Assembly (NCBI GenBank): GCA_964187785.1
Contig: OZ076409.1
Span: 77,936,001-78,000,000 of the forward strand
DNA from: Amphiscolops sp. MND2022
Lineage: Eukaryota
Reading direction: 5' to 3'
DNA: 64,000 nucleotides
The stretch's first letter is position 1; the number at the start of each line of letters is the position of its first letter. Below the pieces are notes generated by a model. It made no database searches. It was not told the DNA's origin and saw only the letters and a list, made by a program, of their open reading frames with translations. A program made the translations under genes and the position numbers. Shown in pieces: positions 1-64,000 of the stretch.

Positions 1-2100
1 TCGAGCAGCTCGAAAACCTTTGCAATTTTTGGGCATTCTGGAAAATTTCCATTCCTCAAGCATTCATTGAAAGGTTTAGAGTGATGCTCTTCTACCACTG
101 GTGAGAAACATTTGAGTATTTCAATGCTAAAACCATCAGATCCAGAACTTTTTTCATTTTTGATTATCTTTTTAATTTATGCTATTCCTTCAGGACTAGT
201 ATCATTCAAAGCCATTGTCTTGTCAAAACATGATAGATCAATGGTATGATTTGGTTTTGGTACTTGCCGGTAGAGTTTAGAAGCTATAGAAGTGAAAAAT
301 TTGTTCAACTCATCAACATCTGTTTTCAAATTTCGTGATCCATTGCTGCACGTTTGGCATTTCAATGTTTCATACATTGTTCTAATAGGTGGACATAATC
401 CATGTTTTTTGAAAGTAGATTTTAGCTTCTTTTTTGCATTCCGTAATACTGAAGTGCTGAAGTGACTATACTGCGTAGTTTTTTATATGTGTTCCTACCA
501 TAGTCACTGGGATGCGACACCCAGTTTTACGAACGCTCATCGCGTTTCGTCCCGGCATTTTTAACTTTGTTTGTGACCCATTCACGTCCATTGTTTTGTG
601 AGTTAGTAATTTTTTCTGGTGGGAAGCGATCAACACATTCAATTATCGATCGTCCGATTTTCTCCGTTTGGATTATCTCTGAAGTGTATCTGTTTAATTG
701 TTTGATGTAACAAATCTAACTAAATGCATTTTTTCCTTTTATTCCAAGGAAGTCCGTTTTCGAAGTGAGGGTTTGTTATTCCATCTGTTGATAGAGATAT
801 CTCAAAAAAACACTAACATGATCATTAATTGTTGTGGGAATTGTCTGAGTTGGCGTTTGGAAGCTTGTGATGAAATTATCCAAATAAGTGGTTCAAGATA
901 TTAGAGTCACCAAAGAGAACAGTATCATGTTTTAGGCTTCTCAAAAAATGATGATATTTCTCCAAACTGCGGCAAAAAGTATTTTAGCTTCTGACTCAGA
1001 AACCTTTAAACATTACAAAGTACAATAATTGGTTGATGCCGACATCCGTCTCCGTTACAAGACATTAGATTTTTATTTCAAAGGAATGGTTTCAAACCGA
1101 TTTTTGAACAAAAGAGGACACACCGCTTTGCTCTTGGACTGAGGTGCGGGGTTCCGACTAAAAACGATGATATCCTGGGAGAGTTATTTAGTAAAGGGAT
1201 TCATTTTGGGTGAGCCATGTTTCAGTCAAAACTATGACTCTTGACTTCGTTGACAAGTTTTCTATCTCAATGATCAAAACATCATGATAAAATGGCAATG
1301 ATTGAAACGGAAGGCATAGTGAACAAATGTTAGGTTCGTTAATGAACGCTGCACTTGATTGATTAATGATAGAAACATAAAGATCCCACAAGAAAACTGA
1401 GAGATTGCGTTTGTTTGATAGAAACGCGATAGCTGATACCAACAACTTAATTACTAGCTCTCAGCTTCCATTGAAAAAGTTTTGTTATTTACCGAAAACA
1501 AATTATCGCTTTTTAAGCTATCGCTTTACTATATATATCTCGGGTATTTTGGTCTTTTGATTTTTCGTTATTGGTGACTACATCTGATCCATGGCTAAAA
1601 GTTCGTTTTGTTTTATTGGAATGTTCCTTCTGCCGTTGAACCGCTCGTGGAGATAAGTTTTTTACCATTTGCGAATTGTTGATTCCAATAGACTGTACTT
1701 GGTTGTTTTTCTTCTTCACAAACACACCTTCACAAACGACGAACTTCAGAATTACGAGTTGCAGTATGCCACTTAAGCTCTGAAACTTCTATCTGGATGT
1801 CTTTTTCAAATTTTGGCGAACGCTCTTCAATGAATATGGGCCTTCTGTTAAGAAAGTTTGTTGAGCCACCCAGCAAAGTTCGTCGAAAAAACGCCTCATT
1901 TGTCACTTTGAAGTAGACAAGTTTGATTATGATACGCGCTAAATGAATACCTTTTTGTTTCCCCAAGGGATGACAAGCATTGAAAAAACGCCTCATTTGT
2001 CACTTTGAAGTAGACAAGTTTGATTATGATACGCGCTAAATGAATACCTTTTTGTTTCCTCAAGGGATGACAAGCATTGTCTTGGTAACAATGCGTTTCT
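1..2100 (-). mobile_element. Degenerate CR1/L2/Crack-group non-LTR retrotransposon (ORF1 remnant, APE endonuclease, start of RT); runs off window start
   Basis: Minus-strand fragments: VIVLTETWL (APE motif, ORF 1188-1445), DELNKFFTSIASKL (177-377), KSSGSDGFSIEILK...FNECLRNGNFPECPKIAK (about 15-155, RT domain 0), ORF1-like ACHPLGK...IIIKLVYFK (1730-1996). Many stops and frameshifts. Confidence 0.8.
1885..2079. repeat. 97-bp direct tandem duplication within LINE ORF1
   Basis: gaaaaaacgcctcatttgtcac...gatgacaagcatt occurs at 1885 and again at 1982, nearly identical. Confidence 0.95.
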
Positions 2101-2674
2101 ATATCTCATAATAAATTCAACATAAATCATGTAAGTTCAGCTTTCATTGTTTTTCGGAAACAAAATATCAACTTTAAAAAATTGAATTCTATATGTTTAA
2201 AGGAATTTTTTTGGTCCCATGTAGTAGTGGTTCTTATGTATTTTAACGTGGAATTGCGCTCGTGATTTTATACTTAGTTGGGACCAATAAACCGCCACTG
2301 CAATTCGTTCGAGTTGCACTACTATGGGCATTATCGGAATGCGACCATGGGACTACAGCTTGATCAATACTCCGTCACTGCCACAGAGGACTGAGCCGCC
2401 ATTAACATTTGGAAACGAACAATAAACTGGTAAATTGTGGTTATAAAATATCACTGATTCGAACAACAACAAGAAAATACTCACAAACTTTTGTCATTTT
2501 TGGTGTGTCATTCGAGCCTATGTGCTTCCGAAAGTTCAACTACCTGTTATGTAAAAATCTAACGGCCTAATCAATCCGTCACTAATCAATTTATTCATAA
2601 TCTCAATAATCCTACACAAATTTTTAAAATTGAGCTCTTTTTTCATGAAACAAATGAGCATGAAAAGAAATTAA

Positions 2675-2847
2675 TTGATTCTCAGATGTTGAGAAATGAA
2701 AATTTGCTTTGCGTTTTTTCGTCTTTCTGTTGTTTCGCTTTTTGTGCGATATCACAAATCCTTATACACATCACAAATACACAATATTCCCTAAAACGAC
2801 GAAAAAACACACAAACGAATTTTTACTTCTCAATATCTGAGAGTCAA
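2675..2847. mobile_element. Short fold-back element / MITE with ~50-bp imperfect inverted repeats
   Basis: Left ttgattctcagatgttgagaaatgaaaatttg...ttttttcgtc is the approximate reverse complement of right gacgaaaaaacac...ttctcaatatctgagagtcaa. No clear TSD. Confidence 0.6.
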
Positions 2848-4607
2848 ACGACTCTCTGAAAACAGTTTTGATGCCAATATTTTTTCCTCAGCTTCGGTAA
2901 AATGCATATTTTCCAACTAGACCTTGGTACCACAAAGCTAAAGACAACTAACATCACAGGCGAAAACTTTAATAGAGCATTTTATTAGGACATGCATTTA
3001 ACGCAAAAGACCAGGGACAAAAAGTTTCTCAGATTTTTACCAGAATTACATCGACATCTTTTGTTATGGAATTGGATGAAAAGACAGAAAGTTATGAAAT
3101 GGTTTTTGCGGAATTATGGAATTTTTTGAGATTTATTACGCCACATCTAAAAAAAACTATTTGTCAGAAACAAAAACTAGTGGTCGAATTTTTACCGATT
3201 GAATTTATGAAATTTTTTTGCGATTTGTCTGCGAAATCGAGTCTTTAGTTTTTTTGGTGGTATCACAGTGGATCATATATCTGGCGTGTAACCATGAAAC
3301 TAAAGAAAGTAACAAAGTCCCCATCATGATCCGAATCAAATAGAATTTATGCTTATTATCATCCTTGGAATTCAATCATAGCTATACTTTGAAATCGTTT
3401 CCAGAATATGATACTTAATATGTTTTGTTCTTTCTAGGCGATATACAACTACACTCTCGAGGCATTTCATTGGCATGACAAACAACCTAGAAGAAAGCGA
3501 ACTTCAACAAAGTGTCTTGGAATTACGTTGATCTAATTTTTAATTGATTTGTACACCAACTTCTACTAATCGATAATGTCGAATAATGAGACTACATGTA
3601 CTTCCATTGTCTGACGTCACAAAATGTCACCTTCGAAAAACCACCGAGCATCAGAACGTTCACACGCATACTGAAGAAAAATAAAAAAATTATGATTAAA
3701 CACATTTTGTGATGCACAATTTTTGACCAATCAACTAACAAATAAATTCAATTGCTGTAAGTTTTTTGTTCTATTCTAACTAATCGAATAGTAATAGAGG
3801 TTATAGTAAAATCAACATGATATTTAATTGACGCCCTTTCTAAGATTAGCATGTCTGATTTTCCGAAAGTATGAAATTGAAAGAGGCCTCTTTTATAATA
3901 ATAATGTAACATTTTAGGATCAATTAGTCAAGATATGTTTTCGTTGGAAATGCAGTAGGTCGAAAATGCAATAATATCAAATTGGGAGTAATTGAAATAG
4001 CAACGGTTGAAATATCATATGTCGAAATTGCATGGGATGAAATGTCCTGTAAGCGCCTTGCCCACAGCAAGACTTCCACAATATATTCACAATATGCGAC
4101 GGATGGACATCATCAAAACACTATTCCGTTATCTTTGCATCTTATATGTCTATAGAAAAGAAAAAATGCAAAGTCCGCGTCAAACTATATCATCATTTAT
4201 TGACCAAACAACTTTCAAAGAGGTCACCCCTAAGACTCGGAAAACGGTTTTCCTCAAAAGAAAACATCTAAAAACCAAAAGTTAGGTGAGAACAAATTTC
4301 GGTATGTTGTTCAGTGCCAAACAATCTTGAGGGGCCTGTATATAAAAAAAACTATCTCTGCAAAAAATCAAGGCTCATTAGTTGGAGGATCCTATGGTAC
4401 CTTCTGTACTTTTGCAATCATTAAAAAGTGAAATAGCGCGCGATTCGAACCCACGTGCATTCAAGGAACTCACTCACCACGTGGAGAAAGTCGTAGTAAA
4501 CTCGATGCCAATGTTTATATGAATTTAAGTGTTTAGGTTTATAGCAGGCCCTGAAGGAGGCAAAAAAGTTTTTAAAATCATTCTAGTATCATTCTAGTAA
4601 CGAAAAG

Positions 4608-5201
4608 AACAAGTCGGAAACGGCATAAGTTGGCGCCATATGTAAGGCTCAAAAATAGCACAAGGACTCCGAAGTGTCAAGTATTTTCTTCTACAGTACC
4701 TGAAAAACTCAGTAGAAAAAAACTATAGTGCCCTGAAAAATGTTCAAGCGAAATCGCGAGCCTTTCGGATTTCTTAACATCCATTCTGTTGCAAAGTATC
4801 AAAAAAATTGAAGGGGGACACTTCGGAGAGAAAGAGAAGAACAACTGAAAAAAGAGAAACTTGAATAGTCTCGTAGTGCCGAAAATTATTAAAGCGGGGA
4901 TCTTCTAGGATTTTTCAACCTTCATTTTGTTGCAAAATATCAAAAAAGAGGACCCTTTGGAGAAAAAACTGTTCAAAAAAAGTCTCACAAGGCAGAAAAA
5001 ACCTGAAAGCTGGACCTTGTCGTCTCACCCGGTATTGTAAGAAGGAACAAATTTTATAGCTCAGTTTCTTGGGCCAAATGGTCAATTTTTTCACCTTAAA
5101 GTTTCAAAGAATTTTATAGGTCTGTTTTGGTCAGCTCGCGTGGATTGAAACAAAAGCCAATAGCATAGTCGCGTTTCACTTCATGAAGCGCCGACTAAAA
5201 A
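4608..5201 (-). mobile_element. Helentron-associated non-autonomous element (HINE/DINE-1-like), copy D
   Basis: Reverse complement of the family at 14609-16039: gcgccgact at 5188-5196 (5' subTIR on minus) and aacaagtcggaaacggcataagttggcgccatat at 4608 (3' hairpin and subTIR). Confidence 0.7.
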
Positions 5202-5512
5202 CAACAAGGAAATCGTAACATGCCTATGGAAATACGTACACGAAATTTTTGAGCTCACGGATGCTGCAAATCTGTAACTGACAAATTGGGAACAAAAGAT
5301 GAAAAAACGTGACATATATGAAACTCTTTTAGTTGAGCTCTTGAAAGCAAAGAAACGGAAACAGAGTTTTTACATGAATATCGCCTGAATGACTGGAACT
5401 TCTATTGTTTGCAAACGACTTTTCAGCTCCGGGAAGTTTGCAATTAGGTTACTCGGACAACAAAAAACACATTTGCACTTTAAAAGTGCGCGCTTCCTGA
5501 ACGTTTCTGAAA

Positions 5513-5578
5513 TGTTGCTGCTATTGTTGTTGTTGCTGCTGTTGTTGTTGTTTTTGCTGTTGTGGTTGTTGTTGTTGT
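5513..5578. repeat. Imperfect (TTG)n microsatellite
   Basis: tgttgctgctattgttgttgttgctgctgttgttgttg... directly visible. Confidence 0.95.
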
Positions 5579-6161
5579 AGAGGATTTTGAACAATGTCTG
5601 CCAATATTCTTCTCGCCATCTATCTGCATTATCCACACGTGCTGACCGTTGACTATGTGCACAGGTTGTTTTCGTCGAACTGCTTTTCAAAAGCCACCCA
5701 CATTTCGTAGAACTGTTCCTAAAACCAAGTGCGTTGCTAATCAAAAAACACTTATTGACTTTATTAACAATTTGGAGGTTTCTGAAAAAGAAATCACTGC
5801 AACTTTTCCAGGTCCGGGGTGTCTCCGATTGATCGTTCATAGATCTGCGTGCGCTACCAATCTTTTTGGTGTGTATGTCCAGAGTGTGCGCCAGATTCCA
5901 ATAAGTGATTGAAACAAAAAGGAAATTTTTCAACTACAAAAACATTGATAGCAATAAAATGTTTAATAGTCTCAAACACTTCGCGTAACTAGTGTGCTTG
6001 TTGACATTCATCCTTGTCACATTTTTTGGAACTGTTGGTTCCAGTCAATTGCAAGACGAAATAAAAAGAATTTCAGACGTGACTGATGAAACGTATAACT
6101 CAAAACATTGAATAATTTTGGCAAGATTTTAGAGGAAAGTTACAAGTTTCAGCACAAAAAG

Positions 6162-6940
6162 TGTTGACCAAGATAACACCACCCGAGGAACCGCGTATTC
6201 AATCATCGCGGAAATTGGCACACATACACTGGTGGTGCTTTTCAGTCCGAACTTTTCGGTCTACGTTCCCAACACTGTATCTATCCTGGGTTCCGAGCAA
6301 TTAACACACAAAGTGACCTGGGTTAGACCCCATGAAAACCCAATTTTGATACATCAATTACGATGTGAGTTTCTCTTATGACCTTGAAGGAAATGTAACG
6401 TTGGTGAAAGAGATAGTATTTACATTGTGTAAACAAGCTTTCTAACCCAACTACTTATCTTACCAAAATCACCATATAGTTTGCTCACTTAGCCAAAACT
6501 TTCCAATTATGCTTTCATTGTCATTTATTTATACTCACTTATACTTGCTACATATTCACAGTGGAATTGTGAACAACAATTATAGAATTGATAGACAGAG
6601 ATTTCCACAATCGAACAGCTATAGTCAGGTGAGGTCTCAGAACCACGAGATTAATCATCGTTCCACATCGTTACAATTTTTCGCTAGAGTCAGAACGAAC
6701 AAGTAGCTACTCTTATAATAGTTGAAGAGACAGAGCGCGTAAAGATTCAGAGCGGGAAGTTTGTGACGGATCACAGCACATCCAACCCAGTGAAAAATGG
6801 GATCATTATGAGATTCCACGTAATACATCGGACCCATCAGCCAAAAGATACAGTCCCTTAAAACAAGAAAACACGGAATATTGAGTACCGGTCTACAGTA
6901 CTAAGCAATGAATCAGGGCGGCATAAAACTTGTTAAACCT
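6162..6940 (+). mobile_element. Diverged BEL/Pao LTR (solo or truncated), same family as LTRs at 17428/20449/25323, opposite orientation
   Basis: Begins TGTTG at 6162. Reverse complement of 6600-6940 reads aagttttatgccgccctgattcattgcttagtactgtagaccg...gagtagctac...tctgactctagcga, colinear with LTR text at 17460-17720. Confidence 0.8.
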
Positions 6941-7129
6941 TAAATTTTTTTTGGCAATGCGTGAGCTAATTAAATGTTTTTGAATACTCGAACGATCTAT
7001 CTCGCAATTTTTTGCTATCAAGTTTTCGGGTTTAAAAAAACTTGGTTTCTTCGGTGAGCAATGAATCTTTCGAAAACCACTCTTTTCTGGGTTTTCAGTT
7101 TGTGGATCCGGTTTGATGACCTGGATTTT

Positions 7130-8900
7130 TCCAGGGAGGCGTTTCATGTTGATGCTTTTTCTCAATGGCACGCACTCACGTGTTATGTTTCCAATGTACT
7201 GACAGAGCTCAGAGGAAATTATGTCAATGCTTTTGACAGACTGGGCTGAAAGGATGCTTTTTCATAAGGTCAGCCCTTTTGGTAAAATCCTGTAGCTTCA
7301 ATACTTTTCATACGGAGAAGTGTGTTGGCTGTGCGAGCTTTCGAGTCTCATTTTGGTTTGCAATGTTGTAGACACATGAGAAGTCTTCGTCATTTCGAGC
7401 CAAGCTTTTGCAGCAGTTCCTGTGAATAAACCAAGACAAACGTAGTGTTGGAACAAATGGAAAAGTCAACTAACTGTCTGGAGCAAGTGGTGACCAATTC
7501 GACCAATGACGTGTTTTTGTAGTCGTTACAGCTGCATGACGTTTTCCAGTTTATCGTTGGCCAATTCATGTCACCTCAGAGTTGTAGCGGTACTGACTTA
7601 TGGAAAATTGGATCAATTTTTCATTCAAAGTTGGCAATTTTGTCAAGGTATTTGCTATCATCCTGTCGGTTGCAGAGAATGCAAAAGACGAACTTTAGTT
7701 GTCGACTGCTTTGGGGATGCAACGAAGCAGTCCGCAAGTTTTTGGTCCATTTTTTGTATAGAAGAGTGATTTCACTGCAACTAAAGAACGTCCCTGAGCG
7801 GAGAATTTTGTACTGGACGGTTCTTCTGTTGGTAAGAGTTTGTACTCTTATAGTTTTTCAACGTTTGCATCCAGCCAAGATGACATTATACTGGTTCAAA
7901 ATTACTACATACTAAGGATTTGTTTCCTTTTTGCCTTCCAAGGGTTTTGAGATTTCAGTAGGAGCTTGTCCATGTAAAATAGTCAGTCTGTTTTCTCTTC
8001 ACCAATCAGTAGGCCTTTCTCCCCTTGAAAAGGTCGAATTTCCAAGTTTTCAGTTTCTCCGGCAATACGCTGTCTTTTATGAGTTCCTCAGCTTCGTTAA
8101 ACTTTGATTTCTTGTCTTTGCGTCTTTTCTCAACAAGTCTGTTAGTTCATTTCATTTTCAATTTTTTGCGCTAGTATCAGGCGTACTTCATTTTCTGTGT
8201 TGAAAATAGCTAGGACAGTTTTCGATTTCTTTCTGTCACTGTCGAACAGTCCAAGTCTCCTCAACTCCTTGACTTTCGTGTCACCGCCAAATTTGTTGAG
8301 TATTTCGTTCACATTTTCAATTGTTGGGACAAGGTTTTCGTGACTCCTCTAGTCAAGATCCTCGGAGTACTGTGATTCTCAGACTTGATGGGATGTTGTG
8401 GTTTGATATTTTGTTTTTGGTTTGGCACCGACAAAGATCATTTGTAGAAGTTGTCACAGCATATTAACCGCTATTTCGCAATCTCTGTTTTGAAATTCTC
8501 TATACGAGACCATTAATGCTTCTCCAACTCTTTTGCCAATCAAGGAAGTTAGTTCCTCCTCCAATGACTCCAATTTGTATTCAAAATTAGGGGCTTCACT
8601 AGCTCATTCGCCTTGCCATTTGTCCACCATTTAATGTGTTGTCGCATCCGTCACCTTCAATGCAGGCGTTGTTTAGTGACATGCAACTCAGGCTGAGTTC
8701 TTTCTCAGAACTCCATTTCTAGCTACGGTTGTTAAGCCAGTACACCAAGGTCCACGTTGTCCGAAGCGCAAACATCAAAAACAGGGATACGTTTTCTAAT
8801 TTTGGGTGATTTTGCGTTTCCAAAGTTTTTCGTTTTACAAGCTGTTTGGGTCCGGCACACACAACTGAATCTGTGATCCATTTAAACAAAAAAAACTCAC
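7130..8900 (-). mobile_element. Degenerate CR1-group LINE relic (ORF1 C-terminus and APE endonuclease)
   Basis: Minus strand reads GDMNWPTINWK (GDFNxPxIxW-type APE motif, about 7545-7575) and GSLVAVKS-like motif (about 7765-7795), with a basic ORF1-like tail at about 8050-8150. Boundaries approximate. Confidence 0.6.
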
Positions 8901-9587
8901 ATCAAAAACCTCAGACAATCTTATCCAATGGGTGGTTCACTTGTTCTTCTTTGCTCCCCGTTCGTAGAAAATGGTTACAACTTCTTGGAAGGAGAGACCA
9001 GCGACAGGATTCCCGTACATATTGATTAGTATCAAGCGTTGCAGTGGAAAATGGGTTTTTCAACAGAATTTTTCCCGTGTTTGTTCCATACGAGAGAAAG
9101 TAGGTTTTGTTTTCAATCCGTCCTTCTTATGACTAATTCATATGATTAATCATTTAATTTCATGGAATGTTCATTGGTTCGGTTTCTACTTCTCGAGTAA
9201 GTTTGTAAGAAATGCAGCTCTATTAATAGTTTTATTTTAACCTCAGTAACTAAACAAATAGTAACTGAAAGAACCAAGAACAGTGGCTCCCCACAAAACG
9301 CTGTCCGAAAGACTACAGACAACACAGGAGAACCCACTGTTTACCCCATTAAAACTTATTTATTCTTCAAATTTCAAACCTTTTTAAATCTTTGCAAAAC
9401 CCAATATAGGCGTCGTTCACTTAATTACTCCTACTGACACAAGCCGAGCTTTCGTTCATTTCATTTTTTCAAGCATACAGGATGTTTCAGAGCATAATTT
9501 TCATATAATTTAGCGCTTAGTTATCGTTTTTTAAATTTTCTGCCACGTGTTAAATTTTTTGTCTGCTGCACATCAGGGCATTGTCAC

Positions 9588-12500
9588 TTGACATTATACG
9601 GAAGTAGAATTGTTACTAGGTTAGGAACTAACAACTATATCGTAGCAAGATGTTATCTTAAGAAGTTAGAACGAGCTGAAAACAGCCTCAAAGCTACATT
9701 CCTTCAATTACAAATTTACACGAAACGTACCAATGTCTGTTGGGGTTTGAAGCTCTTGACAATGTCATTTATGAAAAAAAAAACAGAATTGAATGACAGA
9801 AATAGTGACAATGCAGTCAATATAAATCGTTTATCCAAAAAGTTAGGCTATGAGTTTTCTCTTTCAAGTACAAGCTCCTTCCAAAGCACAGATGAACCAG
9901 GCTTGAATTTACCAAAGATATGTTTACCAACGTTTTCTGGGAATTATACAGACTGGATGAGTTTCATAGATGTTTTTCAAGGTTGTTCTGTTGAAACAAC
10001 TTCATTGTTAAGCATTTCACAGAAGTTAACATATATAACAGACAGCTTGGAAAGTGATGCAGACAAACTTTCATCCTCTGTCACAATAAATAATTCCAGT
10101 TATGAATTAGCAAAAAAATCTAGAGGACGTTATTCGAATCAAAATTGAATCTTTCCTGCACACGTCAAAAAAATCTTTGTGAATAATCCTTATCAAGGGA
10201 CAAAAAATAATTCAAATCACTGAAATTGTTAACTGAATCAGTCGAAGTAGAAAGATTAGTTTTCACCAAACTGGCTCATAATGTTGACGAAGAAGATCTT
10301 TACATAGCTGTTGAAAAGCTGAGGCCTGTAACAGAACCAGAATGGGAGTTTGCAACTCCTGGTACTATCCAACAAATGTTTAATTAGTTAAAAGTGTTTT
10401 TAGATAACATACGCCGCGTCTAGAAGCTTCCAAAAGTGTATATAGGAGTCAAAAAGGCAAAAAGGCAAAAGAGAGATTGAAAAAACACCTGAAAATGCTA
10501 ATACAACTTAACCAACAACACAAGTGTCTACAGCAAGTGCAGTCATTCAAGTCGTTGGCGATGGTGTTATAGTCGCATGCTGTGCTCTTTTCGATACTGG
10601 AGCACAAGCATTTTTCAGCACAGAGCATTGTGCAAGCAAATTGAATCTCAAACAGGAATATTCGAACGTAAACGTAAATGTAACTGGCTGAAATGTGAAG
10701 TTCTCAAATCCCTTAGTGTTTATTTCATTGTTAAATCTTCTGAAGCAAGTGGTAGTTCGAAAGTTCTAGTACTTCGAAGGTTGACTGGAATCCTTCCTAA
10801 TCAAACCATCCTGAAGAATGGGTCATGAAAAATTCGAGCATTGGAACAGATCAAGAAATGGCAGATCAAGAATTTCACAGAGCAGGTCCTATAGACATTA
10901 TTCTTTGAGCAGAAGTTGACGAAAAAACTATGGTCGAGAAAAAAGATCAAATTACTAACTCTTTACAAACTTTAGAAGAGGTTTCATTGGATCCATACTT
11001 TCGTAAAGTACCCCAAGCAAAACTTTACAATTTTTTCTTGTTGAAAAAAGTCCTTCACATTTAAAAAATGGCAATCAGAAGACAAGACGTACCTCAACAA
11101 GATACAAAAAATCAGAGAAGAAAATCTTTGTGAATATCACTTCTCTCAGACTCGCAGGGATGAATATGGTGGTTTTGTTGTAAAGTTGTTATTCCGAGAA
11201 AACACTTCGAAGTTGGGTGGTGCATTAGCAATGCTCAAAAACAACTTGTGAATGTGGAGATAAACCTCATTGAGCACAACGACTTCAAAGCAATATTCCA
11301 TTTTTTAAAATCGAATATATCGATTTGGGTCATATGGAAGAAGTGCCAAAATAACAAAACCGAGATTTCTTCAGAACAATCTTGTTACCCACGGGATCAT
11401 TGCGTTCCGAAAGATAGCGTAATAAAACGACTAAATTGAAAGTAGTTTTTGATGCTTATGTTAAAACGTCAACAGGAACCTCTTTGAGCGTTTTGATGGT
11501 TGGTCCGGAAATTCAGAACGATCTTTTTGCAATACTTTTTCAATTCCAGTTTTCTCTGTAGATAATGCAAAGACGTATCGACAATTTATCTTAGACGAAG
11601 AAACAAAGTTTGTCATAAAATACTTTGACGCGAGAGTATCACAGAGCTAATGAAATATTCCAGAACCACGAGTGTCACTTACGGTCTTGTTGCTTTGTCG
11701 TAGCATTCAATTTGAGCTCTTTTTGTTATTGAAGCGTTAGGTGACACACTCATTAGCACAGTAATCAAAAATTATCTGAACTTGGACAACCTTCATAAGA
11801 TTTTATTTTCCTTGGATTTCATTTTCCAAGTTCAAAAAGACCTAACTGCTGCTTTCATTTACGCAAATGGACATCGAACAAATCAGAACTCATCAAATTT
11901 TAAGAAACGTATTATCGCGAGTCCGATGGTGATTCAGGTTCCGAAAGTACAGACAACATCGTTACGACTCTCGGAGCATCTGTTTTTCAATTCGAAATCA
12001 CAATTGCGAAAAACATCTTGGGAACGAAACGAGCTGTTCTTTCCGAAATGAATCGTTATTTGATCCACTGGCTTGGATGGCGCCCATAACAATCACATTG
12101 AAAGCTTTTATGCAAAGTTTGTGGAATTTTGTCTTTACCTGGGATACAGCTTTACCTAGTCAAATTAACAGAAGTTAACGATCCTTCAAGTCAAATTTGA
12201 AACTTTTTGCAATATTTTCTAGTGGATTGCAGGTTATTCAAGAAATATTCACGGATGATTTTGTTCATAACTTTTGCTATGCCTGAGAAAAGGCAAATGC
12301 AGCTTGTATTTACATAAAAACAGTTACTGGGTAAAATAATAGAGTCAAAAACTCGAATTGCTCCATTTAAATGTCTAAGCATTACCAGATTGGATCTCTG
12401 CGCAGCTTTATAGGGACAACTTTGGTTGAAGCTGTCAAAAAACCTTTATCGGATCCGCATTCCATGGAATGAATATTTTGCGTGCTCGGATTCAACAGTA

Positions 12501-13680
12501 GTTTTATCCTGGCTCGCTCAACCTCCTGAAAAGTGGAAAATATTTGTTGGTAACAAAGTTAGCAAAATACAAGACAATTTGCCCGATCCTTGTTGGACGG
12601 AAATGTTTACCACTGAAAACACCGCTGATTGTACATCCCGTGGTATGATGGAAAACGAGATTGAAAAGACGTTTCTGTGGTGGAAGGGTCTTCCTTGGTT
12701 GGCGCCAGACGAAAATGGTTGGTTTTCCTTATTTGACGGCTGTTGCAAGAGTTTCCATGTTCAAAAGATTGCCCCGAGAAGGAAGAAAAAGTTCAACTCA
12801 ATACTACAAAAATGAACTTTGACCAGAACTTGATTGAAGTCAGCTATTTTTGTAGTTTGTTTAAAAAGTTAGCGAGTCGCAGCTTGAGCATGAAAGTTGT
12901 CAAATTTTTGAAAGAAGAAAAAACAGAAATGGTTGTATCATCAAGTGATTTGATTATGCCGCACTACTCCTAATCAACCTTATCACTCCTTATCAACCTT
13001 AATCAATCAACTTTACCAGAGTTGAAGAAGTATCCAGTTTCAATACCCCGCAACTCTCTTTTATTGTCTGTACTATTTTTATATTACCATGAAAAAAGGC
13101 TCCATGGAGGCCATCAAGAGAGACTACTCACAATAAAACAGAAATTTTGGATATCTCGACCAAAAACAAAGTTTAACAAGTAATTAATAAGTGTGTTACT
13201 TGTGCACGTTTGTGTTCAAAGTTGTCACCGCCAATCAACTAGGAACCATTTGGTTCATTTTTACCAGCTCGAGCACCTCAATTCGGTTGCCTTTGGGAGG
13301 CTGGTAATCAATCATTGAAGCACCATCTCCGCAGGACATTGAAAACTAACACATTTCTTTTAGAAAAGGTCTTGACTCTCCTCGCGCAATTTGAGATCAT
13401 TTTCAATTCAAGGCCCCTAGTACCATCATCAGATGATCCGAATGACATGACTTTTTTAGAACCGGTGCAACTTCGTGTGTTCGGACCTCTTTTTGTTTCT
13501 TTATTGTGGTCACCGAAACATTCAAAACACAAAAAAGTAACTTTGAAATTCCTGCAACAACCGGACACAATGAAGGAAAGTTCTTCATCCATTTGGAAAC
13601 ATGACAATCTAACATCACTACAACCTCGAAACATTTGGCAGAAAAATTATTTTGTAGCTGTTCAAAAATTGGGGTATTGA
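9588..13680 (+). mobile_element. Decayed BEL/Pao LTR retrotransposon internal region (gag DUF1759, protease, RT, RNase H/peptidase A17, integrase)
   Basis: LPKICLPTFSGNYTDWMSFIDVF (DUF1759-type), SDSTVVLSWL...WKIFVGNKVSKIQ, NTADCTSRG...LWWKGLPWL, GCLWEAG, IIFNSRPLVPSSDDPND are BEL pol signatures. Heavily frameshifted; no LTR pair seen. Confidence 0.9.
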
Positions 13681-13747
13681 GAGATCGAAATTTTTTGTGA
13701 TCGAAAAGCGAGATTGAAAATAAATCGAACATTTTGAGATCGAATTT

Positions 13748-13815
13748 TTCCGTTCCCTCTAGGTCTTTGCTCCTGTTCGAACTCGCTTAGCAAGATGGAA
13801 ACATAAGCGGCCCCT
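13748..13815 (+). repeat. Dispersed repeat core B, fragment
   Basis: ttccgttccctctaggtctttgctcctgttcgaactcgcttagcaagatggaaacataagcggcccc matches 16760-16825, 60960-61030 and, inverted, 38690-38760. Confidence 0.8.
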
Positions 13816-15007
13816 TTTGCCGCTCAAGTATCCCGCTAAAATAAATAATTTTTATTGCTATTCTTCGATTTCGCGCGTTTTGGTAGACGGAAAGTGATGG
13901 GAGGGGTAAGGTCGAGTTTCCATCTTCCCAACTCAAATACGAACAAAAGTTAGAAATAACGCAGATAAGCTAAACCATTTCGGCGACATGAGTAACGCGC
14001 AGTGAAATCGGCTTTATTCTATTTTTTTCCCTATTGCTTATGAAATTTTATACGGCTGCAGTGGTAGTCAATTTTTGAATTCAATGTTGAATAAACTTGG
14101 TGATTTCGTACGTAGCATCGAATGCCAAGACTGAATCACCAAGTCTTCACATTGTTGCCAAATATTCTCTTTGAAATCAACGTCACTGTTATAGTTGACA
14201 TTGAGTATCCTCAATCGATATTCCACAGTCTGTCAAAGTAAGTGTAACCCCAAAATTATTATTGTTTTGATGATTACTAAAAACAATTCATTACAAAGGA
14301 CAACTTTTCAATCGTTACAAACTTTCCCAAAAATTGACATTTTTGCCAAACTGTGTAAAATTCGGTTTTCTTTGCCCTAGTTCTTTGTGTAGCATTACTT
14401 TTAGTTAACTCTTTTCGATTCGGACCAAATGTATAAGAAAATTATGTTCGGTGTTCTCATACCCCCAAAAATCGCAGTCATTTTGTAACGTGGGCTTTGA
14501 TCATCACATCAAAAATGTGTAATTTAGTGTCTTTTTCAAAATCGATCTGACTTGGCATTAAGTCCAAATTAAATTCAAATAGTGCTTTTTGAGCTCTATC
14601 AATACTGGTTTTTAGTCGGCGTTTTCAAAGAAAATGCACGACTCTTACAGTGGCTAGTTTTTTTGTCAGTTCAACGCGATCGGTCCACTTTTTTAAACTC
14701 CTTACCAAATTAATTTTCAGTCTTTCAGGAGCAGGAGCGCGTGGGTTCGAGTCTCGCACTAAACCACAAGTTTTTTATTGGTTCCAAAAGTAGAGGGGAG
14801 ACCAAAGGGAGACATTTGGGTTTTTTTGGCACTATGGGACTTTTTTCCAGAAATTTTTGAATTCTATTAAGGGGTGCCCCCTTGAATTGTTTTGAAGCTT
14901 TTGGATTGTAAAAAAACGTTTAATAGGCCTAAAGGGTTTCTTTTTGGATTTTTCGGCATTATGCAACTTATATTACCAAATTTTAACTTTTCTCAAAAGA
15001 CAATTAG

Positions 15008-15569
15008 TTTTTAGTCGGCGCTTTTCGAAGAAAAACGCAGACTATAGTAGTGACTTCTTTTTTTTAAGACCAACGAACTGACAGATTTTATAAAGAGTTA
15101 TAAATAGCTGACCTGACTTCACTGCACTAACAGTAACTGCAACGCTAGCTATCACTGCTGGCACTTGGCATAGAGGTTAATTAAGCTTTTTGAGGTCTGC
15201 CAAGCAGAAGGACGTGGGTTCGAGTCCCCTCCTTGATCAAATTTTTTTGTGCAGGTTTTTTTTGGCTTTGTGAGACTTTTTTCGCAAATTTTTTTTTATG
15301 TCTCCAAAGGGTCCACCCTTCATTTTTTTTCTATTTTGCATAAGAATGGATGTTCAGAACCTCCCAAAGGGCCCCTTCTACAATTTTTCAGCACTATGCG
15401 ACTTACCGGAGACCAAAAAAATTCGAAAAAAAAATTCAAAAAAATTCGGATTTTTTTAAAATTTTTTCCTCACGCGGGTACTGTAGAAGAGAATACTTGA
15501 CACTTTGAAGTCCTTTTGCTATTTTTGAGCCTTAGATATGGCGCCGACTTGGGCCGTTCCCGGCTTGTT
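15008..15569 (+). mobile_element. HINE-like element copy B
   Basis: T-run then agtcggcgc (15013-15021); gcgccgact (15541-15549); stem-loop gccgttcccggc (15553-15564); ends in TT. Confidence 0.75.
15166..15228 (+). promoter_or_regulatory. tRNA-like Pol III A/B-box segment inside HINE copy B (not a functional tRNA)
   Basis: tggcatagaggttaa (A-box-like) and ggttcgagtccc (B-box). Similar B boxes at about 14744 and, inverted, about 4440-4455. No acceptor stem. Confidence 0.5.
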
Positions 15570-15790
15570 TCTTATGTTTCCAGTGCAGAAAAAAAGTTGT
15601 TTCCGAGTTTCAGGAAAACTTTTTCGGGATTTTTCGGAACTGTGTGACTGTGTGATAAATGAAAAATTTCACAAACGTTTTTCCTTGAATATTTTTGAGC
15701 CTTAGTTTTACGCCGACTTGGGCCGTTCCCGGCTTGTTGCAGCTTGGAGTGTTGTCGCACGTATGCAAGGTACATAGTAGAATGTATGTG

Positions 15791-16039
15791 TTTAGTCGGC
15801 GCTTCATGAAGTGAAACACGACAAATATAGTGATTTTTTTGCGACAGAATGGATGTTGAAAAATCACAAAAAGTCCCCTCTTTTAGCACGCCAGATGCCC
15901 GCACTAGCAGGCCCCCGGCGCGCTAATTCGGTCAAACAATGGGTTTTTTCAGGTAAAACAATACTTGACACTTTGTGAAATCCTTTAGCTAATTTTGAGC
16001 CTTAGGTATGGCGCGAACGTATGCCGTTCACGGCTTGTT
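15791..16039 (+). mobile_element. HINE-like element copy C (short)
   Basis: tttagtcggcgcttcatgaagtgaaac at start; gagccttaggtatggcgcgaacgtatgccgttcacggcttgtt at end. Confidence 0.7.
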
Positions 16040-16697
16040 AAAAAACAATGTAACATTCATGTTACCTTTCATCTAAGTTTGACCTGAAAACTTGACCACC
16101 TGGAGTCTGTCGCTTGAATCAGAAAGTCATGACTGGATCCAACACAGTTGATTTGTGTTATCAACTAGTTGAATATATATACATTTAAAAACTTCATCTT
16201 GGACGATTTTTGATCAAGATTTTTTAATCCTCTTTTCGACAGGAAATAGGAGACTCTCCAGAATGGGACGAAGAGAAATACTTGACGGAGGACTCAAGAC
16301 GCAGCATTGTTCAAGTTTTCTTGAAATAAAACAGCTCTAGATACCATCGTTGAAGAATCGTTTTTACTCAACTCCAAAGAAGATTATCACAAATCGGCAA
16401 TCGATTAACGCTGCCAAAAGATAGTACTAATTTTTCCAAGGTGAAAAGAGTAAACAAATGAGAAAAGCCCAGAAGCCCAGAGATCTTACACATAATATAT
16501 TTGCCAGCTCTTATGCTGATCCATAAGAAAACTGACGCTCTTCAATAAAAACTTTTATTTCTTTGAATAGATTTTTGACAGCTATTCGTACTTATTGATT
16601 TCCTTGTTACCACTCAATACTTATTTCGACCCAGAAGTGTACGGCCATAAAATGTAGCAGCAGCATTACCCGACAGCTTGACCGGGGATAAAATACG

Positions 16698-16865
16698 GTG
16701 TATGCACGCTCGCCTACATTGTCACCAAGACCAGCTCCCACTATGATTGCTTCGCGATATCCGTTCCTACTTGGTCTTCGCTCCTGTTGGACCTTGCTTA
16801 TCAAAATGGGCAATAAGCGGCACAAGAAGCCGCGGGGCACAAAAAGAAATAGGGGCATATCCGAA
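16698..16865 (+). repeat. Dispersed repeat core B
   Basis: tatgcacgctcgcc...agaccagctcccactatgattgcttcgcgat...gccgcggggcac...ggggcatatccga is homologous to 60900-61075. Confidence 0.85.
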
Positions 16866-17159
16866 AACCAAAAACATTTTTTGATCTGAGTGACAGAAAG
16901 CATATTCGTGCAAATTGATTCAATCCAAACAACCACCGCTGATGAAAACACAGTTCCTCTATAATGGCCTAAGGTGGTGTACCGAGAATTCGTTTTTGGA
17001 AACGACAACGTGGCTTGTGTTGCAGAAGATAGAACGCAAACAGGAGTTGGAAACAGACCGGTGGTCAAATAACAAAAGTCAGCTAGAATAAGAATTCACC
17101 AGTCGGCCAACATCTTTTGCAATGCAGCACCAGATTCATTTTGAAAATGTTCGAGTTTT

Positions 17160-17359
17160 NNNNNNNNNNNNNNNNNNNNNNNNNNNNNNNNNNNNNNNNN
17201 NNNNNNNNNNNNNNNNNNNNNNNNNNNNNNNNNNNNNNNNNNNNNNNNNNNNNNNNNNNNNNNNNNNNNNNNNNNNNNNNNNNNNNNNNNNNNNNNNNNN
17301 NNNNNNNNNNNNNNNNNNNNNNNNNNNNNNNNNNNNNNNNNNNNNNNNNNNNNNNNNNN
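17160..17359. other. Assembly gap (200 N)
   Basis: Run of n characters. Confidence 1.

Positions 17360-17424
<65 letters not shown>
17360..17424. repeat. (TA)n microsatellite abutting gap
   Basis: Pure atatat... run. Confidence 1.
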
Positions 17425-17427
<3 letters not shown>

Positions 17428-20423
17428 TGTAACGGCTGCTTGCCCTTATCCTGCGCTGAGGCTTGACAAACTTTACGCCGCCCTGATCCGTTGCTTGGTA
17501 CTGTGGACCGTTACTGAACAAATCCTGGTTTTCTTGTTTAAAGGACTCTATCTTTTGACTGGTGGGTCCGATGTGACCCGTGGAATCTCTTGCGATTACG
17601 CTTTGCACTGATTTGGATCCGATGTGATGCTGCACACACTTTCCTCACTGTATGTTCACGCGCTCCGGCTCTCCAACTATGAGAGTAGCTACCTAGTCGC
17701 TCTGACTCTAGCGAATAGTTGTGAAGATTGAGAAGTTGATTAATTAGTCTCTTGGTCCAAAGATCCAGAAACTTGACTACAGCTATTCAGTGGAGAAAAT
17801 CTCTATCTAATAATGGGACAAACATCGTTTACAATTCCACAGTTTATATAGAGCAAATATAAGTTGAAATATGTGGTATAAATAAATGACATTTAAGTGA
17901 ATCGTTAAAGTTTTTAGCTGTGTAAACAAACCAGAGTGTGGGTCTTGAACGTTGGTTAGGTGGGCTCAGAAGCATGTTTACTAGTAAATATCATTGATTT
18001 CAACAAAGTTACATTCTAAAGTGTTCATATAGGTAAATAGCATTGTTTACATTTTGGCTCAATGACCTTGAAAACCACACAAGTGAGTGGTAAAGGGGGA
18101 TGAGGTTGGTGGATGACCTTGAAACTTGGCCTGGTTGTTTGTGTTATGTAGCTGCATATGTGTGCCAAGATTCAAGTCTCGACGGTTAATAGTTGGGGAA
18201 AAAACTCCGACTGGGGGGGTTCGCCACTTTGTCACACCTGATATTTCTTCGAAGTTTCATCTAAGTTTCTCAGTGTTTATGTCTTGTTTCTCAATCAGCA
18301 TGTTCTTAATTCTTTTTTTGCCTCCTGATGACTGGCGCGAACATTGCCGGCCCTGTTTTTCTCCCGAAAAACACATTCATAGAACATGGGTGCCAATTTC
18401 ACTACTGGTTATTTGAGTTTGCCATCAATTGTCGTTGTCTTTCTGAGAACTTCTGTTTCATAGTCATGTTTGTCAATTGTTTGCTGTGTTTTCTTTTCCT
18501 GCTGCAATACTTTTCCAGCCCATAATCCAGTTCGTTGACCATAAAGTTGTTTTCCACATGCTCACATAACACAAAATGTTTCCAAAAACTGTTTTCACAT
18601 CTGAAGTCATAGTTTTCCAAATTATCACAAACTCCATCATTAATGTCCAACATTCATTGAGTTCAATCATTTGCTTTTCTTTTGAGCCTTCGAACGGCAT
18701 GATACAAGAATGCTTCTGTTCGTTTATATCGACTTCCATAATAACTTCAACATCGAATTAGTAAATTTCCAGGTAGGTCAAGAATATCTCCAGTCAGTTT
18801 CCCAAGATTTGCTTTGCTACACATTTCGTCATCAAAGTTGACTGACTGCGGGGGAGATATATCAAAACGAGTTCGTTCTCAGATCTTTCCATAATCTTGT
18901 TTTGGATCTGCTCTTCTTGCAAGGTCGTTGAATCATCCATCATTATCATCAGTAGATAAAAAAAATTTTCAACTTTACGGCAACTAAAGTTTTTCCTCTT
19001 CTTTTCAGTGCCATCTGTGCATCCAATGGGAATGAATTTGTATTTTAAACTCAGTCGCTGCACTACTTTTAGCTTTTTGCCTACAGACACATCGTTTTCC
19101 GTAGCTACGTCCAAGTTTTCTCCCAATAACTGCAACGCTTTGGAGTTTCGCTTTCGCTTCTGTTTGTAGAACGTCTTTGAGCTTCTTTCACCGCAAAACC
19201 CCAACGTCTTGTCATCTGGGTTTCTATCAGGCTGCGATAGATCGTCCGAGACTTCCAATTTACCAAAAGACCCATACTGAGTCCACGTTGTCTTGAACGG
19301 TGCAGCCGGCCCATTGCAAGACCCGTCGCTCCAACTTGCTGTTGTTGGTACTTTCAAAGATCACATTTGCGTTCTTGTCACTGATAATCTGCCTCTCAAA
19401 TCATGTAGCCATACTGTGTCACTTCGTAATCCATTCTCGTTCAATTGAACTCTTTCCTCCATTTCCTGTATCAGGTTCCACGTAGTTTCAATCTTTCACG
19501 TTCTTTTCGTCTGTTGCTTCCGGTGGCCTTTGCTTAATTGAATTTTATCACTGCCGTTAGCCTGTGACACTGCGTCCATCCCGGAGTTTCCATTACTAAT
19601 CCAAGGGTTCCATACATTTCTATGGCTCGGGATAGTTTCTTCAACAAGGTTTACTTTGAAGTCGTAATCCGTTTTCTTTACAAAAGGTACTTCCATGGCT
19701 TGTGTTTCACTTTTGGCATTGCATTTCACAAGTTTGCTATCTTTCATTGCAACGTGGCATTGCTTCTGATACATGGCTTCTTCATTCCAATTGTCTTGCA
19801 GTGCAAATTGCTGCTCATTCACTAATCCAAACCTGTTGTCCAACTCAAAACATTTGTTTCCTTCTTCAAGGAGTATATTATCGGCATAGAACGTTGTCAC
19901 TAGAACCAGGTTCGCTTGTTGTGCACGTGGTAGTAACTTCTTCACCGTTGTAGCTTCTGCACTTTCTTGCAGTAGTTCAAATTGCACACTCGATTCTTTC
20001 AAAGTTTGCTTGCTAGATGCGAATGCTGAGCTTCTATGTTCTTTCGTTGTTTCCGTCAATGTATAATTCAAGTTCACCTCTCTTGACCAAGTGAATATCT
20101 TCTTCTAAAACTTGTTTGGCATCCACGAGGAGGGTTTCTGAACGGACGTCTTGCCGACAATCTTCTACAACGAATGTTTCTGACCAGTTCTGTATGCATT
20201 CCGCTGTGAGGAACTTCGATGTTCCTTTGTTTGCAACTTTCACGTCTGGTTGTGATGGTGCTCCTTGTCTGCATGCTCTGTTTTCAGCTTTTGTTCTGTC
20301 TTTCCGATCAGCTTGCTCATCAGCTTTTGTGAGAGGCTTCGAGTCATTCATAGGCGCGGAGAACTTTCCTTCGTGAACTAGTTTCACTGCATTCTCTGAT
20401 TTCGAATGTACTGATACTGCAAT
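17428..20423 (-). mobile_element. Partial copy (3' LTR 17428-18343 plus 3' internal region) of the BEL derivative at 20449-26230
   Basis: Colinear with 20449-23413. LTR runs TGTAAC...GCGAACA. On the minus strand a purine-rich gggagaaaaacagggccggcaa precedes the LTR (PPT). Confidence 0.9.
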
Positions 20424-23400
20424 CTTGAACTTAAATAATTATATATATTGTAACGGCTACTTGCCCTTATTCTGCGCTGAGGCTTGACAAGCTTTACGCC
20501 GCCCTGATCCGTTGCTTGGTACTGTGGACCGTTACTAAACAAATACTGGTTTTCTTGTTTAAAGGACTCTATCTTTTGGCTGGTGGGTCCGATGTGACCC
20601 GTGGAATTTCTTGCGATTACGCTTTGCACTGATTTGGATCCGATGTGATGCTGCACACACTTCCCTCACTTTATGTTCACGCGCTCCGGCTCTCCAACTA
20701 TGAGAGTAGCTACCTAGTTGCTCTGACTCTAGCGAATAGTTGTGAAGATTGAGAAGTTGATTAATTAGTCTCTTGGTCCAAAGACCCAACTTGACTATAG
20801 CTATTCAGTGGAGAAAATCTCTATCTAATAATGGTATAAATATCGTTTACAATTCCACAGTTTATATAGAGCAAATATAAGTTGAAGTATGTGGTAGATA
20901 TAAATGACATTTAAGTGAATCATTAAAGTTATTAGCTATGTAAACAAACCATAGTGTGGGTCTTGAACGTTGGTTAGGTGGGCTCAGAAGCATGTTTAAA
21001 CTATGTAAATATCCTTGATTTCAACAAAGTTACATTCTAAAGTGTTCATATAGGTAAATAGCATTGTTTACATTTTGGCTCAATGACCTTGAAAACCGCA
21101 CATGTGAGTGGTAAAGGGGGTTAAAGTTGGTGGATGACCTTGAAACTTAGCCTGGGTGTTTGTGTTATGTAGCTGCATATGTGTGCCAAGATTCAAGTCT
21201 CGACGGTTAATAGTTGGGGAAAAAACTCCAACTGGGGGGGTTCGCCACTTTGTCACACCTGATATTTCTTCAAAGTTTCATCTAAGATTCTCAGTGTTTA
21301 TGTCTTGTTTCTCAATCAGCATGTTCTTCATTGTCTTTTTTGCCTGCTGATGACTCCCGAAAAACACATTCATAGAACATGGGTGCCAATTTCACTACTG
21401 GTCTTTTGAGTTTGCCATCAATTGTCGTTGTCTTTCTGAGAACTTCTGTTTCATAGTCATGTTTGTCAATTGTTTGCTGTGTTCTTTTCCTGCTGCAATA
21501 CTTTTCCAGCCCATAATCCAGTTCGTTGACCATAAGGTTGTTTTCCACATGCTCACATAACACAAAATGTTTCCAAAAACTGTTTTCACATCTGAAGTCA
21601 TAGTTTTCCAAATTATCACAAACTCCATCATCAATGTCCAACATTCATTGAGTTCAATCATTTGCTTTTCTTTTGAACCTTCGAATGGCATGATACAAGA
21701 ATGCTTCTGTTCGTTTAAATCGACTTCCATAATAACTTCAACATCGAAATAGTAAATTTCTAGGTAGGTCAAGAATATCTCCAGTCAGTTTCCGAAGATT
21801 TGCTTTGCTACACATTTCGTCATCAAAGTTGACTGACTGCGGGGGAGATATGTCAAAACGAGTTCGTTCTCAGATCTTTCCATAATCTTGTTTTGGATCT
21901 GCTCTTCTTGCAAGGTCGTTGAATCATCCATCATTATCATCAGTAGATAAAAAGAATTTTCAACTTTGCGGCAACTAAAGTTTTTCCTCTTCTTTTCGGT
22001 GCCATCTGTGCATCCAATGGGAATGAATTTGTATTTCAAACTCAGTCGCAATACTCAGTTGCACTACTTTAAGCTTTTTGCCTAAAGACACATCGTTTTC
22101 CGTAGCTACGTCCAAGTTTTCTCCCAGTTATGGAGTTTCGCTTTTGCTTCTGTTTGTAGAACGTCTTTGAGCTTCTTTCACCACAAAACCCCAACGTCTT
22201 GTCATCTGGGATTCTATCAGGCTGCGATAGATCGTCCGAGACTTCCAATTTACCAAAAGACCCATACTCAGTCCACGTTGTCTTGAACGGTGCAGCCGGC
22301 CCATTGCAAGACCCGTCGCTCCAACTTGCTGTTGTTGGTACTTTCAAAGATCACATTTGCATTCTTGTCACTAACAATCTGCCTCTCAAATCATGTAGCC
22401 AAACTGTGTCACTTCGAAATCCATTCTCGTTCAATTGAACTCTTTCCTCCATTTCCTGTATCAGAATCCAGGTAGTTTCAATCTTCCAAGTTCTTATCGT
22501 CTGTTGCTTGCGGTGGCCTTTGCTCAATTCAATTTTATCACTGCCGTTAGCCTGTGACACTGCGTCCATCCCGGAGTTTCCATTACTAATCCAAGGGTTC
22601 CATACATTTCTATGGCTCGGGATAGTTTCTTCAACAAGGTTTACTTTGAAGTCGAAATACGTTTTCTTTACAAAAGGTACTTCCATGGCTTGTGTTTCAC
22701 TTTTGGCATTGCCTTTCACAAGTTTGCTATCTTTCATTGCAACGTGGCATTGCTTCTGATACATGGCTTTTTCATTCCAATTGTCTTGCAGTGCAAATTG
22801 CTGCTCATTCACTAATCCAAACCTGTTGTCCAACTCAAAACATTTGTTTCCTTCTTCAAGGAGTATATTATCGGCATAGAACGTTGTCACTAGAACCAGG
22901 TTCGCTTGTTGTGCACGTGGCAGTAACTTCTTCACCGTGGTAGCGTCTGCACTTTCTTGCAGTAGTTCAAATTGCACACTCGATTCTTTCAAAGTTTGCT
23001 TGCTAGATGCGAATGCTGAGCTTCTATGCTCTTTCGTTGTTTCCGTCAATGTATAATTCAAGTTCACCTCTCTTGACCAAGTGAATCTCTTCTTCTAAAA
23101 CTTGTTTGGCATCCACGAGGAGGGTTTCTGAACGGACGTCTTGCCGACAATCTTCAACAACGAATGTTTCTGACCAGTTCTGTATGCATTCCGCTGTGAG
23201 GAACTTCGAGGTTCCTTTGTTTGCAACTTTCACGTCTGGTTGTGATGGTGCTCCTTGTCTGCATGCTCTGTTTTCAGCTTTTGTTCTGTCTTTCCGATCA
23301 GCTTGCTCATTGGCTTCTGTGAGAGGTTTCGAGTCACTCATAGGCGCGGAGAACTTTCCTTCGTGAACTAGTTTCAGTGCATTCTCTGATTTCGAATGTA

Positions 23401-24939
23401 CTGATACTGCAATATTGGACTTAGTCTCGATCTCAGCTGTTTCGGTCTTGTCTATCCTTTTTGAATCTTTCGTCAGGTTGTCGTCTGGTGATCTGACCGG
23501 TGAAATACTTCGCAAGCTAGACCCAGGACTATTAGATACTTTCGCTATTTGTCTTTCTATTTCAGCTACCCAAGCTTTGCGGGCAAGCGCTTCTTGAAAA
23601 GTAGCCTTTTCAATTTCTAAAGCTTCGCGTTTCAGTTTCTTTATTCGCGTTTGCAGTTCTTCTTGCTCTTTCAGAGCTTTCACTTTCAAATAAAGAACTC
23701 GTCTACTACTTGAAATTTTCGAAATCACTGAGCTTCTGTTGCTTCTGGTTTCAACTAGTTGTGAACGTTTGCCCAGTTCCTCTATTTGTAATGATCCAGA
23801 CTCGCTTCTTTGGTCTTGGAATTCATCCAATTGCTTATCTTCCGCTTTCTCTTATGCTAGAGGAACCAATCGTTCTTCATTAGACTCCTTCGAGCTAACT
23901 GTTGTTCTGCTGTCCATTTGAAATGTTTTGGCAGACACCTTACTATTTTCTTGGGGTCGTGATGTCATATCGTTGACTGAGTTTTCCAATTCAGATATGC
24001 TGTCTCCCAAAACACAGCGAGGTTCTCGGTCATTGGTCCTTCTTGACTGCATCAGTGATTCCATTTCACTAGCCGTTTTCTTTATGGAATTTTGTTTTTC
24101 CTGAGGGACACGTCTTTGCTTCAACTTTCTTGTGCGGTTGCAACTCATAGCTGCGTCTGCAGATGTTCCATTTGCCATCAGGCTCAGTTTCAACTCCATT
24201 GTCCCGTCAATTGGACACTTTAACATTTGCATCACATCGGGAAATTAGTATCCCCAACTCGACTTCAGTTTCGCGGAGCATTCTTTCCATTCAGTCACAC
24301 TTCGACTGAGCTGTATTTGCGTTTCTTCATTCGTAAGAACCAACATACAGTCTACACAAAAAAGCAACGCTTGTCTTCTGTCGCAGTAGTCAATTACCCA
24401 ATCAACCAAACGGCTTTTGCATACCACAGGTTCTTTCGCATCGAGCTTGTCATCCAAAACTTTATTAAACGTATGGAGCTTTTTTCACATGTAGGGGTAC
24501 AATATTGCAATAGAGGCTCCACTCGTACCAATCTGACGCATTCTCCAAATCGTTTGGTCTAAGTTCTATTAGTTGTTGGCTCTGCTTTGTGTTTCTTTCT
24601 TCAAACACATTTGTCATTCGAGGATGATGCATCCCGTGCCTTTCTTTCTTTCTGCTTTTCATTTGTTCTGATAACTCTTTTGTTTTACTGACCGCTTTCG
24701 AACTTCGCAATGGTTACTTGTAAACTTTGTCACTTTTCCCAACTGTGCTATTCTCAGATGCAAAGAGTCAACTGCTCAATCCGGTAATCAATCGCCAATT
24801 CGTGAAGAATCAATCCAATAGTGTCAAATATACTTGCCTTCTTTGACGAACTTGGTTGTCTCGCTGGATTTTGTCCATCTGTCCAAAGAATACACGTCGT
24901 CTCGAAACTAGAATTGATGCACAAGTATCTCCAGAGTGT

Positions 24940-25140
24940 CGCTAAAGCCCAACTCCCAGAGTACACAATAGCCCATACTGCCAGAGTCACAAAATCCCAA
25001 ACTCCCAGTGTACACAATAGTCAGAACTCCAGAGTCACAAAAGCCCAAACTCCCAGAGTACACAATTGCTCCAACTCCCAGAGTCGCACTAGCCCAACTC
25101 CAGAGTCACAATGGCACAATTGCCCAGAGAAACACTAGCC
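24940..25140. repeat. Degenerate ~20-bp tandem repeats in the BEL 5' leader
   Basis: Repeated units such as cccaactcccagagtacacaatagc and aactccagagtcacaa. Confidence 0.7.
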
Positions 25141-25228
25141 CAAGCTCTCAAAGATAGACACTTGCTCTTCTTGGGCAATCTTCTTCAGCTGTCCACCAAC
25201 GAGTCGTCTTTGTCCTCGTTATCTTCTC

Positions 25229-25320
25229 GTCCGGGTCGTCCACCAACGAACTGCCCGGGTCGGCGGACCAACCAGCTGTCCGGGTCGGCAGCCCAACAAG
25301 CTGTCCGGGTCGGCGGACCA
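25229..25320 (-). promoter_or_regulatory. Array of four PBS-like motifs, ~25-bp period
   Basis: Plus strand gtccgggtcgtccacca (25229), gcccgggtcggcggacca (25253), gtccgggtcggcagccca (25278), gtccgggtcggcggacca (25303), each ending CCA; the last is 2 nt from the LTR. Confidence 0.8.
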
Positions 25321-26282
25321 AATGTAACGGCTGATTGCCCTTATCCTGCGCTGAGGCTTGACAAGCTTTACGCCGTCCTGATCCGTTGCTTGGTACTGTG
25401 GACCGTTACTAAACAAATACTGGTTTTCTTGTTTAAAGGACTCTATCTTTTGGCTGGTGGGTCCGATGTGACCCGTGGAATCTCCTGCGATTACGCTTTG
25501 CACTGATTTGGATCCGATGTGATGCTGCACACACTTCCCTCACTGTATCTTCACGCGCTTCGGCTCTCCAACTATGAGAGTAGCTACCTAGTCGCTCTGA
25601 CTCTAGCGATTAGTTGTGAAGATTGAGAACTTGATTAATTAGTCTCTTGGTCCTAAGACCCAACTTGACTATAGCTAATCAGTGGGGAAAATCTCTATCT
25701 AATATGGGTATAAATATCGTTTACAATTTTACAGTATAAAAAGAGCAAATATAAAATGAAATAAGTGGTATAAATTAATGACATTTAAGTGAAATATTAA
25801 AGATATTAGCCTTGTAAACAACCCATAGTGGGTCTTTGGAGTTAGGTGTGCTCGAAAGCTTGTTTACACTATGTAAATATTATTAATTTCAACAGACTTA
25901 CTTTCTAAAGTGGTCTTATAGGTAAACACCAATGTTTACATTTTGACTCAATGATCTTGAACACCACACATGTGAGAGGTAAAGGTGGCTATAGTTTGTG
26001 GATTAACTTGAAACTTAGCCTCGGTGTTTGTGTTCTGTGGCTGCATATGTGTGCCAAGTTTCAAGTCTCTACGGTGAATAGTTGGCGAGAAAACTCCGAC
26101 TGGGAGGTTCGCCACTTTTGTCACACTTGATATTCCTTCAAAATTTCAACAAAGTTTCGAAGTGTTTATGTCTTGTTTCTCAATCAGCATGTTCTCGTCT
26201 TTTTTTGCCTGCTGATGACTGGCGCCAACATGTATTTTCAAAAGAAAAAGCTCCTATTTGTTAGCAGTGACACAAATAAAGT

Positions 26283-29200
26283 TCAATTCAGGCTCATGTT
26301 TGTTTGGGTCTCATGAGAATTGAGCCTGTCAGTTTCAATGATATACTGTTCCAAATTAGGGCATTCCAGAGCGTTTTGTAGAGAGCCTTCTAATCTCCAC
26401 TTCTTTTGTTGTTCAGAGTAAGGTATACAATTGCATGGGTAATGTTCTACAGTTTCTCCATTGAATCCGCACGTATATTTCGGAGATACGGCTTTCCAGA
26501 TTTTGTACAAGAAACCATTTACGCTACAATGACCAAAAATGAGTCGAAAATGTGTATCTCAGGTTCTCTCCAGAAGGATTTACTCATGGTGACGTTATGG
26601 TCTAGAGAAAAAGTAGGAACTTCGCACTGGTAAGTCCACAATTTCTTCCACAGTTCAGTTTCATAGGCATCGATTTCTGACTTTGTGTATGCTAAGGTGT
26701 AAGTAGATAGCTTCTCCTGGGTTATTGATCTAGTTGATCGCAATTTGAGTTTCCAAGCTAGGAAGCGTTTGAGAGTTTCAGTGTCAGCACGGATTTCCGG
26801 TATTTTCTGGTTGTTCTACAAATTGAGATTTCTCAGGTCATCGTCTGTTGTGGGAACTTTTGATACAAACTTTACAATTATTGTTTCCAAATGGCCTTTC
26901 AGTGACTTCAAGTTAGTCATAAGCTCAAGGATTCTTACAGCCGGGTTGTCGAACCCTCTTATTGCGTTGTGCAAGAATGCAATCGGTACTTCGGCAAGTT
27001 TGATCAGGTTTCCACTGTTCCAAGCAGGAAGGAGGTAGAACATTTTGGGCTGTATATCACTTTTGTATATTTCAGGAATAGTACTGCATTTAATGTTCAG
27101 ATTTCAGCTGACAGCATTGTTTCCGTTTCGACCACTCTGCCCAGTGTTTTTTGCGGGCTTTGAAATAGCTTCATTTTCAGCGCCGGTAACAACTCCTATT
27201 GCCGTCAGAGTGTTCCTAACTATTTTCGTGTTTCCGTAAGAGAAGTCTTTCACCGCATTGTATTCCTCTTCTGTGAACTTAATGAGCAGGAACACAATTT
27301 GTCGCCCCATTGATCTTTATATGGTTCTCGAAACACCGTGTTTGAATTTTGTTCATCGCTTGGGTGGCCTTATTTAGGCATTTGGATGGGCAATCAGACT
27401 TTACTAACAGAGTCGTGTCATCTGCAAATTTGTATTGGTAACAAATAGGTTGATCAACAATGTCAACAACAAAAATTGAAATGAGAAAAGGTGATAGGAA
27501 GCTGCCTTGCGGCAGGCCAAGCTCGCAGCTGAAAAGATCTGAAATTAGGGCATCAATTTGAATTTAAACTTTTCGATTAGAGAAATAATCGTAGACAAGA
27601 CCGGCTAGTTTTCCGACAACTCCACCATGGGTGAGTTTGATAGTCAAAAGATATGTGTCGACGCTGTTAAATGCTTTTTCAAGGTCTATCATGATTAGAA
27701 TTGCTGTCCGTTGATTGCATTTTTTTGATAATTATTGGCGAAAAGTTTGTAGAGCATTCGGGAAGAGCCTCTGCGTTTCCGGAACACTTCTTGGGTATCG
27801 CCAAGTACTTTGATCTGTAGCAATATAAAATTGAATCTTTCAGCAATTTTAGATTCAAAGATTTTTCCAACAACGCTGCGTATCGTTATAGAACGAAAGT
27901 TCTTGGCTTCCATGCAGTCTTTTTTACCGGGCTTAAGAAAGAAGATGACTTTCGCTCTCTCCAGACTCAATTTTCTTTATCAAGGAAAATATTAAAGAGC
28001 CGAGTTAGAAGAAGTTGAAAAAACAGTTCCGAATGCTTCAGCAGTTTTGGCTGAAATCCACCCGGGTCAAAGGCTTTGCAGGTTACTTTGACTTCGATGA
28101 TCGCATTTCCAACATTTAGTGATGTTATGGGTTGGTTAGCTGCTATTTCTTTAACTGAGGAAAGTGTCTGAGACAAAAGTTTGCATTTCCTAATTTCATT
28201 TGTGGTTAAATCTTGCTGCTTAAAATCTTCGTTACTGAAGTCTTTACCGGAGAAAAAACAGTCTTTAAAAATATCCAATTTCTCCTCGAGAAAGCTTGCC
28301 AGTTTTCCTCGTGCTTTTTTTAACGCGACCAAACTCGCTATATTTCGATTCACTAGTACACTGTGATACTTTTTCTAGAACAGAGGTCCTGTTGTTTTAT
28401 TCAAACTGTCAAGGTTTTCTTCAATCCATTTGTTAAAAGATTGGTTTAGTTCAGTTTCAAAAAGTAATTTGACACTCTCGTATTTTGTAATGTTTGATTC
28501 ATTGTCCCGTTGTTTTAGACTTAGACGTTTTCTACATTCCCATAACCCTAAGGAAACAGCACTAAGCTTTGGGTTCCGAAACAACTTCGAGTGTGGAGAG
28601 ATAACTTTGGTTTCATTGTCTCCGACAGACTTTGCTTGAATATGCTCTTAATTGTCTTGCAGCATTGAAATGGGTCTTCCATGCTATAGCTGCTTTCTGT
28701 ATAAGGTATACTCAATTCGTCCAACCTTACACGGCATTTTACCCAATCTTGATTTGACAGGTCCCATTTTATTGAACGTTCAACTCGTTTTTGTTGCTAC
28801 CATTTCCTGATGACTGGATAATTTCCCCTCCTAGGGGTTCCTGTGAAGAGTTCAACAGTTGGGTCTACTGTTATATCTATCAGAAGAGGCATGACTTTGG
28901 TGGTTACTATCGCTAGGTCGATTATGCTTCACACAGCTAAACGTTGGGTTTGAAGGGCTTGTAACTGATTGAGTCTGGGAAGCATTCATGAACTCTTGCA
29001 GAGAATTTCCATTTCTGTTCTGAGTGCTGTCATTCCAGAAGTCGTGGCGACAATTAGAAGTTCCCAGGAAAATTAGGCCTGCGACATTGTTGTCTTTGCA
29101 GATTGTTGAGCATGTAGATAGAGTCCTGAGAAACGACTTCAGGGCCTTCTCGTCTTCTGGGGGGATGAAAGCCGTTCTTACAAGGTAGGTTTTATTATTT

Positions 29201-29519
29201 TTTTTCCACGAGCGCAAATATGTTGTCAATATTATCGTTGACTTCGATTATCTGATAATAAATTCTGTCAATAATCTGTCAATCTGTGTCAATGTTCTGA
29301 AACACTTTGAAAATCCCTAATGGAAAGACTCGCACCTTTTCTTCTATAACTACTATACGATTGAAAGTTTTTAAAGCAGTTTGTTTCCAATAAATTGTTG
29401 GTTTCGCATATACTTAAGACGTCTATTTGCTCACTTTCGATGTGCTTCTTTAGGGCTACTTTCGAATGCAGTGAGAGACCATTTATATTCACTAACATTG
29501 GTTTGATTGGCTGACTCAT
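26283..29519 (-). pseudogene. LINE ORF2 (APE, RT, C-terminal zinc-knuckle-like motif), frameshifted
   Basis: VNINGL...DVLSICET (APE start), KAFDPGGF, KPGKKD...NFRSITI, LGLPQGSFLSP (about 27490-27520), QYKFADD (about 27415-27438), GHCSVNGFLYKI...TCGFNGETVEHYPCNC at the C-terminus. Confidence 0.9.
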
Positions 29520-32500
29520 TCATGATTATTAACTTCCGAAAGCCCTCTGGGTCTTTCTATATTCTTCAGTGTGTATAGTTTTGCAAGCGTGGCACGATAG
29601 ACTGAGCAGGCAGTGCTGTAGCTGGCATGCCTTTCGTTACAATTTCCGCATTTGATCTCGTTAGATTCTTCACAGATATCACTAGAGTGACCTTTACTCC
29701 CACATCTGGAACAAGTTCTCTCTTTGTCGCACAGTTTTGCGCTGTGTCCAAAGCGCTGGCAATTGTAGCATCGGATTTTTGGTGGCTTTTTGATGTAAGA
29801 GATCGTCCTGTAATGTTGATTTTAAATGAAATATCTTTCTTTGAGCGCTTTGGTGTAAGAAGTTCCATCATGGAGGCTAATGGCAGCTGTTGTCAGTCGT
29901 GTTTTATCTCTTCCCAAAAAACATTTGAAGACGTCGTCAAGACACTCTGTCATCAACTCCTTTGTCGCATCTGCATCATTAATTTCTACATCAAAATCTG
30001 TCACGACTAACTCGTAGATATCAGTTTTCGGTTTTCGCACTGTGGTTCCTTTCCCGGAACAATTTGAGTTCCATGTTGCGAGTAAATCACTTACAAGATT
30101 CGGATACATTACGATACACATCCCGATAACGAACTAGCAGAATCCTGCTAGTTGGATTTTTGTCCAATCAGAGCGCGAATAATTTTTTTGGAAGTTTTAC
30201 ACTTGTCACACATTACGCGCATTGATAGGACGTTACACTAGTTGACACAGCTTCGTAAATTGATCAGTTTACACCATCGGAAATTACAGTAATTGACTAG
30301 TTTACACCAAACATCGTTTTTACGTACTTTGACTAACTACACTGTGCATCTCATAATTACACAAAGTTCTGGTAATTACGGGTTGTTCTGGTGAGCTACA
30401 CACGCCGACTCATAACTACACTGCTTGATTCGCATACACAGTTTCAATCAGTCAACCTTATTACATTAGTAGTACTATTATTATTAGTGGTAGTAAATAA
30501 ACACTGGCAGTGCTAATGGAAGTGCTCACGACAGGTACCAAAATTACCAAGTTAAATAAATCAATCGCCCATTCAGATTATACGTACATACGTATTTTTC
30601 ACTGTCACTAAGATTTTGTAATCAATTCATTGTTTCATGATTAATTTTGAAAGGATTTTCATCAGTAAAAACCCATTTTTGTATTGATGAAATTTTCAGG
30701 GTTGTTAGGTTGCATTGTTGATGATCCTCACCTTGGAATAGTGACCTACTTTAACTTGTTTGGGGAGACTTGGATAGTAGAATAAAGTGGCCACAAACAA
30801 AATTTTGTAAACGGAAAGTTTACGCTGAATTTGTTTTGATTTTTTGGTCCCGTTTTCTTAATATGGGAGACATAAAGTCCATATAGACATAAAGACATAA
30901 AGACATATAGTCAAACGATATGTGTCGACGCTGTTAAATGCTTTTTCAAGGTCTATCATGATTAGAATTGCTGTCCGTTGATTGCATTTTTTTGATAATT
31001 ATTGGCGAAAAGTTTGTAGAGCATTCGGGAAGAGCCTCTGCGTTTCCGGAACACTTCTTGGGTATCGCCAAGTACTTTGATCTGTAGCAATATAAAATTG
31101 AATCTTTCAGCAATTTTAGATTCAAAGATTTTTCCAACAACGCTGCGTATCGTTATAGAACGAAAGTTCTTGGCTTCCATGTAGTCTTTTTTACCGGGCT
31201 TAAGAAAGAAGATGACTTTCGCTTTCTCCAGACTCAATTTTCTTTATCAAGGAAAATATTAAAGAGCCGAGTTAGAAGAAGTTGAAAAAACAGTTCCGAA
31301 TGCTTCAGCAGTTTTGGCTGAAATCCACCCGGGTCAAAGGCTTTGCAGGTTACTTTGACTTCGATGATCGCATTTCCAACTTTTAGTGATGTTATGGGTT
31401 GGTTAGCTGCTATTTCTTTAACTGAGGAAAGTGTCTGAGACAAAAGTTTGCATTTCCTAATTTCATTTGTGGTTAAATCTTGCTGCTTAAAATCTTCGTT
31501 ACTGAAGTCTTTACCGGAGAAAAAACAGTCTTTAAAAATATCCAATTTCTCCTCGAGAAAGCTTGCCAGTTTTCCTCGTGCTTTTTTTAACGCGACCAAA
31601 CTCGCTATATTTCGATTCACTAGTACACTGTGATACTTTTTCTAGAACAGAGGTCCTGTTGTTTTATTCAAACTGTCAAGGTTTTCTTCAATCCATTTGT
31701 TAAAAGATTGGTTTAGTTCAGTTTCAAAAAGTAATTTGACACTCTCGTATTTTGTAATGTTTGATTCATTGTCCCGTTGTTTTAGACTTAGACGTTTTCT
31801 ACATTCCCATAACCCTAAGGAAACAGCACTAAGCTTTGGGTTCCGAAACAACTTCGAGTGTGGAGAGATAACTTTGGTTTCATTGTCTCCGACAGACTTT
31901 GCTTGAATATGCTCTTAATTGTCTTGCAGCATTGAAATGGGTCTTCCATGCTATAGCTGCTTTCTGTATAAGGTATACTCAATTCGTCCAACCTTACACG
32001 GCATTTTACCCAATCTTGATTTGACAGGTCCCATTTTATTGAACGTTCAACTCGTTTTTGTTGCTACCATTTCCTGATGACTGGATAATTTCCCCTCCTA
32101 GGGGTTCCTGTGAAGAGTTCAACAGTTGGGTCTACTGTTATATCTATCAGAAGAGGCATGACTTTGGTGGTTACTATCGCTAGGTCGATTATGCTTCACA
32201 CAGCTAAACGTTGGGTTTGAAGGGCTTGTAACTGATTGAGTCTGGGAAGCATTCATGAACTCTTGCAGAGAATTTCCATTTCTGTTCTGAGTGCTGTCAT
32301 TCCAGAAGTCGTGGCGACAATTAGAAGTTCCCAGGAAAATTAGGCCTGCGACATTGTTGTCTTTGCAGATTGTTGAGCATGTAGATAGAGTCCTGAGAAA
32401 CGACTTCAGGGCCTTCTCGTCTTCTGGGGGGATGAAAGCCGTTCTTACAAGGTAGGTTTTATTATTTTTTTCCACGAGCGCAAATATGTTGTCAATATTA

Positions 32501-34144
32501 TCGTTGACTTCGATTATCTGATAATAAATTCTGTCAATAATCTGTCAATCTGTGTCAATGTTCTGAAAAACTTTGAAAATCCCTAATGGAAAGACTCGCA
32601 CCTTTTCTTCTATAACTACTATACGATTGAAAGTTTTTAAAGCAGTTTGTTTCCAATAAATTGTTGGTTTCGCATATACTTAAGACGTCTATTTGCTCAC
32701 TTTCGATGTGCTTCTTTAGGGCTACTTTCGAATGCAGTGAGAGACCATTTATATTCACTAACATTGGTTTAATTGGCTGACTCATTCATGATTATTAACT
32801 TCCGAAAGCCCTCTGGGTCTTTCTATATTCTTCAGTGTGTATAGTTTTACAAGCGTGGCACGATAGACTGAGCAGGCAGTGCTGTAGCTGGCATGCCTTT
32901 CGTTACAATTTCCGCATTTGATCTCGTTAGATTCTTCACAGATATCACTAGAGTGACCTTTACTCCCACATCTGGAACAAGTTCTCTCTTTGTCGCACAG
33001 TTTTGCGCTGTGTCCAAAGCGCTGGCAATTGTAGCATCGGATTTTTGGTGGCTTTTTGATGTAAGAGATCGTCCTGTAATGTTGATTTTAAATGAAATAT
33101 CTTTCTTTGAGCGCTTTGGTGTAAGAAGTTCCATCATGGAGGCTAATGGCAGCTGTTGTCAGTCGTGTTTTATCTCTTCCCAAAAAACATTTGAAGACGT
33201 CGTCAAGACACTCTGTCATCAACTCCTTTGTCGCATCTGCATCATTAATTTCTACATCAAAATCTGTCACGACTAACTCGTAGATATCAGTTTTCGGTTT
33301 TCGCACTGTGGTTCCTTTCCCGGAACAATTTGAGTTCCATGTTGCGAGTAAATCACTTACAAGATTCGGATACATTACGATACACATCCCGATAACGAAC
33401 TAGCAGAATCCTGCTAGTTGGATTTTTGTCCAATCAGAGCGCGAATAATTTTTTTTCACTTTTACACTTGTCACACATTACGCGCATTGATAGGACGTTA
33501 CACTAGTTGACACAGCTTCGTAAATTGATCAGTTTACACCATCGGAAATTACAGTAATTGACTAGTTTACACCAAACATCGTTTTTACGTACTTTGACTA
33601 ACTACACTGTGCATCTCATAATTACACAAAGTTCTGGTAATTATGGGTTGTTCTGGTGAGCTACACACGCCGACTCATAACTACACTGCTTGATTCGCAT
33701 ACACAGTTTCAATCAGTCAATCTTATTACATTAGTAGTACTATTATTATTAGTGGTAGTAAATAAACACTGGCAGTGCTAATGGAAGTGCTCACGACAGG
33801 TACCAAAATTACCAAGTTAAATAAATCAATCGCCCATTCAGATTATACGTACATACGTATTTTTCACTGTCACTAAGATTTTGTAATCAATTCATTGTTT
33901 CATGATTAATTTTGAAATGATTTTCATCAGTAAAAACCCATTTTTGTATTGATGAAATTTTCAGGGTTGTTAGGTTGCATTGTTGATGATCCTCACCTTG
34001 GAATAGTGACCTACTTTAACTTGTTTGGGGAGACTTGGATAGTAGAATAAAGTGGCCACAAACAAAATTTTGAAAACGGAAAGTTTACGCTGAATTTGTT
34101 TTGATTTTTTGGTCCCGTTTTCTTGATATGGGAGACATAAAGTC
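27640..34144. repeat. 3.27-kb near-identical tandem duplication (27640-30879 and 30907-34144)
   Basis: Paired ORFs offset by 3266-3267 bp with near-identical translations; junction filler 30880-30906. Confidence 0.95.
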
Positions 34145-36648
34145 AATATTCCGTGGAAAGGTGTGCAATGTTATGTGATTTCGTCTAAAAATCATCAAGA
34201 ATTTCCTTCACCATACAGTCAGCTGGTGCCTTCACAAGTTTGCGGAAACTAACTGGTACGTTTTCGACCCTATCGTACATTTAGGGTTGATATTGCCTAA
34301 AGTCAAAAAGAAGCTGAGTGTTAACTTTTAAAATTTTGGTTCATTTCAAAACAAAAAAATTACCCCTGTAGTTGCTTAGGGAGGGGTAGAGAAAGAAAAT
34401 GAACGAAATCATCTTAACAAATGTCAAGAATTTTAAATAGAGTAGCATCGTTCTGTGCATGGTATTTTTCAAGGAATTGGGGACATTGATCTCTGTAACT
34501 GTTGGTTGCACGTGTGTACAAAATCTCACGTTTTCCTTCTAAACTCTCAATTTCATTTCCCAAACAGATTTTAGTGGTTTTTTAGGTCTATAACTTCCAC
34601 CAAAATGAAGGACCTTACTCTGTGATAGACTTCCTGCGACAATGGACAGAATTTAGTCATTTCAGCTTTTTTGTCAACATAACAACAAGAACTTGGCGCG
34701 AGTTGTAAAAATAAGGCTCATTCAGGTTTTAGATAAAAAGTAAAGTCGATTTTTGAAGAGTCGTCAAGAAGTTGTCGAAAAAAGGTGACACGAAAAATAT
34801 CAAAACGTTCGTCAGAAGAAATCATTCTTACTTGATTTCATTCTTTCAAGACCCTCAGCTTCTATTTGAAGACTTTGAAATCACGCTTCTTGAAGCGCAT
34901 CCCAATCACAAATTATTTTCGAACATTTGTGAAGTAGATTTGCATTACTAGCTACCCAAACCCAAAATCTAAAACTAACTCAACTGAACAAATCTTGAAT
35001 CAAAGATTTTTCATTTCACGAAAAAACAAATTAAGTCAGAGCAAATTAGTATTGTTTTCAAATATGAAACATTGCAGACAAGTATTCAAATTTCAATGCA
35101 TAAGCGAATTTCCAAACCGTCAAATCTATTGCACTATTTCAATTGCTCCCTGTATACTTTCACACAAAAATCATGAAAAAGCGATTATACCAGTATTTGT
35201 GAGAACTTCCATCCTAACTTTGTTCTAAAAAGAATTGTAAATTGAACTAAAAAATAGTTTTGCTTGCGTGCACTTGGGAACACTATATCTCAATTTCCAG
35301 AAAACAATTGACAGAGAGAAAAATTTGTGACGAGAAAGTTTCTGAATTTGTTGTGAAAGAATTCAAACAATTTCGTCACACTAGATAGGAAAATGGCTGA
35401 TAAGCTTCGAAATTGGGCATTTAGTTGCGATAGATTTTTTCAGAAAAAAATTGCATACCAAATTCAATGTTATATTCTCAAGCATTTTCAATTGGCTTTC
35501 TACCAGATTATACGTACTTACAAATTTTGCACTGTCACTACGATTTTGTAATTAGATTGTTTCATGATTAATTATTGAAACGAATTTTATCAGTAAAAAC
35601 CCAATTTTGTATTCGGGGCAAAAAATTTTCAGGTTTGTTAGGTTGTATTGTTGATGATGCTCACCTTGGAATAGTGACCTACTTTCATTTGTTTGGGGAG
35701 ACTTGAATAGAAGGGGGGTGTTGTTGGATAAGAAACAGTATTTATCTGAGGGGAGATAAGGCACATGGTCCAAACATCGTTTTCAGTTCAATATTTCATG
35801 ATTGGTATTCCAGAAACTATTGTTTTTGGTTTGATAAAGTTTCAACTTGGTATAGACTATTTGTTACAACTTTTCTCGATGTTGCTCACGACAGGGGTCA
35901 AAACTGATCCTTGTCAATACCCTGGCTTAAAATACCCAGACCAGAACAACAAGTTGATCAATTCGTTAACCAATCATTCCGGTGACCGTGCTTTGCTCAC
36001 GACAGGGACCAAAATTAAAATTAGTTGAGCAATTATTGATGAGGGCTGATTTGAAAATATATTTTCTTAAAATAGGAAACCCGGTTACAGATTAATCAAT
36101 TGTTATAATTGTACTAATTAGTAGCTATAAGGTATTTTATTTGCACGTATATGCGTAGATGAAATACTTATATACACGTGCGCAACTTGCATTCAATGCA
36201 GTTCATAGGTACTATGCACGGTAGACTTAGTAATGATAAATAATTATTTATTGAATCATTGTTTACTTTGACTGTTTTACGATGTGGTGGTATGAATTGG
36301 ATATAAAATGAACACTGAGTTTTGAATGCATATAAACAAGGTGTAAGTTAGTCAAAACTTTGACCACATTCAATTTTTTGCTAATTGCAGATCGCTTTAC
36401 TAGCAAAAAGTTGAAGTTAGTCAAAGTTTTGACTGAATTACGAAAAAGTGTACTTTTGGACTAACTTCCACTTTTCACAAACTACGTGCCTTGACTAGTT
36501 TACAGTATTTTCCATTACGCGCGTTGGCACAGCTACACCGTTCAGGCATAGACCGTCTTGACTAACTTACGCTGAATGACCATTTTACGGATTACATAGA
36601 ATACGCTGCGTGACTGAATTCCATTTTACCGGGATGTGTATCGTAATG
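33373..36648. mobile_element. 3.3-kb TIR DNA transposon (CATTACG...CGTAATG ends, TA TSD) inserted in LINE ORF1; left end duplicated at 30107-30879
   Basis: atacattacgatacacatccc (33370-33390) is the exact reverse complement of 36631-36651. TA lies on both sides. Subterminal ttacac/ctacac/ttgact motifs recur. Flanks continue LINE ORF1 (VTGNVFL / YPNLVSDLL). Confidence 0.85.
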
Positions 36649-38639
36649 TATTTAAAAAAACGTTTCCAGTTACAAGTGCTAAGGCATGTTCGACTTTGAT
36701 GCGGGGATAGAATCTTGATATCTCGCGTTCAAAATCTGAGCTCGATTTGACAGTGTCCTTTCTGTCGACATTTTCGACAATTAGAATATTGGCTAGATCA
36801 GTGTTGGGTTGGGGTCTGCATGATGTGGCGTTCTTGGATTCTTGAAGTGGGCGTTGACCGCATTGTTCAGCTGTGATGTTTGCATATGAGGAAGTAATAC
36901 TGGTTGTATTAAATTCTACAGCTTTGGGTATTGGTTTTACAGTGGTGTTGATTTCATTTTTGTCATTGCTCAGCTTTTGTATATCTTCTTTCATGTCTTG
37001 TTCATGTTTTATAGTTTTCATGTTTCCAGTTAAACATCGCTTCAGTTGAGTCAAATCTTTTATGTCTGCTGTGTTTCTGCTACTGTTTTTTGTTCGGATC
37101 ACATTCGTGCTTAAGATTATGAACTCTTTATTTGAGGAGTGTCGAAATTTTTTCTTGGCATTTTGAGCAACACCAAAGTGAGTTTTTAACTTCATGAAGT
37201 GAATTGTCATGACTAAATCGTCTCATGTTTTTCTGCTTGAGATTCCTTCTTGTATTTGCCTGTATTTCCTATTGTTTTTGCAAGTACTGGTAGAGCTGGT
37301 CAGTCAACAATCTATGTAATGAATCGACCTGCAGCTGTGTGAAAAAATAAGGTACACATTCTTACATCATCACCTACATCAGATGCAAAATTAGTTTTGC
37401 CCATCTTAGGATTACATTCTCTGAATACGTGGATCGAGATTTATGAGAGTTAATGTTCCCGTTTTCGATTTATCAATTATTTCTTTTGTTGAAGAGAGTA
37501 GTCTGTCATAGCTTTTTGGTATTTCCTCTTATTATTAACCACATGTATTTCTTCCTATAATTCATAATAAAATCTTAGTGATTTTTCACTATGGTGTTGA
37601 CTCAGCCTGGTTAAATTGTATCCGTGGTTCTTTCGGCCACGTCAACCTATAAAATCTTGTTACCATCCAGTGGAGGCACTGGTTGCAATTTACCAGAGTG
37701 CTCCTTTTACCGCTTATGAAAGATGTAGTAACGAGTCCTGTTTACTTTAACGATTTTCTTGATGTAAAATTTTCCAAAAGTTCTTTCTTTCAGCTTTCTT
37801 TACTTATTTCATAACTACTCACCCCAACTACAGGTGCACACAGTACCAATTTGTCTATTTTGTCTGTTCTTCCTGCTAACAGTTTTGGTTCCTCCGGAAT
37901 AAACGGAGATGTTGCTATTAAAGTTTCGTTTAAAAAGGTAAGACTTCTAACAAGTGAACAAATAGATTGGTGGAGTCATGAATTGTAGTGATGACTCTAA
38001 ACCCCTTCAAATTCTCATCGTTAGTGCTTGGCTACGTCTATTTTGGCTGCAAAATGTGAGAAAACATCGAAAAAAGGATCTTTTATGCTTTTGGAAAATT
38101 CTCACTTTTTCGAATTTTTGAAGAAATTTTGTAACTCTTTTTAGAGAAAAATTCAAAATTTTTTCTTCTTTCCATCCACTTAGTTAATTTTTAGTTTTGG
38201 TCATCAGTACCCTCAGGCACATCGAGTCCGTTAAGTATTTCGGAAATCATGAACAAAATTGTCAAAAAATGACCAGTTTTGCATCATTTTTTCATTCATA
38301 TCTTTTGTTTTATTGGGACTTGACCAATATTTTTACACACCAAATATCTAACTTCAGTTGTACCTCACACACAAAGGTTCACTTCTGTGCCCCCCAACCG
38401 GTGACTAGTAAGGGCAAAAAAAAATAAAAAACAGGGTGATTTTGGCAAACATTTGCTCATAACTTCCAACACAGGCACTTGATGAAAAAGTTCTGATTGG
38501 AAAAAGTTCTTCGAATTTGATTCTCTTCCAGCATGCCGACGTTGAAGCAAATCGTATAGGTGGAGCCGAGATCGCTGTTTTTACAACCTGCCACTCGGGA
38601 ACACTATTCTGGAATAATATCCAAAATTTTTCCAGTGGA

Positions 38640-38832
38640 AAGTGTGCCTCGGTTATGTCCCTATTTCGTCTAGTGCCCCAAGGCGCCTTGGGGCCGCTTA
38701 TGTTCCCATCTTGCTAAGCGAGGTCGAACAGGAGCAACAACCTAGGGTGAACGGAGATCGCGAAGCGATCGTAGTGGGAGCTTGTCTTTGCGACGGTGAG
38801 GGCCAGCGTACACCGGATATGCCCCAGCATTA
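38640..38832 (-). repeat. Dispersed repeat core B (inverted)
   Basis: gtgcctcggttatgtccc...cccatcttgctaagcgaggtcgaacaggagca...gatcgcgaagcgatcgtagtgggagc is the reverse complement of 60885-61077. Confidence 0.9.
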
Positions 38833-39077
38833 GATGGCGAAAGTACTGAATATTTTGAGACATTTACGAAAGGTAATATGTTTTCTTGAATAAAGTGTTT
38901 TGAGATCAGACTATTTTAAAAAATCAATGCGAGGAAAAAGAAAATAATAGAAAATTTGTTATTTTTTGGTTTTTTGTGTTGATTGCCTCAATTAAACCTG
39001 GCTTCACGCGTTTTTTCATGAAAAAACGACTTTTAGGTCTTATTCAATACTTTATGCCTAAAATAAGGCTCTTTATG

Positions 39078-39340
39078 CAACCAGGGAACAACCGCCAACG
39101 AGGCTGAAGCGCGCAAAATTGAGAAGTTGCGCGAATTAATAGACAATGAATACATTTTTCATCCGGTGGCCTTGGAAGTAAAGGGTTCTTCAGGCGAGAA
39201 CAGTGAAATTTTCATCACGCGCCTCTTTAAAATGGCAGCTTTTTGAAGCAAAAGATTTCAATGGCTTTTCAGATCGGCAATGCGCCCTGTGTTCTAGTAT
39301 CTGCGAGCGACAGAGATGCGTTCGAAGAAATTTATATCAA
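39078..39340 (+). mobile_element. 3'-end fragment of a CRE-like RLE LINE
   Basis: Reads PGTTANEAEARKIEKLRELIDNEYIFHPVALEVKGSSG...FLKQKISMAFQIGNAPCVL...RDAFEEIY, the usual C-terminal RLE tail (AE.RK..K, F.P.A.E..G, Q.ISxAxQxGNA). Confidence 0.8.
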
Positions 39341-39605
39341 ATAGTTTATTTTTTTAAGTCTCTATATCATTGCAGCTTCAAAAAAAGTTCTACAGGTCGA
39401 CTGGGATAGTGGTGTCGGGTCACAAGTCCGAAAGAACGAAAGGTAAATATTCTCGTCCAATGAATTATCAGAAATTCAAGCGTCGTTCGAATTTACCACA
39501 CATAATTCTCTGCAATCTGATTGGCTGACGGAGTCGATCCGGAACGAAGTCCGTTCAAAGATGAAAAAATGAATTTTTCAAATTCCCCTTGTCAGCTAAG
39601 TTCAC

Positions 39606-39728
39606 ATACTCCCAGTGCCCTAAATGTAGGGGCGAAGAGAAGCGGAGCGACGTGCCGTATGGCTATTCCTCAATGTTGCTACTTGGAGAAGGGAGCGAAG
39701 CGACCGAGCCATACAACAAACATGCTAA
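39606..39728 (-). repeat. Dispersed repeat core C
   Basis: Reverse complement of 61631-61805 (tagcatatttgttgtatggctcggtcgcttcgctcccttc...catttaggg). Confidence 0.8.
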
Positions 39729-39736
39729 GAATTTCG

Positions 39737-39826
39737 CGGACTTGTGCAACCCAAATTTATTCTCGGACTCGTGCAACCGAAATTTATTTCCGGACTAGTG
39801 CAACCCAAAATAAATTTCGGACTTGC
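39737..39826. repeat. 27-bp tandem repeat, ~3.3 units
   Basis: cggact at 39737, 39764, 39791, 39818; unit approximately cggacttgtgcaacccaaatttattct. Confidence 0.9.
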
Positions 39827-40873
39827 GAATTGCCGCCGGGATAGTGGCTGGTTTGAGTAGTTTGTTGGTTGTTTTTTTTGTTACTGGTGTACTGGGATAG
39901 TGGCTAGTATGGGGTTCCCTACTTTCGTTGCAAACCGCGGGTGTATGTCTTCTCCCCCCGAGATGATGATACACATGGCACTCGATTGATGACGAAGGTC
40001 CATGATATCTGATTGAAAAAAATTTAAAATATTTTTGGCTCTTTTCCTTTTTTTTTAGGTACGTCTTTTTCCATTACTTTTGCGTTTTAGGTCTTGTTAT
40101 TTTAGGTCTTATTCCTTTTGAACTTTTAGGTCTTATTCCCTGTCACCTTTGGATGCTTTCGTAGCTCGATCACCAAGTCTTCATCTTCACAGTGGTCTAA
40201 TCATCTTCAGGAACCTTCATAGTTTTACTTCTGTCATCGGCATAGCATCAGTATCTAATTTTGTATGTTCGAGCCGATGTCTCTCCGTTGGTTGCGAGAA
40301 TGCTTTGCTTGTAGCATGCGAAGTAGACTCGCCCTTGGTTCTTAAATGGCTGTCCACCTGACCACTATCAGGAGAATAGACTATGATTTCTGCTGAAGAG
40401 ACGCGAACAAAACTGAGTTAAAGCTTCAAAAGATTTAATAAACTAAAAGATTCATGCGTTTTGCATGTTTTTGAAGTTCAAGAAAGTTCACAGCTCTCAT
40501 CATGTGGGTTGAAGTTTTGACAATGAAGCACCATGTTCAGAATTCATGTACCAGTCAATGAACACAAATGGCACAGGATGATGCAACAGGACTTATGTAA
40601 CTGCATGCTTATTGGCTAACAAATATGTTGTGTGCATTGACAAAACACGTAGTACAATTCGGTTTACACAACAAATAGGCAACGTAAAACATGTATTGGG
40701 GCAAGTGCAATGACAACGGGGTAAGGAAAGGTCAACAAAAGAAGGATAACATTCAGCGCGTTATGACAGTGAACTTATTTGAACTCAATAATTCCGTTTC
40801 AACTAATATTTTCAAATCATAATTCCAACCACAATTATACATGAAGACAGAGTAAAGTTTTGCTATTTCAGGG

Positions 40874-41699
40874 ATGAATGAGCTTGAGGCGGCATTGAGC
40901 CTGACAATGGACCTGGAGCCGGGGAGCCTTCCTTTAACTCGGGTGAAGGAAGGTGGTATAAGGGCTTTCTTGAGGCAACACAATATCCCCATTGTTGTGT
41001 CTGCCAATCTTGTGCTGCGTTACACCAACGGAGCAGCGATGAGGGCTGCAGTTATCTTACGGAGTGAGAAGCAGCTTCCGTCATGCTTCAAGGGTACACG
41101 GATGAAAGACGCTGCTTTTGATGGTCCTGCAGAGGCTCCCTGGCGATATGAGGTACTTTACCCAGACCCGCTATGAGAGCAATACGTAGAGGTCTTCCAG
41201 AAATTTTGGAGGTCACTCAATTGAGCACGTCTCGCTCCTTGCAAGTAGTGGTCAGGCATGGAGTGGTTGGCATAAAGACTCCAACCCAGGAGGAAGCGTT
41301 GTCAGCCAGTTGAAGAGGGAAAGGAAGTTGTGGTTCTTCACCACTCGCACACGTGAGGTGAAGACCCTCTACAGAAAACGCGTTGTACCTCCATTAGATA
41401 GGCTTCGTTCCCTGCCCAGTACGCTCCGGGATGATTTGCAGCAAATCCGGGAGCACATAGTGTATTGCAATCAAGAGCCCGGCGATGTGGTCCTGTTCTC
41501 CCCACTAACCGCGCTCCGTGTGTTGACAGGACCAGGGCCAGCTGCTTTGATGACCACTACACTGAAGGTCGAAAAGGCTGAGGAGGAACGGGTTCAGCGC
41601 CTGGGGGCGCAGTATCAGCCTCAAGCAGTGAGATGTGTCGTAAGGGAGCCAGGTTTACGAGGGCGAAGTAGGGGGAAGAGACGGCTCAGGTTTTCCTGA
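40874..41699 (+). pseudogene. Compact JmjC-like 2-oxoglutarate/Fe(II) oxygenase gene, copy 1 (stop and +1 frameshift)
   Basis: After the frameshift at about 41200 it reads HVSLLASSGQAWSGWHKDSNPGGSVVSQLKRERKLWFF...YCNQEPGDVVLFSPLTALRVLT. HxD at 41271-41279, (G)xKxW strand, Q.PGD motif; distal His position is CTC (41514), one change from CAC. AATAAA at about 41814. Confidence 0.75.
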
Positions 41700-41990
41700 G
41701 GTGAGGATCGCTTTTAAACAAAATAATTTACAAAATATGAATACACACTTCTTCCAAAGTCTTTCAATTGATGTCATTTTAACTTGGACGGTTCTTAGTC
41801 AATATACGAAGTTAATAAATTTTTCCCTTTTTTAGGGGAATCACTTTGAAAATTATTCAGATTATTATATGCGACATTGTATTTGATGTCTTTTGCTATT
41901 TAATATACTTGATGTTTTCTGCTACTTTGTATGTTTACACTCAAATCCGAAAGTCTTTGCAAAACAGTTTTTTAGCCATTTTTTTCAAAA

Positions 41991-42357
41991 ATGGCCGGAT
42001 TTGTCACCTACCTGGAGTCGGGGAGCCTTCCATTGACTCGGGTGAAGGAAGGTGGTATAGGAGACTTCTCGAGGCAACAGAATATCCCCCTTGTTGTGCG
42101 TGCCAATCCTGTGCTGCGTTGCAGCAACGGAGCAGCGAAGAAGGATGCAGTTAGCTTTCGGAGTGAGAAGCAGCTTCTGTCAACCTTCAAGGGTACACGG
42201 ATGAAAGGCGCTGCTTTTGATGGTCCTCCAGAGGCTCCCTGACGATATGAGGCGCTTTACCCAGACCCGTTATGAGAGCAATAGGTGGAGGTCGTCCAGG
42301 ATATTGTCGGTCACTCAATTGACCACGTCTGGATCCTTGCAAGTGGTGGTTAGGCAT
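41991..42357 (+). pseudogene. JmjC-like gene copy 2, 5' half (truncated by Gypsy insertion)
   Basis: MAGFVTYLESGSLPLTRVKEGGIGDF... is homologous to copy 1; ends at TSD ggcat 42353-42357. Confidence 0.75.
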
Positions 42358-43222
42358 TGTCGTAAGCATTGTGATTGGATTGGTCGTCATTTGACGATTT
42401 TGGACAGGCTCACTTCTTGAGTTGTCTCTAGTACCTAGATTTCGCAGAACTTCGCAGATTCAACAAACGAGCAACACCAATACAAGTAATTTTGCATAAT
42501 GAAACATGGCCCAAAATGGCCATTTGACAGGAGGGTTGGTTAATGAGAGTGGCCGGAGTAGTCCAAAGAACTGGTATCTAAATCGTTATTTCTGGTTAAA
42601 GTTATTTGCACTGATTAGTCTCAACAGACTCATGAAAATTTCCAAATATAAATACAATCTTACATGAAAATCAAATTATACAAATATCAACATCAGAACG
42701 ATTTAAACAACGAATTAGAGAAATGGCCTAAATCGGCCCTTTGCCTATTGTCCCGCTCAAAAAATGCATCAATGCGTCAAACGGCTTTATCCGGCCAATC
42801 AATAAAAACAAGTATAGTACTGCAAAAAGAATGATTGTGATTGGCTAATATAACGAGCTCAAGTGACGTCTCCGGGATAAGAGTATCGTTCACTTGATTT
42901 CGTTTCCGTTACACCGTATACTTGCTTGCATTCCGTTTTAATTACATTGAACACATTACTGCACTGCTAATTCGGATACATTAAAACATTCAGATCGGAG
43001 CCTTCGATTGTGAGCCTTAACAGACTAATTAGCGTAAATAAAAATGAAAATATACAGCAACATCAAGTATAAAACCGTGCAAGAAGTGCTAAAATTTGGA
43101 TAAAAAGTACAAGCTTTCAAAATTAGTTTTAGTTTAATAAATCGGGAGAGTACCTGTTGCTGTCTATTGTCCGATTGAGGTCGTCGTAATCTTCGTGCCA
43201 TCACAGGCGGCAGCCTGCGACA
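42358..43222 (-). repeat. Gypsy 3' LTR with ~0.9-kb internal deletion
   Basis: Matches 55731-55825, then jumps at cagatt microhomology to 56724-57484. Confidence 0.9.
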
Positions 43223-43265
43223 CATCGGGAGCCAGAAAAAGCAAACTACCGGCGTTGAGTCCGTT

Positions 43266-43917
43266 TTAATAGGCTTCTCGTCTGAGGGCTGTGATGTACG
43301 CAGGCTCGCTCCGGGGTGTAGACTTCTCCATGTACCAGTTTACTTTTCCCTGCTTTATCTCTTCAACAGATTTGCCACATACCATACAACTGAGGCATCT
43401 CTGGTTACTAAGGTCCGCGTATGGCTGCACATTCTGTATATGGTAGGAAGCATGGAAACAAGCGTCCACCGATTGCGGCATTCGGGTGTCCAGTGAAGGT
43501 CCCCTTTCGTGTTCGGGGGGTGACATAGGCGACTCCAAAACCGGTAAAAATGTGTTACAGAGCTCGATTTTTGCCTTTTTCTTTTCCGGGAAGGCGCGTA
43601 GCAGAGGTTTTCGTCAAGTATTTGAAACCCAGATTGGGGGTAGTCGGCGAAATCGGACGCGAGCTACTGGGACCTGCTTCCATCTCGTCATTTAGTCCCT
43701 CTGTGGTCATGACGCGCCCGGCAATGAGAATTGGACTGTATTTGACTTCTCTCGATTCTGCTAATCAACGCCTTAGTATCCATTGACCAGTCCGAGTCGC
43801 AGAAGTCTGTAGCTTTGTCTTCTTCGTCGCTCGAAATGTTCAAACGGATTCTGCTGAGTCTTTTGAGCTCTGCTCCTCAAAGTGGAAGAGTTTCCTCGAT
43901 AGATTAAATTTCTGCAT
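43266..43917 (-). pseudogene. Sense-strand accessory ORF of unknown function next to the 3' LTR
   Basis: ORF 43266-43538 (CFHASYH...CLSCMVCGK, Cys/His cluster), with upstream frameshifted coding-like sequence from an ATG at about 43917. Confidence 0.4.
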
Positions 43918-44771
43918 TATCAATTTTTTTGCAATTTATGCAATATTAGAAGGCAGCTGATTTTGGTGAGAATTTTGATTAGACTGAATTTATCAAATTT
44001 TCCGAGACAAGCCAAATCGGGCCATTTCCCGGCAACTCGTTTCTGGTGGTTAGGTCGTCAGTAAATTACCCTAATTCGGCATAAACATTTCTGAAAGGAA
44101 TTTTTCAGCAGCAATAAGTCTTTGAATTCTTGAAGACAATCCCACATTCTGACCTTCTCAAGTGGATGAGAGAAGAGTCTTTAATTTGTTAACATTAAAC
44201 ATCTCCATTTCAAGTGGGTAATTAGCAGCGTGCTTGGGTGTAATTAACGGCACACGTCGTGAGGTTTCTTTCAAAATGGCTTCAGCCAATCAGGACAAAT
44301 CTTCGATAAAATGAAAAAATGAATGAGAAAGGTGGCGAAAGTAATAATCCCGGGTAATTCAAAATAAAATAGGGTAAACGGCCATATTCGGCTTCTAACT
44401 AACAAGGTTGTAAATAATGAAGAATCGCCTGCACATTTCGCTGGCAGACTCCATGTACAGTTTTAAATGTGTTAATAGCCATATAATATTAGTCTGGTAA
44501 CATCTTCAGCCACGAACTCCAATATTCAACCTTATTGATTGTTTTTCCATTCCAATTCCGTTTACAATTTATTCGTTATATTTGTATTCTTCTTTCATTT
44601 GTATCTTTGATTACAACACCCATCCGCATCTGTCTTCAACTTCGTTGCTGACCTTCCCTTCTTCGGAGTCTTCCGGGTCTTCTCCCCATCTTCAGCCGAA
44701 CTCGGCCCATTTCCTCAACTACTTCACCCGAAGTAGGACTGAGTCCCAGAACGAAAACTCTTCACAGCAGA

Positions 44772-47700
44772 ATGTCTTCTAACACAGGTTGGTTTTGGAT
44801 TTTATTTTGAACTAATTTAACCTCATCAGGGCTAAATTTCGTTCACTAAGCGCTTTCTGTTTCCATCACTGAACACGTGATAACACAATTCATTCAATTT
44901 TTCGAGACACCTCTGGAATATTTCTAACGCGGCAAAATGGATTTCTTTCAAAGAAGCTCACCGCCTAATTTCATCTTTTCATTTAGAGAATCAACCATCT
45001 GAAACTGAGACACTGCCAGATATTTCCTCCCAATGGCAAACTTCCACAACTTGAAATACCGTTCCTGAAGTTCAAATTCCCTCTTGTGCCCTTTATTCTC
45101 CACAGAGCGTCACCAGTGAGGTTGAGTTAATGCCTACGTTGAAGCTACGGTACAGCACATGGAGACTGTGCAAAGGTCAAGTCAGGAAGAACAAGGTGTT
45201 GTTGAAACGCGGGAAGAATCGATGTCCACTGGTGGTACTGCGGATCAAATGGGCCAACTGGTCCCAATCCCTAGAGGCGCGAGTACCCCATTCCTGCTGA
45301 TGGAGAAGGGGTATCCAATTTAAGCCTGGCAGCTCTGGAGTCCGCCTTGAGGATCGCTACCTCTTCTAGTTCACAACTGCCCAAACTGTTGCCAGTATCA
45401 AGTGAAGACCGCGATGACCACACCAAGGTTGCTCCCCAGTCCGAAGATGACAGTGCTTCGTCCATCTACGAAGTGCCTGCACTGCCCAACAACGAACCCA
45501 AGGTTCGTTTCCTTGCCAATTTGAGCGAAGGGGAAAAACAGCCGAAGAAACGAGGCACGCGGATAGACACCCACTGTACGGAAGTATTTCTGGAATCAAC
45601 GAATTAGGAGCGGAGGCAGGAAACGAATCCGGCTCGAAGACTTCACTCCAACAGTAGCCCACCGCCTCCTTCTCCAGAGGTTTGGACGAACAGTTACCCG
45701 AGTTGTTGGGAAGGTCGCGGGCTGTCCACAAATCATATTTTCTGGAAGAAAAGGCATTCAACCTGCCCCGAGGCCACCCGACTGTGGCTTTCACTGAACC
45801 GCAGGTTGACCACTTGTTGCGGATCTTAACCGACGAGACTCTCAGAATGTCTCATGCTAACATAGATCAAATGATTCTGGACGCTGTGAGAGGGAGACCC
45901 ACTACGACGCCATCAAGGACGGATCATTTCCGATCGAGAACTCGTGCTTCAACCCCTTTCAGGCAGGCTGGAAGTGACTCCAGTGACGCAGAAGCCGAAC
46001 CATTCACGTCCGAAGAGTCGGATGACCAAGAGATGAGATGCCATGCTGAGTCTGGTGATTCTTTTCTGGGGAAAGCGACAGCGCTGGCAAGATGGCGTTA
46101 ATCACAGCGTCAAACAAAACCGCTACTCAACAGAGCCGCACTCAGACTAAGCCTACCGCTACTGCTATAGACGAGGAATTTTGAGGTCAAGAAACTGACC
46201 CAAGTAGCCAAGACGTCACTCTGTCTGAAGTCAGGGAACAAACTCTGAGTGGCAAATCGAAACGAAGTACTCATGGCAAAAGGCCCCAGAAACCCAAACG
46301 GCAGCCCCAACGAGGATTCCCCATGCGCGAGGAGTTCTTCGCTAAGATTGAATGGACTAGGTCCTTCATCTCCGGTCCCGCTGATCCAATCCACAACCCA
46401 CATATGGTCTGGTGCCATATGTGCAGAAAGAATTTTTCCATCAAGTCTAAAGGCCCCCTTGAGGTTCTCCGACACCACCGAACAGAGAAGAACAGGAGGC
46501 GAGACCAGAGGTGGAGATACGAGCACTTCAGGAGCGTCGATCCAGTGAGCGGTAAGATACAGCACCGGGTCAGAGGACGCAACAGCAAGAAATTGAGCAA
46601 AATTGAGTTGGCAGGAGAGATGCCGAAATTTTTTCATTCTGAGTTGGTTGACATCGGAGAACGTTTCCCGTTCTATGATGACTTCATCCGAGGCCGGACC
46701 ACTCCCCTTGTGACCCCTGAGTCGCATGCCAAAACACAACTGTGTTTGGTTGGTGAGTTCATCCCGTCTCACGGAGACCTGTCAGTCCTTAGAAACATGT
46801 GGGAGAAGGTCAGTTCATTCACAGATAATCAAGCTGCCCTCTGTGACTTTGATTGGGGTGATGAACGAGTAACTGTAAGTATCTCCCTTGGAAAATCCAT
46901 AGCTGGCAAGTCAAATTTTGTCCTTGGTAGTTTTTTTCTATTTCAGGCGAAATTTCAACATTTCTTCAACTGTAACATGAATGACATAGCTGAACATGTG
47001 GCTTCAGAGCAATGCTTCGGCTTTGAGTTTGAAGACAAGGGAGCTAGCCGATTAATGTCCTTGCGGTTTTGGAAAGGCCAAGAACTCTGTCGAGTGACAG
47101 TGTGTAGAAGGGGATTGCCGTTGCTTGAGGAGCCCCGAGTTAGTTCGAGTAAGTAACCGATAATTTCTTTTGGTGAAGATTACTTTGGGTGGGAGCCGGC
47201 GATTTGCCCATCAAGGCATGTTTAATTTGGGATTTCTTTTTAGGCCATTTCCAGTTACAAACTGGACCTCCAATCTCTCCCCACACTTTGCCAGGAGCTT
47301 ATAGATGAGTGGAAGTCAGTCACCACTTATTTGATTTCGCATACTCCACAGCAACAAGGACAGCGCGTCAGGACGCGGGTGAGTTGCCTAACTTGTCTTA
47401 TTCTTGACATAAGGTATAGGCACAATGATCAAGGTGGTGGAAGTAGCTGGGTTTCGACATCAGTTATTATGTTTTTCATGCTCTGTTTCAGGTGCAAAGT
47501 TTCGAGTGGGCCCTCATCTGTGATGAGTTTTTCCTCATCAAACTGGAGTTCTTCTATCACCTAATTAGTGATTGTTAGTATTTTGTGATGCGATCTCGAA
47601 TTTCCCTCTTAGGGCCGGAATAGGTCACATTCCTGTTTCAGATAACTCCAATTTCGTCGTCAACTTACAGCAGCGACGTGATTCCTCTTTTTACCTCTGC

Positions 47701-48774
47701 GGAGAGGTTTCACGCTTTGTCTACAATTTGTGTTTCCACTGCTACAACTCTGACACAATTTCTCTCGAAAACTCGTGGTTTCTCTTGCTAAGCTTCGAGA
47801 CTGCTGAGGGGACATTCATGCCCGTAGACGAGTTTCTGACCCGATTACAGATGACAAACAAAGTGTCCAAAGCCTGTAAGTTAAGAGCGGAGGGTATCCA
47901 ATCAGGAAAGAAAGCAGATAAGTCACTCGTCTAGAAGACTGCTCTGACTATGAAAAATGATTTCGTCCGATATGGGCAAGCGTACTTACAGTACCTCATC
48001 AGTGAAGTCCTCCGTCAAGCTGGCTTAAGCTCAAACATTGTCAAAGGGCTGGCTGCCTTTGACCCTTTCATTATGTTCAAAAGCCCAACAAAGGTAGCAC
48101 TTCGGCATTTCCACATGCTTTACAATACGTTCTTGCTACGCTAATGGGTAACAACTGCCAATGAGTCTACATGCTGCGATGGCGATGGCGATGCGTATGT
48201 GGGACTGCTTGACTATTTGCACGTCAATTATGCTCCTGACTCTGATGTGACGCAACACTTCAAAGACTGGATAGACTTCCTTATGTCACTCGAGTATATG
48301 CAGAGCCACGGTCACATGTCGCATTTGTTCAAGCTATGCTGTCTCTGTGCTACTTCAAGCAGCCCTGATTACCCCGTAGTTACTATGAAATCCCTCAGCA
48401 CATCAGGTTCCCAGAGCCGGTCCACAGAAGTCGTTTTGCCTTCCCAGTCTCCCAGTCAGGACTACTTGTCGGGAGTATCAGGCTCCCTCGCCCATTGTGT
48501 CACAGCTCCTAATCCTAACGACTTTTCTCTGTTGTCTGCTTCATTTGGTCAGTCAGCATTCTCTCCTGCATATGATCCATGGACTTACGTTGATGTCTTC
48601 GGTAGGTGTAAGGTATACAAGTCCCTTAATTCAACGTATCGCACTGCCCTTTCTGGTTCAGCTGGGAGAGTGAGGGGCCTGGGTAGTTTGGATGTGACGG
48701 CAGTGGGTGACGTGCCTGCCGTCCAGTCACCTAGTGACACTAAACGAAGGCCAATGGAGAGGAGTTCATCGTGA
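44772..48774 (+). pseudogene. Antisense, intron-containing passenger gene: acidic N-terminus, BED-like zinc finger, hAT-transposase-like body
   Basis: Chained + ORFs 45347-48774; WCHMCRKNFSIKSKGPLEVLRHHRTEK (CxxC-x13-H). GT-AG introns predicted at 44788-44986, 46875-46946, about 47149-47243 and 47379-47491, with pyrimidine tracts. Confidence 0.6.
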
Positions 48775-49109
48775 TCGAGGGCCTCTTCCGTCGCTAGAGA
48801 ACCCACCACCAGTTCTCCTAATAATTAAATGTACATATGTCTTTATGTACGCTAGACTGTAGACTTTGTTAATTCTTTGTTGTATTTATTCGTTGTTGCC
48901 AATTTCGTTGCTATTTGTATTTATTGATAACGATTTGTTTCTGTTCTGATTCCATTATCCCATGTTTATCCACTTTGAAAGGGGATCCTTCCTCGTGCGT
49001 CCCAAAATTTATTCAAAAGTTACTGCTAATTGGGACTAAAAGATGAAAAGGAAATTTTAAAGAAAAAAGAGAGCAGCGTTCTTTCTTGGACCCAATTTAA
49101 TCTTTCCTT

Positions 49110-52100
49110 TAGTATCTGAAGTCTTCTGAGTAGTTTGGATTAAGATTAGGCCTGAGATTATATCTTCCACCTCTGGGACTCAAATTTTAATTGCTTTCAT
49201 CTTTTTACGATATTTCGCGCACAATAAAATCATCCCCCCTTTTTGGAGAATTTTGTGAATCGTTTTTGTTAGCAGAAGTTCCTTCTGAAAAATTTACATC
49301 GTTTTCCTGTCTTCCGGATAGATCCGACAAAGATTTTCTTAATTTTTGTGGTAAACGGCCGATTCCGGCCAATCAGAATTTTCATTTCTAGCAGCTTTAC
49401 TAGCTTCAATTCTATTGCTGATGTCACTTTTCATTCTTTCATTCTGACTTTGTGCTGCGTCGTTGACGTCATTCGGACTGTCAGTCGTGATTATATAATC
49501 CGCTTCATTCTCGTGTGCCTCACTTGAATTCGCTTCTGCCGTAACCGTTCGCCATTCGGCAAGCTAGTCAGAATAGGCATGTTGCCTCGTGGAGCTAGCT
49601 GGTCACCGAAGTTTGTCTCCCACGTTATTGTATATAAGTCGTCTTGCGGAATGACAATTTCCTCATCAAGCTGCAAGCGCTCGTCTCAGAAATTGTACTC
49701 ATGCGGTTGATTGGAAACAAACTTTTTAAGGCGAATTCGATGCAAAATCTGAGTTTTATTTGTATTGAGCCTGCGGACGATGTATTTCTCATTAGGTAAA
49801 ACTTTTTAGACATTAAATGGTCCAACCCAACGGTAGTCTCTGAAAGGAATTTTTGATTCTTGGTGATCCGCTTTTGGCTGCAGTACAAAACAGTAATCAT
49901 CTTCTATGAGAGGTACCGCTTTTGCTTCGCGGTCATAATATTCCTTGTATTTGATATAGGATTCCATGATATTCTGCTTTGTTTTGTCAATCAGGAGTTT
50001 TGTCCGATTCTGGATTTCCTCGTCAAATTCAGTAGTTGGATTGATTTGCTTGTTTGGATTAGTTCCAAGCTTGTGGTCTAAATTGTTGTATAGGATTCGA
50101 TTCTTCCATGGAACACCCTTGCTGGTTCACAGCCAATACTCGCATGATAGCTCGTGTGATAGTTCAGAACTGCTAATAGCATGTATTTATGCCATTGTCG
50201 GCGGCATTCCCCACATGCCATTTTTATATTCTTCCTCAGGGAAGCGTGTGTCCGTTCTAATTTCCCAATTGTTTGCGGGTGTTTCGTCGTTGCACATTTG
50301 AGAGTAATTCCCAAAATTTGCGTAATGTACGCAATAATCGTCGAAGTGAAAGCAGTTCCCTTGTCGGTAATAAGCGTTGTTGGTAAATACGCATGTTTTG
50401 TCAATATATCATTGAGCGCTTTTGCTACATGGATTGCTGAAGCATCCGTAAGAGGGTAGGCAAACAGATTTCTCGAAAAGACATCAATTGCTATGAGAAC
50501 ACTTTCATATCCTCCACTTGGGGAAAGGTTCGGCAATAAGTCGATCTGCATGGCGTCTTTGGCTACAAGGTCCCATACCGGCAAGTTAGGCAGCTCGAGC
50601 GTGATTGTTGCATTAGGGACTCGCTTGTCTTCCGCGCATTGTTCACACCCTTCTTCCCACTTTTAAACACATTTTTGGCATGCTAGGGTAGTAGTATCTC
50701 TGTCTGATCTCTTGCTACATCTTTGATATGCCAGGATGCTTGTGCGAGTAAATGTTGTGAGAAAAGTTTTTGGTGGTACTTTACATTCCCTGTTTTATCA
50801 AAATATTGCCTATTCAGGTTATCTTTCTTGATTACAATTCGTTCCAAGTTGTTAGCATAATAATTATATCGGGCATCTTGTTGCAGTACGTCTTCTGAAC
50901 ATTCTTCATTAAGGAGATTTACCTTCAATTGTTGAAATACTGCACCTTTGGATTGCTCAATAATTATCTGGTTCGTCTTCCGTAATTGGACTTGGATCTC
51001 AGGTTGTTGTTTGACCAGATTTTAGAAAGTGTTAGGATTGATACAATAGGTTCTTCTAAGGCGGGATTTTTCCTGATTGCTTCTTTCCGCGCCCAGTTTT
51101 GTCCTTCGTCTCATCATCATCATTTGTGTAGAAGATTTGTTCTTTCTGTGAGACTCCTGCTGATTGGACATTGATTTCAATTGGTAAGGTTTCTACATCC
51201 TCGCGGATTTTCATGACTAACTTGCCCTTCGCATCAACTTCCAATCGGGATACGTAATCCGCTGCCGTATTTTGTGTTCCTGGGATTTGCGCTATGCCAA
51301 AATTGAATTGAATGACATAGTCACAAGCGTTCCACAGGGCTGGGGGTACAATTTTTGTTTGAAACAATCTGGTTACGGCTTTGTTTTCAGTTAGAATAAT
51401 GATCGATTTTGGCGCACCCCAGTAAAAATGCCCAAATTCTTTGAATGCGAGATAAATTGCAAGAAATTCTTTTGCATAGACAGACACCTTTAACTGGGCA
51501 GGGGTGAAGTTTTTTGAACCGTAAGCGACCGGTCTATAGGATTTGCGGATTGTTGTGAATTTCTGACTTGGGACATCTTCGATTAGCACTGCATATCCAG
51601 CAGCAACAAAACTTGCGTATGTCATTATTGCGATTTGTTTATTCGCATTCGGTTGTTGTAGGGCCAAAACGCAGCATTTGTCTAGTGCTCGGTTGATTTC
51701 CTCAATAAGCTGAACAAATTCTTTCAATACTAGGACTTTTTTGTCACTTTTCAGCATCTTATAGAATGGAGCAATGCGTTTGGACAGTCTTGGGACATTG
51801 TTTCTGTAGTAATCAAGAATCCCAAATAACGTTGCAAAGCCTTTTTCGACTTCGGAAATTTGGTTTCTTCGAGAGAGTTTTGAACATTCTGCCTTTGAGG
51901 TTTGACGCCTTGTGGGGTAATTGTTCGTCCAAGGAAGTCAATCTCTGTAGCACCAAATTGGCATTTGCGCATTGTCAATTTAAGGCCTGCTTCCTGAATG
52001 CATTTGAATGTTGCTCCCAGGTTAGCAATGAGATGATCAGCGTCGTTGGCTGCGATGTATCGTCCACATACTGGGCACACTGATCCGCTTCAATAACTTA

Positions 52101-53897
52101 ATCAAAGTGTTCTCGCATAAAGCTCGAGAATGCGGATAGCGCCCTACTAAGGCCTTGTGCCAAATGTCTGTGGGCAAATGTGCGGCTTGCGAAATTGAAG
52201 GGTAACATTTCAATGGATCGCTGGTCAGCCATCTGGAAGCAATGATACGCCTGTGAACAGTCTAATTTGCAAAAGAGCTTTTTGCCCGCCATGTGTAAGG
52301 CGGCATCAACTAGTGTACTGACGGGATGATTACTGTTTATATATTCATCGGAAATTCAGTTGTTGATTTTTCTCAAGTCAAACAGGAGTCGCAGTTTCCC
52401 ATTTGGTTTCTTTTGCGCAAAGATCGGGCTGGCGTATTTCGAAAGTGGCAAAGTGGTGATTATTCCATAATTATGCAGCATTGCTAGTTCGACTAGGATG
52501 TCCTCCTTTAGGTTTATTGGTGCTGGGAGGCTCTGGCTATAGGCTGGGAGTCGTCCTTGGGTGTCAGTTTCACCTTTAACGCCTCATTCATGCCTATGTC
52601 GAATCTTTGTCTCGCAAAGATAACATGAAAATCTAATAATTCCTCGCTTTGTAATTTTTCGTCAGGAGCTAAAGTGGAATCTTTGCAATCACAATTTTCT
52701 AGGAATTTTGCTCTAGATTCCTCGTTTTTTGTAGGATCAAGGGTCTCTAGGTCCTGTAATGCCTGTAATTCTCGTAGGATCCTCTTCTGTACCGCCGTAT
52801 GTTCCTCTCGGTTTACTGGGTTTTCCGGAGTTGGACACCAATAATTTTCAGCGTTCTGAGGGTTTTTATTGGTCTTGATGAGGCTAATGACATAATGGGC
52901 TGCCTGCTCTCGGTCGTTTTGTAAGAGGTGCCAGGTCGATGCCGGATCAACAGGTTTGACGTATTTCATTTGTTCTGGCGTCATAACAGAGAACCTAGCA
53001 GTATGGAGTCCTTTTTTGAGTTTATAGGGGAGATCCGTGAAGTTATTCACAGGTATCGATAAATTGCCATCGTTCAGAGTGACCAAGGCTGGGCAAAAGT
53101 TTATGTCGCTTTCTTCGTGTAAAAGGTCACTGGGTTGTAATATGCCAGTGACCGCAATTTCAAGATAAAGTAGGGAACTTGTCCTGATTAGGACTCAATC
53201 ATTTAGGGGAATGGTAACTTCTGTCGGAATAAGGATCGGTTCCAGGACATTGGAATATCGGATATCCGCTGTTTTGAGCTGCATAAAGAAGAACGGTAAG
53301 TTCACGATCCCTTGTCTCATGTCCAGAACTGTATGATTTTGCTGAAAGAACATTAGTCCTATGATTGGTCCTGTCAAATGCTCCATTAAGCTCGATTGTA
53401 CTTGTAGGAGTCTCTAATTGTCCATTTGCGACCATGATCTGAAAATTTGGAGGCAGGCCTTCCCGGATAACAGATTGTGGAGAGAGAAGTCGAATTTTCC
53501 GGAGGTCCGTTTCGGGGATTGCACTGGATAATGCCCCAGTGTCGATTAGGCCGTCTATGGTTAATTCCCCAAAGTCCATTGGGAAGTACAACATGCGTTT
53601 TTTGCATTTAAGGTTGATTTTGGTTGACAGTGGTATACAGTCTGGCTCACCATCTTTGGTAATGAGTACATTCTGGAACTGTTGCTCGTCTAGTAGCGAT
53701 TGGGGAGTTGTTTCAGCACAGTTTTCAGGATTCTCGGTTCCTAAGGGGTTTGGGAACACCGGATGGTTTGTACTATCACTCATTTGCCAATTTTCGATTA
53801 GAACTATCGTTTTATTGTTGTGGGTGATTGGAGGGTTCTCCTGGACTGTTTTGTTGTCATGCTCGATGTCGTCTAGGACGTATTGGAACTGTAGCAA
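49110..53897 (-). pseudogene. pol: Gypsy pol (protease, RT, RNase H, integrase with GPY/F), frameshifted
   Basis: LIDTGALSSAI; LFCKLDCSQAYH; CAQYVDD (about 52060-52080); IDFLGRTIT; KEFLAIYLAF; TAADYVSRL; IDVFSR...TDKGTAFTS...HPQTIGKLERTH; WVGPFNV; terminal RGGRYNLRPN. Confidence 0.95.
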
Positions 53898-54339
53898 ATC
53901 TTGGTTGTTTAGCTCTGTGTCCCAGTAGGGCTCTCTGCCTTAATCTGGATCGATATACGTGGGGTTGTAATCGTCAACTAAGGGAATGGGCTTGAATCGG
54001 GTAGTGAAGGTAGTTGTGTAATCAAGATCCCAAACAGAAATTGGTTTTTGGAACAAATGGGTATTATTATAAGTAACAATGATAGCTTTCTCCATCTGCT
54101 GCTGCCAGACAACAGAAGGATAGCCCCTCAATTGTTGTTTATAGTTATGAAAAGTTTGTGTTGGTCCCATTTGATGTATTGTCGGACAGAGACTAGTTGG
54201 TCGAATTGGAGTCAGGGCGAAGCTAGTTTTTTTTATTCGTCTTCCTTGGATGAAGACTGGGAGTTGGACGATGTTGAGTTATGGTGGGGTTTTGGAGCTT
54301 TTGAATCGGGATCGTTATCAGACGAATCCTCAGGCCTGG

Positions 54340-56336
54340 TGCGCTTAGGTTTAAGATGCGCGCCGGCACCCCACCAACATCATTCCTCCGGGTGATTGGT
54401 CTTGCCACAAGTCCCGCATTTGGGATAGGTTTTCTTCTGAGTAGATTTGCCTTGTTGGGCATCCTTCTCATTTTTTCACTTTTTCACAGTCATTGACCAT
54501 ATGGCCCTTTTCCTTGCCATAATTGCAGGTGATGTAGGAGGTTTGCCCAGTAGAGAGAAGGGTCTTGGGCTTAAAAGATGAGGATGTGATCGTTGCCATT
54601 GGTAGGTCATCTGACTCCTCAAGGGCGTTAAGCTCAAGTTCTCCCACTAAGTGAGCAACTATCTCGTCATAAGGGGCATTTTCTAATCTGGCCTTATTGA
54701 CTGATCTTTTGAGTTTGGGAGGCAGTTTTGCGTATAGGAGACTGTCAATCATTTTCTGTGCGTGGTCTCCAAACGCCTTTTCTGCGCCTTGATTCAGTTC
54801 TTCAAGGAAGTCTGGTAACTTCATTGTGTTTGGGTCGAAGACCAAACGGTGCCCTTTATGTTTGGCAGTCGCTTGTGACTCAGGCTTGACGTATTTACGT
54901 CGGAAAATGACTAATACGTCCTCAAGGGTTTGTCTATTGGCTGAGCTGATGTTTCTGAACGTCTGAAGAGCATTTTTCCTCAAGAGTGAGTGAAAAGGAT
55001 TGGTTTTCATCTGTTCCGTCATATCAGGCTGCATCTTGATCATGGTATGAAAAAGATCTTCGAACAACTCAAATTTCTCACTTTTGCCGTCAAAGGTCAT
55101 GGTAATAGAATTGACCGGGCGTATGGTGAGTTGTTGTGCTGTAAGTCGATTCTGCATATTCGTCAAGACATCTGCCAATCTGCTAATTGGGTCTGGATCG
55201 ACAGCGGTGGCGATTCTCTCTTGTGCTGGGATCGTCGTGTCAAAGTTGATGTCCTCATAGGACTGATCGAGGTGATTTCGAGATGGTATACGTCCCGTGA
55301 GAATCTCAGGCATGGACGTCCAAAAGTCTTTGCAAAAGAGTTTTTTCAGCCATTTTTTCAGAAATTGCCGGATTTGTCAACTACCTGCAGTCGAGGAGCC
55401 TTCCATTGACTCAGGTGAAGGAAGGTGGTATAGGAGACTTCTTGAAGCAACAGAATATCCCCCTTGTTGTGCGTGCCAATCCTGTGCTACGTTACAGCAA
55501 CGGAGCAGCGAAGAGGGCTGCAGTTAGCTTTCGGAGTGAGAAGCAGGTTCTGCCAACCTTCAAGGGTACACGGATAAAAGACGCTGCTTTTGATGGTCTT
55601 CCAGAGGCTCCCTGACGATATGAGGCGCTTTTCCCAGACCCGTTATGAGAGCAATAGGTGGTGGTCGTCCAGGATATTGTCGGTCACTCAATTGACCACG
55701 TCGCGCTCCTTGCAAGTGGTGGTTAGGCATTGTCGTAAGCATTGTGATTGGATTGGTCGTCATTTTGACAATTTTGGACATGCTCACTTCTTGAGTTGTC
55801 TCTAGTACCTACATTTCGCAGATTTTCAGAATTTGTTTCCGGTCTCTCGGCTGGAACGTTCCATCCTCTTCTGGTCACGTGTCCTGAACCGGCCATAATG
55901 GCATTTTGAATCTGGGATAAAACCTGATTACTAATGGCATCATTTATGGCCGTCTGCATTTGAACACTGTCACTGTTCATCACCTCATCCATCTCCCTAG
56001 ATATTCTAGAATTCAATTCACTCGACAATCTTTTAAACTCAACATGAGTATTAGTACCGACTGAAATCTGGCCATGATCGGCATTAATCCCTGAACTGAT
56101 ATCTCAACGGTTCCGGTCAAGTCCTCGTCATCATTTCCAAAGTTGTTACTTGTGGCGCCTTCAGGCCTTCTAGGAAAGTTGCTATCTAAGCTTTCCTCTC
56201 TATCCATCCCATTAAAATGGTTTTCTCCAAACATAACGTCAAGATTTTCAATGTCTGAGAGTAATATAAGTCCTCTAGACTTTCTAGTTTTCTTTTGCTT
56301 TCTTGAGGTAGGCATTCGAAGAAAGTCCGAATTCAA
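54340..56336 (-). pseudogene. gag: Gypsy gag, starting inside the 5' LTR; interrupted by a JmjC 5' segment
   Basis: MPTSRKQKKTRKSRG...NHNAYD lies within the LTR; then PEILTGRIPS...FDGKSEKFELFEDLF; knuckle-like CNYGKEKGHMVNDC and CGTCGKTNH. Confidence 0.85.
55320..55730 (+). pseudogene. Extra JmjC-like 5' half plus upstream flank (duplicate of about 41945-42357)
   Basis: ccaaaagtctttgcaaaagag...ggttaggcat is homologous to 41945-42357 and ends at the same ggcat/LTR junction. Confidence 0.85.
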
Positions 56337-57484
56337 ATATTTTAAATGGATTGTATTCGGAAAACAGTATTTTTAGGTTCTAACAGAAATGCGTTCACGG
56401 TTAAACTGAATAGTAGAAGAATAAGAGAAATTGTGTCTTCCCAAGGAAAACAACTATCATATATACTCCTTTGGGCATGACATACATAACATAACAATTC
56501 AAAAATGCATAAACAACATTCCAAAAAGCACCTGACTGGGTCATGAGACGCGTATCAAAGCGTTATTGGAATGTGATTGGTCAAGTCTTGTGGCCATTCA
56601 AAGTCCTTTCTTCAATATGACAACAAATATTTTAAAGCGGCAAAGTACATCAAGCGAGTGTCATATTACAAATATTTTAAGAATGTAAACTACTTTGTAT
56701 TGGCACGTGCCTGCGTATGCGGTCAGATTCAACAAACCGGCAACGCCAAAACATGTAATTTTGCATAATGAAAAATGGCCCAAAATGGCCATTTGACAGG
56801 AGGGTTGGTTAATGAGAGTGGCCGGAGTAGTCCAAAGGACTGGTATCTAAATCGTTATTTCTGGTTAAAATTAATTGCACTGATTAGTCTCAACAGGCTC
56901 ATGAAAATTTCCAAATACAAATACAATCTTACATGAAAATCAAATTATACAATATCAACATCGGAACGATTTAAACAACGAATTAGAGAAATGGCCTAAA
57001 TCGGCCCTTTGCCTATTGTCCCGCTCAATAAATGCATCAATGCGTCAAACGGCTATATCCGCCAATTAATCAAAACGAGTACAGTACTGCAAAATGAATG
57101 ATTATGATTGGGTAATATAACGAGCTCAAGTGACGTCTCCAGGATAAAAGTTTCGTTCACTTGATTTCGTTTCCGTTGCACCGTATACTTGCTTGCATTC
57201 CGTTTCAATTACATTGAACACATCACTGCTATTTCGGATACATTAAAACTTTCAGATCGGAGCTTTCGGTTGTGAGCCTTAACAGACTAATCAGCGTAAA
57301 TAAAAATGTAAATATATAGCAACATCAAGTATAAAACCGTGCAAGAAATGGTAAAATTGGGATAAACAGTTCAAGCTTTCAATATTAGTTTTAGTTTAAT
57401 AAATCGGGAAAGTACCTGTCGTTGTCTCTTGTCCGATTGAGGTCGTCGTAATCTTCGTGCCATCACAGGCGGCAGCCTGCCACA
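55731..57484 (-). repeat. Gypsy full-length LTR (1754 bp)
   Basis: Starts tgtcgtaagc, ends gcctgccaca; flanked by ggcat on both sides (55726-55730, 57485-57489). Confidence 0.9.
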
Positions 57485-57948
57485 GGCATGGAGTGGTTGG
57501 CATAATGACTCCAATCCGGGAGGAAGCGTTGTCAGCCAGTTGGAGAGGGGAAGGAAGTTGTGGTTCTTCACGGGTGCGCAGATACGAATCGAATCCCTCA
57601 GTTCGAAAACAAGGGTACGTCCTCGGGTCGACCAGTGCAAGTTCCGGAAATAGATCGGCTGAATCGTGTCGAATTGATGAAATTTCGGAAATATAGGGAC
57701 TGTCTCGGATTGATCAATAGATGCGTCAAATTAGCCTGACAAAAGACATGCGGTGATGCGCACTGCTTGTTCGATTCGAGAAATGGGATAACAAATTTCG
57801 ACCCGACGTGTTCTACCGAATTCGATCTCAGTTCGTTCGACCTGTGTATTTCGACCTCCTGTATCAGCCTCAAGGAATGAAACGTGTCGTAAGGGAGCCA
57901 GGTTCACGAGGGCGATGTAGGGGGAAGAGACGGTCCAGGTTTTCCTGA
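57485..57948 (+). pseudogene. JmjC-like gene 3' half (internal deletion and ~280-bp foreign insert 57581-57860)
   Basis: AWSGWHNDSNPGGSVVSQLERGRKLWFF (HxD 57501-57509), then resumes YQPQG...FS*. The 3' flank to about 58150 is homologous to 41700-41912. Confidence 0.75.
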
Positions 57949-58154
57949 GGTGAGGATCGCTTTGAAACAATATAATATACAAAATAAGAATGCACACTTC
58001 TTCAAAAGTATTTCGCTTGATGTCATTTTAACTCGGACGGCTCTTAGTCAACAAACTAAGTCAATAAATCTTTCCACTTTTTGGGGGGGATATTTATTCA
58101 GATTAATATATGCGACAATGTATTTGATATCTTTTGCCTTTTAATATACTTGAA

Positions 58155-61100
58155 TTAGCCTAATTGTTGTAATAGGCTATTTGGGATTGCTTCAGAGATG
58201 GCAATGATTTGAATTTGAGACAACTGGACAACATCTCTGACGCTGTTTTGTTGGTTTGTCGCTGCACTTGGGCTGAAAGAACCATCACAACCCGGTGAGA
58301 TAATTCCATTTTTATTTCAATTTAACAATTCAAGGTTTTGTTCTATATACGGATTGCTTCACTGTTGTGATTGTTTTTTGGGGAGATTGACACACACCCA
58401 AATGTGGTATTTCAGCCATTGGTTAGGTTTCGAGGTTGAGTTGTGATGAAAAACAACGAAACCTGCAACGCTCCGAAGTGTCTGAAGCCCTCAGGGTTGA
58501 TAGACTGGATAAATTGTAGGCTTTGCAACAGTTGGGTTCACATAAAATGCGCCAATTTATCAAGAACGGAAGCTCGGAGTCTTGTCGAGTTTAAATGTAG
58601 TAGATGCTGTTTAGTGAACACAGACCCTCAGTGTCAGGATGATAACTTTAGACCGGACACTGTTGATCACTTGAAAAGAGTTCCTAAAAATTCACGGATC
58701 CCCCCTGAATCCTGAAAACTTGATACCCAACTTTAATGATACTTGTGAAACCCCGTCAAATATTGCCTGGTGGTGCTTACTGCTCTCGTCTCTAAGCTAT
58801 TTTTTGGAAAAACTAACTCAAGGAGGTAAACGTGAGCGGTTTTCACTTAGTGCAATTATCAACAAGCGTACTCGGGATGGTGTCATTGAGAAAAAACCGA
58901 AACGCGACAGAAAACCGCAGCAGAAAAACGAGTTTGATTGACGAATGCGTTCCATTTGCATTATATTAGACGAAGGTAATGTTGAGGCCGGAATCAGAAT
59001 GGCAGTAGGCGACAACAAGATTGCAGAATACACGATCGGCAACTACGCTGCCCTTAAGCTGAAACATCCGCAGAGGGAAACTTGCTCTGTTCCGGACAGA
59101 TATCGATTGTTTTTCAACCTCGGAGTTTTTCGTCCACAAGGCTCTCATGTCCTTCCCCAACGAATCTAGTGCATGGTTGGATCGCATTTCGCCCCAAATT
59201 TTGAAAGATTTGACTGCCAAGTCGAACGGGCAAACTGGACTGAATATTCTCAGAGCCTTAGAAAATCTTGTGAATGTGATTATTGAAGGAAAAGGACCAT
59301 TCCAACTTCGGCTGTACTTCTTTGGTGCGAAACTAATTGCGCTAAAAAAGCCCGATGGAGGATTTTGTCCTATCGCTGTAGGCAATGCTTTCCGCCGATT
59401 GTCCGCAAAATGTGCCGGATACCATGTCTTCGAATCACTTCAAGCAAGATATGGAAATCGACAAGTAGGTGTAGGCACCAAAAGGGGCGCTGAATTGGCC
59501 TCACATGTTTTCCGTTGTTTGATAGAAAGCCTTCAGCCCAAAGAAAACGTAATTTTAAAAATTGACTTTGAAAACGCTTTCAATTCGATACACCGGCAAT
59601 TCATGCTAGAGAAATTTTTTAAAATACACCCTGAAGTTTATAAGTATTCACACTCGGCGTAGAGTCAGCCAAGTGTTCTTTTTTACGGTGATTCAGTAAT
59701 CAAATCTTGTGAAGGGACTCAGCAAGGAGATCTTGAGTCTCCAGCTTTGTTTTCGGATTCCATTCAGGATCTGATTGACAGTTTGGAGTAATAAGTTTAT
59801 GGTACTTTGACGATGGAAATCAAAGTGATGATTACAGAACCGTTCTGAAAGATCTCGAAAAAAATTGTTGAAGCGGAAAAAACGCTGGGACTCAAAATTA
59901 AACCCACGAAGTGTGAAAGTTTTATCCCTGATGACATCACTGAAAAACGACGATCGACAATTTTAGCATCTTTCCAAAAACTTCGCCCCGGGATTAAAAC
60001 ACCAAAGAAAGTTGAACTTATCATTCTTGGTTCACCGCTTGGCCCGAAATCACAACCAGACTTATTGGAAAAGAAAATTAATGAAATGGAAAAAGTTACC
60101 GGGATTGAAAAACTAGATGCGCACTATGGTTATTCTATGTTGAAAATATTGCTTCAGTTTGCCAAAGTTGTTGTACTTCCTGAGAACCAGTACCTGTTTT
60201 AATCATCCAGCTCTCTTGGAGAAATATGACAAAATCGTGCGCGACTGGCTTTCCAAGGTGTGTTACATGAACTTCGACGATATTTTGAGTACTCAGCTGG
60301 CTCTGCCTGCTGAGATGAGTAGTCTTGGGGGTTTCAATCGCATCATTATTAGCACTTCCCGGCTTTCTGGCCTCAGCTTTTGGTGCGAGTGACTTTCTCA
60401 CGACGATTTTCTCGGAAACATTCGAAGATGCTTCGTTTACAAAAGTGCTTGAGAAGTGGTTGAGTTTGACGAAAGAACAGGAAAGTCCTCTCGATAGAAC
60501 CCAGAAAAATTGGACACAACCTGTCTACGTCAAAACCGCACAAGATTTGATTTCTAGAATGGATAACAAACGTTCGAAATTTTTTAGCGCTCATCAAGGC
60601 ATATTCGGGTCTCAATGGCTGAACGTCGTTCCTTGCAAGAACCTAGGCCTGAAACTTGATGATCAGCAACTTCGAATTTCAATTGGTTTGCGTCTCGGTG
60701 CCAACATCTGCGTTGCACATACGTGCCACTGTTGTAAAAGTGGAGTGTACGCCTTTGATCTAATTGCTTGGGTCTAGTGGAAATAGATCTAACTGTTAGG
60801 TCCAACTTTCAGGTCTAATTCTATCTAAAATACTTAGGTCTAACCCCTTTATGATCTAATATGTGTTCTGAAAGCGAAAATGAAATGTGGGGCATATGCG
60901 ATGTATGCACGCTTGCCCTCGCCGTCGCAAAGACCAGCTCCCACTACGATCGCTTCGCGATCTCGGTTCCCGCTAGGTCTTTGCTCCTGTTCGACCTCGC
61001 TTAGCAAGATGGGAATATAAGTGGGGCCCAAAGGGGCCGCGGGGCACTAGAGGAAATGGGGACATATCCGAGGCACGTTTTATACTTTATATCACTTTTT

Positions 61101-61507
61101 AGTTTTAGATCCTAATTGACTTTTTTTTCTCAAATTAGATCAAATTAGAAGAGACTTTCAGACCTAATTATTTATATCAATTTATTTAGATCTCAGTTTT
61201 GCTCCCTCTCTCAGATCTATTTCATTAGACCTGATTGCACGTAGCCGTAAAAGTGTTGAACGGGACGGTTTACACGGTCTTTCTTGCACCAAGAGTGCTG
61301 GTCGCTTCTCACGTCATGCTACTCTGAATTCTCTCATAAAGCAGACGTTGGGATCTCTCGACTTGCCTTCAATGCTCGAACCGCGTGGACTGTACGGAAC
61401 TGATGGCAAACACCCATACGATGTTACCATGATTCCTTGGGAAATGGGTAAACAGCTGGTGTGGGATGTCACGGTTGTGGATGCTCTTGCTCCCAGCCAC
61501 CTGAATC
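58155..61507 (+). mobile_element. CRE-like (RLE-type) non-LTR retrotransposon: PHD finger, RT, CCHC, restriction-like endonuclease; degenerate
   Basis: CNAPKC...WINCRLCNSWVHIKC...FKCSRC (PHD); GAKLIALKKPDGG..PIAVG; LKIDFENAFNS; QQGDLESPALF; WYFDDG; IGLRLG; CHCC...HGLSC; RHATLN...LEPRGL...WEMGKQLVWDVTVVDALAPS. Confidence 0.85.
60743..61246. mobile_element. 504-bp MITE with 9-bp TSD (Mutator-like) carrying core B, inserted in the CRE zinc knuckle
   Basis: gtaaaagtg at 60734-60742 and 61247-61255; imperfect IR ggtctagtggaaatagatct / agatctatttcattagacc. Removal restores TCHCCKSVERDGLHGLSC. Confidence 0.85.
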
Positions 61508-61810
61508 GCGTCAGGGACAATTCGTCACCAGCCATTTGGGCGACAATATGGCGTCGGTCACATGGGCGACAAAAGTGTCGACCAAATGGGTTGATCAAAT
61601 TGATCAATTATTTGATATATTTGAAGGAGATAGCATATTTGTTGTATGGCTCGGTCGCTTCGCTCCCTTCGCCCCCTTCGCCAAGTATCAACATTGAGGC
61701 ATGACCATATGGCACGTCGCTCCCTTCGCCCCCTTCGCCAAGTATCAACATTGAGGCATGACCATATGGCACGTCGCTCCTGCATTTAGGGACTATGTAA
61801 GTATCTACGG
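61508..61810 (+). mobile_element. Non-autonomous repeat with core C and a 57-bp tandem duplication (61660-61780), truncating the CRE element
   Basis: gggcgaca motifs near the start; tcgctccc... unit starts at 61660, 61717 and 61774; homologous to 39606-39728. Confidence 0.65.
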
Positions 61811-62179
61811 GTGTCTTAAGACCAGAATTTCAATTTCAAAGAGCAAGGACCAAAAAAGTTCAACACGTTTTGCGGATTCATCTACGAACTATAACGTTTT
61901 GGTTACGTTGTCTACTGCTTTTCTATACGATGTTTTTCTACTGCTCGTGTCGTGTACAAATTCCGTTGTCATTTGCGACCTCTTAATTCACGGAGCAACC
62001 GCGAAAATGTTCCTAGGTGGTGGAGGAATGCCTAACGCCGAATATTGATAGCTGTTTTTCATCAGAGACATAGCGACTCGTTCATTTATTTACCAACACA
62101 TTCATTTACCAAACCTATAAAGTTGAAGCAAAGATATCTTTAGAAGTTACCGGTACGGAAAAATACAAGTGGATGAATA

Positions 62180-64000
62180 ATTTACGGAAGCTTCCGTGGT
62201 AACAGAACTTCTTACAAACTGGGATCCCAATTGTTTCGGTAATGCAACGAAAGCACGCAGACCAAAACAAGCTGCCCAAAGACTAGTTATAAAGGACTTT
62301 GACACTGAGCTCACTGACCAAGAAGCAAATGAAGACCTCAAAAATGAATACCCTGACGCCGAACTGAAATGTTTCACAAGAAGAGACGGGACACGCTTGT
62401 CAACTGCTACCATTGAATTTTCTAATGAACAATCTCACTCCACCGAACATTAACGGACTTTCGAATCACTCCAAAGCAAGCTGTGGAAAGTTACATTGAT
62501 GAACAAGGGGTTGGAGTGCTAGCATTATGCGAGACTGGCAAACTTTTAGGACAAAATGACTTCAGAAACTACATCACCTGTAGCAAAAACCAAAGAAAAG
62601 GAGTGAGTATCTCAATTCACGACAGTCAACAATCGACGGAACTAAAATGCCTTATGACCAAAATTATAGACATTGTCTTCGCTCTAATCATAAGAGAAAA
62701 CCAAAAGTTCGTCGTAGGAGCCGCATACGTACCACCCGATGATCAAGCTTCACTTGACCTGCTGTTAAAATCTCTAACATTTTGTGTCGCCTTCTGTAAT
62801 GAACACAATATAAACAATCTGATTTTCATGGGAGACTTCAACTGCGCCATGAAGCGTGGAACGACACTACTCGAAACCAAATCGGCCAACTTCTTCATGA
62901 GTACATAGAATCAGCAGAGCATCTAACAATAGCAAACCCAAATACTCCAACCTTCAGCTGCATAAACGGCTCCAGCATTCTAGACCTCTGTATTACCAGT
63001 CCAAATTTTCTTCCCTCCTTGAGTAACATCATGACAGACAACACAATTGAACTCTTTACAGGTGCACCCAATCGGGGTCACTTCCCAGTCACATGGGAAT
63101 GGTTGGTACCCAACTCAGCCAAGAAACAAGTTAAATGGGACCTTACTACAACTAATTGGGAATACTGGTGTCAACAGCTGGATGAGATGAGTCTGACAAC
63201 GCTACAAGACATTTCAATCTTAGATGACCCTTTTCAAATTTGGCATTCTATCAAAGATCTACTAAAGCAATGCATGATCGATGTCATTGACACGAAAGTT
63301 ATCACCCGTCACTCGAAGCCTTATTGGAATGAACGTCGAACGTATTGAAAAGATCTTCGACAAGTCAAAAAGAAGCTGAAACAACGGGAAAAAGGCAGCC
63401 ATTGGGCTCAGTATATGAGACACAAAGAACTCTTCAAATTAGAACTTAACCGCTCACTCAACACCTGGCTACAAAACAACTTAACAAATCTGAACAAAAC
63501 ATCAGGGCCAGACTTCTGGAAGAAATATCAACGTTTCATTGTGGACAGAAACAAAATAACTCTGGGGGTTCTCAAAAACCATGAAGGAAAACTTGTCTCT
63601 TCCACAGAAGAAAGAATTGAAGTTCTAAAAAGATCTTTCTTCACTGGGGAACACCTTAAAAGCCAGAATTTCAGCGAAATTGATCGATTGCAAGCTGTGA
63701 TCACAAAACTAGACTTCTCAGCAAAGATGCACTAGATGAAAAAAGTTGCTTTCTCAACGAACCCATTTCACTCCATGAAATAGAAACAGCCCTGAAAAAT
63801 CTTAAAACTGTATGCAAAGCTTTCGATCCTGATGGCTTTCATCCAAAACTCATTAAGCACTCCGGTCCCCGTTTCCGGTTGATTCTTCAATATCTCATCA
63901 GCAAATCACTGGAATGCGAAAAATGGGTCTGGCGGGAAGGAAAGGTTATTTTTCTCTCAAAAAATGGCAAAAAAGATTATCTAGAAGCAAAAAGTTTCAG
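62180..64000 (+). mobile_element. APE-RT LINE related to the 26.2-38 kb LINE; ORF1 3' part deleted; runs off window end
   Basis: RLVIKDFDTELTDQEANEDL...CFTRRDGTRL resembles ELVVTDFDVEINDADATKEL...CFLGRDKTRL; NINGLSNHSK; VLALCET; IFMGDFNC; FTGAPNRGH; LNKTSGPDFW; KAFDPDGFHPKLIKH. Confidence 0.85.

Follow-up and report, generated by a model that had tools for sequence, protein, structure and literature searches.

The sections of two reports that treat antisense ORFs of LTR retrotransposons (PMC11963269, PMC7264820) describe them in the plant Gypsy elements Tat/Retand, Grande and RIRE2 (TRP28, PF04195) and in Boty of Botrytis. There, the region between pol and the 3' LTR of Retand measures 2.9-6.6 kb and, in almost every cluster, contains an antisense ORF that is conserved; such ORFs are predicted to bind DNA and are given no known function, and gene23 of Grande has its own promoter and is nuclear (PMC11963269, PMC7264820). 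According to the same sections, the plant ORFs are unlike any other transposon known, a nested-transposon origin is rejected for want of similarity, and both where antisense accessory genes come from and what they do are open questions (PMC7264820, PMC11963269). HBZ of HTLV-1 is named as an analogue in one of the two reports, which nowhere uses the word 'intron' (PMC11963269).

Here we describe an antisense gene in a Gypsy element whose host is likely an animal, found in a 64,000-nucleotide window (the whole stretch of DNA analysed). As in the plant elements, a conserved antisense gene occupies a long region between pol and the 3' LTR, which fits the class of antisense accessory ORF (aORF-3R) elements. 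Unlike the plant ORFs, it is interrupted by five introns, codes for about 1,300 residues and is likely derived from hAT. With hAT proteins (Hermes; ZBED1/DREF, FAM200/GTF2IRD2, ZMYM1-like, DAYSLEEPER) the predicted protein appears to share an order of parts: a finger, a helical region, putative RNase H-like strands and a helical C-terminal dimerisation-like segment. In contrast to hAT transposases and their domesticates, it gives no significant sequence match, has apparently lost the catalytic motifs, is without terminal inverted repeats (TIRs) and rides a retroelement, whereas they belong to either a DNA transposon or a single-copy host gene. HBZ is spliced. Like HBZ, the gene lies antisense in the 3' region and is, here by prediction, regulatory, but the proteins are unrelated, and the promoter here seems to be internal rather than in the 3' LTR. 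Extra domains or ORFs with captured accessory functions are also described in animal LTR elements, namely planarian Burro (PMC6431247) and bdelloid ones (PMC5408684); unlike the gene here, the Burro domains are placed there in a large ORF1 polyprotein or an upstream accessory ORF, and the words 'antisense' and 'hAT' are absent from that report (PMC6431247). Our literature search found no case of an animal, spliced, hAT-derived antisense gene in an LTR retrotransposon.

On balance, we lean towards reading the locus as a Gypsy element with an antisense, six-exon zinc-finger gene that is likely of hAT descent, has likely lost the ability to cut, likely passes down with the family of the element and, by prediction, regulates the element by binding DNA.

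A decayed Gypsy element with an antisense gene

The element, on the minus strand at 42358-57484, is decayed (Table 1). It is flanked by TG...CA LTRs about 6% diverged (K2P 0.060 over 761 columns), and the GGCAT on each side is its 5-bp target duplication. Pfam matches on the minus strand (RT_RNaseH E 2e-13, rve E 6e-10) place gag before PR-RT-RH-IN, which is the Ty3/Gypsy order. The TG...CA ends and the GGCAT duplication led us to reject JmjC tandem units or split repeats as an alternative identity of the flanking repeats, and we set aside a plus-strand LTR (TATA at 43068, AATAAA at 43136) because an ORF leaves the right LTR toward gag on the minus strand. The primer-binding-site position of this copy is taken up by a duplication of the flank. 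No polypurine tract was found before the 3' LTR of the decayed copy, where no purine run of at least 9 lies nearer than about 120 nt, and no tRNA gene was found within the window. The best Pfam match of the additional sense-strand ORF, ORF-Z, reaches only E 0.04. The window is rich in repeats.

As originally predicted, about 5.9 kb separates the end of pol (about 49109) from the 3' LTR (43222) and holds a plus-strand gene, for which we delimit six exons. The 16-nt first exon of that prediction, ATGTCTTCTAACACAG at 44772-44787, is present: GT follows it, and the intron ends in TTTAG at 44986, in a phase matching the frame of the homologues. It is nevertheless the least-supported part of the gene, with a weak donor (GTTGGT) and, as an alternative start, a conserved ATG at 44938. 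The gap upstream, which contains AAATGGC (44274) and CCAATC (44286), may be the promoter of the gene. The copy in this element is a pseudogene: frameshifts and stops interrupt exon 2, about 100 codons are missing from exon 3, and the frame of exon 6 is cut by three premature stops (47932, 48142 and 48772, the last being the stop that ends at 48774), the stop equivalent to that of the homologues lying at 48826-48828. Gene and pol stand tail to tail.

Table 1. Features of the Gypsy element and its antisense gene (window positions; a full stop marks features without strand)
Feature	Positions	Strand	Remarks
Left target-site duplication GGCAT	42353..42357	.	same 5-mer at 57485-57489
3' LTR (TGTCG...CGACA)	42358..43222	-	without about 900 bp that the 5' LTR has
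ORF-Z, decayed extra sense-strand ORF with Cys/His-rich end, entering the 3' LTR	43150..43920	-	limits approximate
Gap between ORF-Z and antisense gene (head to head); presumed internal promoter	43921..44771	.	position only
Exon 1, 16 nt, tentative	44772..44787	+	followed by GT (44788), in phase with exon 2
Exon 2: acidic low-complexity region, small folded domain, basic stretch, zinc finger, helices	44987..46874	+	frameshifted here
Zinc finger C-x2-C-x16-H-x5-H	46410..46493	+	this copy lacks the final ligand
Exon 3: putative RNase H-like strands	46947..47148	+	about 100 codons shorter than in homologues
Exon 4	47244..47378	+	AG/GT limits; P0514 continues from exon 4 to exon 5 without intron
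Exon 5	47492..47573	+	P0472, P0545 and P0485 continue into exon 6 without intron
Exon 6: helical region, hAT-dimerisation-like segment, basic tail	47642..48828	+	
Spacer between converging stops of gene and pol, 280 nt	48829..49108	.	
pol: protease, dUTPase-like segment, RT, RNase H, integrase	49109..54125	-	decayed
gag, C-terminal part	54230..55316	-	lower limit approximate; DUF1759 E 4e-5
412-bp copy of left flank (41946-42357), at expected primer-binding site	55319..55730	.	K2P 0.074
5' LTR, 1754 bp	55731..57484	-	contains start of ORF, likely gag N-terminus
Right target-site duplication GGCAT	57485..57489	.	

Homologues and splicing

Clustering at 90% identity sorts the homologues of exon 2, from 593 candidates, into 206 clusters, many of which have long open frames; those of exon 6 form 193 clusters out of 6,367 candidates. 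The 120 exon-2 clusters listed have 1,609 members in sum, and 66 of the 120 reach at least 640 aa. All five Cys/His positions of the finger, which had been predicted as CxxC-x13-H and is in fact C-x2-C-x16-H-x5-H, are retained in 108 of 120 homologues, and identity averages 74% over the finger region compared with 30% over the N-terminal region. Finger and helical core are conserved residue by residue across subfamilies that are about 40-70% identical, which argues for selection on the protein within element lineages.

Among 120 homologues the motif was found in 104, and 100 of these have a Val codon (GTN) at the donor of exon 2; past the donor, conservation drops from 95% to about 10-20% over a few columns. 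Distant relatives that lack intron 4 (P0514) or intron 5 (P0472, P0545, P0485) match the predicted joins. At the level of sequence, the gene is shown to have been kept open in many subfamilies with its splice signals conserved, which supports the splicing first proposed. No related locus was confirmed in metagenome, viral or prokaryote contigs; the only distant match in the contig scans was a 1-kb integrase (L001, 51% identity), too short for use.

Probable descent from a hAT transposase

The gene likely descends from a hAT DNA transposase, as judged from language-model similarity and from motif registers read by eye. The Atlas neighbours of exon 6 include Dimer_Tnp_hAT (0.90) and FAM200 (0.89) clusters, although the top match is an unnamed cluster, the recognition value is under the tool's mark and scores up to 0.9 count as leads only. 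The neighbours of exons 2-3 are DUF659, DUF4371, ZBED1 and zf-BED clusters (0.78-0.82), and the families found for the two halves stand in hAT order. The top local alignment that hhalign gives for exon 6 lies without gaps on the Dimer_Tnp_hAT segment, the expected place; the E values against hAT (0.12-0.42) were no better than those of reversed or shuffled controls (E 0.12 for the reversed control). This test had little power because the hAT template was very shallow (Neff 1.4-2.6). As hAT references, viral contigs yielded nothing usable and genome contigs gave hAT-like loci in 8 of 18 cases, with PF05699 in all five of those tested, a set of too little depth for hhalign.

Pfam searches with 57, 40 and 40 members returned no hAT domain beyond zf-BED, which two of 40 homologues matched weakly (best E 0.11), and no match of the antisense gene to PF04195 (TRP28 of the plant Retand lineage). 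Searches of PDB sequences were blank except for one chance match. Confidence was low for both structure models (mean pLDDT 46 and 54); that of P0028 places strands at 710-727, in the exon 3 region. With these models Foldseek found nothing that reached E 0.001, and VIA attained at best Z 4.5-5.0, on generic helices. The hAT assignment of the original prediction is made likely by language-model neighbours and motif registers and found no backing from Pfam, PDB, structure or profile-profile comparison. The want of any significant Pfam, PDB-sequence or hhalign match would suit a true Gypsy cargo, likely a regulator, that is an unrelated zinc-finger protein resembling hAT by chance. We consider this unlikely, as both halves resemble hAT families in the correct order, the motif registers are colinear and so shallow a template makes for a low-power test.

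Set by eye against the hAT locus L006, in an alignment without statistical support, the catalytic positions of 5-7 homologues from few subfamilies hold Glu, Ser and a variable residue, and the position of the CxxH motif is CxxF or CxxY-like. The protein has likely lost the DDE residues and, with them, cutting activity.

Its N-terminus spans 430-480 residues in the homologues and is acidic (D+E 14-16%, K+R 6-7%) and rich in S/T/P. Such a region better suits a transcription factor than an integration-targeting factor that would bind integrase or cDNA and tether it to chosen chromatin. A targeting role would make use of the zinc finger and the predicted multimerising body, and bridging the ends of an element to its target DNA comes naturally to transposase scaffolds; separate antisense expression, however, would not couple the protein to particle assembly, and we regard this role as distinctly unlikely.

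Probable linkage of the gene to pol

The gene likely travels with the whole Gypsy element family. In the spacer, the read-through tail of one gene copy (P0383, reaching 49060) overlaps that of one pol copy (P0174, reaching 49031), with modest scores (28.6 against 25.7 elsewhere for P0174, 32.4 against 30.6 for P0383). The tail of P0167 did not map, and the last 25 residues of the tails alone did not rank the spacer first.

Contig sharing was counted by proxy, two proteins from contigs of identical size being taken to share one; the count left out any protein found on several contigs, as well as short, unrelated members of clusters (P0259, P0756-P0758, P0760). By this proxy, 35 of 53,136 gene-integrase pairs shared a contig, against 18 of 53,355 within-set pairs (Fisher p 0.02), or 9 of 53,355 after likely fragments of one copy were removed (Fisher p 6e-5), which is 2-4 times background; the excess is not significant if the assembly is taken as 0.6 Gb (p 0.15). 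Sharing between pol and exon 2 (16/117) came near that of the positive control, exon 6 with exon 2 (19/117), and one contig size, 14,233 bp, is common to exon 2, exon 6 and integrase. Distances of the gene correlate with those of the pol linker (rho 0.26; 42 of 3,000 permutations) in a test picked after a first null result, and two of the four congruence tests were null (rho -0.005 and -0.04). As for the stable capture originally proposed, the gene's place inside LTRs with a target duplication is observed, and its presence throughout the family is indirectly suggested by spacer tails and contig sharing.

These results bear on whether the gene is instead an independent, high-copy hAT-like DNA element nested by chance in this one Gypsy copy. 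Its hAT-like affinity, its very high copy number and the repeat-rich window would all fit, and the linkage evidence is indirect. However, the TIRs and 8-bp target-site duplication that the original prediction gave as the mark of a nested transposon were sought at the borders of the gene (43223-44772 against 48791-49112) and four settings yielded 0 pairs; in an old copy they may no longer be present. Moreover, the catalytic motifs appear lost across intact homologues, the spacer is common to independent gene and pol copies, and contig co-occurrence is above background. Chance nesting is therefore quite improbable in our judgement.

Proposed role and significance

For the favoured reading, a regulator inherited with the element, we propose the following course. 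A hAT element would once have inserted antisense in the 3' internal region of a Gypsy element and then lost its inverted repeats. Introns antisense to the genomic RNA stay unspliced in it and therefore survive reverse transcription, so the captured gene would keep its introns because of its orientation. Integrated copies would transcribe the gene from the internal promoter, and the spliced protein of about 1,300 residues would enter the nucleus via its basic stretches, multimerise by the hAT-type helical region and bind DNA through the finger, while the acidic low-complexity N-terminus may recruit host factors. The most likely effect would be that LTR promoters of the family are switched on or de-silenced in trans. 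A dead transposase present in so many recently amplified copies would need another mover.

More tentatively, an animal Gypsy element may have domesticated a disabled hAT transposase as a spliced, sequence-specific activator or anti-silencing factor, which may help to explain how far its lineage expanded; this bolder reading, a possibility that we rate somewhat doubtful, would amount to a gene transfer from class II to class I, with introns saved by orientation, in dozens of subfamilies and thousands of copies. That the gene is a passenger serving itself or the host, with any effect on the element exerted via convergent antisense RNA, is very improbable given the conservation of finger and helical core across subfamilies, even though the stops converge at 280 nt and dsRNA regulation is among the proposals for plant antisense ORFs in PMC7264820.

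If the regulator reading is true, the gene would supply a nested-transposon route to antisense accessory genes, in which a DNA transposase is repurposed by a retroelement and not by the host. Since the gene has dozens of subfamilies and thousands of copies, selection analysis, ChIP and knockdown could address its role. There is also a warning for annotation, as spliced multi-exon models of such genes will be taken for host genes.

Splicing of the antisense gene

The plus-strand gene between pol and the 3' LTR of this Gypsy element has six exons separated by five GT-AG introns (199, 72, 95, 113 and 68 nt), and its architecture and splicing are well supported. The homologues are unspliced ORF calls, and hence read-through records of the splice sites. 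At the exon-2 donor, the motif could be found in 104 of 120 proteins: 100 of these carry Val (GTN), in 81 cases as Val-Ser (GTRAGT), and conservation drops sharply right past this point. Gln (CAG) just precedes exon 3 in six of seven read-throughs and Val-Ser just follows it in all five. The start of exon 6 could be placed in 33 of 120 proteins; SD, LD, PD or TD comes first in 28, which fits an acceptor in the predicted phase. Intron 5 is missing from three distant relatives and intron 4 from one, their frames continuing at the predicted joins; the gene family has thus gained or lost introns. These signals and intron-lacking relatives bear out the original prediction of canonical introns joining long exons. 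Its 16-nt first exon fares less clearly: the phase is compatible with exon 2, but homologue ORFs cannot record this exon, and an ATG at 44938, conserved at the start of most of them, is an alternative start.

The window copy is dead: exon 2 is broken by frameshifts and stop codons, exon 3 is about 100 codons short and exon 6 contains three premature stops. The gene family is alive. From 593 candidates, exon 2 retrieved 206 clusters; those listed, 120 in number, comprise 1,609 members, counting fragments, and 66 of them are ORFs of at least 640 aa. Exon 6 retrieved 193 clusters among 6,367 candidates, and its profile 659 representatives at 50% identity, of which the best 150 were inspected. The listed matches to both exons, like ten clusters from the exon-6 profile, are unnamed ENA proteins. 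The protein consists of an acidic S/T/P-rich region of 430-480 residues, a basic stretch, a zinc finger and a helical body; mean identity reaches 74% across the finger region and 69% across a small folded domain, against 30-35% where complexity is low.

Coordinates of features in the window and identifiers of related sequences
Feature	Position or identifier	Strand	Basis
Exons 1-6	44772-44787, 44987-46874, 46947-47148, 47244-47378, 47492-47573, 47642-48828	+	
5' LTR	55731-57484 (1.75 kb)	-	self-comparison of window
3' LTR	42358-43222	-	self-comparison of window
Duplicate of left flank (412 bp), in place of primer-binding site	55319-55730	.	self-comparison
ORF start within 5' LTR, likely gag N-terminus	55731-56315	-	
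dUTPase-like segment, between protease and RT	about 52950-53390	-	Pfam E 8e-6 in relative P0234
ORF-Z, another extra ORF, in decay and on the pol strand, Cys/His-rich end	43150-43920	-	
Tandem decayed JmjC-like gene copies	40847-41912, 41946-42357, 57485-58153		
Large tandem duplications	17428-26172, 27640-35713		
Further retroelement remnants	9498-10148, 59063-59662, 62429-63348	+	
Relatives differing in introns 4 and 5	P0472, P0545, P0485, P0514		
hAT-like fragments in prokaryote assemblies	L006, L007, L008, L012, L015, L019, L020, L021		

Probable cargo of the Gypsy family

A nested DNA transposon would be bounded by its own terminal inverted repeats and target-site duplication, but no inverted-repeat pair with an 8-bp duplication was found around the antisense gene. 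Linkage in other copies was gauged indirectly, from homologous proteins, and all tests together make it likely that the Gypsy element carries the gene family-wide. First, for seven of 15 gene read-through tails and two of three pol tails, the best match within the window lay in the spacer or at the end of the gene, by small margins over background; the tails of P0383 (a gene copy, to 49060) and P0174 (a pol copy, to 49031) overlap. Second, contig sharing, for which equal lengths served as proxy, was found in 35 of 53,136 gene-pol pairs versus 18 of 53,355 within-set pairs (p 0.02), or versus nine once likely one-copy fragments were taken out (p 6e-5). Pol shared contigs with exon 2 in 16/117 cases; the control, exon 6, known to be linked to exon 2, did so in 19/117. 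A size-based null gave p 3e-5 assuming 1.1 Gb and 0.15 assuming 0.6 Gb; within-set coincidences imply an assembly of 0.95-1.9 Gb. Third, gene-pol congruence was null with best-hit identities and with integrase plus linker, and positive with the variable pol linker, a test picked following the first null (rho 0.26, 42/3,000; rho 0.29, 85/3,000). Finally, the gene and pol occur in copy numbers of similar magnitude; two pol clusters by themselves contain 850 and 1,547 members.

Probable hAT ancestry and predicted role

The gene is probably of hAT ancestry. In Atlas, a protein language-model search whose scores at these levels are leads, the neighbours of exon 6 include Dimer_Tnp_hAT and FAM200 clusters (0.88-0.90, behind an unnamed cluster at 0.91), and those of exons 2-3 include DUF659, DUF4371, ZBED1 and zf-BED clusters (0.78-0.82, again behind an unnamed one). 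These neighbours agree with the tentative hAT assignment first proposed. Searches of Pfam, of PDB sequences and of folds did not back it, and hhalign against eight hAT-like fragments, eukaryotic transposase pieces that are in prokaryote assemblies probably through host contamination, was not significant. Its best local matches nonetheless lay where hAT homology would place them, exon 6 on the dimerisation segment and exon 2 past the finger. By eye, F-G-L/V/I-E-F-E and A-C/I-S-G-C-P of exon 3 align with F-S-I-I-L-D and G-Y-D-N-G-S of a hAT from L006, and C-F/Y-R-F with its C-G-C-H; no conserved acidic residue occupies the position of the catalytic Glu in homologues. If hAT-derived, the transposase is likely to be catalytically dead.

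A cut-and-paste enzyme lacking its active site cannot account for recent bursts of near-identical gene copies, such as the P0028 cluster; passive Gypsy copying can. Antisense orientation is the established explanation for intron survival in a retroelement, and introns are kept here because the gene is antisense. Selection on the protein would imply a benefit to the element. Its layout reads as a predicted nuclear DNA-binding regulator that would trans-activate or de-silence the family's LTRs, a role we favour over integration targeting. Family-wide linkage and hAT origin are likely; the function is predicted.

Antisense ORFs occupy the same site in the plant elements Retand, Grande and RIRE2 and in fungal Boty, and their origin and function are described as unknown (PMC7264820; PMC11963269). 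The feature is real and a variation on such elements, set apart by its spliced, likely hAT-derived gene; searches of openly available articles showed no such gene in a Gypsy element, though Repbase, subscription papers and supplements, such as the repeat tables of acoel genomes, may carry an earlier annotation. Animal cases with an extra ORF include Burro (PMC6431247) and bdelloid elements. The host is probably an acoel worm, to judge by similar gag-pol sequences. As background, LTR elements form about half of the genome described in PMC9911081.

The element and its surroundings

On the minus strand, frameshifts interrupt a Gypsy-type succession of gag, protease, RT, RNase H and integrase. Intact relatives have pol as one ORF of about 1,690 aa (72-84% identity over main matched blocks), and one has a dUTPase domain. 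The LTRs have TG...CA ends and a K2P distance of 0.060, and GGCAT flanks both outer sides. The distance of 5.9 kb first given from pol to the 3' LTR is correct. Two accidents after insertion can be seen. At a CAGATT microhomology, about 900 bp dropped out of the 3' LTR, a segment that carries most of the likely gag N-terminal ORF. The other is the left-flank duplicate, for which template switching or gene conversion, starting from the junction with the 3' LTR, is the probable origin. On the minus strand, the stretch just before the 3' LTR (43223-43260) has no polypurine tract. ORF-Z and the antisense gene stand head to head; the frame of ORF-Z continues into the 3' LTR, and it has no family match (Pfam, best E 0.04).

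Two JmjC-like gene copies stand in tandem here, the first with a Pfam JmjC match at E 0.0012, and the element has split the second. Elsewhere, the large tandem duplications have periods of about 3.0 kb and 3.27 kb, the second containing endonuclease-like (non-LTR) fragments, and the further remnants comprise a gag-like ORF with DUF1759, one fragment of RT and others of endonuclease.
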